From: Candidatus Micrarchaeota archaeon
Lineage (GTDB): Archaea > Micrarchaeota > Micrarchaeia > Micrarchaeales > CABMGC01
Direction of reading: 5' to 3'
Length of the DNA stretch: 64,000 bases
Assembly (NCBI GenBank): GCA_021792095.1
Contig: JAJYVH010000001.1
Span: 677,155-741,154 of the forward strand
The notes beneath the pieces are model-generated. The model searched no databases. It was not told the origin of the DNA and worked only from the letters and a program-made list of their open reading frames with translations. Numbering within the stretch: position 1 is the first letter of the stretch; the number at the start of each line of letters is the position of its first letter. This document shows positions 1 through 64,000 of the stretch, in pieces. Made by a program: the position numbers and the translations under genes.

Positions 1-1025
1 ACGTCCTGCATCTCGCCGCTTATCTCCTTCTCGTAGTCCGCGTCCAGCGTGGACACCAGCAGGGAGCCGGGCAGCGCCTCCTCGAAGCCCACGCCGCTTA
101 TCTTCACGCCAGAGGCCGCTGATACCGAATCGGCGTAGTAGTACTTGCTGCCCGCCTCGCGCATCTCCTGCAACGGCTTGGGCTTCAGCAGCGCCCTGAT
201 CCTGCCGACCGCTATGCCGTTAGCCGTGGCGAACGCGACGCTCTCGTTGGTCTTGAGCTCGCCGTTGTAGAGTATGACGTCTATTGTTGTGCCGAGCCCC
301 TTCTCCTCCTTCTTCTCCAGTATGCTGCCCCTGCCCGGCCCCGAGACCTCCACGTTGAGCCTCGCCTCGAGGAAGCGCTGTGTTATTCCGGCCGCATAGA
401 CGAGCAGCTCGGCTATGCCCTCGCCCGTCTTCGCGCTCACCGGCAGTATCGCGACCTCTTTCCTGAAATCCTTGACCCTGTCGAAACGCTCGCTCTCGAA
501 GCCGAGCTCGCTCAGCTTGCCCACGAACGCGTACATCCTGGTGTCCAGGGAGGCATCGACGTCAGTTGTCTGCTTCGCGATAGATTCGGAGAAGCTCATA
601 GTGCGCTGGTCGCGCCAGCCTGTGATCAGGTCTATCTTGTTGGCGGCCACCACGAAAGGCGTCTTGTACTCCTTGAGTATGTCTACGGCCTCGTACGTCT
701 GGGGCTCGAAGCCCTTGCTTATGTCCACAACAAGTATCGCAAGGTCCGCCACGGCGCCGCCGCGCTTCCTGAGGTTGGTGAACGCCTCGTGGCCAGGGGT
801 GTCTATGAACAGCAGCGCCGGTATCGTTATCTTGGCCCCGAACTGCTTGAGGACGGGACCCGCAACCTTCTCTATCACTTCGAGAGGCACCTCGCTGGCG
901 CCTATGTGCTGCGTTATGCCGCCAGCTTCGCGGCTAGCGACAGCGCTGCTCCTTATCCTGTCGAGCAGGGCCGTTTTCCCGTGGTCCACGTGCCCCATCA
1001 CCACGATTATAGGCTGACGTATCAT
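1..1025 (-). CDS. infB: translation initiation factor aIF5B / IF-2 (N-terminal GTPase part; 3' end runs off the window)
   Basis: Reverse-strand translation from the ATG at 1025 reads MIRQPIIVVMGHVDHGKTALLDRIR...IDTPGHEAF...AANKID (G1/G3/G4 GTPase motifs typical of aIF5B). It is open to the window edge, so it is missing from the ORF track. Confidence 0.9.
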   Translation of the reverse strand, partial: MIRQPIIVVMGHVDHGKTALLDRIRSSAVASREAGGITQHIGASEVPLEVIEKVAGPVLKQFGAKITIPALLFIDTPGHEAFTNLRKRGGAVADLAILVVDISKGFEPQTYEAVDILKEYKTPFVVAANKIDLITGWRDQRTMSFSESIAKQTTDVDASLDTRMYAFVGKLSELGFESERFDRVKDFRKEVAILPVSAKTGEGIAELLVYAAGITQRFLEARLNVEVSGPGRGSILEKKEEKGLGTTIDVILYNGELKTNESVAFATANGIAVGRIRALLKPKPLQEMREAGSKYYYADSVSAASGVKISGVGFEEALPGSLLVSTLDADYEKEISGEMQD

Positions 1026-1103
1026 AGGCACCACCAGGGGCAAATTATAAATGTATTGGACATAGAACGTATAAAAGGCTGATTTCCGGATAGTTTTTTA
1101 CAT

Positions 1104-1448
1104 ATGAGCGTCGCCATGGAAAGAGGAATAGGGATGGAGTTCAACGAATATCAAACAGAGGCCAGGAAGACCGCAGTGTACCCGCCGGACGTAGGATTGC
1201 AGTACACGGCGCTCGGGCTGGCCGGAGAGGCCGGGGAGGTTGCGAACAAGGTAAAGAAAGTGCTACGCGGGGACGGGGCAATAGACACGAAAGCGGTGCA
1301 GGGCGAGCTCGGAGACGTGCTCTGGTACATAAGCAACCTGGCGACAGAGCTGGGCATCAAGCTTGATGACATAGCGAACGACAACCTGGCCAAGCTCAGG
1401 GACAGGATGGCGCGGGGAGTGCTGAAAGGAAGCGGCGACAACAGGTAG
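1104..1448 (+). CDS. MazG-like nucleotide pyrophosphohydrolase
   Basis: 114-aa ORF with the all-alpha NTP-PPase helices GLAGEAGEVANKVKK and ELGDVLWYISNLA (EExxE / ExxD metal-binding pattern). Confidence 0.75.
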   Translation: MSVAMERGIGMEFNEYQTEARKTAVYPPDVGLQYTALGLAGEAGEVANKVKKVLRGDGAIDTKAVQGELGDVLWYISNLATELGIKLDDIANDNLAKLRDRMARGVLKGSGDNR

Positions 1449-1540
1449 GGGAGAGGGCGCGATCCGTGCAGAAGGACCCAAAAGAAGGGCACGGAAAGCT
1501 ATAAAGTCATTGCCATTATGAAATATTGGAGGTGCTATTT

Positions 1541-2191
1541 GTGACAACAAAAGTCTTAGTGATAGCCAAGCCTGACTTGGTAATACGCAGGGGCCCAGGA
1601 GCCAAGATGCTTAGAGGATTCATGGAGCGCACAGGTTGCAGGATAACGGCCTCCAGCAAGATGCAGATAAGCAAGGAGCTGGCAGACATGCACTATGCAA
1701 GCCTCAAGGGCAGGCCCTTCTACCCGTGGCTGATGGACTACATAACGATGTACGACTCGTTCGTATTCTTGATGGAGACAGAAAAGCCTATAGCGGAACT
1801 CAGGGACACGCTTGGGAGCACCATGGTGGAGAAGGCCGAAAGAGGCTCGCTGCGCGGAATGTATGGGCTGGCTAAAGGAATGAACGGCATGCACCTCTCC
1901 GAATCTGAGGAAGCGGCAAAACAGGAGGTGAATCTCTGGCTGGAGAGCAGTGCACTGAAGGAGGGCAGCATAGGCTTCGATGCGGAAGCGTACATAGGCA
2001 AGTACATCGACTCGCCCGACAACACTCAGGCGATACACAGACTACTTGGCGACGGCGATGAAAAAAACAAAATTGTCGCAGGAGAGCGCAATGAAGCGCT
2101 ATACGACATGCTCAAGGAGGAAGCTGCCGAAGTAAAGCATGAAGCGGTGAGCAAGCTCTATTCTGTGCTTGCGGAGTCGCTCAAGTCCTAG
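1541..2191 (+). CDS. nucleoside-diphosphate-kinase-like protein with a C-terminal extension
   Basis: NDK-like blocks are KVLVIAKPD, GRPFYPWLMDY and RGMYG...NGMHLSESEEAAKQEVNLW (His at the NxxHGSDS position). I prefer the GTG at 1541, which is preceded by GGAGGTG at 1528-1534. The ORF track starts at TTG 1526. Confidence 0.6.
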   Translation: MTTKVLVIAKPDLVIRRGPGAKMLRGFMERTGCRITASSKMQISKELADMHYASLKGRPFYPWLMDYITMYDSFVFLMETEKPIAELRDTLGSTMVEKAERGSLRGMYGLAKGMNGMHLSESEEAAKQEVNLWLESSALKEGSIGFDAEAYIGKYIDSPDNTQAIHRLLGDGDEKNKIVAGERNEALYDMLKEEAAEVKHEAVSKLYSVLAESLKS

Positions 2192-2493
2192 GCGCCCATC
2201 GCTACCCTGTACTCCTCGCTTATCATCTCAGGGCTCCAGGCAGGCTCCCAGACCAGATCCAGGTTCACCTTGCCCACGCCAGGTATGTTCTCCAGCCTCA
2301 GCTCCACATCGGCGAGTATGACGCTCGTCACGGGGCACATGGGGCTGGTCATTGTTAGCTTTATGTCCAGGTCGTTGGAGTCGCTGATCCTGATGTCGTA
2401 GATCAGGCCAAGGTCGACCACGTTTATGCCGATCTCCGGGTCGACTGTTTTCTTCAGGGCTGCGATCACTTCGGCCATAGCGAGCTTTGCCAT
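2188..2493 (-). CDS. DUF59/MIP18-family Fe-S cluster assembly protein (SufT-like)
   Basis: 101-aa ORF with VDPEIGINVVDLGLIY and TMTSPMCP, the hallmark blocks of DUF59 proteins. Confidence 0.8.
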   Translation of the reverse strand: MAKLAMAEVIAALKKTVDPEIGINVVDLGLIYDIRISDSNDLDIKLTMTSPMCPVTSVILADVELRLENIPGVGKVNLDLVWEPAWSPEMISEEYRVAMGA

Positions 2494-2541
2494 ACTACCA
2501 AGTTATACAAACTAGTATAAATTAATTCCAGAAAGGGGCGT

Positions 2542-5463
2542 TTACCTGCATGTGGCCGATGCGCTGAACCAGCCGCAGTTGCTGGCCGTCTGGCAGGAGT
2601 TGCCGCCCGAATCGATGTTGCTGCTGCTGTTCCCTATGCTCGAGCCGGCGCAGTAGACCGACGCCTTGCTTGAGTCGGAGAACATGTTGCTCTGCATGCT
2701 GCTCCTTGTAGTGTTGTCGAGGTATGCACCGTAGGCGCTGTCCTGCACCGTGTTGTTGGTCACTGTGAGCGCGGTGGAGTTGGTGAATGTCAGGCCGTAG
2801 GAGTTGCCGTAGAGCCTGTTGTTGTACACGTTGGTCTCTGTGGCGTTCGCCACTGTTATACCGCTTGTCCCGTTCTGTATCACGTTGTCGTACACGCTGG
2901 AGAACCTGCCGCTGAGCACTATGGCGTTGCCCGCACGCACTATAGTGTTGTTGTGTATGCTGGACCCCTGGCCGTTGCCCTCGATGCCCGTCGTGAAGTT
3001 GACAAGGAGGCAGTCAGAGATGCTGACTCCAGACGCGTTTGATATATCAGCGAAAGTGCCCCCGTGCTCCGCGTAGACAGTGTGGCCTTCGCAGTCTATG
3101 CTGGTGGTGTTTGCGGAACCGGCCTTGTTCACGTATATGCCGAAGCACGTGGAGCCGCTCGTGAAGAGCAGATCGCGGTTGAACACTACGCTGCTAGGTG
3201 AGAAGAAAGAGGTGCAGGATGGTCCCTGGACCACGCCGCTTGTCTCCACCAGCCAGTCGCAGCCTGCCTTGGTTATGCCTGAATCTACGCTTATCGGGTT
3301 GGAGTACACGCCGGTCGATGTGCCGCTGCACACGTAATCACCTGCCTTGTTGGAGCTCGCGCTGTCGTTGTACACAGTGTTGTTCCTCGAGTTCCCGAAG
3401 TAGAAGCCGTAGCCCGGGTTGCTCGTGGCGCTGTCGAAGCCTATGTTGTTGCGTGTGGCGTTTATGAAAGCGAAGCCGTATGCGCTGCCTGCGCCTGCGC
3501 CCGCGGTGCTGTTCACCACGCTGCTTTCAGCGAGGCGGGTGAGGTTGAAGCCGTAGCCCGTGGCACCGGAGACATGGAGCGACGCAAGCGTGCTGTAGGT
3601 CACGTTGTAGAGCCTCAGTCCGGCAGAAACGCCGCTGAAGCTATCCGACTGGAGCTTGAGGCGAGTGGAGCCGCTGGCGTTCACGCCGAAGGCGAAGTTG
3701 CTGGCCGTGCAGTTGGAGATGCTAACGTTGCTCTCGTTGGCCACGAGGAAGGCGCTGCCGAGCCCCGAGCCGCGTATGCTGTGGCCGTTGCAGCTGAGCG
3801 ACACATTGCTCGCGGCCACTGACAGGCACGTGCTCTGCGCGATAATGTCCTGGCTGAGCTGATACGCGCCCGGCCTCGTTATGGTCTTGCACGAGCTGAC
3901 AGGGTACAAGGAGAGGCTCGGAAGCACTGTCTGCTTGCAGGACGCCGACGCCCACTTGCAGCTCGTCAGGCCGCACGAGAAGCCCTGGGCCAGGTCGGTA
4001 GTGGAGTTGTAAGTGTAAGGCGTGCAGTAGAGGTCGGAGTCTGTGTTGTTCGACGACGAGCCGCCGTTGAACACAGAGCCATAGCCTGAATTCATGTAGA
4101 TGCCGTACGTGTTGTTCCTCGCGTTTGTGTTGTAGAAGAGCGTGCCAGGCGACGAATTCACGAACAGGCCGTAGGTGTCATGGAGCGCCTTGCTGTTGGA
4201 AACTGTGCCCGCAGCAGTGCCGTTCATGGACAAGCCGTAGGTGTCGTTGCTGAAAGTAGAGTTGCTTATGTCAGGCTTGAACGACTGCGACATGTAAACA
4301 CCGTAAGTGTCGTTGTTGAGCACGCAGCCGGATATGCTCACGTTGGGCACCTGGCCCACGTAAATGCCGTAGCTCGAGTCGTGTATCTGCCTTCCGGAGC
4401 AGGTCAGGCTGACGTCCGGCGCAAGCACGCGTATGCAGGAAACGCCATTGGAGAGAGCGCCCTGCTTGCCGGCGTATGCTGCCGTGCTTATGTCGCTCTC
4501 CAGGGCATAGTTGCCCGATATATATATAGTGCCGCACGTGTGCACCGGGCCCGGAGCCAGGCTCACGCTGGAAAAGTTGAACGGCACGTTTGTTGCGCAC
4601 GTCGCAAAGCCGCAGAAGTTGTTGACAGAGCAGGTGGAATTGGTGAACGTGCCGGCATCCTGCGTCGCTGCCGAGGCGTTGCAGATGAGATCGGTCGGAT
4701 TGCTGGCAAATGCATCGTGCGAGAAGCTGTTGCCGGCAGCGTCTAGCACAAGCCCGTAGTACGCATTGCCCGAAGAAACATCGTGCGAGAAGCTGTTGCC
4801 GCTCCCGCTGGCAACGTGTATGCCTCCCTGCTTGCTCTGCGACACAGAGACGCTGTCGTTGCTTATGCTGTTGTTGTACGCTTCAAGCAGGTATATGCCG
4901 GAGAGCGTGGCGTTGGTGAGATGGCTGTCGGCTATGGCCGAGCTGCTGGTTGCGTTGAGGAAGACATCGTACGAGAACCTCTCAACGGTTAAGTTGGCCA
5001 CAGACACGTTGCTTACGCCCTGCAGCAGCACTCCGTACGAGTACGGCTGCGTGTCAGAGAACGGCCCGCTGCCAGTTATCCTGTACCCTCTTCCGTTCAG
5101 CGACACACCGTTCGCTGCAATCACCAGGCATGCTCCAGAAGCTTTGGTGTAGTTCAGGTTGCCGGAAAGGTAGTATGCGCCTGGCTTGTTTATGGTTGTG
5201 CACGCGCTTATCGCTGCGGCGCTTGCCTGCTGCACAGTAGTAGCGGACACGGTCGTGGGCTGGCTTGGATGGCTGGTGACCGCAAGGGCTATGGCGACAA
5301 TCACGATCAAGGCGACAACCGCTACGCCTATGGTCTTCAGCGGCAAGCCTCCGAAACGCGATCCGTACACAGGAGGAAGGGTGCCGCTCGAGCCCGGAGC
5401 CTGTTGCGACGGAGCCGCGCTATCAGGTTGGACTTGGCCCGTACCGTTTGCTTGGTCATCCAT
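2542..5463 (-). CDS. large membrane-anchored surface protein with parallel beta-helix (PbH1/NosD-like) repeats
   Basis: 973 aa with an N-terminal TM helix (IGVAVVALIVIVAIALAV). Repeats of about 22 aa recur, e.g. NDTYGVYM, NDTYGLSM, HDTYGLFV, NNTYGIYM. The protein is rich in Cys and N-x-S/T sequons. Confidence 0.7.
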   Translation of the reverse strand: MDDQANGTGQVQPDSAAPSQQAPGSSGTLPPVYGSRFGGLPLKTIGVAVVALIVIVAIALAVTSHPSQPTTVSATTVQQASAAAISACTTINKPGAYYLSGNLNYTKASGACLVIAANGVSLNGRGYRITGSGPFSDTQPYSYGVLLQGVSNVSVANLTVERFSYDVFLNATSSSAIADSHLTNATLSGIYLLEAYNNSISNDSVSVSQSKQGGIHVASGSGNSFSHDVSSGNAYYGLVLDAAGNSFSHDAFASNPTDLICNASAATQDAGTFTNSTCSVNNFCGFATCATNVPFNFSSVSLAPGPVHTCGTIYISGNYALESDISTAAYAGKQGALSNGVSCIRVLAPDVSLTCSGRQIHDSSYGIYVGQVPNVSISGCVLNNDTYGVYMSQSFKPDISNSTFSNDTYGLSMNGTAAGTVSNSKALHDTYGLFVNSSPGTLFYNTNARNNTYGIYMNSGYGSVFNGGSSSNNTDSDLYCTPYTYNSTTDLAQGFSCGLTSCKWASASCKQTVLPSLSLYPVSSCKTITRPGAYQLSQDIIAQSTCLSVAASNVSLSCNGHSIRGSGLGSAFLVANESNVSISNCTASNFAFGVNASGSTRLKLQSDSFSGVSAGLRLYNVTYSTLASLHVSGATGYGFNLTRLAESSVVNSTAGAGAGSAYGFAFINATRNNIGFDSATSNPGYGFYFGNSRNNTVYNDSASSNKAGDYVCSGTSTGVYSNPISVDSGITKAGCDWLVETSGVVQGPSCTSFFSPSSVVFNRDLLFTSGSTCFGIYVNKAGSANTTSIDCEGHTVYAEHGGTFADISNASGVSISDCLLVNFTTGIEGNGQGSSIHNNTIVRAGNAIVLSGRFSSVYDNVIQNGTSGITVANATETNVYNNRLYGNSYGLTFTNSTALTVTNNTVQDSAYGAYLDNTTRSSMQSNMFSDSSKASVYCAGSSIGNSSSNIDSGGNSCQTASNCGWFSASATCR

Positions 5464-5520
5464 CAGGCAACACTATAGAATAACTATTTATGCTATAGTA
5501 TGCTTTTTATACGTGACAGT

Positions 5521-5592
5521 GCCCCAGTAACTCAGTGGCAGAGTGCCAGTTTCGTAAACTGGAAGTCGAGGGTTCAACCCCCTCCTGGGGCT
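5521..5592 (+). tRNA. tRNA-Thr (anticodon CGU)
   Basis: Hand-folded cloverleaf: acceptor GCCCCAG/CTGGGGC, D arm ACTC/GAGT, anticodon stem CCAGT/ACTGG with loop TTCGTAA, T arm GAGGG-TTCAACC-CCCTC, discriminator T. Confidence 0.85.
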
Positions 5593-5616
5593 AACCGGAA
5601 ATTGTTCACGTGTTAG

Positions 5617-6435
5617 TCATTTTATAATCTGTACGTAATCTTCCATGTCTTTTACAAATTTGGCTCTGGTTTCTGCAGACAGAGTCGAATAAGTATTAAA
5701 ATACCTAGAGCAATAGAACTTTTTCTTCGGCTCTGCCGCCTTCAGAAGTTCCACTTTATCACAAACATCCTTTCTCATCAATTCTATTTTCTGGTCTTCG
5801 ATTTTGAAGAAATTGATTTTGTCAGTTACTCTTATATCCACTTCCGTTTCTGGTGCGGAAAGTAAATTCCATACCTTATTTATAAATGCCTTTTTCTGTT
5901 CAGAAAGTACGGCGCCACGATATATTTTCAATGAAATTGCCTTTGCATAATTCTGCGCTACAGAGCCTTCTCTGTCAGTAAGTTTTGAAACCTGACTGGG
6001 TAGCCATACAAGATTCGGGACAAATGTGTTCGCAAGTGGATTGCGAGCGGAATGTTCGCCTCCATTAAATTTTCCCCATATGTGGCTTGCTACAAACCCC
6101 TTTGCCATTTTTTTATTATGATAGAAAGAATTTGGACCAACAACTCTGAACGTACGAGGTATCGCCTTTACGAGACTGTTGTCGTCTCTGAAATATCCGT
6201 TTTTGTCACAAGAACCCCATTCTTCGGTCTTTTTATTTACGGATTTCCTGCATGTCGGATCTCTTACTATAAATGGGCGCAGAACTGGCAAGCTTTGGTA
6301 TAACTCTACAGGAAGCCATATTGATAGGTTCAATATCAGCTTTTTTACAAGTTCTGTGTCTGGGTTTTGAGTTGTTATTGCTTCTTTAAAATAATGGTAT
6401 AATGCATCATCCCCATCTATTGTGCCGTATGCCAT
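5617..6435 (-). CDS. hypothetical protein, possible HNH_2-like nuclease; last gene of the island operon
   Basis: 272-aa ORF, 5 nt downstream of the PD-(D/E)XK gene. The segment GFVASHIWGKF...NPLANTFVPNLVWLPSQVSKLTD loosely fits the xHI...N..N.L.L....FD pattern of HNH_2 nucleases. There is no other recognisable motif. Confidence 0.35.
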   Translation of the reverse strand: MAYGTIDGDDALYHYFKEAITTQNPDTELVKKLILNLSIWLPVELYQSLPVLRPFIVRDPTCRKSVNKKTEEWGSCDKNGYFRDDNSLVKAIPRTFRVVGPNSFYHNKKMAKGFVASHIWGKFNGGEHSARNPLANTFVPNLVWLPSQVSKLTDREGSVAQNYAKAISLKIYRGAVLSEQKKAFINKVWNLLSAPETEVDIRVTDKINFFKIEDQKIELMRKDVCDKVELLKAAEPKKKFYCSRYFNTYSTLSAETRAKFVKDMEDYVQIIK

Positions 6436-6440
6436 GTGAT

Positions 6441-7463
6441 CTACTTCAAGATGTCGATGCCTGGTTTCCGAGACACAATCAGATTATCATGGCCGTCCAA
6501 GTTAATTTCGTAATGAACTACTTCTACACCAGAAGGAACACCTTCCTGAAACTTATCAGCAGTTATTCTGGGGAAAGCATCTTTGACTTCGTACAACGCC
6601 TCATCTACGATACGGAAACGAACCTTTTCATACTCTTCATCGTGCATTGGCGAATATCCCGTGAGAACTAATGTACTTTCAAACGATGCCAATGCATCTT
6701 GATTATTTGCAAGTGAACTACGGCACAATGCAATTAAGCTTGGAAGAGTATTTGTCGCACCACCTTCTTCTCTTAATCTAAGGCTGAAAAAATACAATTT
6801 GCCATTTTCCGGAGGTAAAAGCTGATCTATCCCATGTATCCAATGTACTCTCCCGGCGGTTGATGTGGTGCCTTTTACCTCAACTGATTTTCCTTGCCAT
6901 TCAAAGTCGTGTCTACTGCCTCTAGGTCCTCTCCAACCTACTATTACATCGCTTTGTTTCATATTAGGTAAAAGCCAACAGTTGAGGTACCACAGCTCTG
7001 AAAACAAGCCAATAATTTCTTCTTTCGATAGAATGTTGACAGGCGGTCTACCCCAAAAATACCGCCATTTTGCTAACACCGTACTGACAACTTCTACTTT
7101 CGAGATATTTCCAGAAGAAAGTGAGACGGCGATTTCACGGCCTATTATATCAAACGCTTCTTGGCCTGTTGGGTCTTGACAAATGATATCTATGTATTTT
7201 GATGGCGCTTGATCGTGCTCTTTGATTTTAAGTTCTTCACAAGAAACGCCTATACCGCGGCTTTGGCTATCACTCATGCCCTCTTCGTCTGATGAAAGAG
7301 GTATCAAAAAGTGGCGGGCTCCTTCCGCATCTATTCCAGCTAGCAAGACCGTAGATATTTCGGGAAAGGCCGTCCTGGCTACGAACGTTTCCTCCTTAAT
7401 CCTCGTATTTTTTAAGCGATCCCATATTTCAGTATTTAAGTGACTCATGTTACCGGCCTCCAT
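6441..7463 (-). CDS. PD-(D/E)XK motif protein (putative nuclease subunit)
   Basis: 340 aa. RGSRHDFEWQGKSVEVKGTTS gives the D...E-x-K catalytic signature. The gene overlaps the Z1 gene by 19 nt on the same strand. Confidence 0.6.
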   Translation of the reverse strand: MEAGNMSHLNTEIWDRLKNTRIKEETFVARTAFPEISTVLLAGIDAEGARHFLIPLSSDEEGMSDSQSRGIGVSCEELKIKEHDQAPSKYIDIICQDPTGQEAFDIIGREIAVSLSSGNISKVEVVSTVLAKWRYFWGRPPVNILSKEEIIGLFSELWYLNCWLLPNMKQSDVIVGWRGPRGSRHDFEWQGKSVEVKGTTSTAGRVHWIHGIDQLLPPENGKLYFFSLRLREEGGATNTLPSLIALCRSSLANNQDALASFESTLVLTGYSPMHDEEYEKVRFRIVDEALYEVKDAFPRITADKFQEGVPSGVEVVHYEINLDGHDNLIVSRKPGIDILK

Positions 7464-10060
7464 CCACTGGTTCCTACCAAGAAAGCTTGGACAGGTTGCG
7501 GTTGTTGTGATTTAGGAAACGATATTGCCAAAGCTATCAGGTCCCGCGAATCTTGAGCTGAGGGTTTTTCGAAGAGTGCAATACGGTCTGTTCCCTCTTT
7601 TTTAGGTTTAGAATTCTTACTTATAGGGTATATGAGAAGCAATCCTTCTGTTGCGGGTCGTTCTTGCCTTATTTGAGGCCAGTCTCTATCTGATGGGGCA
7701 GTGGCTTCTACCTTTTTGATTACGTCGTCTGGAAGTCCAAGCATCTGATCTTCAGGCGAAGTAGTTACGCCTACGGAAACACGATCATATTTTTTACGGG
7801 TACGCCTTATCTGCCATATGTGTCCTCCATCCACATTCCATTTGGCTTCTCCAAGTTCCTCATCAAGTTTGCTAAGACCGCGGACTGCTACGGTCCAACG
7901 CAGGAGTTCATTGACTCCCAATTGATGTTCAATGTACGATATTACTAGTGGCAATGAGCAGTCGCCAAAATCATCATGACGGATTTCCTTAAGAAATGTG
8001 ACAAGCTCCTTTGCGGGCACGTTTGACCATATAGGGCCGTTGTCGTCCCACTTTGGTTCTCCGGCAACCCCGAGGAATTTTTTAACTGCAATAAGATTAG
8101 AATCCGACTCCTCTGCTAAAATTGTGGGATTATCAAAAGGAAACTTAAACATTTGTACAAGCTGTCCGCTATAACTTTGTGTTATTTGCATTTCTTGTGC
8201 CGATCGTCTTTTCAGGGGGCTGGTAACTTGCATAGCAGGGTGCTGTAATATGCGCGTACCTACCTCATACGGCTTTATACCAGTATCCTCGTACTTTTGT
8301 ATGTCTTCACGTAAGCTATGTTCAACATAAGCGAGATCGCTAAACCATCCGGCAACTTCTGCTGTGATCCATATGCGTGTGAGATCCCCATAGCCCCTGC
8401 GAAAACCAAACCATCGGCCCATTTGCATCAGTGTATCATAAGTGGCGGTCCTTCTGACAAAGAAACTGGCGAGAAGGCCTTCTAAGGTAAGTCCACGTGA
8501 AAACTTGTTTCCTCCAATCGCTATAACTTTTAATCTGGGCTCATTTTCATAATCTAAGATATTGCCTGTTGCGCTGTTTATCGTGCGCACCTGTACAGCT
8601 TCAAAGAATGGGCCTATGAAGGATTCGATTTTGCTGAAACTAGTGTCAGTAAGCTCTGGATGTAAATTGTGGATAACTGGTTGAAAATCAGATTCCCACA
8701 GTTTTTGCAATCTTTTTCGTATACCTGCTCTGCGCTGATAACGCCATTCGTTCTTGAACTCTGAGAATTTTTGTTCTACAAGACTTTGCGCAGTAGTATG
8801 CGATGCGATCATCTGATCAATATGCACTAGCATCGTCGCGGGTTCGTCGCCTTCGCCTCTAGAAGCCCGCGCGGCTCCAGCTAAGACGAAACCCAAAATT
8901 GCCTTTTCCAAGGATTCAGTAACATTTCCGTTTTTAATGGCGTCTATGTCTGCATCGGGAACGATTCTGATTACGTCCAGTCCTTCAACTTGCGTTTCAG
9001 AAACCGGATCTGTGATACCAAAAAGTTCATCCGCACCAAAATAGTCTCGGGGTCTTGGCAAGTCCACTATGAAGTCTCTCGGGTACAGATCATTTCCCAC
9101 TTGCGGGTCATAAGTATCATGAGGGATGAGAACATTGGCAAAAGGCGTGGCGGTGTATGCTACATATGCCTTTTTCTGGAAGCTATTTAACAGATCTCTA
9201 ATAAGGCCATTTATGACACTGGGCGGCTCGTAATCTTCGGGAGGTGGACCATCTTCGGGTTGATAAGATCCACGGGTGTCTATACTTGCAAGATCTGCTT
9301 CATCATCAATTACCAAAACAGGAATTGCATTCAGTATCGCTGCGGGTGCGCCTGCAAGCCAATACAATAATTTGCGCAAAACCATTCCGTTTTTCTTGAC
9401 TACCATCAATACAGGAGTAGGTCCCTGAAGTGGGGCTTGATTTGCGTGTCCGGGGTTGAAATCTCCATCAACATCATTTGTCGTAACACAGAACCACTGT
9501 TTGCCCAGTGGTGGAAAAGGTACGGATTCGGGATCGTTCCCTGGCATTCCGACAAGTTGTTTCTGAAGACGTATCTGTGTCTGCAACCTGAGTCCTTTAT
9601 CAATTCCCGAAAGTACAATTATCAAACGATAGCCACAATCGACAGCCTTTGCGATTAACGCGGTAAAATTCGTTGTCTTTCCACTCTGGACATGACCAAG
9701 CACCAAGCCACGAATATCAAATTTTTGTGCATCCGGATCGGCAAGATGTCTAAGTATCTGATCTGTTGTGTCTTCGATTGACTTAAGCGCTGGTGCTGGC
9801 AGTATCCTAGAAAGCAGCATATTTCGTAAAGTAGGCCAGTAATACCACATAGAACGATCTTCGTGCTGAAGCCAATCGTTGTCATTATTAGCAGCAATCA
9901 CGTGCGCCCTCTCGAGTATTATGTTGTCGTCTCTTTCCAGTTCTGTTTTGATCGCATCGCGAAATTCAGGAGGTACCGCCGGATTTGCCAGTGCTTCTTC
10001 TCTACTTTGACCTGTAGTAGTCAGGTAACGAACTAAACCTAAGGCTTCTGCTTTATTCAT
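7445..10060 (-). CDS. Z1-domain P-loop NTPase (DEAD/Z1 helicase-like motor)
   Basis: 871 aa. Walker A is LGHVQSGKTTNFTALIAKAVDCGYRLIIVLSG...LRLQTQ, which is typical of Z1 proteins. Walker B/DEAD-like is VLVIDDEADLAS. Confidence 0.75.
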   Translation of the reverse strand: MNKAEALGLVRYLTTTGQSREEALANPAVPPEFRDAIKTELERDDNIILERAHVIAANNDNDWLQHEDRSMWYYWPTLRNMLLSRILPAPALKSIEDTTDQILRHLADPDAQKFDIRGLVLGHVQSGKTTNFTALIAKAVDCGYRLIIVLSGIDKGLRLQTQIRLQKQLVGMPGNDPESVPFPPLGKQWFCVTTNDVDGDFNPGHANQAPLQGPTPVLMVVKKNGMVLRKLLYWLAGAPAAILNAIPVLVIDDEADLASIDTRGSYQPEDGPPPEDYEPPSVINGLIRDLLNSFQKKAYVAYTATPFANVLIPHDTYDPQVGNDLYPRDFIVDLPRPRDYFGADELFGITDPVSETQVEGLDVIRIVPDADIDAIKNGNVTESLEKAILGFVLAGAARASRGEGDEPATMLVHIDQMIASHTTAQSLVEQKFSEFKNEWRYQRRAGIRKRLQKLWESDFQPVIHNLHPELTDTSFSKIESFIGPFFEAVQVRTINSATGNILDYENEPRLKVIAIGGNKFSRGLTLEGLLASFFVRRTATYDTLMQMGRWFGFRRGYGDLTRIWITAEVAGWFSDLAYVEHSLREDIQKYEDTGIKPYEVGTRILQHPAMQVTSPLKRRSAQEMQITQSYSGQLVQMFKFPFDNPTILAEESDSNLIAVKKFLGVAGEPKWDDNGPIWSNVPAKELVTFLKEIRHDDFGDCSLPLVISYIEHQLGVNELLRWTVAVRGLSKLDEELGEAKWNVDGGHIWQIRRTRKKYDRVSVGVTTSPEDQMLGLPDDVIKKVEATAPSDRDWPQIRQERPATEGLLLIYPISKNSKPKKEGTDRIALFEKPSAQDSRDLIALAISFPKSQQPQPVQAFLVGTSGWRPVT

Positions 10061-11384
10061 TTGTCATCCCAAATTTTTCTCTGATACGTTCGAAAATCTT
10101 GCGAAGCATTGGCTTCTGATAGGCTTTGGCCATCGCTAGAACTTCTTTCTCCAGTTCATCCAAGGTCCATGTCTGTTGAGCCGTATTAACAACGCTGGAA
10201 ACACGAGATTCGGATATAGGCATATCTTTCTTTGAGCTTCTCGAACTGGCATCCGAAGACCTAAAGCTCTTTCTTTCTTTTCTATCGTATCTTTCTCGTG
10301 CAATTTTCACAACTTCTTTAACCATGCTGTCGAAGTACTCTCTTTCAGAACTCGGCAATTGTACCTGCATCTTTGAGACATTAAGCTTAAATGCATCATC
10401 CAAGGTAGGTGAAAAACTCAGAGCAATTCGGGCTAGTTTAGTGTGTTCATCTTGGGTTCTGAGTTTGCACCATCCACCACTCTGGATCAGCCGGTTTGCC
10501 CTATAAATATAGAAACCTTGTTGTTGGTTCCAGCCGGTTGGTCCGCCAGCTTTATTGAATGCATCCATTGATGAAAATTCCTGCTGGGAAGGCAGTATGT
10601 ACGGTTCTGCTAGGATGTTTCCAGTTGCACCTTCGTATTCTATGGTCAATCGCCGGGGTTCGAGAGGGACGGTTTTCTCTTTTCTAACAAAGGGATCCCA
10701 AGGCTCAATTGGGTTTCCATTTAGCGAAATTTTCACTTTTTCTCTGCCCTGCACGTATCCAGAAAGGAAGCGATGAAATACCATTGCTAAATGCTCCTCC
10801 AGTTCACGATCCATATTTAGAATACGTGTGCTTGCAGCAACACTGTGCGAGTGTTTGTATTCCAAGAATCGATCTAGTTTCCACCAAAATACCACAGTCC
10901 CTGTGCTCTTGTTTTTAATGAGAGGCTCGAAAACAATTGTTTGCATTTTCTTGTCGGTAAGCTTCAATATTTCCCATTTATCTACATGTGCTATGTGATC
11001 CAGATCCCAACAGAACCCTTCGATTTTGTTCTTTGCGTCATTTCGGCTTGCAACAGCAACAAAGCTGCATTGACTTAGCGAAGCAGTTTTGAGCCCCAGC
11101 CCAAACTTGCCAAGTGCGTCTTCGCTATAGGCTCTTTCCGATCCAAATCGCATGGCTTCTACTAACTGGTCTTCGCTCATTCCTTTTCCGTTGTCTGCAA
11201 CCCTCACCCAAGAGTTACGGCCCCTGTATTCGACGTTTATATCTATCGATGTGGCTCCCCATTCGATTGAGTTATCAACTATGTCTGCAACTGCAGCGGA
11301 GAAGTCATAGCCAACGTCACGTAGAGATCTGATTAACCGTTTTGCACTCGGTATTAGTTCGATAGCTTCAACAGCGCTCTTCAA
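10053..11384 (-). CDS. GHKL-superfamily ATPase (HATPase_c_3; MutL/MORC-like)
   Basis: 443 aa. The Bergerat fold motifs are the N box AVADIVDNSIEWGA, the G1 box VADNGKGM and the G2 box GKFGLGLKTAS. Confidence 0.8.
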   Translation of the reverse strand: MKSAVEAIELIPSAKRLIRSLRDVGYDFSAAVADIVDNSIEWGATSIDINVEYRGRNSWVRVADNGKGMSEDQLVEAMRFGSERAYSEDALGKFGLGLKTASLSQCSFVAVASRNDAKNKIEGFCWDLDHIAHVDKWEILKLTDKKMQTIVFEPLIKNKSTGTVVFWWKLDRFLEYKHSHSVAASTRILNMDRELEEHLAMVFHRFLSGYVQGREKVKISLNGNPIEPWDPFVRKEKTVPLEPRRLTIEYEGATGNILAEPYILPSQQEFSSMDAFNKAGGPTGWNQQQGFYIYRANRLIQSGGWCKLRTQDEHTKLARIALSFSPTLDDAFKLNVSKMQVQLPSSEREYFDSMVKEVVKIARERYDRKERKSFRSSDASSRSSKKDMPISESRVSSVVNTAQQTWTLDELEKEVLAMAKAYQKPMLRKIFERIREKFGMTNE

Positions 11385-12310
11385 GATCTCTCACCATCAT
11401 AAAGTGCCTTCATCGCTTTTGCAGCAGCACGAGAAAAAACAGGACTAACCGAATCAGCCACCATTTGGTATCTTACGCCCAATCCTTCGCCCTTCGGGAA
11501 ACTGTATTTTCTGGGAAACCCCATTAATTGCAATGCTTCCTTGACTGATATTGCACGAGTTTCACCTCCGTTGAAAGAATCTGGATGCAATATGTATGTC
11601 TTCATAACGTTTCCGAAAGAGGGAGCCTGTTCGCGCCATTTCAATACGTACCATCCAAACTGACCTGTTTTATAATATTTCAAGTAGTTATGTATAGTTC
11701 TGAGTCTGGGCCATTCATGATCACTTTCGTCTCCAAAACCGCTGTTTCTTAGGTATCCTATGGCGTCCCTCACAGTCGCTTTATTCTTGGTTTTGTGTTT
11801 TGCAAGCAATTTGAAAAAGTCATGCGAATTGCCCGTACGAGTTCCAAAAACAATAAGTCGGCGTCTTCGTGTCGGTGCTCCAAAGTCTTTGTATGTTACA
11901 AACTCCTCTTCAATAGAGTAACCAAATTTTCCTGAGAGTCTTTTTAGATGTGAATTAAGAATCTTGTCGTTTGCTACAAGAGGAACGTTTTCGAAGAGAA
12001 AGAAAGCAGGTCTATTGATTTCTACGTGTTTGAAGAACCTTCCGACCAGACCATAATCGTGATGCTTCTCTCTTCTTCTAGTCACGTTCACTGCGGACCA
12101 CGGTTTGCACGGAGGCCCACCCATTATGACATCAAATCCATCCGCTATGATTTCCTTGGAAAGATCGGCTTGGATAAAACTTCCTAGCTTATTCAGTCTA
12201 AAGGAATCGGCTGCCTTGTCTGATATGTCTACTCCGGTAACTTTGAATCCCTCGTTGCTAAAACCCGAAGACAGACCTCCAGCACCACAAAATAAATCCA
12301 ATATTTTCAT
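11381..12310 (-). CDS. dcm: DNA (cytosine-5)-methyltransferase
   Basis: 309 aa with motif I ILDLFCGAGGLSSGF, motif IV GGPPCKPWS, motif VI FLFENVP, motif VIII-like APTRRRRLIVFG and motif X-like VADSVSP. Confidence 0.9.
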   Translation of the reverse strand: MKILDLFCGAGGLSSGFSNEGFKVTGVDISDKAADSFRLNKLGSFIQADLSKEIIADGFDVIMGGPPCKPWSAVNVTRRREKHHDYGLVGRFFKHVEINRPAFFLFENVPLVANDKILNSHLKRLSGKFGYSIEEEFVTYKDFGAPTRRRRLIVFGTRTGNSHDFFKLLAKHKTKNKATVRDAIGYLRNSGFGDESDHEWPRLRTIHNYLKYYKTGQFGWYVLKWREQAPSFGNVMKTYILHPDSFNGGETRAISVKEALQLMGFPRKYSFPKGEGLGVRYQMVADSVSPVFSRAAAKAMKALYDGERS

Positions 12311-12729
12311 TGTTCGATCACCATTAATTTTGTATTAAGATTCTTATACCACTGTCTGTTCTCTATCGGCATTGTTATTTGATGTTCCCATATTCTGATT
12401 ACAGTCCACCCTCTGCTCCTTAGTGTTCTATCGACTACTCGATCTCTGATTTTGTTCAATTTTGCCTTGTTTTCCCAGTATTTAGAGTTTGATTTGGGTT
12501 GGACGTAATGCTTAGGGCAGATATGCCAAAAACAACCGTCTATAAAAAGTGCAATTTTACTTACTCCGTTTGCAAAATCCGGATTTCCATATACGTCCTT
12601 CGGGTGGTATGCGAAATTAAGCTGCTTAAGCAGAGTTTCTACTTTGAGTTCTGGCTTGGTTTTGGAACTTCTTATTCTGGACATGTTGTAACTTCTCGTT
12701 GTCTTTGAATGAACGTCCAAGTTAAACAC
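12307..12729 (-). CDS. vsr: very short patch repair endonuclease
   Basis: 140 aa with SRIRSSKTKPEL, FIDGCFWHICPKH and RSRGWTVIRIWEHQI, which are characteristic Vsr blocks. It overlaps dcm by 4 nt. Confidence 0.85.
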   Translation of the reverse strand: MFNLDVHSKTTRSYNMSRIRSSKTKPELKVETLLKQLNFAYHPKDVYGNPDFANGVSKIALFIDGCFWHICPKHYVQPKSNSKYWENKAKLNKIRDRVVDRTLRSRGWTVIRIWEHQITMPIENRQWYKNLNTKLMVIEQ

Positions 12730-12868
12730 CAGATTTCCAAGCTGCCGCTAACCTCAAATCATCACCCAGAAGCAGATGGCTTCTTGTATAGCGTTGCCAA
12801 AACGCATTTTGCGTAATCATTATTTGGGCACTTAAAAATAAATGCTTTACTTTCATGCTCCCGCACAC

Positions 12869-13090
12869 CTACTTGGCCATGTTGCTCTTATAACTCTTGT
12901 CAAGCCACCACTGATTCTGCCTTCCAACCTTGCGAAACTTCACTTTACCTTGTATTTGCAGTTTAGTGAGTTGCAGTTCGGCAGTGTTCCAGCTTATTCC
13001 CACACCAGCAGCCACATCTTCTGTGGTGCTTGGCCACTCTTGGTTTTTGAGGTATTCCAAGATCCTATTTTGTATATCTTCTCCACGCAT
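12869..13090 (-). CDS. small winged-helix DNA-binding protein
   Basis: 73 aa. ILEYLKNQEWPSTTEDVAAGVGISWNTAELQLTKLQIQGKV resembles a wHTH (ArsR/MarR-like) core. Confidence 0.5.
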   Translation of the reverse strand: MRGEDIQNRILEYLKNQEWPSTTEDVAAGVGISWNTAELQLTKLQIQGKVKFRKVGRQNQWWLDKSYKSNMAK

Positions 13091-13247
13091 ACTATGACAT
13101 CCCCTTATGACATAACCTATGTTTAAACATATTTAAAACTTGTTTCATTCAGTATATACGAGTGTAATGGTCGATGTTTGGCTCTGTAGAATTCCTCTAC
13201 TTCGATAACGGCAGAAGGCCTTAAAACCTCCTGCCGATCTGTGTTAT

Positions 13248-14426
13248 TTGGCGACACAGATGAAAGAGAAAGGCGACTCTAGGTATAAGAGGTTTATCGA
13301 AACAGCGTTCAGGGAAGTAAGTAGAGTACTAAGGTCGTACTCTGACAGATTCTCAAAGAAGACATATACACAACGACAACTTGCAGTTGCAGTACTGTTA
13401 ATGAAATACGAGGACAAAACATACAGAGATATCACAGATTTGTTGGTTGAATTTGCGGATTATTTTGAGTTCAAGAACAGCACACCCCACTTCACTACCT
13501 TACAAAAGTTCTTCCTCAGAATACCGACATATGTTTGGGAATTCCTACTGACCAAGACGTATGAACTGTTTGCTGGAGATGTTGCAAATGTTGCAATAGA
13601 TTCCACGGGTTACAGACTGCACCACGCTTCGCAACACTATGAACAGAGGACCGGCAGAAAACGGAACCGTAGATGTTTCATGAAATATATTCTATCGATA
13701 GACTCTGACAGTCAGGCGATAATAGTTTCAGAAAGTAGAAGGTCTTGCATAAACGACAACATAACGTTTAGACCGATCCTGAAGAAGACAAAGGACATAG
13801 TTGATGTGGACAATACAACTGCTGACAAGGGATATGACTCAGAAGAAAATCACAGGTTTGCACATAAGAAGATTGGCGCAAACTCGGTCATACCATTACG
13901 ATATGAAATTCCACTACGGCGAACAACAGGGTTGTATCTGGAAAGTACATGCCCGGAGCACGGCAGATACGGAAGTGCCTTGACTGAAAGCACTCATGAC
14001 TTTGTAGACATCAATACTCCCCTAAGGAATGTCATAAAGGAGGCATTATTCATAGAAGAGGCCAAGGCAAAAAGGGCATTGGACCTGATGGTAGACGACG
14101 GGGACTGGGTTCACATGCCCGAATATGTCGTATCTGAAGGGCTGGCCCTTTTGGGTTACAGCTACAAAGACAGACCATCGCGCTTCTTTGCTCCAATCAT
14201 AGAAGATTGGTCAGGAGCAAAGTTCTCAAAGTCAGTTTATGTTGAAAAAGGGACTTATGGTTACTTACCGGCTGGGTTCCTGAACCTAGTTGAGTTCAAG
14301 AAAGAATATGGAAATGGTGGTGTTGACGCACTTTGGAAAGAAGTAAAAGACTGGATTTCTGATCCAAAGAAGATCTTCAGGAATTACAGTGCAGGATATC
14401 TCTTTTCTATCTTAAGAAAGAACTAA
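13248..14426 (+). mobile_element. truncated IS4/IS5-family DDE transposase fused in frame to unrelated sequence (chimeric ORF)
   Basis: The first ~230 aa carry DDE_Tnp_1-like blocks (VAIDSTGY; TTADKGYDSEENH). The third catalytic region (Y..R...E) is absent. After about nt 13941 the sequence changes character (CPEHG...SGAKFSKS...). Confidence 0.55.
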
Positions 14427-14449
14427 TAAGGCTGTTAGTGCTAAGATAG

Positions 14450-14809
14450 GTGATGCAAATGATGCACAAGATGTCACTATTTCAGGAACCATTTAATCAG
14501 ATTAAAACTGGCAAGCAAACAATAGAAGTAAGGTTATTCGATGCCAAAAGGAAAAAGGTAAGGCTGGGGGACACTATCATCTTTACACGATTGCCTGATA
14601 AGAAGGAGAAAGTCATGGTCAAGGTGTTGGGGCTGTCCAGATTCCGTTCTTTTCACGATCTGTTTTCTGCATTTGAGGCCGTGAGGTTTGGCCACAAGAA
14701 GGACATCAGGAAAAGCGAACAGGTTCAAAGAATGTACAGATATTATACTCCGAAAGACGAGCAAAAGTACGGAGTGATTGCACTGCATATAAAGCGTGTT
14801 AGTGTTTAA
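14450..14809 (+). CDS. ASCH domain protein
   Basis: 119 aa. MSLFQEPFNQIKTGKQTIEVRLFD...LGDTIIF...VLGLSRF matches the ASCH beta-barrel N-terminal pattern. The start is ambiguous (GTG 14450, ATG 14453 or ATG 14471). Confidence 0.65.
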   Translation: MMQMMHKMSLFQEPFNQIKTGKQTIEVRLFDAKRKKVRLGDTIIFTRLPDKKEKVMVKVLGLSRFRSFHDLFSAFEAVRFGHKKDIRKSEQVQRMYRYYTPKDEQKYGVIALHIKRVSV

Positions 14810-14894
14810 TAAGAACTGATAAGTACATCACTGTATTTCGTTCTATATCAAACAATATCAAACGATAGTGAAAGGGAATGCCACTTAAAGCAGA

Positions 14895-14910
14895 CCTCCC
14901 TCCTAGGGCT
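14895..14910 (+). repeat. degenerate direct repeat of the tRNA-Thr(CGU) 3' end (putative attR of the island)
   Basis: CCCTCCTAGGGCT (14898-14910) matches CCCTCCTGGGGCT (5580-5592) at 12 of 13 positions. It lies where the AT-rich island gives way to GC-rich backbone. Confidence 0.5.
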
Positions 14911-15007
14911 GCCGCCAATACGCAGCATTATATACCACCTCATTCCAATGGTGTGTGTATCGTGTCTGTTTTAACAGTATGATAACTAAAAGGAAAGAGT
15001 CGGCATT

Positions 15008-16306
15008 TTGAAAAAAATGGGAGGCCAATGGCCTCGTCCGTTTCTTCTTTTTACATTCGCAGAAAGTGATGAATTGAAACAATTCTCAGAGATGAATCTA
15101 AAACCAGCGGTAGTCGAGGCGCTGAAAAGAATGAACTTCACCACGGCCACGGATGTCCAAGAGCAGGTGATACCCATCGCTATGCAGGGCAGGGACCTGA
15201 TAGTGAGGGCGAAGACCGGAACCGGAAAGACCTGCGCGTTCTTGGTCCCGATAATGCAGCGCAACGTAGAGGGCAGGAATCCAGAGGTGCTGATCATGGC
15301 CCCGACGAGGGAGCTGGCGCTCCAGATATACGGCGTCGCTACGAAGATGAGGCCCGGAAGAAGGGACAGCGTGGCGATAGTATACGGAGGCGCATCGATA
15401 AACGTGCAGATGCAGAGCCTGGCCAGGAATCCGGACCTGATAATAGGCACGCCGGGCAGGATACTGGATCTGTTCAAGAGGGGCTCGCTGAGGCTGGGCG
15501 GCATAAGGTTCCTAGTGCTCGATGAGGCTGACATAATGTTCGACATGGGCTTCATAGACACGATAGAACAGATAATATCACACACCCCGAAGACGAGGCA
15601 GACGCTGCTCTTCTCAGCAACCATGCCCCAGAGGATGATGGGCATAGCCAGGAGGCACATGAACGACCCGCAGCACATAAGCGTGGGCGACGAGGAGAGG
15701 CCGGTGGTCGAGACCATAACGCATTTCTATGCGCCTTCGGAGCGGGACATGAAGTTCGCGACGCTTCTCGCATACATAAGCAAGCATAACCCCAGGAAGA
15801 CGATAATATTCGTGCAGACCCAGCACGCGGCGAGCATAATACACGACACGCTCGTAGAGCAGGGCATAGATGCGATGCTCATCCACGGCGGGCTCTCGCA
15901 GGCTAGGAGGGAGCGCTCCCTCAGGGAGTTCGCCAACAAGGGCAGATTCCTGGTCGCCACAAACATAGCTGCGAGGGGCATTGACATCTCGGGAATCTCG
16001 GACGTGATCAACTTCGACGCACCCGACGATCCTGACGTCTACCTTCACAGGGTAGGCAGGTCAGCCAGAATGTCGGCCGATGGGAGGGCATTCACCATCG
16101 TGACCGATGAGGACAAACGCCTGATCAGGATAATAGAGCACGAGAACAAACTGAACATGAACCTGGTCGATCTGGACATTACCCAGTTTGCCCACATCAG
16201 GGTGTTCAGACGCAGAGGAAATCCGAACAGGAGAGGCCAGAGCGGCCGGTACGGCTCGCGCAGATCCGGGGAAGGCCGAAGGCCTTTCGGCAGAGGCTGG
16301 CATTGA
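15008..16306 (+). CDS. DEAD-box ATP-dependent RNA helicase
   Basis: Q motif F...TDVQ, Walker A AKTGTGKT, VLDEAD, SAT and HRVGRSAR, followed by an Arg/Gly-rich C-terminal tail. Confidence 0.9.
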   Translation: MKKMGGQWPRPFLLFTFAESDELKQFSEMNLKPAVVEALKRMNFTTATDVQEQVIPIAMQGRDLIVRAKTGTGKTCAFLVPIMQRNVEGRNPEVLIMAPTRELALQIYGVATKMRPGRRDSVAIVYGGASINVQMQSLARNPDLIIGTPGRILDLFKRGSLRLGGIRFLVLDEADIMFDMGFIDTIEQIISHTPKTRQTLLFSATMPQRMMGIARRHMNDPQHISVGDEERPVVETITHFYAPSERDMKFATLLAYISKHNPRKTIIFVQTQHAASIIHDTLVEQGIDAMLIHGGLSQARRERSLREFANKGRFLVATNIAARGIDISGISDVINFDAPDDPDVYLHRVGRSARMSADGRAFTIVTDEDKRLIRIIEHENKLNMNLVDLDITQFAHIRVFRRRGNPNRRGQSGRYGSRRSGEGRRPFGRGWH

Positions 16307-16309
16307 TCT

Positions 16310-16617
16310 GCGCGTCGCTCTTGAATATAATCCTGTTGCTCTAACACAACAAGTTTACAGCTAATTGCAGAGAAATTTCCACTCAATTTAGTACCTCTAC
16401 TTGCGGTCCAAAACCACTGACCCTTTAAAATATTTAAGAGAGGTTTGCCTTCTGCCAAAAGAGTAACAAACTTATAAGGGTCTACCGGTACAAGATTGAA
16501 TCGTTTCAATAACTTCATAGAGTTAGCACGATTAGCCCCTTGTTCTGGGATTGCAAGGAACACTTCTTCTTGCGAAGAGCCCCATCTTTGCACGTAATTT
16601 AACACACTGCAAGTCAA
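16310..16617 (-). pseudogene. possible gene remnant in an AT-rich patch
   Basis: Only the AT-rich upstream third of ORF 16045..16617 looks coding. It has no ATG (TTG only) and runs antisense for 260 nt into the helicase gene. No recognisable motif. Confidence 0.2.
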
Positions 16618-16698
16618 GGAACATACGACACCCTTCTTGACATCAAATTCAAATTTCTTTGTTTGAACGGGGCTTCTTCTTGATACAAATCGATATTA

Positions 16699-17706
16699 AT
16701 GGTTGCCGTTAATACTTATCGCATGGTCGTAGTACCTAAGAAGCTTAGGCGGGGAGACAAAGTAGCAGTAATAGCTCCGGCCAGAAGCATGGCCATAATT
16801 AGCGAAAACAACAGAAAGATTGCAATCTCTGCTCTTAGCAGATTGGGGCTAAAAACCAAATACGGCAAACATGTAGGGAAGTGCGACGAATTTGTCTCAT
16901 CGTCGATAGAAGCCCGGATTGAGGACATTAACTGGGCTTTCAGCGACAAAGAGATGAAGGCCATACTCACAGTGATAGGGGGCTTCAATTCCAATCAGCT
17001 TTTGCGGCATCTGGATTACAGGCTCATAAAATCAAACCCAAAGATACTGTGCGGTTATTCAGACATAACTGCATTGTCAAACTCCATTTATGCAAAAACA
17101 GGAGTGGTTACTTACTCTGGGCCGCACTTCTCTTCTTTCGGGATGAAGCGTGGGTTTGAGTTCACGGCCGAGTATTTTCAGAAATGCCTCATGTCTTCAA
17201 GGCCTTTTGAAGTTCAACCTTCTAAAGAATGGAGCGACGACCCTTGGTATAGGAATCAGGCACGCAGGCAGTTCGCAAAGAACGGAGGGTATCGTGTGAT
17301 AAATGGCGGTGAGATAGAAGGGACGATAGTAGGAGGCAACCTGTGCACATTCAATTTACTTCAAGGAACAGAGTTCATGCCAAGCTTAAAGGGTAGCGTA
17401 GTCTTCCTGGAAGATGATGAAGAAACTCGCCCGCACACCTTCGACAGGGACCTTCAATCATTAATACACCAACCTGATTTCGATGGCGTAAAAGGGGTGG
17501 TAATCGGGAGATTCCAGAAAGTTTCTGGCGTAACGCAGCCGCTGCTGAACAAAATAATCAAAACAAAGAAGGAGTTGAGCGATATGCCTGTGATCTCCGG
17601 CGTAGATTTCGGACATACTACCCCGCAGATAACCTTCCCGATCGGCGGCACCGCCAGAATTTCGGCAGACAAGAGCGAAGCGGAGCTTTGGATAGTCAAA
17701 CACTAA
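16699..17706 (+). CDS. S66-family LD-carboxypeptidase / MccF-like serine peptidase
   Basis: 335 aa. GDKVAVIAPAR, the nucleophile block GYSDITAL, the acidic block VVFLEDDEE and VDFGHTTP give the Ser-Glu-His arrangement of peptidase S66. Confidence 0.8.
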   Translation: MVAVNTYRMVVVPKKLRRGDKVAVIAPARSMAIISENNRKIAISALSRLGLKTKYGKHVGKCDEFVSSSIEARIEDINWAFSDKEMKAILTVIGGFNSNQLLRHLDYRLIKSNPKILCGYSDITALSNSIYAKTGVVTYSGPHFSSFGMKRGFEFTAEYFQKCLMSSRPFEVQPSKEWSDDPWYRNQARRQFAKNGGYRVINGGEIEGTIVGGNLCTFNLLQGTEFMPSLKGSVVFLEDDEETRPHTFDRDLQSLIHQPDFDGVKGVVIGRFQKVSGVTQPLLNKIIKTKKELSDMPVISGVDFGHTTPQITFPIGGTARISADKSEAELWIVKH

Positions 17707-17827
17707 GACGCAGGAGTATAATGCGTGTTGATGCAGGCTTAGACGGAAGCCTGGCGTTCCTTCCCTGAGTTCCGAAATTTCATCCAAACCCAGCAAGGCT
17801 TATATAGTCTGGCTGAGCGTAGTACGT

Positions 17828-18328
17828 ATGGCCGAAAGAACGCTCAAGAGATACGGGTTGGAGGGCATAGCCAAGGCGCTCATCGCGTTTGGATCTCTGC
17901 TTATCCTTCTTTCCTGGGTCGTGGGAGCGTATTATTTCGGGATTACGGGCAAGACAACTGCTTCGTTCATAGTGCCTTTTATATTCACGTGCCTTCTGGT
18001 TTTGCTCCTTCTGATAATCAGATACAGGTACACGCTGTTTGAGAAGTATCCCTATCTTATGAGCCTGCCTTCTCTGTTCTATCGTATCGGAGCCAAAAAG
18101 GGATCAAACGATGGCCAGAGCAGAGCGTTCAGCATGATATTCACAGTGCATGCATTGGTGATCGCCTTCCTAGGGCTCTTGAGCCTGGTTTTGGCATTGG
18201 TTGTGGGTTCTAGCGTCCATAGTGGCGGGGCTTCCCCATACCTATACCTGTATGTGGTGATAATAGGGGTTCTGGGCATATCGGTGCTGCTTCAGTACCG
18301 CAGGATTTACAGGAAGTTCATGAAGTGA
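17828..18328 (+). CDS. integral membrane protein (about 4 TM), function unknown
   Basis: 166-aa ORF with several long hydrophobic stretches. No catalytic motif was recognised. Confidence 0.5.
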   Translation: MAERTLKRYGLEGIAKALIAFGSLLILLSWVVGAYYFGITGKTTASFIVPFIFTCLLVLLLLIIRYRYTLFEKYPYLMSLPSLFYRIGAKKGSNDGQSRAFSMIFTVHALVIAFLGLLSLVLALVVGSSVHSGGASPYLYLYVVIIGVLGISVLLQYRRIYRKFMK

Positions 18329-18445
18329 ACCCTGTAGAAACACATTATTGTATGTTAATGCAGACTTGAAGGGAGACACGGCCTCCCTCATGGACCTCAC
18401 TCCCTGGGCGAAGCCACGCTGCATTTTTAAGCATCGCGTCCCAAT

Positions 18446-19012
18446 ATGGGCATGCGCAGGGGGATGCACGCACTCTACACAGATCCTGCATTCGACGAGC
18501 ACAAGAACATCAGCCTGAAGCTTACTGACTACGAAGAGATATTCTCTGTGTTCGACCCGCGGCCGCACGCGGAGAGGGCGCTCTCCGTGGATTTCCTCGA
18601 AGAGGCGAAGAGGGCTAGCGTAGACAAGCCCAACGGCCAGATAGAGATGAGGCTCCTCGTGCCCAGAAAGCACAGGGACTTGAATGAGGAAAGCACAATC
18701 AAGAGGAGGCTGCGCGACCATTTCAAAAAGCACTCTGGCGTGCTCAGAAAGAAGCACGCGGATATCGTCAGAAGGGGCCTCAAGTTCTTTGCGGCAGGCG
18801 TAATCATAATGTTCTTGACAGCGCTCATACTCTACTTCTTCGACGCCAATGACCTGCCAGTAAACTTTCTGCTCATACTGTTTGAGCCGGCGGGCTGGTT
18901 CCTGTTCTGGGAGGGACTTGACATGGTGCTCTTCGAGGCCAGGAGGAACGAGCCGGAGCTGGAGTTCAACGAAAAGCTTGCAAACGCGCACATTAACTTC
19001 CAGCCTTACTGA
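18446..19012 (+). CDS. hypothetical membrane protein (soluble N-domain plus 2 TM)
   Basis: 188 aa. The charged N-terminal half is followed by FFAAGVIIMFLTALILYFF and NFLLILFEPAGWFLFWEGL. Confidence 0.45.
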   Translation: MGMRRGMHALYTDPAFDEHKNISLKLTDYEEIFSVFDPRPHAERALSVDFLEEAKRASVDKPNGQIEMRLLVPRKHRDLNEESTIKRRLRDHFKKHSGVLRKKHADIVRRGLKFFAAGVIIMFLTALILYFFDANDLPVNFLLILFEPAGWFLFWEGLDMVLFEARRNEPELEFNEKLANAHINFQPY

Positions 19013-19025
19013 AGACGCCCATGGG

Positions 19026-19433
19026 CTATATCTTGAGCAGCTGCTTGAGCTCCATCATCTCCTTCGCCCTTATCTCGTCCCTTACAGGATAGGCGAAATG
19101 TATGAGCCTGCTGCTGTAACGCGGGAGCACGTGAACGTGGAAGTGGTGCACGCTGCTCATGCCACCTATGTTGGCACCTATGTCCATGCCGAAGCACTCC
19201 AGCTTCCGCATCTCCAGCCTGCCGAACCTCTTGGCCACCCTGAACATGTGCGCCACGACAGGGTCTGGCGCGGAAAGCATGTCGCTATAGTGCTTCTTCG
19301 AGACCACGAGCAGGTGCCCTTTCTCCACAGGGAGCCTGTTTATCAGCACGCTGCACACAGCATCCCTGTATACGGTCCTGAAAACCTCGCCAGCTGGCAT
19401 CTCGCAGAACACGCATTTCCTCGTTTGCACCAC
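19026..19433 (-). CDS. HIT-family (histidine triad) hydrolase
   Basis: 135 aa with CVFCEM...GHLLVVSKKH and the triad HHFHVHVLPR. Confidence 0.85.
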   Translation of the reverse strand: MVQTRKCVFCEMPAGEVFRTVYRDAVCSVLINRLPVEKGHLLVVSKKHYSDMLSAPDPVVAHMFRVAKRFGRLEMRKLECFGMDIGANIGGMSSVHHFHVHVLPRYSSRLIHFAYPVRDEIRAKEMMELKQLLKI

Positions 19434-19439
19434 CGCTCA

Positions 19440-20924
19440 GGCCTGCATGCGCGCCGCATCGGCCAATTTCGTTATGCTCATACGTTTCAATATCAGTGAC
19501 ATCCTCCCACCCCTAAAGGGAGTGGGCTTCCTCCACATTTACATTTGTGGATGTTACTTGTGGAGTATGTTCTCGCTTCAGCGACCCGGCTTGCCCGTCC
19601 CTTGCGGAATGGGTGGAGGCCAGGTCTCCACGAGCGTGACTTCCGGCCTGCCCGGCCGTAGCTCTGTTGAGTATGTTTATAGCGGCGTTCACGTCCCTGT
19701 CTGCCACATAGCCGCAGGCGCAGGAGAACGTCCTGTCAGACAGCGACAGTGTGTTGAGCCTGCCGCACCGGCTGCATTCCTGCGACGTGTTCCTTGCGTC
19801 CACCGCTGTTACCGTCATGCCAGCCTCTTCCGCTTTGCATGATAGCGTGCTTATGAACCTGCCCCACGAGGCGCCCTGTATGGACCTCGCAAGCCTGTGG
19901 TTCTGAAGCATGTTCTGTATGTGCAGTCCCTCTACCGCGAACGAGGTATAGCCTGAGCCAATCAGGTCGTCTACTGCCTTGAAGACGAAGTCCTTGGCCC
20001 GGTTGTTGACCTGCTGCCATTTCCTTTCGAGTTGGCGTTTTGCCTTGTCTCTGCGATGAGAGCCCTTCTGCCTCCTGGCTGTAATCCTCTGCCACTTTGC
20101 GATGCGCCTCTCCGCCTTCCTTGCGAAGTCCGGCTTGGTTATCTTCCTGCCGTCAGAGAGGGCGGCGAAGGTCTCCAGGCCCATGTCGATGCCTACAGGA
20201 TTGGCGTCCCTGACCTTTTGCGGTTCAGTTCCGTTTACGGTTGAGAAGATTGCGTAGTATTGGCCTGCCTCCCTCTTTATCGTCAGTGTCTTGACGTTGC
20301 CCACGATTGGCCTGTGGAGCTCTATCCTCATGCCCCCTATCCTCGAGACGCGGAGCATATTGACGTCCTTCCTCTCCCTGTCCACGCTGAAGCCGAACTG
20401 GGGATAGGTTATCGAATTGTACCTGTCCTTTGCCCTGAAGCGGGGGAAGCCCGCCTTGACCCGCTTCCCTGCCCTCCTCTCCCTGACCCTGCGGAAGAAG
20501 TTCTGGTACGCCTTGATGAGGCGGAAGTACGCCTCCCTCTGGACCTGGGAGTAGAGCCCAGAGAGTTCCTTGTTCTCCGCCTTGGCCTCACGCAGGAAAC
20601 GGTTGAATGTTGAGGGTTTGATGGCAAGGCTCTTGGTTTTCCGGTATTCGTCCCTCGCCTTTTCGAGAAGTTTGTTGTAAAGAAGACGCGCTAGTTCTAC
20701 CTGCCCGTCCACCTCACTCTGGCGTTTTGCATCTGGATAGAGCCTGTATCGATAGGCTTTTGTAATGCCCACATAACCTACTGCGCCTTTCATATTATTA
20801 TCCTTTTTGTCGTTATATGCGGCCATTTCCATCTTCCTTTTCCGCCCTCGCTCCCATCCCACCGCTGAAGCATATGGGATTTCCCGCTCCGAAGAGTTAA
20901 ATACGTTACATAGCCACTAGTAGC
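19440..20924 (-). mobile_element. solo tnpB insertion element (IS1341-like, no tnpA)
   Basis: tnpB is flanked by subterminal hairpins at 20856-20880 (ATCCCA...TGGGAT) and 19506-19526 (CCCACTCCC-TTTA-GGGGTGGG, read on the minus strand). Both ends share a GGTGGGAnGG motif. The boundaries are approximate. Confidence 0.6.
19513..20793 (-). CDS. tnpB: TnpB (IS200/IS605-family OrfB; RuvC-type RNA-guided nuclease family)
   Basis: N-terminus YRYRLYPD. RuvC D/E/D residues are in VGIDMGLE, FAVEGL and DRDVNAAINI. The zinc finger is CSRCG...CACG. I prefer MKGAVGY (20793) as the start; the ORF track extends to 20862. Confidence 0.85.
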   Translation of the reverse strand: MKGAVGYVGITKAYRYRLYPDAKRQSEVDGQVELARLLYNKLLEKARDEYRKTKSLAIKPSTFNRFLREAKAENKELSGLYSQVQREAYFRLIKAYQNFFRRVRERRAGKRVKAGFPRFRAKDRYNSITYPQFGFSVDRERKDVNMLRVSRIGGMRIELHRPIVGNVKTLTIKREAGQYYAIFSTVNGTEPQKVRDANPVGIDMGLETFAALSDGRKITKPDFARKAERRIAKWQRITARRQKGSHRRDKAKRQLERKWQQVNNRAKDFVFKAVDDLIGSGYTSFAVEGLHIQNMLQNHRLARSIQGASWGRFISTLSCKAEEAGMTVTAVDARNTSQECSRCGRLNTLSLSDRTFSCACGYVADRDVNAAINILNRATAGQAGSHARGDLASTHSARDGQAGSLKREHTPQVTSTNVNVEEAHSL

Positions 20925-21533
20925 ATGCCAGGCGGCCTGAAGAGCGCGTTCATAGGCATGCTCGTGGGCATGCTGCTCATAATAGGCATAGAGACAGCGA
21001 TAGCGGTGCTCGTCCTTTCCGGGATAGGGGTGCCCAACCCGCTGGGCTTCATCGGGCAGGCGGTGACCAACCTGCCGGCCCTGACGTCGCCCAACGGCCT
21101 CCAGAAGCTGCTCAACACCTCGCTCGGCAGCGCGTTCTCCAACCTCGCCGCCAACAGCATAGCGCAGCAGAGGGTAGAGGTCAGCGGCGTCTATGTCAGG
21201 GGCGTGATAGGGGTGAGCGGCACCAACCTGACCAGCAACGGCGAGCTGAACGGCACGCTCTCCTACAGGGCGAACGCTTCCGGATTCGCTTCCGGCGCCG
21301 GCAGCATCCAATACTACAACATCACAGTGCCCAACTACTCGCAGTTCGTCATGCACCTTAACACGCTAGGCACGCAGACCGCGAACTTCAGCACCCTCTC
21401 TGTCAACCCGGTGCTTCCTGCAGCGATCGCGCCGGACAGCAATGGCACCTTCGTAATGAAGATACGCCTGCCGCCGAAGGCGTACTCGGGCGGCATGGAC
21501 GTGTTCTTCACAGCAAACCTCACCAAGCCTTAG
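20925..21533 (+). CDS. membrane-anchored secreted protein, sequon-rich, function unknown
   Basis: 202 aa with N-terminal hydrophobic helices and multiple N-x-S/T sites (NTS, NLT, NGT, NAS, NIT, NYS, NFS). Confidence 0.5.
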   Translation: MPGGLKSAFIGMLVGMLLIIGIETAIAVLVLSGIGVPNPLGFIGQAVTNLPALTSPNGLQKLLNTSLGSAFSNLAANSIAQQRVEVSGVYVRGVIGVSGTNLTSNGELNGTLSYRANASGFASGAGSIQYYNITVPNYSQFVMHLNTLGTQTANFSTLSVNPVLPAAIAPDSNGTFVMKIRLPPKAYSGGMDVFFTANLTKP

Positions 21534-21604
21534 GGCCAGCCCCCCGCAGGCCACGGCCGCGGCTCCAATATTAAAGTCTTACGCATGATATAGATAGGGT
21601 TGAA

Positions 21605-22801
21605 ATGCGGGTTGCAAAACAAGTCATGCTAGCTCTGCTCCTCATGGCATTCGTGCCAACCTTCGCAGCGCAATCCGGCTCCACGTGCAACATAATAGCA
21701 GGGACGTGCCCCGGCCAGGGGAGCGGCCTGGTAACCACCATATACACGAACGCCACGGGCAGGATAGGCGAGCCAGTGTACGTCGCGCTCGCCTATGCGC
21801 CGGGCTGCCCCCACTGCGAAGCGCTGAGCGGCTACATAGCAAACCTCAGCGCAACGTACGACATAAGGACGACGTACATAAACGCGATCGCCAACCAGAC
21901 ACTGTTCTCGCAGTACCTTAGCCACTACAACGTATCGCAATCGGACTACGGAGTGGTGCCCGTGCTCTTCGTGGACAACACCTACTGCGTCGGCGACACT
22001 GCCTGCATCTCCTTCCTGTCCAAAAACATAGCCTCGTTCGCGAGCAGCGGCACCCCGCCAGTCACACCGGGCTCCGGAAGCCTCGGCAGCCTCTCCATAC
22101 TGGCGATCACGGGCCTCGCGCTGGTGGACTCGATAAACCCGTGCGCTTTTGCTGTGCTGATATTCCTACTTTCCACGCTCTTCATGCGGGACCCGAACAG
22201 GAGGCGCACCATACTGCTCGGGGGCTTCGCCTTCGCGTTCGGCATCTTCATATTTTATTTCGTAATAGGCATGCTCCTGCTCGCTGGCATAAAGGCGGCG
22301 CTGGCGGTCGCCGGGCTGAGCAACGCGTACGTGTACGGCGCGTTCGGCGTCTTCGCGATACTGCTTGGCGCGCTGAACCTCAAGGACTACTTCCACTACG
22401 GCGGCATGGGCTTCGTGATGGAAGTGCCTAGAAGCTGGAGGCCCGGGATGCTCGCCACAATAGAGAAGAGCGTGCTCGGCGGGTTCGCCTCGGTGCCTGG
22501 CGCCTTCGTAGCCGGCGTGCTGGTGACCGCCTTCCTGCTGCCGTGCATAACAGGCCCGTATTTCGTGGCGGGCAGCCTGCTGAAGGGCCTGCCGCTCGGC
22601 GCCGCAGCCATCTGGCTGGTCTACTACAACCTGCTCTTCATACTGCCGATGCTCGTGATAACGCTGCTCGTCTACTTCAGCTTCACAAGCATAGAGAAGG
22701 CCGCGGCCTTCCGGGAGAAGAACGTCAGGCGGCTGCACCTGATAGCGGGCATACTCCTGGTGCTGGTGGGCGTGATAATGTTCTACTCGGCGCTGGCGTA
22801 A
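21605..22801 (+). CDS. thioredoxin-like domain fused to a DsbD/CcdA-type transmembrane electron-transfer domain
   Basis: Signal sequence, then the CxxC motif APGCPHCEAL. The TM region contains the DsbD-family block DSINPCAFAVLIFLL and a second Cys in FLLPCITGPY. Confidence 0.75.
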   Translation: MRVAKQVMLALLLMAFVPTFAAQSGSTCNIIAGTCPGQGSGLVTTIYTNATGRIGEPVYVALAYAPGCPHCEALSGYIANLSATYDIRTTYINAIANQTLFSQYLSHYNVSQSDYGVVPVLFVDNTYCVGDTACISFLSKNIASFASSGTPPVTPGSGSLGSLSILAITGLALVDSINPCAFAVLIFLLSTLFMRDPNRRRTILLGGFAFAFGIFIFYFVIGMLLLAGIKAALAVAGLSNAYVYGAFGVFAILLGALNLKDYFHYGGMGFVMEVPRSWRPGMLATIEKSVLGGFASVPGAFVAGVLVTAFLLPCITGPYFVAGSLLKGLPLGAAAIWLVYYNLLFILPMLVITLLVYFSFTSIEKAAAFREKNVRRLHLIAGILLVLVGVIMFYSALA

Positions 22802-22847
22802 TGGCTGCCGGCCGAGCAAAGCGGCGCTGCATCGGCGGGCAGGCCGC

Positions 22848-23426
22848 CTAACGGCCTAGCGCCTTCGCTATCTCGCCCGAATCTGAGAGCACAAGCATGC
22901 GCTCCATGTTCTTCAGCGATCTCTCGTGCGCCTCCCTGTCATACGAAGAAACGCAATCCCTGGCTATTATGGGCATGTAGCCCCTGTTCGATGCGTCGCG
23001 CGCGCTGGACTCTATTCCTATCTCCGTGGCTATCCCTGCCAGCACTATGTTCCTTATGCCAGCATTGTTGAGCATGAGCTCGAACGGTGTGCCCACGAAT
23101 ACGCTGGCCGTGTGCTTGTTGAATACTATGTCCTTGTCGCCAGGTTTCAGGTACAGCTCGAAATCCTCGGGCTTGGCGTTCGCGAAGCCTCCCTTGTACG
23201 CGAGCTTCCTCGCGGCGGACTCGAACCTCTCGGGCAGCGGGGTTATCTTGGTGAAGAATATGGGCACGCCTGCAGCCCTAACGGCGTCCACCAGGGCGCC
23301 CATCCTGGACACGAACTCGGCCTTGTTGAATATCCTGTTCACAAGCATGTTCTGCACGTCCCACACGACAAGCGCGGTGTCCTCGGGCTTGATGAGCAGC
23401 CTAAGCTCCTCTGATTTCATCTCCAT
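22848..23426 (-). CDS. isochorismatase-family cysteine hydrolase
   Basis: 192 aa with TALVVWDVQN, FFTKI and the Cys block IIARDCVSSY. Confidence 0.75.
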   Translation of the reverse strand: MEMKSEELRLLIKPEDTALVVWDVQNMLVNRIFNKAEFVSRMGALVDAVRAAGVPIFFTKITPLPERFESAARKLAYKGGFANAKPEDFELYLKPGDKDIVFNKHTASVFVGTPFELMLNNAGIRNIVLAGIATEIGIESSARDASNRGYMPIIARDCVSSYDREAHERSLKNMERMLVLSDSGEIAKALGR

Positions 23427-23488
23427 GGCGATACCAGCAACAGAATCGCGTGCAAAATTAATACGGGTTGCGACGCGCCGCCGCCCCG

Positions 23489-23947
23489 CTAGTTGCCTGC
23501 CAGCCTTTCCTGGATTCTCTTCAGCGATGCGGCGCTTGCGCGGGGGCCGAGCTGCGACGTCACATAGCCCGGGTACTTCTTGAAGAAAACGCTCTCCGCA
23601 GCCACTGCCGCCTTGAACTTGCCCCCGTCGTACCCGGAAGCGGGATAAAGCTTGGCGTGCAGGTGCTTGACCCCGGTCCCTTCCAGCACAAGGTGCACAC
23701 GCGACACCCCCAGCCTGCGCCGCATGATGTTCGCCACTTTCCTGACGGCCAGCATGAAATCCGTGAGTTCCCTGGGGCTCAGCGAGGAAAAGAGGCTGTT
23801 CATGTGCTTCTTAGGCACGAGCAGCACCTGGCCTGCGACGTTGGGGTAAAGGTCGAGGAACGCCACATATTTCTTATCCTCGTAGACCTTGTACGAGGGC
23901 GTTGCTCCGCTTGCGACCCTACAGAATATGCAGCTTCCTTTTGGCAT
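23489..23947 (-). CDS. HIT-family hydrolase (second copy)
   Basis: 152 aa with CIFCRV...GQVLLVPKKH and the triad-like VKHLHAKLYP. Confidence 0.75.
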   Translation of the reverse strand: MPKGSCIFCRVASGATPSYKVYEDKKYVAFLDLYPNVAGQVLLVPKKHMNSLFSSLSPRELTDFMLAVRKVANIMRRRLGVSRVHLVLEGTGVKHLHAKLYPASGYDGGKFKAAVAAESVFFKKYPGYVTSQLGPRASAASLKRIQERLAGN

Positions 23948-24007
23948 GTCCTGTTTGAGACGCGCATGTTTTTAATGCAGCCGAGCCCGGCAGCGCTTTT
24001 GCACAAG

Positions 24008-24053
24008 GTATATAAAGGTGCTACTGGCATAACCTAGTTTATAACAGGGTTAT
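24008..24053 (+). promoter_or_regulatory. TATA box plus inverted-repeat operator candidate upstream of the suf regulator/operon
   Basis: GTATATAAAGG lies at 24008-24018. The inverted repeat is ATAACC (24029-24034) ... GGTTAT (24048-24053). It sits where a TSS is expected, about 25 nt from the TATA box and 10-35 nt before the ATG at 24063. Confidence 0.45.
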
Positions 24054-24062
24054 AGTGAGCCT

Positions 24063-24434
24063 ATGGCGAGCAAGTACGAGGTTACTGCCGAGGAATATGT
24101 GCCGGCCGCGCGCTCCATAATAGCACACACGCTGATAGAGAAGTACCACATAAGCGAGGTCGAGGTGGCCAGGCGCATGGGCGTAGCGCAGGCTGCGGTC
24201 AGCAAGTACATGACAGGCAAGTACTCCGAGAGGCTGAAGCGCAAGATGGAGGAGCTCAACGAGAAGATAAAGGGCAACAAGCAGCTGTTCGATTCGTACA
24301 TAAAGAACGTCGCAAGCGGCAGCGACGAGCGCGCGAACATGTGCGTCTGCGCGCTCTGCGGCATGGCCAACGGTTTCTCGTGCTCGTTCTCCAGGGTGCC
24401 CGGCGTGAAGGCGGCGCAGGCTGGCGCCAAATAA
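24063..24434 (+). CDS. HTH transcriptional regulator with C-terminal Cys cluster (candidate Fe-S-sensing regulator of suf)
   Basis: 123 aa. The HTH is ISEVEVARRMGVAQAAVSKYMTGK. The C-terminal motif is C94-x-C96-x2-C99-x7-C107 (MCVCALCGMANGFSC). The gene ends 7 nt before sufB. Confidence 0.55.
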   Translation: MASKYEVTAEEYVPAARSIIAHTLIEKYHISEVEVARRMGVAQAAVSKYMTGKYSERLKRKMEELNEKIKGNKQLFDSYIKNVASGSDERANMCVCALCGMANGFSCSFSRVPGVKAAQAGAK

Positions 24435-24441
24435 TGATTGC

Positions 24442-25848
24442 ATGACGGCTGCGGAGAGCCTCGTGACCGAGGCGGATTACAAGGAGCGTTACGGCTTCGT
24501 GACCAATGCCGAATACGTAGAGTTCGAGAAGGGCCTGTCTGAGGACACGGTAAGGAGGATATCGAAGCTCAAAGGGGAGCCGGACTGGATGCTCGAGAAG
24601 AGGCTGCTCGGCTACAAGGTGTTCGCAGGCAAGCCTACGCCAAGGTGGGGCGCTGACCTGAGCGGCATAGACTACGACGACATATACTACTACAAGCAGC
24701 CGAAGGCGAAGGAGGGCAAGAGCTGGGAGGAGGTGCCAGAGGAGATAAAGAAGACGTTCGAGAAGCTCGGGGTGCCTGAGGCCGAGCGCAAGTTCTTCGC
24801 TGGCGCGGAGGCGCAGTTCGACTCCGGAGTGGTGTACTCGCACATCAACGAGGAGCTTGAGAAGCTCGGCGTCATATTCACCGACACAGACACTGCTGTG
24901 CGGAAGTACCCCGAGCTCATGAAAAAATATTTCGGCACAGTCATACCGCCTACCGACAACAAGTTCGCGGCGCTCAACACAGCGGTGTGGAGCGGCGGCA
25001 GCTTCATCTACGTGCCTAAGGGGGTCAGGGTGCCTATGCCGCTCAATGCATACTTCAGGATAAACGCGGAGAAATCTGGGCAGTTCGAGAGGACGCTCAT
25101 CGTTGTGGACGAAGGAGGGGAAGCGGTATACATAGAGGGCTGCACGGCCCCTGCATACTCGGCGAACTCCCTGCACGCGGCAGTGGTAGAGGTGGTTGCG
25201 CACAAGAACGCCAGGGTACAGTACGTCACAGTGCAGAACTGGGCGAAGAACATCTACAACCTGGTCACGCAGCGCGCGCACGTCTACGAGAACGCCCGCA
25301 TGTCGTGGGTCGATGCGAACATAGGCAGCAAGACAAACATGAAGTACCCTTCCATATACCTGCACGGGAGGAACGCGCAGGGCGAGATACTTTCGATAGC
25401 CCTCGCCTCCGATGGGCAGGTGCAGGATTCCGGGGGCAAGGTCTACCACCTCGCTCCCAACACAGCATCGAAGATAGTCTCCAAGAGCATATCGAAGGGG
25501 AGCGGCCTGACCACGTTCAGGGGCCTTGTGTACATAGGCAAGGAAGCGGAGAACGCCAAGGTGAACACCACGTGCGACGCCCTGCTGCTCGACAGCGATG
25601 CGAGGACCAACACCTACCCGTATGCTGACATACAGCGCAACGACGCGCTCCTGAGCCACGAGGCCAAGGTCGGCAGGATAAGCGAGGACGACGTGTTCTA
25701 TCTCATGTCGAGGGGCATATCGGAGAGCGACGCAATAGCGATGATAATACTTGGCTTCCTCAACGACCTGACCAAAGCGCTGCCCATGGAGTACTCGCTG
25801 GAGCTGAAGAGGCTGATAAAGCTCGACATGGCGGGTTCGGTGGGCTAG
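24442..25848 (+). CDS. sufB: Fe-S cluster assembly scaffold SufB
   Basis: 468 aa with typical SufB blocks: FERTLIVVDEGGEAVYIEGCTAP, NWAKNIYNLVTQRA, SHEAKVGRISEDDVFYLMSRGI. Confidence 0.9.
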   Translation: MTAAESLVTEADYKERYGFVTNAEYVEFEKGLSEDTVRRISKLKGEPDWMLEKRLLGYKVFAGKPTPRWGADLSGIDYDDIYYYKQPKAKEGKSWEEVPEEIKKTFEKLGVPEAERKFFAGAEAQFDSGVVYSHINEELEKLGVIFTDTDTAVRKYPELMKKYFGTVIPPTDNKFAALNTAVWSGGSFIYVPKGVRVPMPLNAYFRINAEKSGQFERTLIVVDEGGEAVYIEGCTAPAYSANSLHAAVVEVVAHKNARVQYVTVQNWAKNIYNLVTQRAHVYENARMSWVDANIGSKTNMKYPSIYLHGRNAQGEILSIALASDGQVQDSGGKVYHLAPNTASKIVSKSISKGSGLTTFRGLVYIGKEAENAKVNTTCDALLLDSDARTNTYPYADIQRNDALLSHEAKVGRISEDDVFYLMSRGISESDAIAMIILGFLNDLTKALPMEYSLELKRLIKLDMAGSVG

Positions 25849-25857
25849 GGTGATGGG

Positions 25858-27081
25858 TTGGGAGGCAACAACACCTTGGTGGAGCAGGCCATCGCTGGAT
25901 TCGCGAGGATGCCGTTCGACAAGGACGAACTCTACAAGCGGTACGGCAGCGAGATAAGCATGGAGGCTGCGAAGGGGGCTGGCGCTGTCGGCGCTCGGGA
26001 GGCGCTGAAGGCCGTTTCAGATTCCGCGGGGCTGAGGTTCGACCTCTACAGCGTAGGAAAAGAGGTGAAGACATCGAGCGGCATTGTGAGCGTGGAGCAG
26101 AACGCGGCCGCCGACTCCGCCTCCGCGAAAGGCGCAGCGTTCGAGGACAGACTCTATAGTTATATGCGGAGCGCGGGCTACAACATAATCAGGATCAAAG
26201 TGCCCGACAGCGCCTCTGCGAAACTGAACTTCCTGATGCTCAACGAGAACTCGGGAATGCAGAACGTGCTTCTCGCCGACGTGGGCGAGAACTCGAGCCT
26301 CGGGCTTTTCGAGTGGCTCGGGTCGGCGCAGGACGCCGTCTCGACGCATGCGGCCATAAACATAGTGAACGCGGGCGCAGGATCCAGCGTGGAACTGAGC
26401 ATACTGCACAACGAATCAGATTCCTGCGATGTGGGCGCGCTGAACAGCATAACAGCTTCGGACAACGCAACAGTGAAGGCAAGCACGATATACAACGGCG
26501 GCAGGAACACGAAGTCGAGCACCCTGGCCAGTGCCGAGGGACAGGGGAGCAGCATATCAGTCAACGAGATAGTGCTGGGCAACGGCTCGCAGTCCTTCGA
26601 CCTGGGCGCCTACACGCTCAACTCGGGCACGAGGACGAGCACGAAGCTGAGGAGCGGAGCGGTGCTCAACGACAGGGCGCTCTGCACCCTCAAGGGCTAC
26701 GCCAAGGTGGCGAGCGGGGCTGAGGGCGCCTACTCGTACGTGGAGGAGAGGGGCCTGGTCATGGGCAGCGGGGCGCGGATGAGACCGCTGCCAGACATGA
26801 GCATCGACTGCAGGAACGTCGCGTTCGCGTCACACAGCGCCTCGGCAGCGCCTATAGACGCGGAGAAGCTCTTCTACCTGATGAGCAGGGGCATAGACGA
26901 GGCGAGGGCAAAGCGCACGTTTGTCGCCGGCTTCCTGTCCAAGTACCTGGCGAACATAGCCAACGACACTGTGAAAGAGATAGCTATATCTGTGCTCCTT
27001 GACAAGCTTGATAACGGCAGGCATGCGACAGTGCCGCGGATAAGCCCGCAGAACCTGTGGATAGCGCCGGGCGCGGAGTGA
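25858..27081 (+). CDS. sufD: Fe-S cluster assembly protein SufD
   Basis: 407 aa, SufB/D beta-helix family, C-terminal block APIDAEKLFYLMSRGIDEARAKRTFVAGF. It lies between sufB and sufC and has a TTG start in the ORF track. Confidence 0.8.
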   Translation: MGGNNTLVEQAIAGFARMPFDKDELYKRYGSEISMEAAKGAGAVGAREALKAVSDSAGLRFDLYSVGKEVKTSSGIVSVEQNAAADSASAKGAAFEDRLYSYMRSAGYNIIRIKVPDSASAKLNFLMLNENSGMQNVLLADVGENSSLGLFEWLGSAQDAVSTHAAINIVNAGAGSSVELSILHNESDSCDVGALNSITASDNATVKASTIYNGGRNTKSSTLASAEGQGSSISVNEIVLGNGSQSFDLGAYTLNSGTRTSTKLRSGAVLNDRALCTLKGYAKVASGAEGAYSYVEERGLVMGSGARMRPLPDMSIDCRNVAFASHSASAAPIDAEKLFYLMSRGIDEARAKRTFVAGFLSKYLANIANDTVKEIAISVLLDKLDNGRHATVPRISPQNLWIAPGAE

Positions 27082-27085
27082 TGCT

Positions 27086-27808
27086 ATGAGGCTCGAGATA
27101 AAGGACCTGCATGTGGAAGTGGAAGGCAACGAAGTGGTGAAGGGGATAAGCCTGGCCATCAAGGAGGGCGAGTTCCACGTGCTCATGGGGCCGAACGGCT
27201 CGGGCAAGACGACGCTGTCGAGGACAATACTGGGGCACCCCGGAGCCAAGGTCACGAAGGGCGACATACTGGTCGACGGGGAGAGCATACTGAAGCTAAG
27301 CCCGGACAAGCGCGCAAAGCTAGGCCTCTTCCTCACTTTCCAGAACCCTGTCGAGATAGAGGGGCTCGGCCTTATGAACTTCCTCAACACAGCCAACGCC
27401 TCGCTGAAGGAAAAGGGCTCGTTCAAGGAGTTCATGACCGACGTGAAGGGTGCCGCGAAGGAGCTCGACCTGAAGGACGATCTCATGGGCCGATCCCTCA
27501 ACTACGGCTTCTCCGGCGGCGAGAAGAAGAAGGTGGAGGTGCTGCAGCTCAGGCTCCTCAAGCCCAGGATAGCGATACTCGACGAGCCGGATTCCGGGCT
27601 GGATGTTGACGCTGTGCGCGTTGTGGCCGAGAACATAAACAAGTTCAGGCAGGAAACGGGAGCGGGCGTGCTGCTTATAACGCACTACAGCCGCATACTG
27701 AGCTACATGCAGCCCCAGACAGTACACGTGATGGTGGACGGCAGGATAGTCGAGGAGGGGGGAAGGGAGCTGGTGGAGAGGATAGAGAAGGACGGCTACA
27801 AGTACTAG
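27086..27808 (+). CDS. sufC: Fe-S cluster assembly ATPase SufC
   Basis: Walker A GPNGSGKTT, signature FSGGEKKK, Walker B AILDEPDSGLD, H-loop ITHY. Confidence 0.9.
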   Translation: MRLEIKDLHVEVEGNEVVKGISLAIKEGEFHVLMGPNGSGKTTLSRTILGHPGAKVTKGDILVDGESILKLSPDKRAKLGLFLTFQNPVEIEGLGLMNFLNTANASLKEKGSFKEFMTDVKGAAKELDLKDDLMGRSLNYGFSGGEKKKVEVLQLRLLKPRIAILDEPDSGLDVDAVRVVAENINKFRQETGAGVLLITHYSRILSYMQPQTVHVMVDGRIVEEGGRELVERIEKDGYKY

Positions 27809-27816
27809 GCGCTGAC

Positions 27817-29058
27817 ATGGAGTTCGACGTGGACAGGATAAGGAAGGATTTCCCGATATTGGCTACGCAGATGAACGGCAGGCAGCTCGTCTACCTGGAC
27901 AGCGCGGCCACTTCGCAGAAGCCCAGGCAGGTGATAAACGCCGTGGCTAGGCACTACAGGAAGCTCAACGCAAACATACACCGCGGCATATACAAGCTCT
28001 CAGAGGAAGCCACGGCGGAGTACGTAGCGTCCAAGGAGGCCGTGGCCAGGTTCATACACGCGAAGAGCTACAGGAGCATCGTCTACTTCAGGAGCACGAC
28101 CGAGGCTATAAACGCCGTGGCTAGGGCCTGGGGCGACGCAAACACAGGCAGCGGGGACCGCGTGCTCATAACGGAAATGGAGCACCACAGCAACATAGTG
28201 CCGTGGCAGATGCTCGCGAAAAGGAAGGGGGCGCACCTGGACTACGTAGGGCTGAGGGACGGGAGCGAGCTCGACCTGGAGGACTACAAGAGCAAGCTTC
28301 TACTCAAACCGAAGATTGTGGCGGTCACGCACGTGTCCAATGTCCTCGGGACCATAAACGACGTCAAGGAGATCACCAGGATGGCGCACGAGGCGGGGGC
28401 CAGCGTGCTGGTAGACGGGGCGCAGTCCGTGCCGCACATGCCTGTCGACGTCTCTGGCATGGACGCAGACTTCGTGGCGTTCTCTGGCCACAAGATGCTC
28501 GGGCCGAGCGGGATAGGCGTGCTCTACGGGAAGGAGGACGTGCTTGAGGGCATGGAGCCATTCCACGGGGGCGGTGACATGATAAGGAGCGTGGACTTCC
28601 AGGAGTCCACATGGAACGAGCTGCCGTGGAAGTTCGAGGCTGGAACGCAGAACATGGAGGGCGCAGCGGGCCTTGCCGCCGCGGTCAGGTACCTGAAGAG
28701 GCTCGGCATGGAGAGCGTCAGGGAGCACGAGAAGAAAATCACGCTCTACGCGCTCGAGGCGCTCGCGGACGAACATGTCACAGCGTTCGGCCTCGGCAGG
28801 GACAGAATTGAGGAGCGCGCCGGAGTGATATCTTTCGATGTCAAGGGCGTGCACGCCCACGATGTGGCGCAGGTCTTCGACAGCGAGGGGATCGCCATAA
28901 GGTCGGGGCACCACTGCGCAATGCCGCTTGTCACCAGGGTGCTCGGCGAGCCTGCGGTGCCCAGGATGAGCTTCTACGTATACACCAAGGAGCAGGAGAT
29001 AGACAGCGCGATTGCAGCCATACGCAAGGCAAGGGAAGTGATGAAGCTCAGCTCCTGA
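27817..29058 (+). CDS. sufS: cysteine desulfurase SufS (class V aminotransferase)
   Basis: PLP-lysine block FSGHKMLGPSGIG and active-site Cys block RSGHHCAMP. Length is 413 aa. Confidence 0.9.
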   Translation: MEFDVDRIRKDFPILATQMNGRQLVYLDSAATSQKPRQVINAVARHYRKLNANIHRGIYKLSEEATAEYVASKEAVARFIHAKSYRSIVYFRSTTEAINAVARAWGDANTGSGDRVLITEMEHHSNIVPWQMLAKRKGAHLDYVGLRDGSELDLEDYKSKLLLKPKIVAVTHVSNVLGTINDVKEITRMAHEAGASVLVDGAQSVPHMPVDVSGMDADFVAFSGHKMLGPSGIGVLYGKEDVLEGMEPFHGGGDMIRSVDFQESTWNELPWKFEAGTQNMEGAAGLAAAVRYLKRLGMESVREHEKKITLYALEALADEHVTAFGLGRDRIEERAGVISFDVKGVHAHDVAQVFDSEGIAIRSGHHCAMPLVTRVLGEPAVPRMSFYVYTKEQEIDSAIAAIRKAREVMKLSS

Positions 29059-29992
29059 AGCGCCTGCCAGCCTCCCTGACCGCGAGCCAGTACGACGGGA
29101 TGGCTATCACCGCTATTACGGCCACCACCATGAAGAAGCCGAGGTCTAGCGTGCCCAGGCCGGTGAAGCTTATGCCAGTGCTTACCCCGTAATCGCCCAC
29201 CGCCGGAAGGAAGTAGAGCAACATGCCCACGGCCACGAAAGCGATGCCGCCGTAGGCCAGCACACGGCCGGAGGTCAGCCTGCCTATGAAGCTTATCTGC
29301 TCCTTGGTGTACCGCCTGTGCCTCAGCCAGTAGCCTATAGCAGCGCCGAAAAGCATCTGCATCACCATGGTGCCTATGCCGAAGAGCGCGCCGGGGAGCC
29401 ACGCGAGCGCAGCGCTGCCCATCTGCGGCGCTATCACCGTGTACAGCACGAGAGCGAAGGCGCCGAAGCCGAACCCTGCTATCGCGCCGTGCACAGGTGT
29501 GAGCATCAACGGCACCTTCCTGGGCTCTAGCACCGGGTGCGGGGCGAGCGCACCGTGCTCCAGCAGGTGCTCGCGCTCGAAGCCGGTCTTGCGCAGCACA
29601 CTGACGTGGTAGAAGCGCTCTATAGCGTTAGCGAGGCGGTGGTAGTGCAGGTAGATTCCTTTCCTCAGTATGTAGAAGCCAGACGCGCTCATGACTATGC
29701 CTACCACCACGTACACGAATGCGTTCACCTCCGGGTTCTGGAGGAACGGAGCGAGCGCCAGGTAGGAAAGCTCTGAGATGAAAGCGCGCTGCAGCGTGAA
29801 GCCGAGCGAGAAGAGCAGTCCTGCGGCCGCGCCCCCGGAGGCTGTGAAAGTCCCGAGCGCGTAGCTGAGCGTTATAGGCCACGTGTGCTCGTCCGGCGTG
29901 GCCCCGTGCACCAGGCCGAGAACGAACGACAGCAGCAGAAGGTACAAGATGCCGCCCGCGTACACCAGGAGCAGCCCAAAGGAAGGAAGCAT
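29048..29992 (-). CDS. polytopic membrane protein, possible metal transporter
   Basis: It has at least 8 hydrophobic helices, and LGLVHGATPDEHTW faintly recalls the H-x-x-x-P-x-x-H motifs of NicO-type transporters. I prefer the start at MLPSFG (29992) because the longer ORF collides with the ligase start region. Confidence 0.4.
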   Translation of the reverse strand: MLPSFGLLLVYAGGILYLLLLSFVLGLVHGATPDEHTWPITLSYALGTFTASGGAAAGLLFSLGFTLQRAFISELSYLALAPFLQNPEVNAFVYVVVGIVMSASGFYILRKGIYLHYHRLANAIERFYHVSVLRKTGFEREHLLEHGALAPHPVLEPRKVPLMLTPVHGAIAGFGFGAFALVLYTVIAPQMGSAALAWLPGALFGIGTMVMQMLFGAAIGYWLRHRRYTKEQISFIGRLTSGRVLAYGGIAFVAVGMLLYFLPAVGDYGVSTGISFTGLGTLDLGFFMVVAVIAVIAIPSYWLAVREAGRRFRS

Positions 29993-30035
29993 GCAGTCTT
30001 TTGCTACGGCAAGGATAAATAACTTGCCTGAAGAT

Positions 30036-31829
30036 ATGCTTGAGGGCATGCTTTTCGAGGAGCTTGCGGGTTTCTACGACAAGCTTGAGGGCACGAGCTC
30101 CAGGCTTGCCATGATAGACATACTCACCGAGATGTTCTCCAGGGCGAGGAAGGGCGAGGTAAAGGACATAATATACATGACGCTCGGCACGCCTGCGCCG
30201 CCGTTCAAGGGCATCGACCTGGGCATGGCCGAGAAGCTGGCCGAGGAAGCGATAGCCACGGCCACCGGCGAGACCAAAGAGGGCGTGGACAGGAGCTTCA
30301 AGAAAACAGGCGACCTGGGCAGAAGCGCTGAGCAGCTCATGGGCGCGGGCAGGCTGAGGCGCATGGGCAGCGGCAAGTTCGAGGTTAGCGACGTGATGGC
30401 CACGATGCTGAAAATAGCAGGCACCTCGGGCCAGGGCAGCAAGGAGGCCAAGATAAAGATGCTGGCCAACCTGCTCGCAGCCAGCAAGCCGCTCGAGGCG
30501 CGGTACATAGTGAGGTTCGCGCTCGGGGAGCTCAGGCTTGGGGCCGGAGACGCAACCATACTCGAGGCGCTGTCGAACGCGGCCACCGGAGACAGGAAGT
30601 TCAAGGCTAAGCTCGAGGAGGCATACAACATATGCAGCGACCTCGGCCTCGTTGGCGAGACTCTGATGCGCGAGGGCAAGAGGGGCATAGAGGAGTTCAA
30701 GGTCGCGCTCTTCGAGCCCATAAGGCCGGCGCTGGCCGAGAGGCTGCCCACCGCCGAGGAGATACTCGCGAGGATGGGCGGCAAGTGCGCGGTCGAGAGC
30801 AAGTACGACGGGCTGCGGGCGCAGGTGCACATCGACAGGGCCGGGAAACACGTCGAGATATTCTCAAGGAGGCTGGAGCGCGTCACCGACATGTTCCCGG
30901 AGCTCACCCGGGCGGCGCTCAGGGAGGTGCACGCTGACAGCGCCATACTCGACGGAGAGGCCATCGCCTACGACGAGGCTACGAACCAGTTCCATCCATT
31001 CCAGGAGACGATGCAGCGCAAGAGGAAGCACGGGATAGAGGAGAAGAGCGAGGAGCTGCCCCTGCGCCTCTTCGCGTTCGACCTGCTGTACCTCAACGGC
31101 GAGAGCTACCTCAATAAAGGATATACAGAGCGGCGCGATGAGCTCGAGCGCGTGGTCAAGGGAGACGGGACTATAAGGTTCTCTGACCGCACCATCGTCG
31201 ACAAACCAGCCGCGCTGGAGAAGTACTTCGACGAAGCCGTAGAGGACGGCCTGGAGGGGATAGTCGCCAAGGACCTGGATGCGCCGTACGTCGCAGGCGC
31301 CAGGAAGTTCAGCTGGATAAAGATGAAGAGGAGCTACAAGGGCGAGCTCTCCGACACGGTAGACCTCGTGGTAGTGGGTTACTACAGGGGCAAGGGCATA
31401 AGGACCGAGTTCGGCTTCGGCGGAATACTCGCCGCTGTCTACGACGACAAAAGGGACGTGTTCGAGACAGTGACCAGGATAGGCACGGGCTTCACCGAGG
31501 AGATGATGCGCTCGTTCAGGAGCGTGTTCGAGAAGATAAGGGTGGCGAAGAAGCCGGCGCGGGTCGACGCGCTGGTGGAGCCAGACTTCTGGACGGAGCC
31601 CAGGTACGTGGTCACAGTGAAGGCAGACGAGATAACCAAGTCGCCGATGCACACCGCGGGCAGGCACAGGGAGGGCGAAGGCGAGGTGGGCTACGCCCTG
31701 CGGTTCCCGAGGATCGTGGGCGGAGGGATAAGGGAGGACAAGAGCCCGGAGGACGCCACCACGGCCAAGGAGATAGAGGAGATGTTCAGGCAGCAGAGGA
31801 AGACAAAGATCAGCGAGGCCGCGCCCTAG
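30036..31829 (+). CDS. lig: ATP-dependent DNA ligase
   Basis: The adenylation motif I is ESKYDGLR. Other blocks are LDGEAIAYD, LEGIVAKD and FSWIKMKRSY. The ORF extends to 29883, but ATAAATAA at 30014-30021 favours a start at ATG 30036 or 30048. Confidence 0.9.
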   Translation: MLEGMLFEELAGFYDKLEGTSSRLAMIDILTEMFSRARKGEVKDIIYMTLGTPAPPFKGIDLGMAEKLAEEAIATATGETKEGVDRSFKKTGDLGRSAEQLMGAGRLRRMGSGKFEVSDVMATMLKIAGTSGQGSKEAKIKMLANLLAASKPLEARYIVRFALGELRLGAGDATILEALSNAATGDRKFKAKLEEAYNICSDLGLVGETLMREGKRGIEEFKVALFEPIRPALAERLPTAEEILARMGGKCAVESKYDGLRAQVHIDRAGKHVEIFSRRLERVTDMFPELTRAALREVHADSAILDGEAIAYDEATNQFHPFQETMQRKRKHGIEEKSEELPLRLFAFDLLYLNGESYLNKGYTERRDELERVVKGDGTIRFSDRTIVDKPAALEKYFDEAVEDGLEGIVAKDLDAPYVAGARKFSWIKMKRSYKGELSDTVDLVVVGYYRGKGIRTEFGFGGILAAVYDDKRDVFETVTRIGTGFTEEMMRSFRSVFEKIRVAKKPARVDALVEPDFWTEPRYVVTVKADEITKSPMHTAGRHREGEGEVGYALRFPRIVGGGIREDKSPEDATTAKEIEEMFRQQRKTKISEAAP

Positions 31830-31852
31830 ATTGCGCGATGCCCACTTAGACG

Positions 31853-32611
31853 ATGGGCGAACGGCCTCAAAAGGGGCTTAAAGCGGGCAATCCAGCTATA
31901 TGCATGGGCGATACTGCAGCCATGCAGAACGCAGCCGGCATACGGCACAGCACCAGCGGCGGGTTCGCATACGCGCATCTGAAGAACGCGGAGAGGCGGG
32001 ACGGCTTCCTGGAAGTCTACGATTTCGACGGAGTGATAGGGCTGACCATAAACGGCACTGCCGACCGCGCCGTCGACAGAGTGCTTAGGCTGGAATCGCT
32101 CAAAAGGAACGAGCATATGCGCACGGTGACGATGGGACTGCTCTTTACGGCGCACGAGATGCTAGGCAGGAACAGGGACAGCATAATAGAGAAGGTGCTC
32201 AACGGTGTAGAGCTCGACGGCAATGTGCTCGAGCTCATGAGGGAGCACAGGGCCAGGGGAGCGAAGCAAATAGTCCTGACAGGCAACGAGAACACGGAGC
32301 GCATAAGGGAGAAACTGCTGGAGCGCGGAATTAATGTGGAAGTAGTGTACAGGAAGGCTAGAGAGAAACCGGCCTACATAAAGGAGCTCATGGAAGCGAA
32401 CCCCGGCAAGACGGTGGTCCACATCAACGACAGCCTGTGGGACCTGACCCACGCCATGGCAAACGGGCAGTCGAAGAACTTCGTGCTCGTCCAGACGAAG
32501 ACCAACCAGCTGTGGGTGCCTGTGATAAAGACGCTGAACATAGCCGAGGTCTGCGACCCCGGATCCATGGCATCGATGAACACGGCGATAATGAACGTAG
32601 CCAGGGGCTGA
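31853..32611 (+). CDS. HAD-superfamily hydrolase-like protein
   Basis: Motif I-like VYDFDGVIG and a later IVLTGNEN block. The start codon is uncertain. Confidence 0.45.
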   Translation: MGERPQKGLKAGNPAICMGDTAAMQNAAGIRHSTSGGFAYAHLKNAERRDGFLEVYDFDGVIGLTINGTADRAVDRVLRLESLKRNEHMRTVTMGLLFTAHEMLGRNRDSIIEKVLNGVELDGNVLELMREHRARGAKQIVLTGNENTERIREKLLERGINVEVVYRKAREKPAYIKELMEANPGKTVVHINDSLWDLTHAMANGQSKNFVLVQTKTNQLWVPVIKTLNIAEVCDPGSMASMNTAIMNVARG

Positions 32612-32665
32612 AAAAGCCCAAAAGAACGTACGGGACTCACACACAGAAAAAAAGCAGTACGCTGG

Positions 32666-32718
32666 CTGCGTAATTTGCAGAAAATAGCCATTTACGCAGC
32701 GTAATTTCGTTTACGCAG
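32666..32718 (+). promoter_or_regulatory. cluster of four 8-9 bp CTGCGTAA / TTACGCAG motifs upstream of ftsZ1
   Basis: CTGCGTAA at 32666-32673 pairs perfectly with TTACGCAG at 32692-32699. CAGCGTAA at 32697-32704 pairs 7 of 8 with TTACGCAG at 32711-32718. GTATATGC follows directly. Confidence 0.4.
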
Positions 32719-32833
32719 GTATATGCGCCTGGCTCCAGATATTACAATTATACCAGAATCTATGCTGTTCCTGTATCTTCGCCAGTTGCAGAACATATTT
32801 AAACTTAATCACAATAGCATAATTGGCGATCAG

Positions 32834-33871
32834 ATGACGGACTTTACCACAGAGATACTGGGTACCGGAGGGCAGAACGCTGTTTCTGAAATAAAGATAG
32901 TGACTATCGGAGTGGGCGGAGGCGGAAACAACACCGTCAACCGTTTGCTGAAGGTTGGAGTGAAGGGCACGGAGCTCGTGGCTGTCAACACGGACGCTAA
33001 CCACTTCAAGATAATAGACGACAGGATAAAGAAGATGCTCATAGGCAAGACAATAACCAGGGGCCTTGGCGCGGGCGGCGATCCGAGCATAGGCATGAAG
33101 GCGGCGGAGGTGGACAGGCAGGCGCTCGAGGAGATGCTGAGCGGCGCGCACCTTGTGTTCCTTTGCGCCGGAATGGGCGGCGGCACAGGCACCGGGGCCG
33201 CGCCAGTGATAGCGCAGATAGCCAAGGAGGCCGGAGCTATAGTCGTGGCCATGGTCACATACCCGTTCGACCTGGAGCGCGTCAGGAAGGTTAAGGCGGA
33301 GGAGGGCATCCAGCAGCTGCGCAAGCATTGCGACAGCGTGGTTATAATAGACAACAACAGGCTCGTGAAGCTAGTGCCCAACCTGCCGATGAACGAGGCG
33401 TTCGCGGTTGCGGACGACGTGCTAGCTAAGGCGATAGGGGGCCTGGTGTGGACGATAACGCAGCCCAGCCTTATCAACATCGACTTCGCTGACGTGAAGG
33501 CGATAATGGGAAGCGGCGACATAGGCTTCATATCTGTGGGCACGGGCAAGGGCACGGACAAGGTGACCAGCGCCAGCGAAGCTGTGATAAAGAACAAGCT
33601 GCTGGACGTGAGCTTCGAGAACGCCAAGGGCGCTCTCATACACATCTCGGGCGCATCGGACCTTACCCTGGGAGACGCGATAAAGGCAGGAGACATAATA
33701 ACGGAGCAGATGGACCCCAAGGCCACTGTGAAGTGGGGCGCAAGGATAGTGCCTGGCTTCGAGGGCCAGCTCGAGATAGTCGCGATAGTCACAGGCGTCA
33801 AGGGCGAGAGCATACTGGGAAGGTTCGCGGAGAAGAAAGAAGCCAGCTACTCAGGCCTGGACGCCATATGA
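32834..33871 (+). CDS. ftsZ: cell division GTPase FtsZ (paralog 1)
   Basis: GVGGGGNNTVNRL and the tubulin signature GMGGGTGTGAAPV. The start is taken at ATG 32834 (MTDFTTE). Confidence 0.9.
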   Translation: MTDFTTEILGTGGQNAVSEIKIVTIGVGGGGNNTVNRLLKVGVKGTELVAVNTDANHFKIIDDRIKKMLIGKTITRGLGAGGDPSIGMKAAEVDRQALEEMLSGAHLVFLCAGMGGGTGTGAAPVIAQIAKEAGAIVVAMVTYPFDLERVRKVKAEEGIQQLRKHCDSVVIIDNNRLVKLVPNLPMNEAFAVADDVLAKAIGGLVWTITQPSLINIDFADVKAIMGSGDIGFISVGTGKGTDKVTSASEAVIKNKLLDVSFENAKGALIHISGASDLTLGDAIKAGDIITEQMDPKATVKWGARIVPGFEGQLEIVAIVTGVKGESILGRFAEKKEASYSGLDAI

Positions 33872-33878
33872 TGCTAGG

Positions 33879-34904
33879 GTGTTATGGGTGGCAGACGAGT
33901 TCGACTACGACGCATTCACGCCAAAAGTTGCAGTAGCAGGGGTCGGCGGGGCCGGGAGCAACCTTGTGAACAGGCTCTTCAGCAACAACATAAAGAGCGC
34001 CACCACTATAGCGGTGAACACTGACCTTGCGCACCTCAACATGATCAAGGCGCACAGGAAGGTGCTCATAGGCAGGGAGCTCACCAACGGCCTCGGAGCC
34101 GGAGGATTCCCCGAAGTGGCGGCGAAGTGCGCAGACATGAGCAAGGGAGACATAGAGAAGGTGCTCGAGGGCTACAACCTGGTGTTCGTAGTGGCCGGAA
34201 TGGGCGGCGGCACCGGCACCGGGGCCGCGCCAGTGGTCGCAAGGGCGGCCAGGGAGCTGGGCGCCACAGTCATAGCCACAGTAACGTACCCGTTCGCGCT
34301 GGAGAGGAGCAGGAAGCAGAAGGCGGAGTGGGGCATAGAGCAGCTGAGCAAGGAGGCAGACGCTGTGATAGTGGTCGAGAACGAGAAGCTGCTCGAGTAC
34401 GTGCCGAACCTGCCGATGGAGAAGGCGTTCGAGCTCTCGGACAACATAACCGGCAACGCTGTCAAGGGCATAGCCGACACCATAATGCTGCCGAGCCTCA
34501 TCAACCTGGACTTCGCGGATCTCAGGACAGTGGTCAGGGAGACCGGCACGGCCGTGATCAGCATAGGCACGGGCACGGGCACAGACAGGGTGGCGCAGGC
34601 TATAAAGAGCACACGCACGCACCCGCTGCTCACAGTGGATTACGAGGGCGCGAAGGGCGCGCTCATACACGTGTCCGGCGGCAGCGACCTCACCATAGAG
34701 GAGGCCACAAGGATAGGCGAGGGCGTGACCGAGGAGCTCGCTGCGGATGCTAACGTGATATTCGGGGCCAGGCTCATACCTGAGCTTCGCGACCAAGTAA
34801 GGGTCATGTCCATAGTGACTGGAGTGAAGGCGAAGTTCGGAGTGAAGAAGAAGCTTGAGGAGACTGAGCGCCTGGGGATGGAGGCACTGGAGCAGATACT
34901 GTAG
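33879..34904 (+). CDS. ftsZ: cell division GTPase FtsZ (paralog 2)
   Basis: GVGGAGSNLVNRL and GMGGGTGTGAAPV. The GTG start lies 7 nt after the paralog 1 stop. Confidence 0.9.
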   Translation: MLWVADEFDYDAFTPKVAVAGVGGAGSNLVNRLFSNNIKSATTIAVNTDLAHLNMIKAHRKVLIGRELTNGLGAGGFPEVAAKCADMSKGDIEKVLEGYNLVFVVAGMGGGTGTGAAPVVARAARELGATVIATVTYPFALERSRKQKAEWGIEQLSKEADAVIVVENEKLLEYVPNLPMEKAFELSDNITGNAVKGIADTIMLPSLINLDFADLRTVVRETGTAVISIGTGTGTDRVAQAIKSTRTHPLLTVDYEGAKGALIHVSGGSDLTIEEATRIGEGVTEELAADANVIFGARLIPELRDQVRVMSIVTGVKAKFGVKKKLEETERLGMEALEQIL

Positions 34905-34959
34905 CCCCTGCCTTTTATTAACTTTCGTTGCCTAGTACCCTAGCTTTTACAGTGGTTTT

Positions 34960-35370
34960 TTGGCAGACGAGACAGGCTACAATCTGAAATCCGCGAAGGA
35001 GATAGGCAAGGGAAGCTTCGTGATAATAGACGGGATACCGTGCAGGGTGGTTTCAGTGGAGACGTCAGCGCCTGGCAAGCACGGCGCCAGCAAGGCCAGG
35101 ATAACGGCCATAGGCATATTCGACGGCTCCAAGAAGACGCTGCTGCTGAGCGGGCATTCAGAGGTGCCCGTGCCCGAGATACTGAAGAAGAGGGCGCAGG
35201 TGGTCTCGATAACGGAGAGCACGGCGCAGCTCATGGACCTGGAGACGTACGACATATTCGAGGTGCCCATACCGGAGGAGCTCAAGGGGCAGATAAAGGC
35301 GGGAGGGGAGGTGGAGACGATGGAGGCCATGGGCAGGCGCACCATAACCAAGGTAGTCGGAGGCTCTTAG
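34960..35370 (+). CDS. eif5a: translation initiation factor 5A (aIF5A)
   Basis: GSFVIIDGIPCRVVSVETSAPGKHGASKARI contains the hypusination loop (GKHG). TTG start. Confidence 0.9.
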   Translation: MADETGYNLKSAKEIGKGSFVIIDGIPCRVVSVETSAPGKHGASKARITAIGIFDGSKKTLLLSGHSEVPVPEILKKRAQVVSITESTAQLMDLETYDIFEVPIPEELKGQIKAGGEVETMEAMGRRTITKVVGGS

Positions 35371-35371
35371 A

Positions 35372-35773
35372 ATGGCGATAAAGGAGATCAAGGTAGCGAA
35401 CGAGGTGCAGAACAAGCAGCTGGGCAGGCGGGAGCTGGTGCTAGAAGTGACCAACGACGGCAGCACTCCGTCGCGGGCCGAGATCATCGACGCGGTGGCG
35501 GACAGGTTCAACATGAAGAAGGCAGACATAATGGTGATAAGGGTGAAGCAGGACTACGGCGAGAAGCGCAGCAGCGTCCTTGTGCACGAGTACGCCGACG
35601 GGAGCGCAGGGAAGCTGGCGCAGGCGCACATAGTGGCCAGGCACGAGAAGAAGCAGAAGGGAGACGCGGCTGCGGAAGCCAAGGAGCCTGCAAAGGGCGC
35701 CGGGGCCAAGGAGGCGGCGCCGAAGCCGGCGGAGAAGGCGGAGGAGAAGAAGGAAGCAGGCAAGGGAGAGTGA
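35372..35773 (+). CDS. rps24e: ribosomal protein S24e with K/A/E-rich C-terminal tail
   Basis: [13 protein letters not shown]...TPSRAEI is the S24e core. The tail is [41 protein letters not shown]. Confidence 0.85.
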
Positions 35774-35777
35774 TCGA

Positions 35778-35930
35778 ATGGCAGAGGACGCTAAGAAGAA
35801 AAAGGACGTGAAGGCATACAGGGCGCCTGCAAGGATATGCAAGAAGTGCGGGGCGCGCATGGCTGAGCACAGCGACAGGTTCGCCTGCGGCAGGTGCGGC
35901 TACACCGAGTTCAAGGAGCAGGGGCAGTGA
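35778..35930 (+). CDS. rps27ae: ribosomal protein S27ae (eS31) zinc-ribbon protein
   Basis: 50-aa ORF not in the track (<60 aa): [50 protein letters not shown]. It has a CxxC...CxxC motif and the conserved S24e-S27ae adjacency. Confidence 0.8.
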
Positions 35931-35934
35931 TTGG

Positions 35935-36663
35935 TTGGCGGCCAGAGCCACGGGCATGCAGTCAAAAGCAAAGAAGGCGGCCTACTTCACGCTGATACTG
36001 TTCTTCATAATGTTCCTGTTCAGCGTGGCCGCGGAGGGCATCTACTACGCGTACCTGCTTGCTACAGGCGTCAGCGCCCAGGGCGCGTACCAGCTGCTCC
36101 AGTCCAACACCGCTATGCTCGAATACGTGCTCACCGCGGCCGCCTCGTTCTCGTTCTCCGCAGCGGCGCTGCTCTACCTGCGTTTCGTGGACAAGAGCAG
36201 GAAGCCACTCTCGGTCAGGCTCGGGCTATCCGCCAGCAGGCTAACGTTCCGGAACATAGGCTTGGGCCTGCTGCTCTTCGCCGTCATACTCGCCTTCGAG
36301 GCGCTGGTCTCCGCTGCTAGCGGGGCCGCAGGCGTAAGCATACAGACGAACGTCAACCTTCTGCTCACCGGGGCGCCGGCATGGTTCCTAATCTTCACTG
36401 TCTTCCTGGCGCCGATAAACGAGGAAGTGCTCTTCAGGGGCCTCATGGTGCCCAGGATAGGCATAGTGGCCAGCGCGATACTCTTTGCGCTGCCCCACAT
36501 AACCTACGATTCCACTTTCGCCATAGAGGTCATAGCCGCCCTGCTTTTCGGCGTACTGGCTGGCTACGTCTACAGGAAGACGGGCTCGCTCTACGCCAGC
36601 ATAACGGCGCACATGCTAGTCAACGCGCTGCCCGTATTGGCGCTCCTGCTGCTCAGTGTGTAG
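35935..36663 (+). CDS. CPBP-family intramembrane metalloprotease (CAAX protease/Abi)
   Basis: TM-rich protein with APINEEVLFRGLM (EExxxR) and FALPH (FxxxH). Confidence 0.8.
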   Translation: MAARATGMQSKAKKAAYFTLILFFIMFLFSVAAEGIYYAYLLATGVSAQGAYQLLQSNTAMLEYVLTAAASFSFSAAALLYLRFVDKSRKPLSVRLGLSASRLTFRNIGLGLLLFAVILAFEALVSAASGAAGVSIQTNVNLLLTGAPAWFLIFTVFLAPINEEVLFRGLMVPRIGIVASAILFALPHITYDSTFAIEVIAALLFGVLAGYVYRKTGSLYASITAHMLVNALPVLALLLLSV

Positions 36664-36664
36664 C

Positions 36665-37366
36665 ATGCCTGCGCGCTACAAGCTCATCCTGGTGGAGCCG
36701 AAGTACCAGGTGAACCTCGGCTACATGGCGCGCGTGGCAATGAACTTCGGCGTCAGGCGCCTCTACGTGGTGAGGCCCAGGGCCAAGCTCACGGGCAGGG
36801 ACGCTATAAAGTACTCGAAGCACGCGCGTGCACTCCTCGAAGGGGCGAAAGAGTACGGGAGCTTGGACGAGGCGCTGCGCGGCTGCGGGCTCGTGATAGG
36901 CACGACTGGCATACCTGGCAAGGCCAGGGCAGGCTTCAGGCGCATACAGTTCGCAGAGGACATGGCGAGGAGGCTAGGCTCGATGAAGGCGAACACGACA
37001 GTGGCGCTCCTGATCGGGAGGGACGACACAGGGCTCACGTCGCAGGAGATAGAGAGATGCGACGCCATGGCGTACATACCTACGCACCGGGAATACCCTG
37101 TGCTCAACATATCGCACGCGCTTGCCATACTGCTCTACCTGCTCAAGCGGGAGGGCATAAGGAGCGCGGGCGTGGCTGGCATGGAAAAGGAGGAGGCCGA
37201 CGAGGGCGAGACGAAGGCGCTGATGCGCGAATTCGGCAGGCTGATCGACGGCAAGAGGCTGAGAAACAGGCGCAGCGTGGCTAGGGTGTTCGAAAGACTG
37301 GTGAGGAACGCTCAGCCCAGCAGGAGCGAGCTGCACGCCCTGATCACTGCAATAAAGCAGGGGTAG
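36665..37366 (+). CDS. SpoU/TrmH-family RNA 2'-O-methyltransferase (TrmJ-like)
   Basis: YKLILVEPKYQVNLGYMARVAMNFG, LLIGRDDTGLTSQEIERCD and YPVLNISHALAILLY are SPOUT knot motifs. Confidence 0.75.
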   Translation: MPARYKLILVEPKYQVNLGYMARVAMNFGVRRLYVVRPRAKLTGRDAIKYSKHARALLEGAKEYGSLDEALRGCGLVIGTTGIPGKARAGFRRIQFAEDMARRLGSMKANTTVALLIGRDDTGLTSQEIERCDAMAYIPTHREYPVLNISHALAILLYLLKREGIRSAGVAGMEKEEADEGETKALMREFGRLIDGKRLRNRRSVARVFERLVRNAQPSRSELHALITAIKQG

Positions 37367-37376
37367 CGCTGTAGCG

Positions 37377-37763
37377 CTACTGCTTCGCCATCCCGGCCTT
37401 CTTCCTCTTTATTATCTTCACTTTGGCCGGAGTTATGAGCACCCGCGTGTCGTCTATCTGCGCTATGTCGCCGTTTATCTTCGCGACGTAGTCCTTCAGC
37501 GCAGTGAGCACGTTGTTCCTTGTGTTGGGCCTCTTCGCGAGCTCCTCTATGCTGAGCAGCAGTATGTTCTTCTTGCCAAGCTCATCCTCTATGAACTTAA
37601 CTTCGTCCTCGCTCGATATTGTCACGGGCTTCACATACATGTCCGCTGGCTCGTGCATCATGTCGACGTCGTCCATCTCGGCGCTGTTCATGTACTCCTC
37701 AATGTTCATCTCCTTTGAGGAGGTAACACCAAATGCTTGTCCTAGCTTGTCAAAAACTCCCAT
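37377..37763 (-). CDS. sepF: cell division protein SepF
   Basis: MGVFDKL..., then KPVTISSEDEVKFIEDELGKKNILLLSIEEL...NGDIAQIDDTRVLITPAKV is the SepF/DUF552 core. Confidence 0.75.
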   Translation of the reverse strand: MGVFDKLGQAFGVTSSKEMNIEEYMNSAEMDDVDMMHEPADMYVKPVTISSEDEVKFIEDELGKKNILLLSIEELAKRPNTRNNVLTALKDYVAKINGDIAQIDDTRVLITPAKVKIIKRKKAGMAKQ

Positions 37764-37944
37764 GGTTTTCACCGGTCGCAACCATATATGTTATGCATCA
37801 GCTTTTTAATCTTTTCTTTGCGGCGACAATAGTGGCGGGCACGTGGACAAAGGGGTTTGACATCAATTTTATGCGCTGCGAGCGCTGGTTGCGTTGCAAA
37901 GAAAGAAGCCGCAGGCATGTCTTTCTCGAGACAGCAGCCATGGA

Positions 37945-40059
37945 TCAGAGCCGGACCTGGTCCAGTATCCTGTTCGCTATCTCCTTCCCGAACAGCCTCT
38001 CCACCTTCTCCGCAGATCCGGGCAGCCTCAGGTCGGAGACGCGCCTTATTCCGCTGTCGTACATCAGCCTTGCCCTCACCCTTCCCACCTGCTCCAGCCT
38101 GACTAGATCTAGCAGCTCCCTGCGTATCCCGTACTTGGCGCGCACCCTGAGCTCCAGCAGCCTGGTAGTGTTGAGGTGCGAGAGCTTCGCGAGCTCAGAA
38201 GCGGCGTACAGGAGCCAATCCGCGTTGGTCTGCTTGGCGAAGAGGACGCCTGGCGTGGTGCCGTAGCTCTTGACTATGTCGCGCTCCTGTTTCTCCTCCA
38301 TCCAGTCCCGCAGCATCAGCGCTGTGCTGAGCGGCTTTACAGGATCGTAGTAGCTGTAGGAATCCTCGAAGTTGGCGCCAGTGCCCTCCAGCATGGACTC
38401 GTAGTCGAAGAACAGCTCGTTGGCCTCCTCTGTCGTGCGCACATACGGCCTCATCTCGGCCGTGTTGCAGACGGCGAACAGGTAGGCCACCTCGTCCTTC
38501 GCCTTCGGCAGCGCGTCTAGCAGCCACCTGGCTGAGAGCGGGTCTATGTATAGCTCGCTTATCCTCTGGCCTATCCTCGTGGGCGCGTAGACGCTGCCCT
38601 GCCTGGCTATGAAGCCCCAGTTCTCCAGCTGTTTCAGCACGTCGGTCAGCAGCTCGTCGAGCTCGCGCGTGTTCGAGAACTGGAAGCCGTACAGCGTCTC
38701 GCTGAGGAAAGAGAGCATGCCTTCCCTGGTCTTAAGCATCTGTGTGGCTACGAAGCCGAGCACATGCATGCGCAGGACGGGCAGCACCCCGAGCTTGGAG
38801 CGTATGGGCTCGAGCTCCGAGTTCATGTAGTGCTCGTAGAGATCCATTATCTCCGACCTGCTCCTGGCTATGAGGAGCGCCCTGCCCTCGGTGTCGTACT
38901 TCGGCCTGCCAGCGCGGCCGAAGAGCTGCGTAACCTCGTTGACGCTGAGCTTCTCGGAGCCGAAACCCTCGCTGTACCTGCTCGTGTCCCGCACGAGCAC
39001 TGTGTGCGCAGGCATGTTGACGCCGTAGCCGAGCGTGGTGGTCGAGCATATCACCTTCAGCAGGTTATTCTTGAACGCATCCTCCACGAGCCTGCGCTGC
39101 GCGTTGACAAGGCCGCTGTGGTGGAAGGCTGCGCCCCTCGCGACCACCTTCGCGAGCCTCTCGCACTGCACCGTGGGCCTGCCGAGCGCGTGCAACACAT
39201 CGTCGCTGAGCCTGGCCAGCCGCTCCCGCTCCGTGTCGGTGAGCGTGGGGCCCACTATGCGCGCCGCCTTCTCGGCGCTCGACTCTGCGTTGCGCCTGGT
39301 GCTAAGGAACACAAGCATCTGCTTCTTCCTAGCTAGCGTGTCCTGCACCACCCTGGACTCTGGCATCGCGCTTGATCCTGCCAGGTCTTCCTCGCCCTCC
39401 AGGTAATAGGCTTTGCCGTCGAAGACTACGCCCCTGTCCAGCCTGACCGGCCTGTATTCGCTTTCCACGAGCCTTGCCTGCAGCCATGCGGCGAGCTCCT
39501 TCGCGTTGCCTATGGTCGCGCTGAGCGCTATAAGCTGCGCGTGCCCGCAGAGCCTGCGCAGCTTGGCGATAAGCACCTCCAGCGTGGGGCCCCTGCCCAC
39601 ATCGTCGAGCATGTGCACCTCGTCGAAGACTACGCAGCCCACGCTGTCGAGCCAGTCCAGCCCGTGCCTTATCAGGCTGTCGAACTTCTCCGTGGACACG
39701 AATATTATGTCGTAGTCCGCCAGCCACCTGTCCAGCGAATCCAGGTCGCCTATTGACATGGCGATCCTGACGAACGGGTAAGCTGCCTTGAACTCCTCGA
39801 ACTTCTCGCTGACTAGCGCGCGCATGGGCGCCACGTACACTGCCTTCTTGCCGTAGCCCAGCACCCAGCGCAGCATCGCGAGCTCAGCTATGAAAGTCTT
39901 GCCGCTGGCCGTGGGGGAGGCGACGACCATGTTCGTGCCGTCGAGCAGCCCGTGCTTTATGGCGAGCTCCTGGGGCGGTGTGAGGCTCCTTATGCCGCGC
40001 TGCGCTATGGAATCGAGCATCTCGCCGGGCACGCGGCCCTTCAGCTCATTCGCCTGCAT
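37945..40059 (-). CDS. hel308: Ski2-like DNA helicase Hel308
   Basis: 704 aa with Walker A ASPTASGKTF and FDEVHML (DEVH). SF2 motifs are followed by the winged-helix/ratchet-like C-terminal half. Confidence 0.85.
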   Translation of the reverse strand: MQANELKGRVPGEMLDSIAQRGIRSLTPPQELAIKHGLLDGTNMVVASPTASGKTFIAELAMLRWVLGYGKKAVYVAPMRALVSEKFEEFKAAYPFVRIAMSIGDLDSLDRWLADYDIIFVSTEKFDSLIRHGLDWLDSVGCVVFDEVHMLDDVGRGPTLEVLIAKLRRLCGHAQLIALSATIGNAKELAAWLQARLVESEYRPVRLDRGVVFDGKAYYLEGEEDLAGSSAMPESRVVQDTLARKKQMLVFLSTRRNAESSAEKAARIVGPTLTDTERERLARLSDDVLHALGRPTVQCERLAKVVARGAAFHHSGLVNAQRRLVEDAFKNNLLKVICSTTTLGYGVNMPAHTVLVRDTSRYSEGFGSEKLSVNEVTQLFGRAGRPKYDTEGRALLIARSRSEIMDLYEHYMNSELEPIRSKLGVLPVLRMHVLGFVATQMLKTREGMLSFLSETLYGFQFSNTRELDELLTDVLKQLENWGFIARQGSVYAPTRIGQRISELYIDPLSARWLLDALPKAKDEVAYLFAVCNTAEMRPYVRTTEEANELFFDYESMLEGTGANFEDSYSYYDPVKPLSTALMLRDWMEEKQERDIVKSYGTTPGVLFAKQTNADWLLYAASELAKLSHLNTTRLLELRVRAKYGIRRELLDLVRLEQVGRVRARLMYDSGIRRVSDLRLPGSAEKVERLFGKEIANRILDQVRL

Positions 40060-40080
40060 GATGAATAGAAGCAGCTTTTT

Positions 40081-41127
40081 CTATAATAATCTTCTGTATT
40101 CCGCGAGCGTGCGGCGCACCATGCGCTCCCAAGTGAAGCCCCTTGCGTACTTTATGGCCTGCTTTGATGCGGGCTTTGGATCCGACGCCAGCTCTATCGC
40201 CTTCGCCGCTATCTCGTCTTCGGTGCCCTTGAAAGCGTACCTGCGCGTCTCCTCAGGTATGGTCGCATCCCTGAGCGTAAGCGCGTTAGTGCCGCACGCC
40301 ATGGCCTCCAGCACAGTAAGCCCCTGCCCCTCGTACTTCGAGAGGTGCAGGTATGCGGCCGCCCTGCTCATGTACTCAGCGACTATGTGGTCGTCCGCCC
40401 TGTAGTGGAGCATCACGTTCCTCTCAGAAACGTGCTTCAGACCCTGCATCAGAGACGCAAGCATCTGCTGCGCCCCGGGGCTGGAGGTGAATATGTGGAG
40501 CCTGGACTTCCTTGCCTCCGCTATCCTGTCGAAGACGCGCAGCAGCCCTCCGAGATTCTTGTGCTTCAGGTGTATCGTGCCCAGGTACACGAAGTCGTTC
40601 CGCTCGCCCTGCCATATGCGCGTGCGCAGATAGGCCTCGGACACGCCGAGCGGTATCACCACGTGCCTCTTGGAAGCGTCGTAGAGCCCGTACCGCCTCA
40701 TATTGCTTTTCAGCTCCTTCAGAGTCTGGGAGCTGTTGCATATGTTGGTATCTGTATCGGCATAGTTGCCCGTCGCCATGCGCCTTACTATGCCTGCAGC
40801 TATGTTGAAGCTCTCCGTGAACCTTGGCCTGTAGCGCTGCTGGCTCCCGCTCCTGTACTTCGAGAGCAGCCTTAGGTCGTGCCACATCGTTAGCATCTTC
40901 GCCCTGCCCTTCCTCACGCGGAGCACGTCGGGATACATCAAGTGCACTATGTCAGAGCCCGTTATTATGGCGGGGTAGAAAGGACGCACCGTCTTGGGCA
41001 GCGTGTAGGTGGCTATAAGCTTGGTGACCGCCTTGTCCCTGACTCCCTTGTACACCTCTGCCGAGTACCTACTTATGCCGTCGTTGGCTGAAAGGTCGAA
41101 ATCGCGGCCCACGAGCGTAACCCTCAT
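40081..41127 (-). CDS. GT4-family glycosyltransferase
   Basis: 348 aa. YEGQGLTVLEAMACGTNALT carries the E-x7-E motif of retaining GT-B enzymes. Confidence 0.75.
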   Translation of the reverse strand: MRVTLVGRDFDLSANDGISRYSAEVYKGVRDKAVTKLIATYTLPKTVRPFYPAIITGSDIVHLMYPDVLRVRKGRAKMLTMWHDLRLLSKYRSGSQQRYRPRFTESFNIAAGIVRRMATGNYADTDTNICNSSQTLKELKSNMRRYGLYDASKRHVVIPLGVSEAYLRTRIWQGERNDFVYLGTIHLKHKNLGGLLRVFDRIAEARKSRLHIFTSSPGAQQMLASLMQGLKHVSERNVMLHYRADDHIVAEYMSRAAAYLHLSKYEGQGLTVLEAMACGTNALTLRDATIPEETRRYAFKGTEDEIAAKAIELASDPKPASKQAIKYARGFTWERMVRRTLAEYRRLL

Positions 41128-41236
41128 ACTGCATGCACTACGAGTTATGTTGCCAATGCAACCTTTTTATTACGGGTGTGTGAAGAGAAGAGCAGAGCAG
41201 AACCAATTTTAAACCTTGAACACAGGGTATATGCGT

Positions 41237-41308
41237 GCCCCAGTAACTCAGTGGCAGAGTGCGAGTTTTGTAAACTCGAAGTCGAGGGTTCGACCCCCTC
41301 CTGGGGCT
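41237..41308 (+). tRNA. tRNA-Thr (anticodon UGU)
   Basis: Same cloverleaf as the tRNA at 5521-5592. The anticodon stem is CGAGT/ACTCG with loop TTTGTAA, and the T loop is TTCGACC. Confidence 0.85.
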
Positions 41309-41511
41309 AACGTTGAATTCGGCGGGGAGTTGAACTGTTTGGAGTGAATCCCTACAAGGGATATAAAACTTCGTGAACCCTGATTCCGAAGACACACTTT
41401 AGATAAAACTGCCACTAAAAGGAAATGCATCAATACCTAGAAAGAGTAAATAAGATGGGGATCCTATGGAAAGAGATAAGGCAGAATTTGAACTGGGAAA
41501 AACAATGGTAA

Positions 41512-41646
41512 GAAAGCTCGATAAAGGCGAAGAAGAGGAATTCTTCATATATTTTCAAAAAGAATGGTTTCCGGATTGAAGGACTTTTGAGAGAACCTTA
41601 CAAAGAAAATGTTGACAGCTTATTTCTAGGAAAGAGACTTGCTTGA
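41512..41646 (+). pseudogene. 3' remnant of a GNAT acetyltransferase gene
   Basis: A 44-codon frame ending at TGA 41644-41646 reads ...SSYIFKKNGFRIEGLLREPYKENVDSLFLGKRLA. This is the typical GNAT C-terminus (K.GF..EG). There is no start codon and no motif A upstream. Confidence 0.45.
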
Positions 41647-41653
41647 TGAGACT

Positions 41654-41761
41654 ATGGAAAACGGAGTATTATTATCCATCTTGCCTGAATGGGCAGACGC
41701 AATATTAGCCGAAACCAAAAAATGGGAGTACAGACGAATTCCACCCGGCATTTCTGAAGGC
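41654..41761 (+). pseudogene. 5' remnant of an ASCH-domain gene
   Basis: MENGVLLSILPEWADAILAETKKWEYRRIPPG matches the ASCH N-terminal strands. The frame then loses similarity and runs into the next gene. Confidence 0.4.
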
Positions 41762-41837
41762 AGCACCACAACCTACAAAGGCTGTGGATTAGGAAACGCG
41801 TTAATAAACTTTGACAGCAAGAGGCAGAGCGAACAAA

Positions 41838-43052
41838 ATGAGAGAGACATATCTGGTTTTCGTGGACCACAGATTCAGCAGGCTAGCGGAGCAGGAATTG
41901 GCCTCCGCGCTTCCGGGCTGCAAGCTCGAGCCGCATCGGATCCGCAACAACGATAAGCTCAACACAGTCTTCTTCAAGGTAGAGGCACCCACGACCGACC
42001 TTCCCGCCAGAATAAGGGAGAGCACCTCCTCGTTCGTGGATTTCGTGCTGCCTGTGGACGCGGTTCTGGACACGAAGGACACGGTGGACTACCTGAAGAT
42101 CGAGGACGCGGCTTCCGCTGTGCTAGCCGGCAATAAACGCACATCATTCAAAATAGAAGTGAAGAAGGCGGGCCTTGCTGCAGATGAGACTGCGAAATCG
42201 ATCGAGGTGCGGCTGGGCGAGGAGCTCGAGGAACGCGGGTACAGGGCTGACCTTAAGACGCCGGAGCTGATGGTCTACGTGATACTTCTTGGCAAGTCTA
42301 CTATAATCGGGCACGTAGGCGCAAAGACGCAGAAAGACCGCACCCTTGACGCGTTCAGGCGCGCTAACAGGCAGGGAGGGGATCGCGTCAACAGAGCGGA
42401 ATTCAAGATAGAGGAAGCTATTGACTTCTTCGGAATAGACCTAGGCAAGCATAAGATGGCCCTAGACATCGGTGCCTCACCCGGCGGATGGACCCACTAC
42501 TTATCCCAGCACGGAATCAAAGTTGTTGCCGTAGACAATGCGCTCCTGAACTACGAAAAGGTAAGCAAAGGCAAGAAAGTGCTGGTAATGGCAGATGCAG
42601 CAGATGTGCCTGGGATTCGAAAGATGCTCGCGGACAACAGGCTCGGCGGGAACGTGTTGGTCAAAGGAATTGGCGAGGATGCTGATTTCAGCGATTATGA
42701 CATAATTCACATAAAGGCAAACATGGAGCGAGACAAGAGAATCGAACTGCTAAAGAGGTTTGGAGAGTTTGACATTCTGACAATAGACACCAATACAGCG
42801 CCACCGGAGAGTTCTGCGATCGCAAACTCTCTAGCGGGCCTGCTGGGCCCGGGGGCACCGCTGGTCATGACCATCAAACTACCAACAAGCGCCTTTAGCA
42901 AGCATATCTCTAGTGCTGAGACAGGGCTCTCTAAGAATTACACATCCATATCTTTGAAGAAGCTCCCGCACAATAGAAGGGAGCTTACGGCATACGGAAT
43001 ATGCAACGCACACAGGACACAACAGCTTCCCGAATCCATACGCGGTGTCTAA
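41838..43052 (+). CDS. THUMP-like domain plus FtsJ/RlmM-like SAM-dependent RNA methyltransferase
   Basis: The N-terminal half resembles a THUMP/ferredoxin-like fold. The C-terminal half has NRAEFKIEEAIDFF...ALDIGASPGGWTHYLSQHGIKVVAVD (FtsJ motif I). Confidence 0.65.
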   Translation: MRETYLVFVDHRFSRLAEQELASALPGCKLEPHRIRNNDKLNTVFFKVEAPTTDLPARIRESTSSFVDFVLPVDAVLDTKDTVDYLKIEDAASAVLAGNKRTSFKIEVKKAGLAADETAKSIEVRLGEELEERGYRADLKTPELMVYVILLGKSTIIGHVGAKTQKDRTLDAFRRANRQGGDRVNRAEFKIEEAIDFFGIDLGKHKMALDIGASPGGWTHYLSQHGIKVVAVDNALLNYEKVSKGKKVLVMADAADVPGIRKMLADNRLGGNVLVKGIGEDADFSDYDIIHIKANMERDKRIELLKRFGEFDILTIDTNTAPPESSAIANSLAGLLGPGAPLVMTIKLPTSAFSKHISSAETGLSKNYTSISLKKLPHNRRELTAYGICNAHRTQQLPESIRGV

Positions 43053-43099
43053 ACGCGGAGGGTTGCTCACTTGGCTACGTTTCCGGATGACCCAAAAAG

Positions 43100-43534
43100 G
43101 TGTCATTTTTTAAATCCTCGAGTAGAGGTTTAAATGATGCAATGCGCTTGAGAGAAAGACTAATTGTCTTGGGCATACTGGCGCTAGCCATGGCAATTCT
43201 GGTTGCCGTTAATGCCTCCGGCATAGCCATAATCGTTCTGGTGGCTTTCCTCGCGATTTCAGGGATATATGTCGCATGGGTGCTCTTCCTGATTCTGTGT
43301 ATCGCACTAGGGATCACGTTCCTGCTCGTGGCTTCTGCAGCGCCAGCGGCAATCGCATTTTGGCCTGTTGTGCCGATTGCGGCAGTCGGCCTGACGCTCT
43401 ATAGGATGTATCAGTTAGGTAAGGATCCAACCGGGATTTCGCTCACAGCGAAGGAAAGCGAAAAACAGAAACGCGCAAACGAGTACGCGGATAACTTGCT
43501 CGAAGAGGCAAAGAAGAAAAAGAAAAGCCAATAG
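43100..43534 (+). CDS. membrane protein (3-4 TM) with charged C-terminal tail
   Basis: 144-aa ORF with long hydrophobic helices and a K/E-rich end. No known motif. Confidence 0.45.
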   Translation: MSFFKSSSRGLNDAMRLRERLIVLGILALAMAILVAVNASGIAIIVLVAFLAISGIYVAWVLFLILCIALGITFLLVASAAPAAIAFWPVVPIAAVGLTLYRMYQLGKDPTGISLTAKESEKQKRANEYADNLLEEAKKKKKSQ

Positions 43535-43556
43535 GCTGCTTTGAGGAAAGGGTCGC

Positions 43557-43742
43557 TCAGCCGTACATTTTCTTCTTCATCCAATATCCATACACAATGT
43601 AGCCTGCAATGAAGAACACAAATATTAGTTCAAAGAGCCCCACGCTGATAACTTTTGACGACATGCCCAAAAGGGCGAATACCAGAACAAGCAACCATAT
43701 GAAGTAAAAATATTTTACGAATACCTTCTTTATGTCGACCAT
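43557..43742 (-). CDS. small two-TM membrane protein
   Basis: 61 aa, two hydrophobic helices, AT-rich gene. Confidence 0.35.
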   Translation of the reverse strand: MVDIKKVFVKYFYFIWLLVLVFALLGMSSKVISVGLFELIFVFFIAGYIVYGYWMKKKMYG

Positions 43743-43823
43743 TGCGCCACCCCCATCCTACGCCAATACATCTAACACAACATTATTTAAATCTTATTCC
43801 GAACGTGTACGTGAAGTGGGCGC

Positions 43824-44111
43824 TTGGCTGGAACAATCAGCGAAGAACAGGCGAAACAGATAGCCTTAGAGTGGACCTCGGCTGCCATAGAGAAGATGAA
43901 CATAGAAAACCATTCGAACTGCAAGGATGCGAAGGTTGTCTCAAAGGCGACTTACGATAAGGACCTGCGCGTTTATGACCTGGTAGTGGAATTCTGGTGC
44001 CGGTCGATAATCTTCAGCCAGAAGTACAGGTACAGGTTGATCATAGGCGCGAACGGGGAAGTCAAGGACGCTAAGTTCATAGACGAGGGGGTCGACATCC
44101 CGCCCCAATAG
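43824..44111 (+). CDS. hypothetical small protein (weakly PepSY-like)
   Basis: 95-aa ORF. The EEQAKQIALEW...YDLVVEF...IIGANGEVKDAKFID pattern loosely recalls PepSY. The call is weak. Confidence 0.3.
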   Translation: MAGTISEEQAKQIALEWTSAAIEKMNIENHSNCKDAKVVSKATYDKDLRVYDLVVEFWCRSIIFSQKYRYRLIIGANGEVKDAKFIDEGVDIPPQ

Positions 44112-44173
44112 CCTGGCGGTGCCTACGATAGAGCGTATTTAAATCTTGTCATACTAGAGCACTAGGTAGTTGC

Positions 44174-44872
44174 ATGGGTGGTTTGGATGAGATCAAGAAG
44201 TGGCTCGAGCCGAAAGAGGAACTGTTCTTCTATTGCGACGGGGCAGTCGAGGGCCACGTGAACAAATTCGGCCAAAATCCCTTCCCGAACGCCAACGTTC
44301 AGGGCGGAATGGTCGTAGGGAAATTGGCTGTGACTGACCTGCGCGTCTTCGGGGTTTACGGAGGCATGCTGGGCGGGGGAAGGATGCTGTTTGAATGGAT
44401 AACTGACTACGACTATGCGACATCGAGGGTGAAGGGCAACCTGCAGTACGAGGGGAGGGCGATAGCGAAAGGCAAGTCGACAAAGGACCTCGGTTCGATC
44501 AAAAACCCGTTCGGGGGTGGAAACCTGCAAGCAATCATACATGTCGCTTCTGATGCGGAGCTTGTGACCAGAAAATCGCTCCTGTCTACCGACCATACCA
44601 TCGGCTTTAATGTGGCGATGCTGCGAACAGGGCTTACGGAGATGAAGGAAAAGCACCCCATAATGTCCAAGCTTCAAATGGCGAACAAGCGTCTATACGA
44701 ACTCCACGAACTGAAATTCAACAAGCCGGTAGTCAAGGAAACAGGATCAAGCGAGGAAACTGTGGAAAACGCCTATGCAGTGGTGCTCGCAGTCATCCAG
44801 AAACAGCTGAGGTCGATGAGCACTGAAAAGATAGACAATCTCTACTCGCTTGCTGAAGACACATCAGTGTAG
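44174..44872 (+). CDS. hypothetical protein (possible bacterial PH-like N-domain)
   Basis: 232-aa ORF. EELFFYCDGAVEG...GKLAVTDLRVFGVY resembles bPH/GRAM-like folds. The C-terminus is helical. Confidence 0.35.
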   Translation: MGGLDEIKKWLEPKEELFFYCDGAVEGHVNKFGQNPFPNANVQGGMVVGKLAVTDLRVFGVYGGMLGGGRMLFEWITDYDYATSRVKGNLQYEGRAIAKGKSTKDLGSIKNPFGGGNLQAIIHVASDAELVTRKSLLSTDHTIGFNVAMLRTGLTEMKEKHPIMSKLQMANKRLYELHELKFNKPVVKETGSSEETVENAYAVVLAVIQKQLRSMSTEKIDNLYSLAEDTSV

Positions 44873-44958
44873 ACCGGCCCGGTTCCCATTCCCAAAGCCC
44901 AAATACGGACAATCCCTATGAGGGCACTGATGACGTAATCCCGGGCCCACAGACCACT

Positions 44959-45882
44959 TCAAAGCAACTTAGATATGCCGTTATCGAGGCCTATCTTGGC
45001 CTTGAATCCGAGGACCCTTTCAGACTTTGATGTATCTGCAAGTGTTTCCATCACATAGTTTTTCATTGGCATGTTTACATATTTTGACTCTATGCTTGTG
45101 CCGAGCGCGTGATTTATCTTCTCCACCGTCTCCTTCAGACTGTAATTCTTGCCCGTACCTACGTTAAACTTATCAAAGCCCTTCACACCTGATGCCGCCA
45201 TAAGCGCATCAACCACATCGTCTGCGAACACAAAATCACGTCTCTGCGTGCCATCACCGTATATTACAGGTTGCTCGCCTTTCTTCATAGCCCAAAGAAA
45301 CTGCGACACTAGGTTTGCATAGCCTTTCTTTGCCTCTTCGTGCCTTCCGTACACAGAGAAGAATCGCATCGCAGCTACATTGACGCCATGCAGGCTGGCG
45401 TAGAGCTCCGAAAGCCTTTCAGCCGCTATCCTTGCCTCGGTGTAGTAATCAGTTACAAACGGCACAACATCTTCCCTGTGTGGCGTCTTTATGCCACTAT
45501 ATATCGAAGAGGTAGACGCGAATACCACAGTGGTGTTGTGCTTCTTGGCGTACTCGAGAACATTTATCATACCCTCCACCACTTCGTTGACCAGGTTTGG
45601 GTTCTTCTTATACATCGGAGAAGAGGAGTATATGCCTATATGAAATATCAAGTCTGTGTCTATACCGTGCCTTGCTATATTTTTCACATCATCTTTGATG
45701 AAATCAACATTTCCTGTTTTCTGAGCATCCTTAAGATTGTCCATCGAACCGGTGTGCAGGTTGTCTATAACGTGCACCTTGTTGTCCTGCGCAAGTCTTT
45801 CGACAAGGTTGCTGCCTATGAACCCAGCACCACCACTGACTATTATTTCCCTACCAGATATAGCAGTCATACCAAAACCCAA
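44959..45882 (-). CDS. NAD-dependent sugar epimerase/dehydratase (extended SDR)
   Basis: Rossmann motif VSGGAGFIGSNLVERL and ASTSSIY. The catalytic block reads YYTEARIAAE, with Arg where the YxxxK Lys is expected. Confidence 0.75.
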   Translation of the reverse strand: MGFGMTAISGREIIVSGGAGFIGSNLVERLAQDNKVHVIDNLHTGSMDNLKDAQKTGNVDFIKDDVKNIARHGIDTDLIFHIGIYSSSPMYKKNPNLVNEVVEGMINVLEYAKKHNTTVVFASTSSIYSGIKTPHREDVVPFVTDYYTEARIAAERLSELYASLHGVNVAAMRFFSVYGRHEEAKKGYANLVSQFLWAMKKGEQPVIYGDGTQRRDFVFADDVVDALMAASGVKGFDKFNVGTGKNYSLKETVEKINHALGTSIESKYVNMPMKNYVMETLADTSKSERVLGFKAKIGLDNGISKLL

Positions 45883-46044
45883 ATCTTTACCTACATGCCA
45901 GACAGGAATATTTATGTGTTACGCATAGCCTGCTGCCAGACGCGTGCCGCCGCAGGTCAAAATCAGAATTTGATGCTTTGCGACTCACGTCAACATATAT
46001 AAAGACTAAAAATACAACGTTTTGTATTCAGAGGCACAGGTATA

Positions 46045-46869
46045 ATGACATCTCAGAACGGGAAGCATCTAGAAGGAATAAAGCTTGTGCTAATAGACAT
46101 CGAGGGCACGCTGGTACCGGGCAAGGACGTAGACATGCGACCGCACTACTGGGGCCTGTTAAAAGGAATAGCAGAAAGGAAGAGGAACTTCCTGATAGGC
46201 CTCAGCACAGGGCGCGAAGCAGCCTATGCCGTCAGGTTTGTTGAATTGCTTGGCCGAAACGGAAAGATAATAGGTGAATCAGGCGGGGAGCTCTACGATT
46301 GTGATACAAAAATTACTCTGCTGCTTATCAAAGACAGCAAACTCAAATTGCTCAGGCAAGCAGAGCGTCTCCTCGATGAATATGTTACGAACAGGCATGG
46401 CACAAAAGAGCCGAAAAACACAATGCTTACCTACAACCCCCCGGCCGGGGTGCAGACGCATGCATTCTGCGATGAGCTGGAAGCTGAGCTATCGCTAAAA
46501 AAACCGGCACTACGCGGTGAGCTCGATTTTACATTCTCGCAGTCGGCCGTAGACATAACATGCAAAGGAATCAACAAGGGCACAGGGGCGCTAGAGCTAG
46601 CCAAGATGGTAGCAATACCGCTGAACAGCATAGCAATCATAGGCGATAGCATGAACGACATTAAGGCCTTCGCCATAATTGCTGCAGGGAATGGCGTCTG
46701 CGTTGCGCCTTCCAACGCCACACAGGAAGTGAAGGAGTACATTAACCTTCTTATCAGGCAGGGAAAACCAGCTTATATCTCTGACAAACACTCCACTGGA
46801 GCGGTGCTCGAACTACTTAGTGACGTGCTGAAGCAGACCGATGGGAGTGCAAAGCTAGCAACAGAGTAA
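46045..46869 (+). CDS. HAD-IIB (Cof-type) phosphatase-like hydrolase
   Basis: Motif I LVLIDIEGTL (D-x-E), GLSTGR and motif IV IGDSMNDIKAF. Confidence 0.65.
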   Translation: MTSQNGKHLEGIKLVLIDIEGTLVPGKDVDMRPHYWGLLKGIAERKRNFLIGLSTGREAAYAVRFVELLGRNGKIIGESGGELYDCDTKITLLLIKDSKLKLLRQAERLLDEYVTNRHGTKEPKNTMLTYNPPAGVQTHAFCDELEAELSLKKPALRGELDFTFSQSAVDITCKGINKGTGALELAKMVAIPLNSIAIIGDSMNDIKAFAIIAAGNGVCVAPSNATQEVKEYINLLIRQGKPAYISDKHSTGAVLELLSDVLKQTDGSAKLATE

Positions 46870-46899
46870 TATAAAAGGTTAGTTACGTGCTGCTGCCCG

Positions 46900-47982
46900 C
46901 TAAACATTGTGTGGCACATAGATGTTTTTGCTCGAATTCACGAAGATTGTGTAGGTCGAGCCCACGAAGCCGGTCTGGTTGGTGCCGTTGAGCCACACCA
47001 ACACAGTGTATTCGCCTGCGCCGTACTTGTCTATCAGGCCCTTCATGCTGAAGGCTATGCCCAGCCTGCCACCGCTTGCGGAGTACTGGTCCGCCAGTAT
47101 AGTGTCTATGCCCGGATAGTAGTAGCCTTGGCTGCCTACGACCCCTGCGACTGTTGTCCCGTAGCCGTACGACGACGTGTTGTCAAGCTGGACCCTCGAC
47201 ATGCCCTGCACCGGCGCATCGTACGATATCTGCACCGATGATAGGGAGTAGGGCTGCGCGAGCGTGCCGTAGAGCAGCATCTCATCGCTGCTCTGGTTTA
47301 TGCCATACTTGCTCCACGCTATGTAGTTGTCTATGAAGTCCTCAACAAAGTAGACGGTGCTCGAGTTGTAGGCTATGCCTATGCTCACCTGGTTGTGGTA
47401 CTGATTTAGTATGTTGTCCCTGTGCCCGTTGTTGCAGCACTGGCTGTCATTGTACATCATGCTGTACTCCATCTCCTGCAGCGCCTGTGTGACGTTTATG
47501 TCTCCGCTGCAGCCGAAGACGCCGCACTCCGCACTGTACCTGTAGGCTATGTTCTCGCTGACAGCACCGGTGCCGCCAAGTAGGGTGTAACGCATGTAGG
47601 GCTTCATGCCGAAGACATCCCAGTGGCTGAAGTAGTTGTTGGCGAGCATGCTCGACGCGTGCTGTTGCGCCGACGGTTCGCTCGAGACGGTGACGTTCGC
47701 CAGGCCGTAGGCATTCCTGTCCCTGTTTATAAGGCTCAGCGCATAGGCCGCTAGCTGCGCGTTCGCCTGTGTGGCATTTGCCGTGCCCGTATTGCTGACC
47801 ACACTCTCGTTGCCTATCTGCGACGCATTCGCGCTCGTGTAGTTGGAGACAATGCCTACTATCGGACCCGCCCTGTCCATGTACCCGAAGAAGAGGAACG
47901 ATACCAGGAGCAGGACCGCGATTAGAGTGATCACGCTTGCTACAGCACCTGTTGCACCCATGCTGCTGATTGGACAGCGCAT
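46900..47982 (-). CDS. secreted CAP/SCP (PR-1-like) domain protein
   Basis: N-terminal TM/signal sequence. LINRDRNAYGL...HASSMLANNYFSHWD...GAVSENIA is the CAP core. The protein is sequon-rich. Confidence 0.7.
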   Translation of the reverse strand: MRCPISSMGATGAVASVITLIAVLLLVSFLFFGYMDRAGPIVGIVSNYTSANASQIGNESVVSNTGTANATQANAQLAAYALSLINRDRNAYGLANVTVSSEPSAQQHASSMLANNYFSHWDVFGMKPYMRYTLLGGTGAVSENIAYRYSAECGVFGCSGDINVTQALQEMEYSMMYNDSQCCNNGHRDNILNQYHNQVSIGIAYNSSTVYFVEDFIDNYIAWSKYGINQSSDEMLLYGTLAQPYSLSSVQISYDAPVQGMSRVQLDNTSSYGYGTTVAGVVGSQGYYYPGIDTILADQYSASGGRLGIAFSMKGLIDKYGAGEYTVLVWLNGTNQTGFVGSTYTIFVNSSKNIYVPHNV

Positions 47983-48019
47983 GTTAAAGTAACGATGCCC
48001 TGTCGGGCCTGGCTAAAGC

Positions 48020-48261
48020 GAAGCGGCGTGCCGTAGCCTCCCTTCTGTTTTAGGTGGCATTCGACTAAGCGGCTTTATGCCTTGCACGCTCCTCGTGCGC
48101 ACACCGGCCGTTCCATGCATACGTGCACGCTCGTAATGTCATCGCTTGTGTACATGTATGCTCGCGTTTCTGTTCCGGATCGGGCCTTAAGCCCAACACG
48201 CACTCTGCGTGGGGAGAGCTTCCTCAGTCATATCGACCGTGGGCCACCCGCACACCGCTTC
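48020..48261 (-). ncRNA. rnpB: RNase P RNA, compact form (about 242 nt)
   Basis: P1 is 5'-GAAGCGGUGUGC (48250-48261) with GCACGCCGCUUC-3' (48020-48031). P2 is GGUGGC (48243-48248) with GCCACC (48053-58). CR-I is GAGGAAGCUCUCCCC (48211-25). J2/4 plus CR-V is ACAGAAGGGAGGCU (48035-48). P4 is AGC(U)CUCCC/GGGAGGCU with the bulged U. There are CR-II/III-like AACAGAAAC..GAGCA and GCAAGGCAUAAAG. TTATATAT lies about 26 nt upstream. Confidence 0.7.
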
Positions 48262-48302
48262 ATATGATATACTTTTCGCCCATATATAAGGCTAGTGGTA
48301 CG

Positions 48303-48578
48303 ATGGCAATAACTGGCGCGGAGCTCTCCGGCATCTGGCTGATAGTGGCGATAGTGATAGTGATACTCATAGTGTGGAAGCTGGGCAAACTCATATTCAA
48401 GCTGATCTTCGGCCTGATAAGCAACATAATAATGGGCTTCATCACGCTCCTGGCCGTGAACTATTTCTTCGGCCTCTCCATACCGTACAGCCTGCCCGTC
48501 ATAGCATCTACTGTGTTCTTCGGGCTCGGGGGCATAGGGACAATAATAATACTCAAGCTCTTCGGAGTGCCCGTCTGA
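48303..48578 (+). CDS. small BofA-like membrane protein
   Basis: 91 aa from ATG 48303. Three hydrophobic helices (WLIVAIVIVILIV, IIMGFITLLAVNYFFG, VFFGLGGIGTIIIL) resemble the BofA family. Confidence 0.5.
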   Translation: MAITGAELSGIWLIVAIVIVILIVWKLGKLIFKLIFGLISNIIMGFITLLAVNYFFGLSIPYSLPVIASTVFFGLGGIGTIIILKLFGVPV

Positions 48579-48582
48579 CCCG

Positions 48583-48777
48583 CTACTTGGCAAGGTCGAC
48601 GTCTGATTTCTGCACTGTCTTCCTGCCTGCGTGCTTCGCCAGCTTCACCGCTTTCTTGGCAAGCGCATAGGCCATGCTGTTCATCATCTCGGCCAGCTCC
48701 CTGGAGGCGCTGTCGCTGACCCTCGCCGCCCCCGCGCCCTTCAGTATCTTCTTGGCAGCCTGCTCGGAGATCGCCAT
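48583..48777 (-). CDS. archaeal histone (HMf family)
   Basis: 64 aa. KKILKGAGAARVSDSASRELAEMM...KLAKHAGRKTVQKSDVDLA is a histone fold with the RKT motif. Confidence 0.85.
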   Translation of the reverse strand: MAISEQAAKKILKGAGAARVSDSASRELAEMMNSMAYALAKKAVKLAKHAGRKTVQKSDVDLAK

Positions 48778-48815
48778 GAGTAGGATTAAATAGCAAAACT
48801 TAAAACAATAACAGC

Positions 48816-49286
48816 ATGCGCATAAGGGAACTGGAGCGTGGCGACTCGGACAGGATAAGGGAGCTCATCCTGGAACTCTACGACGAGAATCCTGCATACA
48901 GCACTTTCGGCCACAGGCCGGACGAGGGCGAGCTCGAAGGCGTCATCTCCGGGAAGCTGAGGGGCATAGCGGCCGGCAGCATTATCGACCTGGTAGCGGT
49001 GGACGACGGGCGCATAGTTGCGGAATGCGAACTCGTAGGCACGGAGCCGGGCCGCGGGGTGATAGGCATAATGGTGGAGGCCAGGAGCAGGCGGAAGGGC
49101 CTGGGCGGAGAGCTTGTCTCCAGGGCCATGCGGCTCGCCGCGGGCAGGGGTCTGGCCAAGGCGTACGCGAACGTGCGCAGGGAGAACTGGCGCGCCCTAA
49201 AGTTCTTCAGGGCCTGCGGCTTCACTGAGGAGGCGGGGGCGGAGGGGGAGATAGTAGTGATGTCCAAGGGCGCTTCAGCCGCTTGA
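48816..49286 (+). CDS. GNAT-family N-acetyltransferase
   Basis: 156 aa. VEARSRRKGLGGELVSRAMRLA (motif A R-x-x-G-x-G) and FFRACGFTEE. Confidence 0.8.
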   Translation: MRIRELERGDSDRIRELILELYDENPAYSTFGHRPDEGELEGVISGKLRGIAAGSIIDLVAVDDGRIVAECELVGTEPGRGVIGIMVEARSRRKGLGGELVSRAMRLAAGRGLAKAYANVRRENWRALKFFRACGFTEEAGAEGEIVVMSKGASAA

Positions 49287-49895
49287 GTTGTAGGTGGCGA
49301 GCAGCGTGCCGTTCAGCTGGGACAGCAGCACGCTCACAGTGTGGTTGGCCTTTGGCGCTGAGTACTCCACGAGCCACGCCTTGGTGTAGTTCTTCCCGTA
49401 CGCGCTGAGGTTCTGGTAGAAGTGCGAGCCCACGCTGACATTGCGGAAACCGTACTGCTGCACGAACGACATCACACTCGGTATGCCGAGCGTGTAAGAC
49501 CTCGTTATCGCAGCGGGGAAAGAGGAGAGCAGGAAGCTCGTGTTCTGCTGCAGGCCATATATCCTGCAGTCCTGCGTGTACGTGTTCTGCACCCTGTACA
49601 CGAAGCCGAACTTGGGGTAATCGAACGTGTACGCGTAGTACGATGGGCACGGCGAGGTGGCGTTCACTACCACGGATGCGGCTATGTACCAGCTGCCCGT
49701 GTAGTTAGAGGATCTCTCGCTGGTTATGTTTATGATTGCGCTGGGATAAGCGTTCTGCAGGTCTGCGGTAACAAGCGACGCCGCCTGCTGCTCGCTCACA
49801 TGACTCAGTATCGTGCTTTGCAGCGCGTAGTACACACCAAGCAGTATCACTACCACGACAACGGCAGCAACAACGGTCTTGGAGAGCAGGTCCAT
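49275..49895 (-). CDS. membrane-anchored extracellular protein, sequon-rich, unknown function
   Basis: 206 aa with an N-terminal TM helix (VVAAVVVVVILLGVYY) and many N-x-S/T sites. Confidence 0.5.
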   Translation of the reverse strand: MDLLSKTVVAAVVVVVILLGVYYALQSTILSHVSEQQAASLVTADLQNAYPSAIINITSERSSNYTGSWYIAASVVVNATSPCPSYYAYTFDYPKFGFVYRVQNTYTQDCRIYGLQQNTSFLLSSFPAAITRSYTLGIPSVMSFVQQYGFRNVSVGSHFYQNLSAYGKNYTKAWLVEYSAPKANHTVSVLLSQLNGTLLATYNSSG

Positions 49896-49931
49896 GTTCT
49901 AGACTGAAATAAGCAGATATAAAACGTTTGC

Positions 49932-51092
49932 TCAGCCGCCTCCGCTAACGATGTCCGCCGCCTTCAGGCTCCTGGACACGACGCTCCCTATGCCCATGAG
50001 CCTTAGCATCCCGGCAAGCGCCTCCGGCTCTGTGGCCGTCTTGGGGTGCCTGGCGTTGATGGAGCACACGTCAGGGTACTGCCTGATGGATGTGCCGTAC
50101 GTGCCTATGCGCCTCGCTATTTCCACGATCTCCATCTTGTCGAAGCCTATCAGGGGCCTCATCACCGGCAGCTTCAGGCCGCGCTGCTCGGCGACCAGGT
50201 TGGATGCCGTCTGGGATGCCACCTGGCCCAGGCTGTCGCCGGTGTAGATGAAGCCAGCCCCTTCCCTGGCGGCCACCTTCTCGGCGAGCCTGAGCAGGAA
50301 GGCCTTGAACAGTATGGGCTCGTACCTCCCGAACCTGGCGGCCTTGGCCTGGAATATGTGCGACGGCACGTAGTAGATTTTGGCGCGCGGGGAGTAGCCG
50401 GACAGCTGCGCGACGAGCTCCGCTATCTTGCTCGACTCAGCTGTAGCGTTGTCCGTGAACGCGTGAGCGTGCACATATATGGGCTCTGCGCCGCGCTTCA
50501 TCGCGTACCATGCGGCCACCGGCGAGTCTATGCCCCCGGACAGCAGCACGACGCACTTGCCCGACGCGCCGACGGGCAGTCCGCCGGCGCCCCTGTGCCT
50601 GTCGAGCGAGACGAAGGCGGCATCGGCCTTCACAGCCACCCTGAGCTCCTTCTCGTAGCCCTCGGTCGTAGTCTCCACGCCCATCCCCGAGATGCTTTTC
50701 TGCAGGCGCGCCACCACCGCCCTGGAATCGAACGGGAGCCGCTTGTAGGCCCTGTGCGAGCTTATCAGCACGCTCTTGGGCCTCGGCTCCGTGGCGACCA
50801 GCGACATAGCGGCGCGCTCTATGCCCTCGAGCGTCGGCTCGGCCTCCAGCGCCGGCTCTATCGCGCTGAGCCCGAACGTCATCTGGAGCTTAGCTATTAT
50901 TGCGCCGGAATCCCCGGCCCCGCAGCGGAGCTGCAGCCTGTCGAAGTCCCTGCGCAGCGAGAAAGCGTGGCCCGCGAGCTGCGCCCTTATGTTCCTCTCC
51001 AGCAGCCGTATGTAGCCGTCCCTGTTGCCTCCCTTCAGCCAGAGCTCGCCGAACTTTAGTATAATAAGCACATCAGCGCCGCCTCCGGTCAT
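49932..51092 (-). CDS. thiI: tRNA 4-thiouridine synthase ThiI
   Basis: The N-terminal KFGELWLKGGNR and THUMP region are followed by the PP-loop VVLLSGGIDSPVAAW. The ORF extends to 51140, and I prefer MTGGGAD as the start. Confidence 0.85.
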   Translation of the reverse strand: MTGGGADVLIILKFGELWLKGGNRDGYIRLLERNIRAQLAGHAFSLRRDFDRLQLRCGAGDSGAIIAKLQMTFGLSAIEPALEAEPTLEGIERAAMSLVATEPRPKSVLISSHRAYKRLPFDSRAVVARLQKSISGMGVETTTEGYEKELRVAVKADAAFVSLDRHRGAGGLPVGASGKCVVLLSGGIDSPVAAWYAMKRGAEPIYVHAHAFTDNATAESSKIAELVAQLSGYSPRAKIYYVPSHIFQAKAARFGRYEPILFKAFLLRLAEKVAAREGAGFIYTGDSLGQVASQTASNLVAEQRGLKLPVMRPLIGFDKMEIVEIARRIGTYGTSIRQYPDVCSINARHPKTATEPEALAGMLRLMGIGSVVSRSLKAADIVSGGG

Positions 51093-51150
51093 GGGTCCAT
51101 CCTCCTTGCCAGAAAGCGCGAACGCGCCGCGAGGCTCCATGCCTATATTG

Positions 51151-51324
51151 CTACCTGCCTGCTTTTGTAACTTCCTTCTGCTCCTTGTGCCTCTGCTTGC
51201 GCTGCTGCTTGACGTCGAACTTGAAGCAGCGGTCCGAGCAGTAGTACTTTATCGCACCCGTCTTCCGCACGTACATTATGCCCGTGCCCTTCTCTATCTC
51301 CCTTGTGCAGTAAGAGCAGCGCAT
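51151..51324 (-). CDS. rpl24e: ribosomal protein L24e
   Basis: 57-aa ORF not in the track: [57 protein letters not shown] (zinc-ribbon C..C...C..C). Confidence 0.85.
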
Positions 51325-51328
51325 GCTA

Positions 51329-51592
51329 TCATCTCACCATGATGCGCTTGTCCTCCCTGCTCGTGTCGGAGACGCGTATTATGTCGCCCACCTTTATCCT
51401 GCCGCTCACGTTCCTCCTCCTCACCCTGCCCTTGTCCTTCCCTTCGAGTATCTTGAGCATTACCTGGCGTACGGAGCCGAACATGCCGGTGCGCATGGGT
51501 GCGACCTCCACTACCTCGGCCATGAAGCCGTCGAACTTCCTCTCCGGCTTCGCCTCCTGGACAGCCTCCTGCTTTCCCTGCTCTTCAGCCAA
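51329..51592 (-). CDS. rps28e: ribosomal protein S28e with N-terminal extension
   Basis: The core is [50 protein letters not shown]. It is preceded by about 20 aa ([20 protein letters not shown]). Confidence 0.85.
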
Positions 51593-51618
51593 CCCAACAC
51601 ACCGATGTCATGAAACGT

Positions 51619-52149
51619 TCAGCTTGCTTCTGCAGCCGGAGCTTCCGCCTGAGCCTCTGGTGCAGCCTGCTTCTGCTCCTGCTCCTGCTTCGGCGCCTTT
51701 TCCTTCTTCTGCTTCGGCTTGGCCTCCTTCGGCGCCTGCTCCTGCTTCGGCGCCTCCTGCTTCGCCTCCTGCCTCGCAGCCCCGCCCTGCTTCGTTGCGG
51801 CCCAGCCTGTTATCTCCTTGACCTGCGCCTGCGCATCGCCCGGCTTCTCTATGGCTATGGCCGCGCACGGAACCCCGAGCCCGGCAGCCTTGCCCAGGTC
51901 AAGCTTGGCAGGCACGAAGATGAAAGGCTTCCTCTTCTGCTCGCAGAGCGTCGGCAGGTGCATCACCACCTCCTCGGGCTCCACGTCGCCTGCTATCAGC
52001 ACGAGCTCGGCGGTGCCCCGCTCTATGCTCTTGGTGACCTCGTTGACTCCCTTCTTCACTTTGCCCCCCTGCTTCGCAAGACGCACAGCGTCGAGCGACT
52101 TGTCCACTATCTCCTTTGGCGCTTCGAATTTCACATAGCTCTTTGCCAT
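51619..52149 (-). CDS. rpl7ae: ribosomal protein L7Ae with long K/Q/E/A/P-rich C-terminal tail
   Basis: The core is [13 protein letters not shown]...[36 protein letters not shown]. The tail is ...[51 protein letters not shown]. Start taken at MAKSYV. Confidence 0.85.
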
Positions 52150-52260
52150 ACCTACACCTCGTTTCATTGGTGCCGAAAAATAAGCACCGGTCCCTGCGCT
52201 TGCGCGCGGGATTAGATTAGCATTACTCAACAAGGGTTTAAAACACTACCTGTAAAACGC

Positions 52261-54453
52261 TCAGTCCATGAAATCCTGCGGCTTCGGTGGCTCCTCCTTG
52301 AGGCCCTTCCTCTTCCTTATCTCCCTCACCACCTTCTCCTGCAGCTCCTTCGGCAGCTTCTCGTAGCCCGCGTACTCCGAGTACCATATGGCCCTGCCGG
52401 CCGTGGCGCTCCTCATCTCGTTCGAGAAGCCCCTTATCACCTCGGCCACAGGCATCTTCGCCACTATGGTCGCGGCCTCGCCTTCCTGCGACACCTCCTG
52501 CACCTGGCCCCTCCTCCCCTGCAGCAGCGTTATTATAGTAGACATGTACTCCTGCGGCACGTTCACCGTGAATATCTGCTTCGGCTCGAGCAGCTGCACT
52601 CCGGTGAGCAGCATGCCGGCCCATATGGGGCGTCTCATCGCCGGCATTATCTGCGCCGGGCCCCTGTGCACCGGATCCTCGTGTATCGTCGCGTCGTTGA
52701 TCAGCACCTTGATGCCGTAGCACTTCTCCTTGGCTAAGGGCCCTTCGCGCACAGCCTCCTCGAAGCCGTCTATCAGCAGCTCCTCCACCTCGTTGAGGTA
52801 CTGCACCCCGTGCGTGGCGTCTATCAGCACGCTGGCCGTGGCCACGTCCCATACGCCCCTGGCCTCCTCCCTCGGCATGCCGGCCTCGACGAGAGGCTCC
52901 AGGTACTGCTTGCCCTTTGGCGTGCCCTCCTTGATCGACCCGTTCTCTATCAGCTCCAGCACCCCCTTCTCGAGCGGCATTATCGTTACCTCGAACTTGC
53001 TGTGCCTGTTCGGCGTCTTGCCCTCTATCTCCTCGGTCTTGCCCTCTATCGTCTCCTTGTAGAGCACGATCGGGTCGCTCGTTATTATCGGTATCTTGAA
53101 CTCGTCGCGTATCTTGGTCTCGACTATCTCCAGGTGCAGCTCCCCGTTGCCGCTCACCAGGTGCTCGCCAGTCTCCTGGTTCAGGCTCACCACCAGCCCG
53201 GGGTCGATCTTCGAGAGCTCCCTGAGCGCCTCTATGAGCTTCAGCGTGTCCTTGGACTCCTTCGCGTCTATTGTCTTGGTGACGACAGGTTTTGCGTAGT
53301 GCGTTATCTGCTCGAAAGGCAGTATGCTGCCCTCGCTGAGCGTGTCGCCTATCATCAGGTCCTTTATGCCCACTATGGCAGCTATGTTGCCCGCCGCGAC
53401 CTCGTCTATCTGCACGCGGTCGTTGCTCATGTACAGGCCCACCTGCTGTATCTTCTCCTGGTCGGGCCTGCCTGAAACGTAGACCATCGTGCCCTTCCTT
53501 ATGGTGCCCGAGAACACCCTGCCTATCGCCACCTCGCCGCCGTGCGGGTCGTAGCTTATGCCTATGACCACTATGTTCGCCTTCGCGTTGGTAGCCACGT
53601 CGCGCATCGCCCTGCCATCCTCGCTCTCCATGTCGCCCTTCCAGAGGTGGGGTATCCTGTAGGGCTGCGCCACCTTCGGGCTCGGGAGGTGCTCTATTAT
53701 CATAGTGAGTGTCGCCTCGTCTATGGGCGCCACTTCCTGCAGCTTCGTTATGTCATTAGCTTCGGTCAGCGCGTATATGTCCTTGAACGTGATCTTGTAG
53801 TTGTCCATTATGCGCTTCGATATGGCCCAGCGCTCCTGGGCGCTGCCTATGCAGACGCTGCCGTCCTCTACGCTGACCTTCCACTTGCCCGAGAACTCCT
53901 CGGGCGCATAGTTGGCAATCAGCTTGTTGACCTCGTTTATGAGCTTGAGCAGCCTCTCGAACGTCTGCTGCGGGTCGAGCTTCAGCTCTGTGAGCAGCCT
54001 GTCGACCTTGTTTATGAAGAGCACCGGCTTCGCCCTCTCCTTCATCGCCTGCCTGACCACTGTCTCAGTCTGCGGCATTATGCCCTCGAGAGCGTCCACG
54101 ACGACAACGACGCCGTCGACTGCGCGCATCGCCCTGGTCACGTGGAAGCCGAAGTCGACGTGCCCGGGCGTGTCTATGAGGTTGATTATGTACTCCTTGC
54201 CCTGGTAGTCGAACGCCAGCGATATGTTCGCCGACTTTATGGTCATCTTCCTGTCCTTCTCTATGGCCTCGTAGTTTGTGTAAAGCACCTCGCCCGCCAC
54301 CTGCTTGGATATTATGCCCGCCTTTGCGAGCAGCGAGTCGGTGAGCGTGGTCTTCCCGTGGTGGACGTGCGCCACTATGGCCACGTTCCTTATCTGGTCC
54401 ACGTTCCTCATTATCCTTGCTACTTCCTCAGCTACGAGCTCCTTCCTTACCAT
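52261..54453 (-). CDS. fusA: elongation factor 2 (aEF-2)
   Basis: G1 AIVAHVHHGKTTLTDSLL, G3 DTPGHVDF and the diphthamide-loop HEDPVHRGPAQ. Length is 730 aa. Confidence 0.95.
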   Translation of the reverse strand: MVRKELVAEEVARIMRNVDQIRNVAIVAHVHHGKTTLTDSLLAKAGIISKQVAGEVLYTNYEAIEKDRKMTIKSANISLAFDYQGKEYIINLIDTPGHVDFGFHVTRAMRAVDGVVVVVDALEGIMPQTETVVRQAMKERAKPVLFINKVDRLLTELKLDPQQTFERLLKLINEVNKLIANYAPEEFSGKWKVSVEDGSVCIGSAQERWAISKRIMDNYKITFKDIYALTEANDITKLQEVAPIDEATLTMIIEHLPSPKVAQPYRIPHLWKGDMESEDGRAMRDVATNAKANIVVIGISYDPHGGEVAIGRVFSGTIRKGTMVYVSGRPDQEKIQQVGLYMSNDRVQIDEVAAGNIAAIVGIKDLMIGDTLSEGSILPFEQITHYAKPVVTKTIDAKESKDTLKLIEALRELSKIDPGLVVSLNQETGEHLVSGNGELHLEIVETKIRDEFKIPIITSDPIVLYKETIEGKTEEIEGKTPNRHSKFEVTIMPLEKGVLELIENGSIKEGTPKGKQYLEPLVEAGMPREEARGVWDVATASVLIDATHGVQYLNEVEELLIDGFEEAVREGPLAKEKCYGIKVLINDATIHEDPVHRGPAQIMPAMRRPIWAGMLLTGVQLLEPKQIFTVNVPQEYMSTIITLLQGRRGQVQEVSQEGEAATIVAKMPVAEVIRGFSNEMRSATAGRAIWYSEYAGYEKLPKELQEKVVREIRKRKGLKEEPPKPQDFMD

Positions 54454-54458
54454 AAGGA

Positions 54459-55226
54459 CTACCTTGCGCTCCTTGCTATGCGCTCGGCCTCCACGCGCCT
54501 CTTTATAGCGTAGCTGCTCGCATCCTTGTTGGCCGCGAGCATGAGTTCGTCGGCGAGCGCGTCGGAGAGGCTCTTCCTGCTCTTGAACGCGCTTATCAGC
54601 GCCGCCAGAGCCACGTTGCGCAGCGCAACGTCGAGGCGCCTCGCGGCGCTTATGCCTACGGCGACGTTGTAGTTGATGCCCCCGTACCTTATCCTAGTAG
54701 TGTCCTCTATCGGCGCCGCGTTCTCCAGGGCGTCTACGAGCACCTGCAGCGGGTTCTTGCCGGTGCGCCTGCTTATGTCCTCGAAAGCACGCTCGACCAC
54801 GTGCATGAGCTTGAGTTTCTTGCCCTGCAGCGCGCCCTTGGTCCTTATCACCCTGCCGCCTATCTTGGCGCCGGTGCCTCCGCGCATCATCTTGTTGATC
54901 AGGCGCTCCACTATGTTGGTGTGCGCCGCGTAGTATGTCCTGTGCCTGCGCCTGCCGAACGTGTTAGGGTAGGCGCGCGGGGAGAGCGTTATGTAGTTGG
55001 CCAGGCTCGGGTCGTCGACAGTCACGCTCCCCGAGTCGTACTTGCCGAAGAAGAGCGGTGCGTGCATAGTGGCAGTGCCGGCGGGCTTCGCTGCACCCCT
55101 GGAGCTCCTCCTTGCGGCGGCCCTCGCCCTGGGCGCCTGCTCCTGCTTCGGCGCATCTGGCGCAGCCTCCTGCTTCACTGCATTCCCATGCGCTCCAGTC
55201 TCGCTGTAGTTAGCGTCCTCGGCCAT
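54459..55226 (-). CDS. rps7: ribosomal protein S7 (uS7) with N-terminal low-complexity extension
   Basis: The core is NIVERLINKMMRGG...GKKLKLMHVVERAFE...YAIKRRVEAERIA. The first ~50 aa are A/P/K/Q/E/R-rich ([25 protein letters not shown]). Confidence 0.85.
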   Translation of the reverse strand: MAEDANYSETGAHGNAVKQEAAPDAPKQEQAPRARAAARRSSRGAAKPAGTATMHAPLFFGKYDSGSVTVDDPSLANYITLSPRAYPNTFGRRRHRTYYAAHTNIVERLINKMMRGGTGAKIGGRVIRTKGALQGKKLKLMHVVERAFEDISRRTGKNPLQVLVDALENAAPIEDTTRIRYGGINYNVAVGISAARRLDVALRNVALAALISAFKSRKSLSDALADELMLAANKDASSYAIKRRVEAERIARSAR

Positions 55227-55230
55227 ACGA

Positions 55231-55659
55231 TCATCTCTTGGGCTTCTCCATCTTGCCCTTCACTATCTGGTACAGGTCCGCCCCGTTGAGGCCTATGACC
55301 CTGTACTTCAGCCCCGCTATGCTTCCCATCTGGCCTCTCTGCGACCCGCCCATTCCCTGTATCATTACCTCGTCGTGCTCCTCTATGAAGTTTATGGCGC
55401 CGTCGTAGGGCACGTAGGCGCCCACGACCTTGCTGTTCCTCACCAGCTGCACCCTCACGCACTTTATCAGCCCAGAGTGCGGCTGCTTCTGCTGGAGCAC
55501 GAATTTCTGCAGCACTATGGCGCGGGCCATGGGCACTGTGCCCACAGGGTCGTACTTCTGCTTCAGCTTGAAGTACTTCCTCTTCCACCACTTCTTCAGC
55601 AGGCGCTCGCGCTTGCGCTTCTTCACGAGCTTCAACGCAGCGAATTCGCCCTTTGCCAT
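55231..55659 (-). CDS. rps12: ribosomal protein S12 (uS12)
   Basis: PMARAIVLQKFVLQQKQPHSGLIKCVRVQL...VPYDGAINFIEEHDEVMIQG is the typical archaeal S12. Confidence 0.9.
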   Translation of the reverse strand: MAKGEFAALKLVKKRKRERLLKKWWKRKYFKLKQKYDPVGTVPMARAIVLQKFVLQQKQPHSGLIKCVRVQLVRNSKVVGAYVPYDGAINFIEEHDEVMIQGMGGSQRGQMGSIAGLKYRVIGLNGADLYQIVKGKMEKPKR

Positions 55660-55663
55660 AGCA

Positions 55664-55969
55664 TCATCCCTTGTACTCGTTCTCCAGTATCTTGGAGTTC
55701 CCTGCGTCTATGACGGCAAGGCTGCTCACCGAGTGCGGCTTCCCGCACACAGTGCCTAGCTCCATCGAGTTGCCCTTGAACTTCATCAGCCTTATGCCAG
55801 CGACAGCGCAGGCGTGCTCTATGTCGGCGCTGGAGCCGCTCCTGCCTACCTCGCTGACTATGACGAGCTTGGCCGTGTTGCCGCTTATGGCGCGCATGCT
55901 CTCCCCTGCGCCCAGCGCCACCTTGCCTGTGCCTATAGCGAGCCTTATGTCGCTGTTCAAATCAGCCAT
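55664..55969 (-). CDS. rpl30e: ribosomal protein L30e
   Basis: IRLAIGTGKVALGAGESMRAI...AKLVIVSE...GNSMELGTVCGKPHSVSSLAVIDAG is the L30e/L7Ae-fold core. Confidence 0.85.
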   Translation of the reverse strand: MADLNSDIRLAIGTGKVALGAGESMRAISGNTAKLVIVSEVGRSGSSADIEHACAVAGIRLMKFKGNSMELGTVCGKPHSVSSLAVIDAGNSKILENEYKG

Positions 55970-56091
55970 CTAATCTAGCCAGTGATGAAAAAGCGCTTTC
56001 CGAAGAAACCGCACATATAATGGCTGCGCTAAGGTATATAATAATGAGCCTGCCGCTGGCCGCTATCTGGCCTGCAGCCAGCGCGTGCCCG

Positions 56092-56655
56092 TCACTGTCT
56101 CTTGACGCCACGGCCCAACGGCTCCGCGGCCTGCCTTTGCGCGAAGGCGTGCGAATGCACGTGTTCCTTGACGGATTGCGGCAGTGCGTTCACGTAGGGC
56201 TCCAGTTCGGTAAGCACCTTCTTGTCGTGGATCTCGCCGGCGAGCAAGTCAAGCACACGGCCTGCCCTGCTGAATACAACGGCATGCTCGGGCGGCAACG
56301 GCATGGACAGCCTGATTAGTATATTCTTCATAGCGTGCATGTACAGCGCTTCGCTCCAGTCGCCTGCTATCCTGCGGTTCTCAGGCAGGCGAAGCTGCTC
56401 GTCAAATGCTGCTTTGAATTCAGCGAAGGCATCTTCCGTCGATTCGCCCGTCCGGTCTACAGAGAACACGCTCCTGAACAGATTGCCCTCGATTCCTGTC
56501 AGCCTCATCATCCTGTTGCGCGACTGGATGCCAGGGTCATCGGCCAGGTTGTGCACTGGCCTGAAGTGATGCTTTACTGTGTCTATGACAGTAGGCTCCT
56601 CTCCCTTAACAGGCTGCCCTATCGATTCGTGTTTCTTGACTACCATAGCCATCAC
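56092..56655 (-). CDS. orphan hypothetical protein 1 (helical)
   Basis: 187-aa ORF preceded by a TATA-containing 17-mer at 56676-56692. No recognisable motif. Confidence 0.5.
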   Translation of the reverse strand: MMAMVVKKHESIGQPVKGEEPTVIDTVKHHFRPVHNLADDPGIQSRNRMMRLTGIEGNLFRSVFSVDRTGESTEDAFAEFKAAFDEQLRLPENRRIAGDWSEALYMHAMKNILIRLSMPLPPEHAVVFSRAGRVLDLLAGEIHDKKVLTELEPYVNALPQSVKEHVHSHAFAQRQAAEPLGRGVKRQ

Positions 56656-56675
56656 ACAGGCTTTGCATCCGGGGG

Positions 56676-56692
56676 ATATATACTTTCGCTTA
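56676..56692 (-). promoter_or_regulatory. BRE/TATA promoter 17-mer (copy 1 of 2)
   Basis: The minus strand reads TAAGCGAAAGTATATAT. The TATA centre lies about 23-26 nt upstream of GTG 56655 / ATG 56652. An identical 17-mer is at 57273-57289. Confidence 0.55.
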
Positions 56693-57250
56693 TGCCCTCC
56701 CGGCGTTGAGGGAGCCCAGCATGCTGGATACAGCCTCGTCCACCTGGTACGGAAGCTGCAGCCTCTCCATCTTGTTCAAAGCGGCCAGCGCCTTGTTCTT
56801 ATCTGGCATAAGGGGCACCACACGGCATATCACCTTGCTTACTGGCTGCGCGTTCTGCTCCGACATCTTGTCCAAGAATTTGGTCAGGTAGTAGAACACC
56901 GCTTCGCCGAACGCTTGCCTGAAAACAGGGTCGTCCCGACCCTTAAGCGTCTCGTCAAGCATGCCGACTGCCTTCCCGGAGTCGTTGCCTTCCGGATCCA
57001 GCAGGCGCAGAATGGTAGCGTATGCGGCATCGCGCGCGGCGGTGGTTGTCTTGATCCACTCGCTGGCGTTGCTCCTGATCCTGTCCATCAACTCTTTCTT
57101 TTCCTCAAGGGTTGGCTTCTTTGATGACTTTAGTTCATCACCCATGCGCTCCAGGCTTTTCCAAGCCCCCTCGGCAGAGAGCATCCTGGTGCTGCAACCC
57201 ATCCACTCGTCTTTGGTTTTAGTTGGAATCGGCCTGCTCATGCTTGTCAC
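56690..57250 (-). CDS. orphan hypothetical protein 2 (helical)
   Basis: 186-aa ORF preceded by the same 17-mer at 57273-57289. No recognisable motif. Confidence 0.5.
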   Translation of the reverse strand: MTSMSRPIPTKTKDEWMGCSTRMLSAEGAWKSLERMGDELKSSKKPTLEEKKELMDRIRSNASEWIKTTTAARDAAYATILRLLDPEGNDSGKAVGMLDETLKGRDDPVFRQAFGEAVFYYLTKFLDKMSEQNAQPVSKVICRVVPLMPDKNKALAALNKMERLQLPYQVDEAVSSMLGSLNAGRA

Positions 57251-57272
57251 AATTGCCCTTTGCCTTAGTGAA

Positions 57273-57289
57273 ATATATACTTTCGCTTA
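57273..57289 (-). promoter_or_regulatory. BRE/TATA promoter 17-mer (copy 2 of 2)
   Basis: Identical to 56676-56692. It lies about 25-35 nt upstream of the GTG 57250 / ATG 57241 start candidates. Confidence 0.55.
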
Positions 57290-57324
57290 CTTCCGCTTGC
57301 TTGGCCTGCCCGGTCTGTTCCGGC

Positions 57325-57927
57325 CTACGCCTCTTCCGAGGGCAGCTGCTCCTCTCTCTCGCCGCCCTTCAGGTACGGTTTCCAGAAGCTGAAGCCCCCG
57401 TTCTCGGCATAGCTGGATATGCGGTAGCCTATGTATGCGCGAACCTCGCCGCTTACACTTATGTTGTTAAGCAGGCTGACAAAATGCGCCGCCAACGCGC
57501 CGCCTGCGCTGCCCTCGCTTATCGCTTCTCCGGCCAGGGCGATGGCCGCCTTGACCCGCTCCGACAGCACGCTGTTCTGCGGCATGGCGCCATAGCCCTT
57601 GACAACATCCGATATTATTCTCTTGCGGGTGTAATTGAAAGTTGACTTGTTCAAGTACGCAACCTGATAGTCCGCCTTATTGCTGAACGATTCGAAGAGC
57701 GCGTGCACGCTGCCTTTGCTGGAGTCCAGCACGTCGCGGACCAGCGCTTCCCGCATGGAGTCAAGCCTGGCATAAGACTCGGCCTCCATCTCCTTGCGCT
57801 CCCTGCGGTAGTCTTTTCCTGTTTCGCCCGGATCCCTCCTGGCTTCTCCCAATGGGCTCTTGAAGAGCCTTGTTCCCCCGTCCACCATGGGCCTATTTGG
57901 GCCGCCAGACAATATAAGCCTTCGCAT
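57325..57927 (-). CDS. orphan hypothetical protein 3
   Basis: 200-aa ORF starting 13 nt downstream of the signal peptidase stop. No recognisable motif. Confidence 0.45.
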   Translation of the reverse strand: MRRLILSGGPNRPMVDGGTRLFKSPLGEARRDPGETGKDYRRERKEMEAESYARLDSMREALVRDVLDSSKGSVHALFESFSNKADYQVAYLNKSTFNYTRKRIISDVVKGYGAMPQNSVLSERVKAAIALAGEAISEGSAGGALAAHFVSLLNNISVSGEVRAYIGYRISSYAENGGFSFWKPYLKGGEREEQLPSEEA

Positions 57928-57939
57928 AGGGTCTGGTGA

Positions 57940-58986
57940 CTAACGTGCAGACAGAGTGGTGTTGCAGCCAGCGGGAGTGGCTAGCTGGCCGCTCAGCAGC
58001 AGTTTGACGTAGCCCAGCGCGGGCACATCAGCGACAACGTAGCCCACGACGTCGCTCTGGTTTACAGGGTAGTTGCCGAACTCCATGTCCAGCGCCTGGT
58101 TGTTGTCACCTTTGGTCAGGAAGTAGTAGGTGCCGCTGACGTTAAGCGCCGCGTACACCCTGTGCACTATGTCGCCGCTGAACGCGTCGTCGCTCGTGGC
58201 CCTGTACACTATTATAGGGTTGCTGTAGTTCTCGGTTATGCTGGTCCCTGTTATGTTTATGCCGGATGTGTACAGCGCCTTGTACAAGTAGTTTTCGTAG
58301 GAGAGGTTGCCTAGCGAGTAGCTGTACCTTATGGACAGGCCCGCCTGGCCACCCACCCTGCAGTCGGCTATGTCGCTCGGCCTGCCGTAGTAGTCCGCGG
58401 CCGAGACGCAGACTGTGTTGTACAGGCCGACGTTGAAGGCGCTGCTGTTCTCGAGCACGTAGGTTATCCTGGATGCGTTGCCGTAGTATGCGAAGTATGC
58501 GAGGAACTCGCTCGACATGTTGCGCTGCATCGCGTCAAACGTAGCTGCGCTCATGCTCACTACCGGAATATGCTTCTGGGCCACGAAAGAGGAGAAATTG
58601 CTTATGCCGTGCAGCACCACGAGGTCGCCCCTGTGCATCGTCGGCAGCATGCTGCAGCTCGAGACTGCGTCGAGCGGCGCGGTGGTCTGGAGGAAGGCGG
58701 CGAGGAGCACCCACGCCACTATCGCAGCGCCTACCGCCATGCCTATGTCCAGCAGGCCCTTCCTCGCGCCCTCGTTGGCTATGCTGGCCTTTACCTCCAG
58801 CACGACAAGCGCTATTATGAGCAGCACAGCTGCCGCGCCTATCAGCACCGCGCCGTAGAGCGCGTAGAGCGCTATCAGCGCTATGAGCAGCGCGTAAAGC
58901 AGCCAGATGTAGGGCTCGCTCTTTCCCTTCTCTTTTTTTGCGGCCCCGGATCCCTGCCTCCCCTGCGCATTTTTTCTAGAGTTCAC
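57940..58986 (-). CDS. signal peptidase I (archaeal/ER-type S26B) with a large insertion
   Basis: The Ser box is SSCSMLPTMHRGDLVV, the His box GDIVHRVY and the third box LTKGDNN. About 130 sequon-rich residues are inserted between the Ser and His boxes. Confidence 0.8.
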   Translation of the reverse strand: MNSRKNAQGRQGSGAAKKEKGKSEPYIWLLYALLIALIALYALYGAVLIGAAAVLLIIALVVLEVKASIANEGARKGLLDIGMAVGAAIVAWVLLAAFLQTTAPLDAVSSCSMLPTMHRGDLVVLHGISNFSSFVAQKHIPVVSMSAATFDAMQRNMSSEFLAYFAYYGNASRITYVLENSSAFNVGLYNTVCVSAADYYGRPSDIADCRVGGQAGLSIRYSYSLGNLSYENYLYKALYTSGINITGTSITENYSNPIIVYRATSDDAFSGDIVHRVYAALNVSGTYYFLTKGDNNQALDMEFGNYPVNQSDVVGYVVADVPALGYVKLLLSGQLATPAGCNTTLSAR

Positions 58987-59010
58987 GCATTGACATCGAA
59001 TGCTGAATTA

Positions 59011-62000
59011 TTATTGCTTTCCTGCGTTGCCTGCCCTGGACACGTCCGTGACCTCGATGCCGTAGACCTTGGAGTCGCCGGCGCTCTTCGCCACGCCTAT
59101 CGCAGCGTCGGCGCTCACTATGAGCGTGTCGTTGTGGCTCACCACCACGAACTGAGCGTTGCTGCTCATCTGTTTTATGAGCTGCGACAGCCTCTTCGAG
59201 TTCTCCTTGTCGAGCGCAGTGTCTATCTCGTCGAAGAGGTATATGGACGAAGGCTTGCACATGTGTATCGAGAAGAGGAGCATCATCGAGAGCAGCGACT
59301 TCTGGCCGCCGCTCATGCCCCTCTGCCTGCCCACGAAGTTGTCGTCCTCTATGCTTATCGTCATGCCAGATTCCAGCGGGCTCTTCGGGTCCTCCAGCGC
59401 CAGCGTGGCCTTGCCCGGGTAGATGTAGTTGTAGAGCCTGCTGAAGTTCTTGTTGACCTCGTTGAACGTAGTCATGAACGCGTTCATCTTCTTGGCCTCT
59501 ATCTCCTCCATCATGGCGAGCACTGCGCGCCTCTCCGACTCCAGCGTGTCCAGCTTCTCCTTAGCCTCACGCACGCTCCTCGCCTTCTCCTCGTATGCCC
59601 CGGGCGCCTTGAGGTTCACGTTGCCCAGCGCCTCGACCTTCGCGGCCACCAGCGCCGCCTCCTTCTCCAGCTGCTCCGGGTCGCCCTCGACTATAGAGCA
59701 ATCCGAGCTAACGTACGCCGCCAGCTCAGCGGTCAGGTCGTTGAGCCTGGTCGAGTTCTGGCCCTGCTTGACCAGCAGCTCGCTCGACTTCTTCTCCTGC
59801 TCGCCGGCGAGGGCCTCGGCCGTAGCTGCCTTGCTCGCGAGCGCCTCCAGCTCCCTGCTTATAGCATCCTGCTTCTCCAGCGCCTGCTTGCTGCGCTTGC
59901 TGCTGCCCAGCATCTTCGCCTCTGCCTCCCTCTGCAGGACAAGCAGCTCCTCCTTCCTCTTGGCGTCCCTCTCCAGGCCGGCCTTCGCCTCCTCCAGCGC
60001 CTTGGCCTTGGCCTCCAGCTCCCTGCCCTTCTGCGCCATCGAAGCGGCCAGCATGTCGTTCTCCTTCTGCAGCCCGGCCACCTTCATGCTCGCCTCGCGC
60101 ATCTCGGCGTTCGCGCGCTCCAGCCTCTCGCGCTCGGCCTTGCCCATCCCGTTGCCCGCGAGTTCCGCGCTCTCGCGCATGCTCTCCTCATAGGCATCGG
60201 TGCGCTCCTTCCTGAACCCATCAAGCTCTCTGGATGCCGCGGCTATTGCATCCTGCGCCGCAGCCAGCTCCTTCGCCACTCTCGTCCTCTCGCCTGCTGC
60301 CGCGTCCAGCTCCGCCCTCAGCGCCTCCAGCTTCGCAGCCAGGACCTTGTGAGCAGAGCCGTGCTCGTCAGCAAGGGCCGAGTAAGAAGCAGACTGCATC
60401 TCAGCCTCAGCGGCGCCGCTCCTGAGCGTGAACAGGCTGCTGTCCATCTCCTTGGCGCGCGAGAAGAGCCTGCCCTTCTTCTCCTCCAGCTCCCTTATCC
60501 TCCTCTCTATGGAGCCGAGCGACGAAGGCCTGCTCCTGCTGCCGCCGGAGAGTATGCCGGAGCGCTCCACCAGCTCGCCCTGCGGCGTCACCCACCTGTG
60601 CGCGCCTATGCCTGCGCGCTTCGCCGCGTCTATGCTCTCCACAAGATAAGTGTTGTTGAATACGTAAGAGAAGACGCCGTCGAACCTGTCGTCGTAGTCC
60701 AGCAGGTCGGACACCAGCTGCAGCCCCTTTACCCCGTCCTCAGGCTCCGCACGGAGCTCGCGCAGGGGTATGAAGGTGGCCCTGCCCAGGTTGTTCACCC
60801 TCAGATACGAGATCATGTCCTTGGCAGCATCGACGGAATCCACCACAAAGTAGCCGAACCTCGAGCCCGCCGCCGCCTCGATGGCCTCGGCGTACTTGTC
60901 ATCGTAGCTGCAGAGCTCGGAGACCGCCCCGTAGAAACCCTTGGACTTGCCGAACGCGTCCCTGAGCCTGCCCTGCACCGCCTGCTCGCGCGGCCTGGAC
61001 ATTGCGCGCTGCTCCTTCAGGCCTATGAGCTCCGAGTCGATTGCGCTCAGCTCGCTGCGCAGCCTCTCCGACTCGCCGCTGGCCTCCTGCGCCTCCTTCG
61101 AGAGCTTCTGCTTGGCGGCTAGCGCCGACGCGGCCTTCGCCTTGGCCTCCTCGGCCTGCGCCATCTCGCCGGCCAGCCTGTCGTTCAGCTCGCGCAGCTC
61201 CTTGCCCATTGCATCGGCCTTTGCCCCGAGAAGCGCGGCCCGTGCCTGAAGACCGGCTGCGGCCTCACGCTTTGCGGCCAGAGCCTTCTCAATATCCATC
61301 ACAGTCCCGTCGAGTTCCCTGACGCGCCTGCCGATGTCCTCGCGCACCGGGGCTGACCTGGCGCCCAGCTTCTTCGCCTCAGCCTCCAGCTCGGCTAGCC
61401 TGCGCTTGTGCTCAAGTAGCGAACCGGAGTTCGCCTCTATCCGTTCCTGCATCGAGTCGAGCTCGGAGCGCACGGCTGCCATCTCCTCCCCCAGCTTCTT
61501 CGACGAACCCTGCCAGTTGCCTATCCTCACGTCCAGCGCGCTCAGCTCGTTGCCAATCTCAGCGAACTTCTTGCCCGTGCTGTCGGCTGCGTTGGAGTGC
61601 TCCGCGAGGAGCTGCAGTAGTTCCTTCCTCTCGCCCTCCAGCTTCTGCGTCTTGCCCGAAAGCTCCTTGAGCCTAGCCGATATCTCGGCCTTGCTGGCAT
61701 CGAGCGCCCCTATCTCCTTTACGTAGGAGGCGCCGGCGAGCTCAGCCGCCTTCTTCCTGCCCGCGAGCACGCTGTACTGCAGCGACGCCCGCCTCTTCGT
61801 GAGCTGCGCATAGCTCTCAGCGGCCGCCTTCTCCTTGGCGAGCTCGTTCAGGAACACTAGCCTCTCGTCGAGCATCGCCTGGGCCGCAGCCATGCGCGCC
61901 GCCACCTTGTCCAGTTCGGTCATGGCCTCGGTCTTCTTGGCGTCGAACTCCTGTATGCCGGCCGCCACGTCTATGAACTCCCTGCGCTGCTTGGCGTTGG

Positions 62001-62433
62001 CCTCTATTATCTTGTTTATCTCTCCCTGCGCTATAGTGCTAGTCTCGTCCACGTGCACCCCGTGGCTCCTCAGCACCTCGAGCACCTCCTGCCGGGTCAT
62101 GCGCTTGCCGTTGAGCTTGTAGAGCGTCTTCCCGTCGGCGCGCACCCACTTCGAGAGCTCGACGTGCGCATCGCCGTCAAGCTCCAGCCTGACGAACGCC
62201 TTGTGGCCGGGGCCGCTGCCCCTGGCCGACGCCTCCCTTATCAGGTACTGCAGCCTGTCGACACGGAGCCTCCGGAGCGATGTCTCGCCGAGGCAGAAGA
62301 GGAGCGCGTCTATTATGTTGCTCTTGCCGGAGCCGTTCGGCCCGACGATGCAGTTGAAGCCGTTGTTGAACAGCAGGTCTGCCTTCTTGAACGACTTGAA
62401 CCTGCCTATGCTCGCAGATCGTATATGGAGCAC
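59011..62433 (-). CDS. smc: chromosome segregation ATPase SMC
   Basis: 1140 aa. Walker A GPNGSGKSNIIDA, long coiled coils with a hinge, signature MSGGQKSL, Walker B IYLFDEIDTALD. Confidence 0.95.
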   Translation of the reverse strand: MLHIRSASIGRFKSFKKADLLFNNGFNCIVGPNGSGKSNIIDALLFCLGETSLRRLRVDRLQYLIREASARGSGPGHKAFVRLELDGDAHVELSKWVRADGKTLYKLNGKRMTRQEVLEVLRSHGVHVDETSTIAQGEINKIIEANAKQRREFIDVAAGIQEFDAKKTEAMTELDKVAARMAAAQAMLDERLVFLNELAKEKAAAESYAQLTKRRASLQYSVLAGRKKAAELAGASYVKEIGALDASKAEISARLKELSGKTQKLEGERKELLQLLAEHSNAADSTGKKFAEIGNELSALDVRIGNWQGSSKKLGEEMAAVRSELDSMQERIEANSGSLLEHKRRLAELEAEAKKLGARSAPVREDIGRRVRELDGTVMDIEKALAAKREAAAGLQARAALLGAKADAMGKELRELNDRLAGEMAQAEEAKAKAASALAAKQKLSKEAQEASGESERLRSELSAIDSELIGLKEQRAMSRPREQAVQGRLRDAFGKSKGFYGAVSELCSYDDKYAEAIEAAAGSRFGYFVVDSVDAAKDMISYLRVNNLGRATFIPLRELRAEPEDGVKGLQLVSDLLDYDDRFDGVFSYVFNNTYLVESIDAAKRAGIGAHRWVTPQGELVERSGILSGGSRSRPSSLGSIERRIRELEEKKGRLFSRAKEMDSSLFTLRSGAAEAEMQSASYSALADEHGSAHKVLAAKLEALRAELDAAAGERTRVAKELAAAQDAIAAASRELDGFRKERTDAYEESMRESAELAGNGMGKAERERLERANAEMREASMKVAGLQKENDMLAASMAQKGRELEAKAKALEEAKAGLERDAKRKEELLVLQREAEAKMLGSSKRSKQALEKQDAISRELEALASKAATAEALAGEQEKKSSELLVKQGQNSTRLNDLTAELAAYVSSDCSIVEGDPEQLEKEAALVAAKVEALGNVNLKAPGAYEEKARSVREAKEKLDTLESERRAVLAMMEEIEAKKMNAFMTTFNEVNKNFSRLYNYIYPGKATLALEDPKSPLESGMTISIEDDNFVGRQRGMSGGQKSLLSMMLLFSIHMCKPSSIYLFDEIDTALDKENSKRLSQLIKQMSSNAQFVVVSHNDTLIVSADAAIGVAKSAGDSKVYGIEVTDVSRAGNAGKQ

Positions 62434-62558
62434 TCACACCACTGGTCGCAATACCCTTTTGCCATCACAGTATTAAAGCCTTGTGCTTGCAGCCGAGGGC
62501 AATCTATTTATTCCTTCCTTGAGATTTGAGTCCGATGGACCGCATGAAAACTGAAGTA

Positions 62559-62580
62559 ACACACACACACACACACACAC
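62559..62580 (+). repeat. (AC)11 dinucleotide microsatellite
   Basis: 22 nt of perfect AC repeats lie between ATG 62544 and the pilin-like coding frame. Confidence 0.95.
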
Positions 62581-62629
62581 GAGAGTCAGTCCTATAGCCT
62601 ATAGTTCTACCAGCCGTTCGCAGTCCGCG

Positions 62630-63358
62630 ATGGAGTACCTGATGACCTACGGCTGGGCCATACTCATAATAGCGGTGGTGCTGGGCGCCCTGTTCCAGTT
62701 GGGCGTCTTCAACGGCGCCACATTCGCGCCAAAGGCGCCGCCGGGCGCCTGCCAAGTCTTCAGGCCCAACGGCCAAGGCACTGCCTTCGACCTGAACCTC
62801 GAGGGCGTGTGCAACGGCGAGCTGCCGGAGTATGTAGCGCAATTCAACGGACAATATGGCTTTATAGAAGCTACCGTAACTGACATTCCTACAGGTACTG
62901 AACAGAGAACAATAAGTGCATGGGTGTATCCTTTCGATTTAGCTGATAGAGGATGGATAGGTTATGGCAACACGCTAGCTGCAGATGAATTCACAGGCTG
63001 GTTTCAGACGGGTGTTTCAGGTGCCAGTCTATGGGGTAGTAATATTTATGTTCCTGCAGCAGCAAGCACATAGTATTTCACGGTCATAGAATATACAGGT
63101 ACACAAATTACTATGTCCTCTTATTCAAACAGCCAGGAATCTACAAATTCGTTGACTGTTAGTGCAAGTACATCCTCTACACCCTTGATTATAGGAGCTA
63201 AATCTGGTGGAAATGGGCCCGGTGGTTTTTACTTTAATGGTCAAATAGCAAATGTCCAAATCTACAACATATCCCTCTCAGGGCTCTTAACTTTAAGTAA
63301 GGAACCCTTGCCATATTCTTTTATACAGGGTTTGATGGAGGAGATAGAGGAAGATTAG
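62630..63358 (+). pseudogene. class III signal peptide (archaeal pilin-like) LamG-domain protein, disrupted
   Basis: MEYLMTYGWAILIIAVVLGAL is the pilin-type hydrophobic core, and the in-frame upstream codons read SRSQSA with no start codon. LamG blocks are FNGQYGFIE, RTISAWVYP and FYFNGQIANVQIYNISLS. An in-frame TAG at 63071-63073 joins ORFs 62630..63073 and 63113..63358. Confidence 0.65.
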
Positions 63359-63569
63359 GCTCTTTGTCTCTATATCCTTTTTTGCCTATTCTAGAGTACA
63401 GGAAATAGCCAATAACACCCCCCGCGATTACAATGATAGCGATATAAAGTGCCAAAAATGGGAGGGCTAAACTTCTTTCTGCAACAATAAACCCAGAAAC
63501 AAGTCCACCAAGTATTGCAACAGAATAACTTTTTATGAACTGGTCCCATTTTTCATCATCTATTTTCAT
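63321..63569 (-). CDS. small two-TM membrane protein
   Basis: 82-aa AT-rich ORF with two hydrophobic helices. Confidence 0.35.
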   Translation of the reverse strand: MKIDDEKWDQFIKSYSVAILGGLVSGFIVAERSLALPFLALYIAIIVIAGGVIGYFLYSRIGKKGYRDKEPNLPLSPPSNPV

Positions 63570-63597
63570 TAAATCATCGCTGATTATTTTGGTTTAT

Positions 63598-63876
63598 TTA
63601 TACTGCTCCTTTCCCTCTTTCTGCTAACCATTTGGCACCCTTAGGATAAAGCCATATCAATCCTATCGCAAACAATATCGCTCCGGCCATTATACCGATA
63701 AAGAACCAAAAGATACCGGTGAATAACGAGCCAAAGTTAGAAACGCTTGATACTGCTTTATGGTAATAGTTAGTATAAACTATATCAGATGCAACGAAGA
63801 GTGCAATCGCTATGACTATGAAGATTGCACCTATGATTTGCTTTGCCTTCATCACTCTGATATTGTTACAACACAT
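63598..63876 (-). CDS. small membrane protein (2-3 TM)
   Basis: 92-aa AT-rich ORF with hydrophobic helices. Confidence 0.35.
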   Translation of the reverse strand: MCCNNIRVMKAKQIIGAIFIVIAIALFVASDIVYTNYYHKAVSSVSNFGSLFTGIFWFFIGIMAGAILFAIGLIWLYPKGAKWLAERGKGAV

Positions 63877-64000
63877 TTAAATTGCTGTTATATAATAAAG
63901 TACAATTATATGCAATCAATTTCAAAACTGGGTCTAGTGATACTTGTTATAATGATTTTGTTATCATTAGGGAGTATTATTTTAAATGCTTATGATTATC

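Follow-up and report, generated by a model that had tools for sequence, protein, structure and literature searches.

The control of Fe-S cluster assembly has been well worked out in bacteria, where IscR, SufR, Fur/RyhB and OxyR take part in it. For the DPANN archaea, which are uncultivated and genome-reduced, we know of almost no regulatory circuits. The Rrf2 regulators (IscR, NsrR and RsrR) are dimeric helix-turn-helix (HTH) proteins that hold a labile cluster with three Cys residues and one non-Cys ligand, and in NsrR and RsrR the non-Cys ligand is provided by the N-terminus of the partner subunit. FeoC, which has a role in Feo iron transport, is a small winged-helix protein with a motif of approximately C-x4-C-x2-C-x5-8-C that binds an oxygen-sensitive [4Fe-4S] cluster. 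Exclusion of RNA polymerase is a common mode of action of archaeal repressors. SufR of cyanobacteria and actinobacteria (Rv1460 in M. tuberculosis) has its gene at the front of the suf operon or adjoining it, and is an autoregulated repressor whose operator is a palindrome within the suf promoter; it represses as the holo-form, in which a [4Fe-4S] cluster sits on its C-terminal cysteines (PMC6034842).

The locus described here lies on the chromosome of a Candidatus Micrarchaeota archaeon (DPANN), a single contig of 771,545 bp with 56% G+C, and was analyzed within a stretch of 64,000 nucleotides (the window). It encodes a small protein, called here the regulator. Like SufR, the regulator is encoded with suf, is predicted to act at a palindrome in the suf promoter, and has C-terminal cysteines. 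It differs from SufR in its size (about half), in its XRE-type HTH in place of a winged helix, in the CxxCx7C spacing of its cysteines, and in its archaeal TATA/TBP promoter. With the Rrf2 proteins it shares the feedback logic of Fe-S homeostasis and three invariant Cys, the cluster and the fourth ligand being conjectural in our case. FeoC and the regulator are both small HTH-type proteins with closely spaced Cys; no homology between them was detected, and we treat this likeness as a lead only. The regulator also fits the archaeal promoter-occluding repressors, with its operator past the TATA box and over the predicted transcription start. A full-text literature search, of incomplete coverage, turned up no account of this protein or of any archaeal regulator of suf.

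Results

The regulator gene and its linkage to suf

The genes at the locus are listed below.

23489-23947, divergent: HIT-family gene, upstream of the regulator gene
24063..24434, + strand: regulator gene, 123 aa, open reading frame read from the sequence
24442..25848, + strand: sufB (TIGR01980, E 2e-205)
25858..27081, + strand: sufD (SUFBD_core, E 2e-41)
27086..27808, + strand: sufC, ABC ATPase (ABC_tran; operon position conserved among relatives)
27817..29058, + strand: sufS, cysteine desulfurase (Aminotran_5, E 1e-136)

The operon order in the window is regulator-sufB-sufD-sufC-sufS, and the intergenic region ahead of the regulator is 115 bp. Against TIGR01981 of NCBIfam, sufD scored 150.6 bits, which is under the 222-bit cut-off. 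An earlier reading of this DNA from its sequence only (the sequence-only reading) had described a 123-aa open reading frame with an HTH that ends 7 nt before sufB. Both points were borne out: the HTH stretch comprises residues 30-53, and 7 nt separate the TAA stop at 24432-24434 from the sufB ATG at 24442. The same reading took the regulator for the first gene of the operon, which is correct for the window and does not extend to all relatives. Directly ahead of sufB in one family of the order to which this archaeon belongs, the regulator is placed between sufD and sufC in another (sufB-sufD-regulator-sufC-sufS).

A regulator homologue was found in 56 of 61 related genomes; the 61-genome tallies include one unpublished genome (G050), from which no individual locus was drawn. 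Among 80 species-representative GTDB loci, 64 had the regulator-sufB layout and 8 the sufD-regulator-sufC layout, and in a small clade (5 loci) the regulator is monocistronic and away from suf. The linkage to suf that had been proposed as a check on homologues was seen across related genomes, in which they nearly always lie within or adjoining suf.

A conserved palindrome in the suf promoter

Three elements were located in the intergenic region ahead of the regulator.

24009..24016, + strand: TATA box TATATAAA of the regulator-suf promoter, read directly
24029..24034: left arm ATAACC of an N13 inverted repeat, not conserved; an extra half-site or chance
24040..24054: operator palindrome TATAAC-AGG-GTTATA, core ATAAC-N3-GTTAT at 24041-24053, conserved across loci

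The palindrome lies about 23 nt past the TATA box and 8 nt ahead of the regulator ATG. The sequence-only reading had proposed a TATA box followed by an operator of the form ATAACC-N13-GGTTAT. The TATA-like TATATAAA at 24009-24016 agrees with the first part of this proposal. The N13 repeat is also present at 24029-24053, with its arms ATAACC at 24029-24034 and GGTTAT at 24048-24053, and the conserved palindrome is nested in it and shares its right arm. As an operator the N13 repeat was rejected: only the window's own copy was found among 169 loci (0 of the 168 others carry it), and its left arm is altered in the two closest relatives (CATAGCC and CATATTC). Conservation of the gene together with a palindrome in relatives, a check suggested beforehand and run here, holds for TATAAC-N3-GTTATA and not for the N13 repeat.

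The palindrome is kept at suf promoters throughout the order. All 49 operons of a first genome set have the core ATAAC-N3-GTTAT in the 160 nt ahead of their first gene, 46 of them as an exact match and the other 3 with a single mismatch. For the species-representative loci, it was exact in 70 of 72 and had one mismatch in 1 more; the last of the 72 has an exact site that overlaps the ATG and falls outside the search window used for this count. Two positions that were not part of the search pattern are conserved at the 95 distinct sites, T(-1) in 95 and A(+13) in 94, and no conservation was found in the flanks beyond them or in the rest of the intergenic DNA at these sites. This flanking conservation indicates that the real element is TATAAC-N3-GTTATA, often extended to TATAACT-N-AGTTATA.

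The core occurs in three copies in the 771-kb genome versus 0.3 expected from base composition. The 64-kb window alone contains one hit with no more than one mismatch, which is not significant (52 of 100 shuffles reach it), so the significance of the operator comes from the comparative data and not from the window alone. Genomes of the same genus have 0-5 copies of the core versus 0-1 for a reversed-pattern control. In AT-rich relatives the genome-wide core counts are not above the reversed-pattern control and only the location-specific counts are significant; thus, the argument for the operator rests on location. A one-mismatch scan of the whole genome gave 16 hits, which is near the figure of about 10 estimated by hand from base composition, and one-mismatch hits were retained, as leads only, when a TATA box was in register.

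The TATA-then-operator order of the window is seen across orthologous promoters. Most of these promoters have a TATA-like AT-rich octamer ahead of the palindrome, commonly at a distance of 11-22 nt (a pattern search found none at 29 of the 95 sites), and most loci have a GGTG-like ribosome-binding site and then the start codon in the next 0-20 nt or so. The palindrome itself was rejected as a TATA box: a separate TATA-like box lies upstream, the start codon is only 0-20 nt downstream in most loci, and the element is rare in each genome. An RNA hairpin was also rejected, the palindrome being absent from the minimum-energy fold (z = -0.05). A role in RNA is further disfavoured by the stems, which are invariant and not covarying, and by one genome in which the site is upstream of the TATA box.

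Genomes with other suf arrangements provide natural controls. In the sufB-sufD-regulator-sufC layout the palindrome is ahead of sufB and not ahead of the regulator. Genome G028, with its suf genes scattered, carries a separate palindrome for each of the units regulator, sufB, sufD-sufC and sufS. Four genomes, 90-96% complete, have sufB and no detected regulator, and none of the four has a palindrome upstream of sufB. Three of them have no exact palindrome anywhere, and the fourth has three elsewhere, with G+C-rich spacers. From the operon-internal layout, the dispersed suf genes of G028 and the regulator-less genomes, it follows that the palindrome is tied to suf promoters and to the presence of the regulator. 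We conclude that gene and operator form a real pair, both conserved and specific. The autoregulated-repressor layout put forward earlier fits a conserved palindrome that lies between TATA box and start codon and co-occurs with the gene.

Fold and conserved residues of the regulator

The regulator matched HTH_3 of Pfam (PF01381) with an E-value of 7e-4 and 20 bits, under the 23-bit gathering cut-off. A precomputed PF01381 match exists for its close homologues P0003 and P0004, and its wider archaeal relatives score 23-31 bits on HTH_3, several of them above the cut-off. No family besides HTH_3 was found in Pfam and NCBIfam for the regulator and these wider relatives. An AlphaFold2 model built from a 45-sequence alignment is all-helical and confident (pLDDT 82, pTM 0.77), with helices at residues 4-28, 32-39 and 43-51 (the HTH, nt ~24150-24221), 56-71, 73-84 and 88-103. 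Residues 8-59 of the model superpose in VIA-align on HTH DNA-binding domains of the DeoR/SorC, LsrR and ParB/KorB types, with Z of 4.2-4.9 and rmsd of 2.2-2.6 A.

Foldseek of the model against PDB gave nothing at E <= 0.001, and the wide search with VIA-align gave nothing at Z >= 5, with HTH sub-domain matches only. A profile search of PDB sequences found generic HTH similarity only, the best being AdcR (E 8e-5 over about 65 residues); by these three methods no solved structure matches the whole protein. By hmmscan against Pfam and NCBIfam (E <= 0.1) the regulator belongs to no SufR-type, DeoR or ArsR family, its Pfam search (E <= 0.1) gave no Rrf2 domain (PF02082), and no Rrf2 structure was among the Foldseek and VIA-align matches listed for the model. 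The sequence-only reading had likened the logic of the protein to that of SufR and IscR while noting a far smaller size and a different architecture, and the protein's lack of relationship to both is supported by the absence of Rrf2 and SufR-type hits and of a whole-protein structure match.

The C-terminal part of the regulator contains the following motif.

24342..24383, + strand: Cys motif C94-x-C96-xx-C99-x7-C107; C96, C99 and C107 invariant, C94 variable

All 45 suf-linked homologues, a set selected by gene position irrespective of cysteines, keep C96, C99 and C107 (CxxCx7C) unchanged. CxxCx7C is also kept in 72 of 72 species-representative suf-linked loci, a set likewise chosen irrespective of Cys. 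Position 94 is Cys in 46 of 93 sequences. The four-Cys motif C-x-C-x2-C-x7-C reported earlier is thus present in the window's protein, and the conserved set is reduced to CxxCx7C. Conservation of the cysteines among homologues had been named beforehand as a check; it was found for C96, C99 and C107, and in about half of the sequences for C94.

The other invariant residues of the 45-homologue alignment are P14, Q43 and K48, and A36, A44, S47 and Y49 are nearly invariant in these suf-linked proteins. Q43 to Y49 form the second HTH helix, the expected recognition helix. At the N-terminus, Tyr5 is 94% conserved and Glu6 77% (83% acidic).

The wider family

A word-indexed search with the regulator found 8 close relatives only; an exhaustive HMMER search found 249 representatives at E <= 1e-3. 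Genomes that encode the regulator number at least 303. Among the matches listed, about 40% of the HMMER representatives have CxxCx6-8C near the C-terminus, and the remaining representatives form a broad, unnamed archaeal family of XRE type with 100-135 aa. The wider relatives have the length of the regulator and its ..P-A-x-R.. and ..TQAAVSxY.. signatures, and their public name is "predicted transcriptional regulator" only. Look-alikes found by a language model are from Methanobacteriota, Thermoplasmatota, Nitrososphaerota, Bathyarchaeota and others, and the family is also present in Bathyarchaeia. Most Micrarchaeota genomes contain in addition a Cys-less paralogue that does not adjoin suf.

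In the wider family, the residue at position 5 varies with the C-terminal motif: 55 representatives combine Cys5 with CxxC only, and 32 combine Tyr5 with CxxCx7C; both features are found in 15. The archaeal XRE proteins with Cys5 and CxxC are true homologues of the regulator, yet they differ from its combination of Tyr5 and CxxCx7C. This complementary pattern, drawn from sequences that are related and not independent, suggests that the N-terminus and the C-terminal motif may form one site with three or four ligands. As judged from these comparisons, the regulator is a Cys-bearing branch of an uncharacterised archaeal XRE family.

Candidate regulon

We inspected 40 further exact sites in relatives, taken from among the matches listed; the first 20 were chosen for recurring spacers or for being in the same genus, and the second 20 came from the remaining listed matches. 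The resulting list of genes is not a statistical test, and the related genomes are not independent. Genes downstream of these sites include sufS, DUF59/FeS_assembly_P (2 genomes), a 4Fe-4S ferredoxin (2), a radical SAM protein with an HMPTM-type zinc ribbon (3), and radical SAM proteins of the Taw1 and SPASM types. They also include a ZIP-like transporter in 3 genomes, under the Pfam cut-off, an Fe/Mn SOD in 2 genomes, an uncharacterised secreted protein (3) and an uncharacterised 108-aa protein (1). Genes without an evident Fe-S link, namely Trp/Tyr-tRNA synthetase, Nre, an AAA ATPase and a glycosyltransferase, are preceded by sites as well.

In the window's genome, the two other exact sites precede the secreted-protein and 108-aa-protein genes, and the radical-SAM gene of the HMPTM type has a one-mismatch site in a TATA-operator-SD-ATG layout. 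A further candidate lies within the window.

2191..2493, - strand: DUF59/SufT-like Fe-S assembly gene, candidate regulon member (FeS_assembly_P, E 1e-18)
2493..2507, - strand: degenerate operator-like site TATAAC-TTG-GTAGTA, 2 mismatches, in the right arm

The site at 2493-2507 follows a TATA-like ATTTATAC at a distance of 7 nt, and its end falls on the start codon ATG of DUF59; the orthologous DUF59 genes of two relatives carry an exact operator site. By gene content, the list is rich in functions of Fe-S synthesis, metal uptake and oxidant defence, and in Fe-S client enzymes. A few targets have the site ahead of the TATA box or across it, and these may therefore be regulated with a different sign.

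Discussion

We are confident that the regulator is an XRE-type HTH transcription factor for the TATAAC-N3-GTTATA operator, and nearly as confident that it acts as a repressor. That the Cys site is its sensor is likely, and for an Fe-S cluster as the ligand we put the chances at about even. The cluster is the best guess on the strength of three invariant Cys at fixed spacing, an Fe-S-centred regulon, and the precedents of SufR and Rrf2. Three Cys alone are insufficient to ligate a cluster fully; the fourth, non-Cys ligand may be provided by the N-terminal Tyr5-Glu6, which is a guess. As a whole, we lean toward reading the protein as an Fe-S-sensing autoregulated suf repressor of Micrarchaeota.

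In the mechanism that we propose, a dimer of the regulator would bind the 15-bp palindrome TATAAC-N3-GTTATA through its XRE-type HTH. The half-site centres are 9 bp apart, which fits a symmetric HTH dimer. The usual archaeal distance from TATA box to start, applied to the window, would put the transcription start near 24039-24041, at what would be the left edge of the operator. Regulator bound over this predicted start would block the recruitment of RNA polymerase. Repression would then extend to the whole transcript, that is, the regulator together with sufB, sufD, sufC and sufS, and would amount to negative autoregulation. The same operator may bring a small regulon under the regulator (DUF59/SufT, ferredoxin, radical-SAM enzymes, the ZIP-like transporter, Fe/Mn SOD and two further proteins). 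When cluster supply is adequate, C96-xx-C99-x7-C107, possibly with Tyr5-Glu6, would hold an Fe-S cluster, and the holo-regulator would bind DNA and repress. A shortage of iron or sulfur, or oxidants, would lead to loss of the cluster, release of the regulator, and induction of SUF. DNA binding, dimerization, the sign of regulation, the cluster and the identity of the DNA-binding form are all predicted features of this scheme.

Several other explanations keep the regulator and its operator and assign the Cys site differently. The site might be a thiol redox switch, with a CxxC disulfide or a Zn-thiolate that gives up its Zn upon oxidation, in an oxidative-stress repressor. CxxC is a classic redox motif, the invariant Cys number only three, two genomes have the operator at Fe/Mn SOD, and SUF is the assembly system that tolerates oxidants. 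However, a disulfide requires two Cys and leaves over the third invariant one at its fixed x7 spacing, and the relatives that have the third Cys at the N-terminus instead of the C-terminus point to a three-ligand metal or cluster site. The ferredoxin, the several radical-SAM proteins and DUF59 among the targets also fit a balance of cluster supply and demand better, and we consider a redox switch unlikely, if a serious alternative. It is less likely still that the site binds mononuclear Fe2+ or Zn2+ and makes the protein a metalloregulator. The ZIP-like transporter bears the operator in three genomes, and a metal could be coordinated by Cys3 together with an O or N ligand, but the core and universal target is the Fe-S assembly machinery along with Fe-S client proteins, and, the ZIP-like gene aside, no typical uptake genes were found among the inspected sites.

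To much the same low degree we would credit a purely structural Cys site (e.g. zinc), with suf repressed constitutively or through a partner or signal that is not encoded in the regulator's sequence. The sequence gives no proof of a labile cofactor, and the same genomes also encode paralogues that lack the Cys cluster. On the other hand, it is the Cys-bearing subfamily and not the Cys-less paralogue that is tied to suf and the operator, and a sensor-less repressor tightly linked to an Fe-S assembly operon would be unusual. The palindrome could also be bound by another factor, with the small protein a SUF accessory or carrier that travels with the operon. Its binding by the regulator is a prediction, and the regulator gene is operon-internal in one family of the order. 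Against this stand the HTH fold with its invariant recognition helix, the palindrome ahead of the regulator gene even when this is monocistronic and far from suf, and the absence of the palindrome exactly where the regulator is missing; we regard this last explanation as very improbable.

Returning to the Fe-S-sensing repressor, the comparisons made here indicate that the regulator is the founding example of a putative transcription factor specific to Micrarchaeota. A broader proposal, which we make tentatively, is that it represents a new family of Fe-S-sensing transcription factors and the first archaeal regulator of Fe-S biogenesis, with a cluster on CxxCx7C and an N-terminal residue, and that the wider Cys5 plus CxxC family of methanogens, Thermoplasmatota, Bathyarchaeia and others may be cofactor sensors built on the same site.

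The system is compact: a 123-aa protein and a 15-bp operator that is resolved to single bases by about 120 natural promoter variants, with controls built in by nature in the regulator-less genomes and those with scattered suf genes. The small predicted regulon would join cluster synthesis, cluster-consuming enzymes, metal uptake and superoxide defence. The circuit comes from uncultivated archaea, yet it is fully testable in vitro. If the Cys site does hold a cluster, it would provide a functional handle on a widespread and unnamed family of archaeal HTH proteins.

Operator copies beyond the suf promoter

A second, degenerate operator (TATAAC-TTG-GTAGTA) was found in the window at the following gene.

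2191-2507, minus strand: DUF59/SufT-like gene with the degenerate operator

This copy is placed between a TATA-like box and the ATG, and because of this layout a leaderless transcript is suggested. The DUF59/SufT-like orthologues of two relatives carry the exact operator. Besides the suf copy, exact operators in the window's genome (G000) were found only at G000:C1:115262-116282 and G000:C1:143837-144177, both outside the window. One precedes the gene of a 329-aa secreted protein with the motif YGTSSISL, and the other that of a 108-aa protein; neither protein belongs to a Pfam family. The operator is also present at the secreted-protein orthologues in related genomes G001, G004 and G007, and at the 108-aa protein orthologue in G001.

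Regulator paralogue, SufB insertion and neighboring genes

The regulator has a Cys-less paralogue, which does not adjoin suf and also occurs at one locus in most relatives.

G000:C1:132518-132775, minus strand: second regulator paralogue, Cys-less (HTH_3, 23.3 bits)

In several Micrarchaeota (loci L024, L050, L051, L054 and contig G013:C8), the sufB match is interrupted after approximately residue 234, where some 350-400 codons are inserted in frame, giving an 879-aa open frame in G013:C8. The insert looks like an intein. The window's own sufB is without the insertion.

Micrarchaeota-type regulator-sufB contigs were also found within public MAGs labelled Marsarchaeota or Saccharimonadales (L125, L129, L146 and L156); these labels probably reflect mis-binning or mislabelling.

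Two further genes of the window are of note.

29048-30049, minus strand: polytopic membrane protein of 333 aa, encoded convergently to sufS
19513-20862, minus strand: 449-aa ORF with a C-terminal CxxC...CxxC

The membrane protein has no Pfam match at E <= 0.1. Its sequence includes the stretch H-G-A-T-P-D-E-H, which recalls motifs of metal transporters. The 449-aa ORF has the look of a TnpB/IS605-OrfB-type protein.

Operator variants in relatives

In four same-genus genomes (L071, L072, L187 and L189), the operator core lies inside a longer hairpin rich in G+C (such as GGCATAAC-N3-GTTATGCC) adjoining an HMG-CoA-synthase-like gene. This hairpin may be a distinct element sharing the operator core alone. 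Tandem operators were found in two relatives, directly adjacent upstream of a ZIP-like transporter (L174, G030:C29:47663-47688) and separated by 18 nt upstream of an AAA ATPase (L175, G034:C37:4722-4765). These paired copies may point to cooperative binding.

Follow-up and report, generated by a model that had tools for sequence, protein, structure and literature searches.

RNase P RNA gene of a Micrarchaeota (DPANN) archaeon with a type M-like, but not fully type M, periphery

Genomic location of the RNase P RNA gene

The 64-kb window (the whole stretch of DNA that was analyzed) contained a gap of exactly 320 bp, the size originally predicted, between a CAP-domain gene on the minus strand (46900–47982, start 47982) and a BofA-like gene on the plus strand (real start ATG 48303, 91-aa version). 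The minus strand of this gap harbored an RNase P RNA gene (RPR) of about 242 nt at 48020–48261, which was recognized from Rfam family RF00373 together with sequence conservation; RNA position 1 corresponded to window position 48261. The remaining window was ordinary archaeal chromosome, and it also encoded Suf genes, DNA ligase, two FtsZ, SepF, aIF5A, EF-2, S7, S12, L30e, L7Ae, SMC, ThiI, and histone. RNase P is the universal enzyme that trims tRNA 5′ ends, and its RNA gene is essential.

A scan of the whole window with Rfam 15 at gathering thresholds gave a match to RF00373 (archaeal RNase P) at 48022–48259 on the minus strand (238 nt; 104.6 bits versus a gathering score of 84; E = 3.5e-28), which covered model positions 1–288 of 288 and was not truncated. 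This full-length match bore out the original prediction that the minus strand of the gap encodes an RNase P RNA, and it was the sole RNase P match in the 64-kb window; besides it, the Rfam 15 matches in the window comprised two tRNA-Thr genes and nothing else. The score was modest in comparison with those of euryarchaeal RNAs (145–205 bits) because peripheral elements were missing. The five conserved regions CR-I to CR-V were all present in canonical order and were invariant or near-invariant among 29 sequences (see below). The motifs quoted in the original prediction all lay at their claimed places on the minus strand, at a level far beyond chance as judged from the above E-value and from the folding z-score of the 48020–48261 RNA (−3.5; single-sequence MFE fold). 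Taken with the conservation described below, 48020–48261 encodes, with high confidence and presumably as a single copy, the catalytic RNA of the RNase P of this Micrarchaeota (DPANN) archaeon, a tiny acid-mine organism found in mine drainage.

Homologs and sequence conservation

Homologs were collected with a pattern composed of GCAAG, a short P15, CR-IV, and CR-V, which was run against a single genome for each GTDB species; at least 119 loci matched. At least 28 other Micrarchaeota species carried a homologous RNA with 72–97.5% identity, and the nearest relatives among the matches listed were all Candidatus Micrarchaeota metagenome-assembled genomes (MAGs): (i) the closest (L008) had an RNA 97.5% identical over 242 nt, while its flanking 3 kb was 83% identical; (ii) the next closest (L022) had an RNA 93.4% identical with flanks 77–82% identical; and (iii) at least 26 more Micrarchaeota species gave near-full-length alignments at 72–85% identity with mostly unrelated flanks. 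The RNA was under purifying selection, being conserved much better than its flanks. The exact sequence was also present in mine-drainage, mine-tailings, and sediment metagenomes. The match of a Methanobrevibacter RNA (280 nt) to the pattern was rejected as a short-P15 form: this RNA had full P15–P17 in the Rfam alignment, and the pattern merely happened to coincide with the P15–P17 3′ strand. A Haloarcula RNA (481 nt) was likewise picked up by the scan.

Covariation analysis of the fold

The window RNA and 28 homologs were aligned by MAFFT with no structure fitting (29 sequences), and pairs were counted on a helix map that combined the window sequence with the Rfam alignment. With the revised helix map (see below), 92.6% of the alignment cells paired, versus 30–45% in controls whose 3′ partners were slid by 1–3 columns; 42 of the 68 pairs changed on both sides, versus 8–15 in the slid controls, and none of 500 shuffles came up to the observed values. 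The core helices P1, P2, P3, P5, P7, P9, P10/11, and P12 each showed compensatory change, with 82–100% of their cells paired (P1, 89%; P2, 98%; P3, 97%; P5, 99%; P7, 93%; P9, 82%; P10/11, 100%; and P12, 82%). P4 also paired in 100% of cells, and the same value for P15 gave no covariation information, its stem being invariant. De novo folding of the alignment with RNAalifold recovered P1, the inner part of P4, P5, the revised P7, P9, P11, P12, and P15. The P1, P2, and P4 pairings proposed in the original prediction were thus backed by compensatory changes across the 29 sequences.

Two pairing registers were tried and rejected. The first register of P7, taken from the Rfam alignment (RNA 62–66/164–168), paired in only 65% of cells and gave an overall value of 91.4%; the register indicated by the relatives (RNA 59–64/162–167) paired in 93%, with five of six pairs covarying, and entered the revised map. 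A local hairpin in the single-sequence MFE fold (RNA 51–55/61–65) was 69% paired with one covarying pair, and the long-range P5 and P7 were preferred over it.

These data also bear on whether the region is an RNA gene at all. It might instead have belonged to the 5′ portion of an extended BofA-like ORF, as a GTG-initiated plus-strand ORF (48123–48578, 151 aa) spanned it, or have been a non-coding element of another kind, such as a structured UTR, a stable MFE fold being by itself compatible with any structured RNA. Yet the BofA domain lay entirely inside the 91-aa version starting from ATG 48303, the substitutions were paired and compensatory in the manner of an RNA, the RNase P model was matched over its full length, and the RNA and its TATA box (see below) persisted in most homologs while the neighbors differed. 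Such a reading is effectively already refuted, with a negligible residual probability, and the region is hereafter treated as the RNase P RNA gene.

Catalytic domain

All elements of the catalytic domain described below were located on the minus strand. P1 was formed by the 5′ strand GAAGCGGUGUGC (48250–48261) and the 3′ strand GCACGCCGCUUC (48020–48031), giving 12 bp with one G-U pair in the window. Its inner nine pairs were kept in 26–29 of the 29 sequences (positions 4–11 in all 29), and six of them changed on both sides. Support for the outer 3 bp was limited to the window and the two closest relatives listed, and these pairs varied in the other relatives; the predicted RNA ends are therefore uncertain by about 3 nt. 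P2 was composed of GGUGGC (48243–48248) and GCCACC (48053–48058), and three of its six pairs changed on both sides (G-C/A-U and U-A/C-G). P2 had been taken for the pseudoknot partner, but it was an ordinary nested helix, and the pseudoknot was P4. P3 was a hairpin of 5 bp with a 5-nt loop (48225–48239); four of its five pairs changed on both sides, and one subclade had a short CC–GAAA–GG version.

CR-I, consisting of J3/4 plus the P4 5′ strand, read GAGGAAGCUCUCCCC (48211–48225) and included the element GAGGAAGCUC, invariant in the 29 sequences; CR-V, consisting of J2/4 plus the P4 3′ strand, read ACAGAAGGGAGGCU (48035–48048) and included the element ACAGAAGG..GGCU. The two regions paired to form P4, AGC(U)CUCCC with GGGAGGCU, and this 8-bp helix with its bulged U was as originally proposed: the pseudoknot formed in all 29 sequences, and the bulged U45 (48217) was unpaired and invariant. 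Two pairs of P4 covaried within the alignment (U-A/U-G/C-G and C-G/U-A), and three compensatory pairs were seen relative to the Rfam consensus (A-U to G-C, G-C to C-G, and C-G to U-A). P5 was formed by CACGC (48207–48211) and GCGUG (48085–48089), with two covarying pairs. A minimal P15 hairpin, GGC–AUAAA–GCC (48071–48081), replaced the entire P15/L15/P16/P17 structure, and the 39 model positions of the P15–P17/P6 region were reduced to 5 nt in the Rfam alignment. CR-IV, GCUUAGUCGAAU (48059–48070), was near-invariant and agreed with the consensus GCuuAGucGAAU.

Specificity domain

The specificity domain (S-domain), likewise on the minus strand, began with P7, composed of GUGCGU (48198–48203) and GCGCAC (48095–48100). 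P8 was deleted in the alignment to the Rfam model, and the sole hairpin between P7 and P10 was P9 (48181–48195); P7, P9, and P10 therefore made up a three-way junction. P9 was a single hairpin with a YUAAG loop, and its inner four pairs were kept in 27–29 of the 29 sequences. P10/11 was formed by CCGG (3′ strand, 48104–48107) and CCGG (48175–48178), with three of the four pairs covarying, and its longest contiguous helix was 4 bp. CR-II (J11/12), ACAGAAACG (48165–48173), was near-invariant and identical to the Rfam consensus ACAGAAACG, while CR-III (J12/13), AUGGAACGG (48108–48116), was aligned to the consensus aUGAAACGg. The segment originally assigned to CR-II was therefore the right one, but GCAAGGCAUAAAGCC, which had been read as CR-III, belonged to J5/15 and the P15 hairpin. 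CR-II and CR-III together constitute the module that reads the tRNA elbow, and this module was intact. P12 (48117–48161) measured 45 nt, shortened relative to the Rfam model, and consisted of two covarying stems, in which 9 of the 11 pairs changed on both sides, plus a conserved tip.

The S-domain comprised 109 nt versus 127 in the Rfam consensus, and the catalytic domain comprised 133 versus 161 nt; the loss was larger in the catalytic domain because of the above collapse of P15–P17/P6. The reduced specificity domain that had been deduced from the small size of the RNA was thus real, but it was not the main source of the compaction.

P12 tip and predicted protein partners

The P12 tip (48129–48145, minus strand) was a K-turn/K-loop-like motif, GC/GAU/GA–C–AUUA–C–GA/GC, of 17 nt. 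It was almost invariant in the 29 sequences while both surrounding stems covaried, and G117, C118, U121, G122, A123, C129, G130, A131, G132, and C133 were identical in all 29. The motif was made of a 2-bp G-C C-stem, a 3-nt bulge ending in U, and tandem G-A/A-G; the G-A of the second strand directly abutted the stem, and a closing loop of 4–5 nt gave it the form of a K-loop. Judged from its sequence, this arrangement fits the K-turn consensus. A second tandem G-A motif or a distal hairpin in P12 was not evident in the 29-sequence alignment.

L7Ae, which acts in trans, has been recognized as a fifth subunit of the archaeal enzyme. A ribosomal protein L7Ae gene was located on the minus strand of the window at 51619–52149 (TIGR03677 equivalog, 150 bits versus a cutoff of 134.6), 3.4 kb from the RNase P RNA gene; the ORF extended to 52233, with Met at 52149 as the probable start. 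The conserved P12 tip is a candidate binding site for this protein, and L7Ae probably docks there. A Pfam/NCBIfam search of the window's 68 ORFs did not find the other four protein subunits, POP5, RPP30, RPP21, and RPP29, as expected for 64 kb, and the composition of the holoenzyme is therefore what we infer rather than observe. A survey of DPANN genomes reported no HARP (protein-only RNase P) in any of them (PMC6380272), and a ribonucleoprotein RNase P is therefore expected to be essential in this organism.

Promoter and transcription

A TATA box, TTATATAT, was located on the minus strand at 48282–48289, i.e., at positions −28 to −21 from RNA position 1. The original prediction had placed a box about 26 nt upstream of the 5′ end, and this position was kept in 27 homologs: positions −26 to −22 were A/T in each of the 27 for which upstream sequence was available, where the background was about 55% and the flanks were otherwise unrelated, and the 8-nt TATA-like box usually started at −29 to −26. 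An A/T-rich stretch directly before the gene on the same strand (48262–48269, −8 to −1) was probably the melted region. From the conserved TATA position, transcription would start at the mature 5′ end or very close to it. Comparison of the homologs revealed no conserved oligo-T tract or terminator 3′ of the gene.

Contigs from the metatranscriptomes of mine drainage (contig depth about 62) and of peat matched only conserved RNA segments within 48028–48233, and these contigs contained nothing from the genes flanking 48020–48261. The contigs came from related organisms, and beyond the matched segments they ran on into Micrarchaeota-type P1–P3 sequence. They carried closely related RNase P RNAs, and RNAs of the Micrarchaeota RNase P family are therefore transcribed.

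The conserved promoter is also relevant to whether the locus is a decaying or redundant copy, the functional RNase P RNA, or else a protein-only enzyme, being encoded at another site in the genome. The inspected portion of the genome amounted to 64 kb, and the Rfam score was only 20 bits over the gathering threshold, both of which leave room for such a copy. Against it, CR-I to CR-V and the P4 bulged U were all intact, the RNA had diverged far less than its flanks, every helix was kept by compensatory changes across 29 species, the promoter was retained, and the survey of DPANN genomes cited above found HARP in none (PMC6380272). A decaying or redundant copy is accordingly very improbable, and a functional RNase P RNA gene is the reading followed here.

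Proposed function

Transcription would use the gene's own promoter with its TATA box and begin at the mature 5′ end or a few nucleotides away from it, and the RNA adopts the universal RNase P core fold. P1–P2–P3, the P4 pseudoknot (CR-I/CR-V), and CR-IV would together build a Mg2+-dependent active site for cutting the 5′ leader off pre-tRNA, while the reduced specificity domain (P7, P9, P10/11, CR-II, CR-III, and P12) would read the tRNA elbow. P8, the CCA-binding loop L15, P16/P17, and P6 were all missing, so the RNA alone is expected to be inactive; activity would require its assembly into a ribonucleoprotein with POP5–RPP30, RPP21–RPP29, and L7Ae. Both tRNA-Thr genes in the window had no encoded 3′ CCA, which is consistent with the loss of L15 (PMC4919922).

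Structural class of the RNA

Well-known RNAs of type M, all within RF00373, are those of Methanocaldococcus jannaschii, Methanococcus maripaludis, and Archaeoglobus fulgidus. In the literature searched, the recognized classes of archaeal RNase P RNA are A, M (Methanococcus), and T only (PMC13462272), and type M ranges over Methanococcales and Archaeoglobales (PMC4919922, PMC13462272). Type M RNAs are without P8, P16, the P6 pseudoknot, and the P15 substrate-recognition loop (PMC4919922); besides the absence of P8, they have an elongated, uninterrupted P10/P11 (PMC1874661), and their P12 contains a double K-turn to which two L7Ae copies bind (PMC5499556). For DPANN, a "smaller" RPR has been noted in the nanoarchaeon Nst1 (PMC4919917), and no description of the RNA type in Micrarchaeota or other DPANN lineages was found in the literature on their RNase P.

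Lengths of the RF00373 matches were used to compare sizes among lineages. The two type M RNAs, which had the same deletions as the window RNA, measured 263 nt (Methanocaldococcus, L091) and 236 nt (Archaeoglobaceae, L027), and the type A RNA of Methanobrevibacter (L005) measured 280 nt. P8 was kept together with a short P15 in ANME-1/Methanophagales (L049, 276 nt), Methanolliviera (L003, 264 nt), and Ferroglobus (L092, 245 nt), and P8 was also kept in another Micrarchaeota RNA (L047, 258 nt). The other DPANN RNAs included those of Iainarchaeum (L018, 231 nt), Aenigmatarchaeota (L021, 236 nt), and two Micrarchaeia (L104 and L065, 214 and 210 nt), in which P12 was nearly deleted. The earlier description of the window RNA as compact held against type A (consensus 288 nt, Methanobrevibacter 280 nt) but not against type M (236–263 nt) or DPANN (210–258 nt), for both of which 242 nt is unremarkable.

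The periphery of the window RNA was type M-like but not fully type M. Shared with type M were the absence of P8, L15, P16/P17, and the P6 pseudoknot, the reduction of P15 to a short hairpin, the retention of CR-I to CR-V and of P4 with its bulged U, the size range, a putative K-turn-type motif in P12 with L7Ae encoded, and tRNA genes without encoded CCA. Four features differed: (i) P10/11 had 4 contiguous bp, versus 9 in Methanocaldococcus and 8 in Archaeoglobaceae; (ii) P12 was shorter and apparently ended directly in one K-loop-like motif, where type M has a double K-turn and, beyond it, a distal hairpin; (iii) L9 was YUAAG, not GNRA; and (iv) the host belonged to Micrarchaeota (DPANN), not to Methanococcales or Archaeoglobales.

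The likeness raises the question of descent. A true member of type M, sharing a common origin with the RNAs of Methanococcales and Archaeoglobales and not an independently reduced derivative of type A, would account for losses identical to those of Methanocaldococcus and Archaeoglobaceae (P8, L15/P16/P17, and P6) and for the similar size. This origin is unlikely, though, in the light of the differences in P10/11, P12 (including the distal hairpin of Methanocaldococcus P12), and host, and of the intermediates listed above, namely, Ferroglobus, ANME-1, and Methanolliviera with P8 plus a short P15 and the Micrarchaeota RNA L047 with P8. The short P10/11, the single K-loop, the DPANN host, and these intermediates suggest repeated independent losses instead.

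Independent reduction leads to a tentative proposal, which has a fair amount in its favor and is put forward with reserve: RNase P RNAs of Micrarchaeota and several other DPANN lineages could constitute a structural class of their own. The putative class would combine the type M losses (P8, L15, P16/P17, and P6) with a short P10/11, an L9 other than GNRA, and a single K-loop at the end of P12; within the taxonomic class Micrarchaeia, still more reduced forms of 210–214 nt are nearly without P12. If this holds true, the A/M/T scheme would be incomplete, and substrate-recognition elements of the RNA would have been shed repeatedly in small-genome archaea, with proteins presumably compensating.

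The gene itself is an ordinary housekeeping gene that any Rfam-based annotation would detect, and its identification chiefly completes the annotation of a DPANN genome. A modest wider point is the type M set of losses in Micrarchaeota (the window and at least 28 relatives) without the long P10/11. Related Micrarchaeia RNAs scored near or below the Rfam gathering threshold (90, 93, and 73 bits), and some of them would therefore likely escape routine annotation. The alignment provides a comparative data set on the limits to which a protein-reliant RNase P RNA can be trimmed.

Comparison with types A and T and with other DPANN RNAs

Type A RNAs (Pyrococcus furiosus and Methanothermobacter; Methanobrevibacter L005) and the window RNA shared the universal core, the conserved regions, the Rfam family, and the P1–P5, P7, and P9–P12 framework, but P8, the P15 internal loop, P16/P17 with its K-turn, and P6 of type A were all missing from the window RNA.

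Type T RNAs (Thermoproteaceae, Pyrobaculum, about 200 nt) and the window RNA were both minimized archaeal RNase P RNAs, type T being protein-dependent and the window RNA expected to be so. The specificity domain of type T is almost wholly lost, CR-II included (PMC13462272), whereas the window RNA retained CR-II, CR-III, P9, P10/11, and P12 within its S-domain.

The other DPANN RNAs (Iainarchaeum, Aenigmatarchaeota, and the two Micrarchaeia, together with the smaller RNA of Nst1; PMC4919917) shared with the window RNA a short P15, the loss of P8, and low Rfam scores (90–108 bits). The two Micrarchaeia RNAs L104 and L065 had nearly lost P12, while the window RNA carried a 45-nt P12 with a conserved tip.

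Promoter region and neighboring genes of the RNase P RNA gene

The RNase P RNA gene (window 48020-48261, minus strand) and the BofA-like gene were divergently arranged and separated by only 41 bp (48262-48303), and the TATA box of the former (48282-48289) preceded the BofA-like ATG, which is on the opposite strand, by 14-21 nt; the A/T-rich promoter elements of these two genes must interleave. The gene for L7Ae (51619-52149, minus strand), a ribosomal protein and known archaeal RNase P subunit, encoded the normal domain of ~120 aa followed by a K/E/Q/A-rich tail of ~55 residues, an unusual feature at the C-terminus.

tRNA-Thr genes, low-GC block, and other genes in the window

The region upstream of tRNA-Thr(UGU) (41176-41236) contained ATTTTAAA (41206-41213) as its sole TATA-like element, and the distance from this element to the mature tRNA 5' end was ~24-31 nt, which points to a very short leader (a few nt, estimated by eye); the leader of tRNA-Thr(CGU), likewise judged by eye, may be ~8 nt. 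tRNA-Thr(CGU) (5521-5592) directly preceded a low-GC block (5593-14426, with low GC continuing to about 18 kb; 42-48% vs. ~58%) that carried genes for a DUF4420 protein (PD-(D/E)XK), a Z1-domain protein, an HATPase_c_3 protein, a C-5 cytosine methylase, and a Vsr endonuclease, after which came a DDE transposase. This block resembles a Dcm/Vsr-linked island for restriction or defence, inserted beside the tRNA gene. The window additionally encoded an OrfB/TnpB protein of the IS605 type (19513-20862, minus strand), whose TNB domain is Cas12f1-like, as well as two adjoining FtsZ paralogues in tandem (32723-34904, plus strand) with a SepF gene close by (37377-37781, minus strand).

Reduced and intermediate forms of archaeal RNase P RNA

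Reduced RNase P RNAs were present in two other Micrarchaeia MAGs: (i) a 214-nt RNA in L104 (1273-1486, minus strand; 93 bits) and (ii) a 210-nt RNA in L065 (2766-2975, plus strand; 90 bits), both barely exceeding the Rfam threshold. Alignment to the Rfam model showed that both were devoid of P8 and P15-17, and P12 was down to a few nt (from 45 to 2 and from 37 to 6 model positions). The full-length RNase P RNA of another Micrarchaeia MAG, L051 (4994-5234, plus strand), did not reach the gathering score of 84, scoring only 73 bits, and would be missed by routine Rfam-based annotation. A tRNA match adjoined this RNA (5279-5437), and its 159-nt length suggests an intron-containing tRNA.

The RNase P RNAs of Ferroglobus (L092, 5179-5423), ANME-1 (Methanophagales; L049, 3299-3574), and Methanolliviera (L003, 6190-6453) all kept P8 and P9 together with a short P15; they resembled type M in the short P15 but differed from it in the presence of P8, and the type A/type M dichotomy is blurred by these intermediate forms.

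Follow-up and report, generated by a model that had tools for sequence, protein, structure and literature searches.

An AC repeat in the leader-coding region of a probable pilin-LamG pseudogene of a Micrarchaeota archaeon, and its homologues as candidate contingency loci

Introduction

The locus described here raises the question of whether an (AC)11 tract, situated between an ATG in one reading frame and a pilin-type signal peptide in another, serves as a reversible slipped-strand switch of a surface-filament gene or is a relic of the decay of that gene; the initial annotation of the sequence had named both possibilities. The host is a Micrarchaeota (DPANN) archaeon from acid mine drainage. 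Phase variation by repeat slippage is a hallmark of host-associated bacteria. In the multicopy opa adhesin family of Neisseria, (CTCTT)n repeats lie in the signal-peptide coding region and bring about translational phase variation by slipped-strand mispairing. Contingency loci based on poly-G/C and other homopolymers occur in Campylobacter, Haemophilus and Helicobacter (reviewed in PMC11868660 and PMC3315296), with the former source also providing the general background of phase variation.

The statement made at the outset that phase variation mediated by simple sequence repeats (SSRs) is not established in archaea agrees with the searchable literature, in which no established archaeal case was found, and a 2025 review names archaeal distributions of phase variation as future work (PMC11868660). 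In the same literature, no description of an AC tract in the leaders of archaeal pilin-like or LamG proteins was found.

DPANN archaea such as Micrarchaeota live attached to host archaea, and their expanded sets of LamG and pilin-like surface proteins are leading candidates for the recognition of these hosts (PMC5498576). Golyshina et al. (PMC5498576) describe an expansion of LamG-like jelly-roll proteins in 'Ca. Mancarchaeum acidiphilum' Mia14 and other DPANN; the genes lie on genomic islands, and some are linked to loci for type IV pili. For Mia14 itself, two such loci and a single FlaK-like peptidase have been reported (PMC5498576). Archaeal type IV pilin-like proteins with class III signal peptides were treated by Makarova, Koonin & Albers (2016), as cited in PMC5498576.

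Results

Reading frames, promoter and start codon

The following features were assigned in the 64,000-nucleotide stretch of DNA that was analysed (the window):

59011–62433, minus strand: SMC gene (1140-aa ORF), divergent neighbour of the pilin-LamG locus
62504–62512, plus strand: TATA-like box CTATTTATT, read from the sequence, with TTTATT from 62507
62535–62558, plus strand: probable ancestral start and first 8 codons (MDRMKTEV), matching MGRMKTEV of the in-frame homologues P0005, P0121 and L023a
62559–62580, plus strand: (AC)11 microsatellite in leader-peptide coding DNA, encoding (TH)n, with homologous tracts of 6–16 units at 22 loci
62581–62629, plus strand: leader DNA following the tract, RVSPIAYSSTSRSQSA in the pilin frame, ending in the conserved R-S-Q-S-A (motif from 215 homologues)
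62630–62850, plus strand: conserved N-terminal module with the hydrophobic pilin-like helix, MEYLMTYGWAILIIAVVLGALF through ELPEYVAQFNG, GC ~59%
62851–63282, plus strand: variable LamG (Laminin_G_3) jelly-roll region according to Pfam and hhalign, GC ~42% as in other family members

Re-reading of the sequence confirmed every position given in the initial annotation for the tract, the ATG at 62544, the TGA, the TAG, the TATA-like box and Met 62630. The tract at 62559–62580 had a TRF score of 44 with 100% matches; it is far beyond chance, since the only other dinucleotide run of at least five units within the 64 kb is (AT)5 at 4518. In the pilin frame, a TGA is found at 62552–62554, and no ATG, GTG or TTG was found between this codon and Met 62630, which opens SRSQSAMEYLMTYGWAILIIAVVL. 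With n = 11, leader and pilin body are in different frames, and the ATG frame ends at the TAG at 62595–62597.

The (AC)11 tract is an SSR in a coding region with a unit that is not divisible by 3, and slippage shifts the frame because the repeat unit measures 2 nt. In silico variation of the repeat number fused the two frames at n = 7, 10, 13 and 16, and not at 8, 9, 11, 12, 14 or 15, bearing out the proposal that loss of one AC unit or gain of two (n = 10 or 13) would join the ATG frame to the pilin frame. A change of repeat number thus toggles the downstream reading frame in silico, and the same is seen in homologues such as L021 and L009 (see below).

Upstream of the ATG at 62544, a second ATG in the same frame was found 9 nt away, at 62535. 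It is preceded by the start of TTTATT (62507) at a distance of 28 nt, and TATTTATTC is kept at equal spacing in L005, L016, L023 and L007. The N-terminal MDRMKTEV has its counterpart in MGRMKTEV of P0005, P0121 and L016/L023. Based on this match and on the 28-nt spacing, the ATG at 62535 is probably the true, ancestral start. The earlier choice of 62544 stands insofar as an ATG outside the pilin frame exists there, but as a start codon it is less likely than 62535. The TATA spacing suggests that the mRNA is leaderless or near-leaderless.

Family identity of the encoded protein

To the read-through protein, Pfam assigned PF13385 with 29.7 bits, above the gathering score of 27.6, the match spanning the TAG; intact homologues scored 41.9–57.1 bits. 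Against the family profile, hhalign gave a probability of 100% over profile positions 17–247 of 306. A total of 2973 homologues was found; most are ~300 aa long, and most are annotated by name as LamG proteins of Micrarchaeota. The AlphaFold model of P0005 comprises a disordered leader, a helix at residues 42–65 and a beta jelly-roll; Foldseek matched pentraxin/LamG folds with a probability of 1.0, and a PDB profile search likewise matched LamG/pentraxin domains. A LamG/Laminin_G_3 domain is accordingly supported by both the PF13385 score and the jelly-roll fold.

The motif [KR]-[ASL]-QSAMEYLMTYGWAILII was present in 215 of 240 homologues. Within [KR]-x-QSAMEYL, the Q, S, A and E residues were invariant in 110 homologues and the Met of MEYL was nearly so, which substantiates the view that the residues preceding Met 62630 belong to a conserved signal-peptide cleavage region. 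The R-S-Q-S-A end of the leader is presumed to be the prepilin-peptidase site. Leaders of the homologues had a median length of 19 residues and a maximum of 63. A basic leader, the cleavage motif and a hydrophobic helix of ~20 residues are hence recognisable from the motif and the AlphaFold model. Curated pilin and class III signal models (e.g. PF04021) gave no match, whether in Pfam (E ≤ 10) or in NCBIfam (E ≤ 1), and the classification of the family as type-IV-pilin-like is based on the motif and the predicted helix. The predicted family architecture is a long cleavable leader, a pilin-like hydrophobic N-terminus (...[KR]-x-QSAMEYLMTYGWAILII...), a variable LamG region and a conserved C-terminus.

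Runs of G8 and G10 were observed exactly at internal frameshifts in two family members. A functional (TH)n peptide was considered and set aside, as the length of the repeat varies freely, is often out of frame, and falls within a predicted disordered and presumably cleaved leader.

Lesions of the window copy

Besides the frameshift at the SSR (n = 11, in silico), the window copy carries the following features downstream of Met 62630:

63071–63073, plus strand: nonsense TAG in place of the TGG (Trp) of W-x-F-[VI]-A, where hhalign pairs X with the consensus W
63275–63282, plus strand: left copy of the 8-bp direct repeat CTCTCAGG, resembling a target-site duplication and flanking the insertion
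63283–64000, no strand assigned: left 718 bp of a 1322-bp insertion with 34% GC, interrupting the gene after ...IYNISLSG

In the family alignment, W-x-F-[VI]-A is at least 90% conserved and W196 is nearly invariant. TAG is an ordinary stop in the host genome, where it ends 19 of 49 long ORFs; with this usage, and with the codon replacing a conserved Trp, TAG recoding and pyrrolysine were ruled out.

The second CTCTCAGG copy is located at 11968–11975 of contig L001, corresponding to window position 64597–64604, past the window end. The insertion contains ORFs for small membrane proteins at 63321–63569 and 63598–63876, both on the minus strand, and a 257-aa ORF. Past the insertion and outside the window, the conserved C-terminus of the gene resumes (PEVNALYLEGIGGAPIDLHNLVGWW...SGYTTP*), and in silico excision of the insert restored the reading frame and a full-length family protein. 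A simple 3' truncation was therefore discarded once a 1322-bp insertion bordered by the 8-bp direct repeat had been recognised. With the TAG at the Trp position and the insertion, the window copy has no intact ORF downstream of the repeat, and these disabling lesions, like the frameshift at the SSR, are fixed, the sequence being identical in all assemblies and runs.

Tract length in assemblies and read data

The (AC)11 tract was identical in four independent assemblies (the NCBI MAG GCA_027363595.1, two from ENA and one from JGI) and in gap-free Logan contigs of eight runs from two studies; an assembly artefact, raised initially as a concern, was thereby excluded. Across these 12 data sets, no tract-length variant was seen at the window locus, and this fixed (AC)11 is a finding against switching here. 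A search of 12 DNA runs revealed no indel at the tract in Logan contigs, a result that is uninformative for rare variants because unitigs break at the shared modules of longer tracts. Depth at 62633–62669 was thousands-fold in the Logan data, from which it follows that the conserved N-terminal module is common to very many genes of the community.

No N-terminally extended allele was found among 5.8 billion protein clusters, and three metatranscriptomes of the same study contained no transcripts from the window locus. In one Logan contig, present in 7 of 8 runs, (AC)n was joined directly to ATGGAGTAC. A protein search for (TH)n-MEYL returned no protein.

AC tracts at homologous loci

At 22 Micrarchaeota loci, (AC)6–16 was found at the equivalent place in the leader-coding DNA of pilin-LamG genes. 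The tract was always on the sense strand, 49–80 nt before the MEYL ATG, and started ~15–30 nt past a conserved ATG, within the first ~25–50 nt of coding sequence. The genome-representative scan covered genomes other than the window's own MAG, and the JGI metagenome scan contributed three extra loci only.

The tract left the body in frame (ON) at 9 of the 22 loci and out of frame (OFF) at 13. Intact bodies of 266–304 codons were found in six OFF genes, i.e., six of the nine OFF homologues that were fully readable, and ON homologues likewise had intact bodies. The three OFF genes that are truly broken, the window copy included, indicate that part of the OFF class is plain decay. In L005/P0005 and L023a, promoter, MGRMKTEV and AC tract were in frame with RSQSAMEYL. 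The pair L009 (n = 12, OFF) and L021 (n = 14, ON) had identical upstream flanks (110/110), and near-identical alleles were set apart by the length of the tract alone. For other pairs (L012 vs. L014a, L005 vs. L010), ON/OFF differences arose from indels near the tract and not from n. Single MAGs carried 4–6 AC-tract loci with ON and OFF states mixed. Individual tract counts could be off where MAG coverage is low (DX2.bin58, k-mer coverage ~1.7).

Orthologous loci were recognised using the SMC gene as an anchor; the identical SMC gene in contigs L001/L002 matched SMC_N and SMC_hinge in Pfam, and its start and the intergenic DNA could be aligned with L016, L023 and L007. This revealed three more SMC-adjacent alleles, namely L023a with (AC)8, ON and intact; L016 with (AC)7 plus one extra AAGC unit, OFF and intact; and L007 with a degenerate tract and a deleted body. 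The comparison of related strains that had been called for thus showed the AC tract to be present, with 7 and 8 units in related strains and 11 fixed in the window strain. Taken together, the homologous loci indicate that the AC tract is an inherited, hypermutable element common to a subfamily and no accident of decay.

Discussion

The window locus is very probably a pseudogene of the pilin-LamG family that carries an inherited AC tract. Of the two possibilities named initially, decay is the one that applies to this copy, given the TAG, the 1322-bp insertion and the fixed tract; the phase switch fails here because a repaired frame would run into the TAG and the insertion all the same, and because every assembly and run examined had the one tract length. 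The broader idea of a switch gains comparative support from the homologues, in which tract length distinguishes ON from OFF alleles whose bodies are intact.

Four other explanations were weighed. It is very improbable that the window locus itself is a live, reversible switch, with cells of (AC)10 or (AC)13 making a functional surface-filament protein: the frame logic holds in silico, the tract is perfect and long and homologous loci are polymorphic for ON and OFF, but in-frame translation would yield ~180 residues and break off within the LamG fold, where the amber codon lies, the insertion parts the C-terminal 59 profile positions from the rest, and (AC)11 was invariant in the 12 data sets. 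Translation from the annotated Met 62630 (MEYL...), which would make the upstream tract an irrelevant 5' UTR, is the choice of the gene callers here and in ~20 other family members and agrees with the near-invariance of this Met. It is nevertheless quite improbable, as the product would be without the positively charged leader and the invariant Q-S-A found before MEYL in 215 of 240 homologues, would still be truncated by the TAG (147 aa), and would leave aside upstream sequence that is homologous codon for codon to in-frame leaders. An assembly chimera across the repeated pilin N-terminus, affecting either the tract or the GC drop after ~62850, is hardly credible: although the N-terminal module at 100- to 1000-fold excess depth fragments de Bruijn graphs and GC falls from ~60% to ~37%, 10 contigs of NCBI, ENA and JGI origin, with lengths of up to 0.2–1 Mb, show the identical join. 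Beyond the insert, which has the 8-bp direct repeat, the MAG contig regains 60% GC and continues into the C-terminus that belongs to this gene; variable regions low in GC are, moreover, usual in the family.

For the family as a whole, the tract might be an unstructured CA-rich translation enhancer near a leaderless start, with length changes and frameshifts as by-products and not a selected switch. In E. coli, CA repeats after the start codon strongly boost translation of leaderless and leadered mRNAs alike (Martin-Farmer & Janssen 1999, as cited in PMC9031893), and the Micrarchaeota tracts are always sense-strand AC, ~15–30 nt past the conserved ATG, with a TATA box ~28 nt before that ATG. 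This explanation is unlikely, since an enhancer would not need 11–16 perfect units and selection would hold the tract in frame, whereas the frame is off at 13 of the 22 loci, six of which have intact bodies; moreover, the effect is known from a bacterium and not from archaea. It is compatible with the switch model and does not exclude it.

Returning to the pseudogene reading, transcription of the ancestral gene would have begun just before the ATG at 62535, as judged from the TATA spacing, and the leader peptide with its (TH)n would be removed by cleavage; as it is presumably lost on cleavage, the leader may tolerate a (TH)n stretch whatever its length. With 11 units, translation of the leader would end at 62595–62597 and the pilin body would stay untranslated. 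This OFF state has probably become permanent in this genome, the body having since gained the Trp-to-amber change (63071–63073) and the 1322-bp insertion. In intact paralogues and orthologues, the tract would most likely act as a reversible slipped-strand ON/OFF contingency switch, a role proposed by analogy with repeats in bacterial signal-peptide coding regions. We tentatively consider, as a possibility somewhat less likely than not, a multi-locus contingency system of Micrarchaeota in which slippage in (AC)6–16 leader tracts, sometimes together with (AAGC)n or poly-G, toggles paralogues. The tracts would double as junctions for the reshuffling of promoter/start with leader/body modules, and the copy in the window would be an exhausted remnant of such a system.

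The arrangement resembles opa in that a surface-adhesin gene carries an SSR where it codes for the cleaved signal or leader, with a unit that is not a multiple of 3, so that slippage toggles the frame; in both, several paralogous loci per genome are found in mixed ON and OFF states with intact OFF bodies, and a variable ligand-binding region lies between conserved ends. In contrast to opa, the host is a DPANN/Micrarchaeota archaeon, the repeat is the dinucleotide AC, the signal is of class III (prepilin-like) instead of Sec, and a leaderless mRNA is probable. The window copy, moreover, is dead, and reversible switching in the Micrarchaeota family is a candidate property. Homopolymer contingency loci likewise have hypermutable SSRs near the 5' end of the coding sequence of surface genes, with G8 and G10 runs in two members of the present family, but the main repeat here is a dinucleotide and the domain of life another. 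As in archaeal type IV pilin-like proteins, the basic leader ends in [KR]-x and is followed by Q-S-A-M-E and a hydrophobic stretch of ~22 residues predicted to be helical; unlike in those proteins, the leaders are unusually long and Pfam/NCBIfam pilin models gave no match. The LamG jelly-roll body and the origin in acid-mine-drainage Micrarchaeota are shared with the LamG proteins of 'Ca. Mancarchaeum acidiphilum' Mia14 (PMC5498576). The E. coli enhancer, as described in PMC9031893, also involves CA/AC repeats directly downstream of a 5'-terminal start codon, but it was observed with synthetic constructs in a bacterium and leaves out-of-frame alleles unexplained.

For annotation, the lesson is that many genes of the family whose call begins at 'MEYL...' are probably in the OFF phase or have been given a wrong start. 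If the switch proposed for the family is real, Archaea would have their first described case of SSR-based phase variation, and it would act on the proteins by which the episymbiont presumably contacts its host. The contingency-locus strategy would then have evolved in a second domain of life. Stochastic switching and shuffling of these proteins would help to explain how episymbionts with tiny genomes vary their host range or evade pressures from hosts and viruses.

The AC tract at the window locus

Re-reading of the sequence bore out the initial annotation in its coordinates and in its description of the tract, the ATG at 62544 and the surrounding frames, which are as follows:

62559-62580, + strand: (AC)11 tract
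62544 to TAG 62595-62597, + strand: ORF opened by the ATG, MKTEVTHTHTHT...
TGA 62552-62554 into the annotated ORF 62630-63073, + strand: pilin-like frame ...SNTHTHTHTRVSPIAYSSTSRSQSA-MEYLMTYGWAILIIAVVL, one frame over from ATG 62544

No ATG, GTG or TTG was found in the pilin-like frame between the TGA and the annotated ORF, whose Met at 62630 begins the motif MEYL. The proposed fusion of both frames by a change in tract length was reproduced in silico, with 7, 10, 13 or 16 units joining them. Tandem Repeats Finder and a regex scan revealed only one other dinucleotide run of at least five units in the 64-kb window, an (AT)5.

An identical (AC)11 was present in four independent assemblies, namely the NCBI MAG GCA_027363595.1 (contig DAHXQW010000003.1), two from ENA and one JGI metagenome, and positions 62300-62650 were covered without gap or mismatch by Logan contigs of eight runs from acid mine drainage and sediment; this run-level comparison is one of assembled contigs, and de Bruijn unitigs break at modules common to the family genes. 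Because the four assemblies and the contigs of the eight runs agree, an assembly artefact, which the initial annotation had considered, is ruled out. Three metatranscriptomes contained nothing from the window locus. In Logan contigs of runs X1-X3 and X5-X8, an AC run was joined straight to ATGGAGTACC..., with the 49 nt of the post-tract leader missing (window 62580/62630). The contig with this direct AC-to-ATGGAGTAC join had a roughly genome-like depth and probably represents a paralogue whose tract is long; a protein matching the join was not found.

Gene family and predicted protein

A protein search with the read-through product (internal stop translated through) yielded 2973 homologues, mostly about 300 aa long; the majority carry the name LamG-domain protein and come from Candidatus Micrarchaeota/Micrarchaeia MAGs. 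Their parts are:

Leader: 3-63 residues, median 19, ending in [KR]-[A/S/L]
Almost invariant module: QSAMEYLMTYGWAILIIAVVLGALFQLGVFN...PPGxCQVFRPNGPG...GELPxYVAxFNG
Middle region: variable
C-terminus: conserved, IANVQIYNTSLS..EIQALYLEGIGGAPIDLQNLVGWWPLNGNANDYSGN...

Pfam Laminin_G_3 matched the read-through protein with 29.7 bits (cut-off 27.6) across the internal stop and scored higher on intact relatives. The AlphaFold model of the homologue P0005, based on a 110-sequence alignment, comprises a disordered leader (1-41), a helix (42-65) and a beta jelly-roll, with a core pLDDT of 85-97; pentraxin and LamG domains were returned by Foldseek and by a PDB profile search. The N-terminus, with Glu at +5, resembles the class III signal of archaeal type IV pilins. 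Since no curated pilin model matches it, "pilin-like" denotes a resemblance from motif and predicted helix, not proven membership. LamG-like proteins have undergone an expansion in Mia14, a cultured Micrarchaeote, where a part of them is associated with loci for type IV pili and located on genomic islands (Golyshina et al., PMC5498576).

The short homologous proteins P0259-P0271 (about 75-150 aa) have an N-terminus, QSAMEYLMTYGWAILIIAVVLGALF, identical to that of the family, and a Cys-containing C-terminal part (…GTSCVASSGYLCQ…) different from that of the LamG members, which makes them candidates for the major pilins. Proteins of 130-150 aa occur among those with the N-terminus of the family. 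At window 62633-62669, contig depth was 500 to 16,000x versus 7 to 45x in the flanks, and the MEYLMTYGWAIL-coding DNA is therefore near-identical in very many genes and organisms of these communities. Locus L008 (99-1335) contains a 5'-truncated family fragment (…RLQSAMEYL…, 56 aa), devoid of start codon and AC tract, directly 3' of an AbiEii toxin-family gene.

Start codon and leader

A second ATG in the same frame, overlooked initially, is located at 62535 and yields MDRMKTEV. The intact P0005 (324 aa) begins MGRMKTEVKSTHTHTQLSAK...RKLRSQSAMEYL, P0121 begins MGRMKTEVERARTNTHKQ...YRSQSAMEYL, and the DNA of locus L005 has the same TATTTATTC box as the window and the same ATGGGGCGCATGAAAACTGAAGTAA, followed by (AC)8 in frame. 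As start, leader and tract are shared with these homologues, the ATG at 62544 is genuine; as first codon, ATG 62535 is likelier. Judged from the relatives, upstream ATG and TH leader are ancestral in the gene family. TTTATT begins 28 nt 5' of ATG 62535, which is the usual archaeal TATA-to-start distance, and this spacing suggests that the mRNA is leaderless.

Lesions of the window copy

The TAG at 63071-63073 aligns with the Trp of a W-x-F-[VI]-A motif, conserved in at least 90% of homologues, and differs from TGG by one base; TAG is an ordinary stop in this genome, ending 19 of 49 long ORFs. Homology to the family ends at ...IYNISLSG (63282), and the missing C-terminus (PEVNALYLEGIGGAPIDLHNLVGWWSLNGNANDYSGNENNG...SGYTTP*; 62% GC) was found 1322 bp further downstream in the MAG contig, beyond an insertion:

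63283-64000, on to the equivalent of 64604 (10654-11975 of L001, which carries the window locus): 1322-bp insertion, 34% GC

The insertion, within which the window's 3' edge falls, is bordered on both sides by the 8-bp direct repeat CTCTCAGG and has sub-terminal inverted repeats AAGTAAGGAACCC/GGGTTCCTTAGTT. It encodes only three small multi-pass membrane-protein ORFs (82, 92 and 257 aa), in which neither a Pfam family nor a transposase was found, and resembles a cargo cassette or a mobile element of the non-autonomous kind. Its removal in silico restored the reading frame and a full-length family protein. A chimera as the cause of the GC fall after ~62850 was rejected, because low GC is native to the variable LamG region throughout the family and the low-GC insertion follows.

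With a frameshift and two further lesions, TAG and insertion, the window copy is dead, and no in-frame or N-terminally extended allele of its protein was found in a 5.8-billion-cluster database. The initial annotation had left open a phase switch or decay; TAG and insertion argue against a live switch at this copy and for decay, the best reading of the locus being a pseudogene, and the signature of a possible switch was found in the family comparison. An OFF-length SSR allele (leader out of frame with the pilin-like body; ON, in frame) would have come first, nonsense mutation and insertion would have been gathered later, and the allele would then have become fixed at the window locus.

AC tracts and frame states across the family

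Scanning with the pattern ACACACACACAC-N{42,72}-CAGTCNGCNATGGARTA gave 3 contigs from JGI metagenomes and 11 from GTDB species representatives, every one of the latter belonging to a Candidatus Micrarchaeota MAG; six contigs came from one MAG and four loci from another. Including loci fetched via homologous proteins, (AC)6-16 was found at 22 loci. Every AC run of at least five units in the 189 kb compared was on the sense strand, 49-80 nt 5' of a MEYL ATG, and none occurred elsewhere. At the protein level, 6 of 271 family members had at least two (TH) units in the leader.

Scored relative to the conserved upstream ATG, nine loci were in frame (L005, L006, L012, L013, L019, L021, L022, L023a and L024) and 13 of the 22 out of frame, with some MAGs being of low coverage and some frame differences between loci being due to neighbouring indels rather than to the number of AC units (n). 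Six of the nine OFF genes with readable ends (L014a, L014b, L015, L016, L020 and L025) retain the conserved C-terminus and a body of 266-304 codons free of interruptions; four of these six have no alternative in-frame ATG, GTG or TTG before MEYL.

L009 (n = 12, OFF) and L021 (n = 14, ON) match at 110/110 positions upstream and 162/170 downstream; L005 (n = 8, ON) and L010 (n = 14, OFF) have both flanking modules in common. Contrary to the possibility that orthologues lack the tract, the orthologous locus, next to the divergent SMC gene, was found in three further states: (AC)8, ON and intact with 323 aa (L023a); (AC)7 plus one extra AAGC unit, OFF, with the body intact at 304 codons (L016); and a degenerate tract in frame with the body deleted (L007). 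The additional tetranucleotide unit of L016 in part explains its frame difference from L023a.

An (AAGC)n/(CAAG)n repeat lies directly 3' of the AC tract in L016 (217-240), L023 (150-169) and L007 (217-228). In L023 (1100-2480), two pilin-LamG genes stand in tandem with an ATPase-like gene (...GIRRSGKSTLV...) between them. Through a deletion in L007 (420-555), the first pilin gene has its N-terminus fused to the last ~30 codons of the ATPase gene.

Further repeats and possible module shuffling

Homopolymers were located exactly at internal LamG frameshifts of OFF genes, G10 in L009 (533-542) and G8 in L010 (488-495), where G8 or G11 and G7 or G10, respectively, would restore the frame; besides the AC tract, these genes contain poly-G runs as another type of SSR.

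Two promoter/start types precede the tract (TATA plus MGRMKTEV; TATA plus MEAEKL) and two leader modules follow it (AACTAAGCGCC... and AAGCAAGCTAGC...). All four combinations are present (L005, L007, L009, L010, L016, L021 and L023), and the AC tract therefore also seems to mark a junction of recombination or shuffling. Behind identical promoter, leader and N-terminal modules, L009 (418-904) and L021 have unrelated variable LamG regions. The GC content of this region is 0.37-0.47 versus 0.55-0.65 in the flanks (window 62851-63282 among the examples). The pattern suggests cassette-like exchange of the ligand-binding part.

Interpretation

Tracts are long and perfect, their length varies faster than flanking substitutions, ON and OFF loci are mixed within one genome, and OFF leaders precede intact bodies. 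At the level of sequence comparison, these four observations are the classic signature of contingency loci. The closest known analogue is the opa genes of Neisseria, with pentamer repeats in the signal-peptide coding region; here, AC units lie in the leader. This placement makes sense: as a predicted disordered peptide that is presumably cleaved off, the leader would tolerate (TH)n of any length.

CA-rich sequence after the start codon might instead serve as a translation enhancer of leaderless mRNAs, an effect shown in E. coli (Martin-Farmer & Janssen 1999, as reported in PMC9031893). Such a role, unlikely as the explanation and compatible with a switch, could account for the origin of the tract and its constant sense-strand orientation but leaves the intact out-of-frame genes unexplained.

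No established case of SSR phase variation in archaea or DPANN came to light in full-text literature searches, in agreement with the initial annotation; a 2025 review lists surveys of archaea among the tasks still ahead (PMC11868660). Taken alone, the feature in the window is an ordinary pseudogene; the behaviour of its family, if true, would extend a known mechanism to a further domain of life, with the probable host-contact proteins of an episymbiont as its target.
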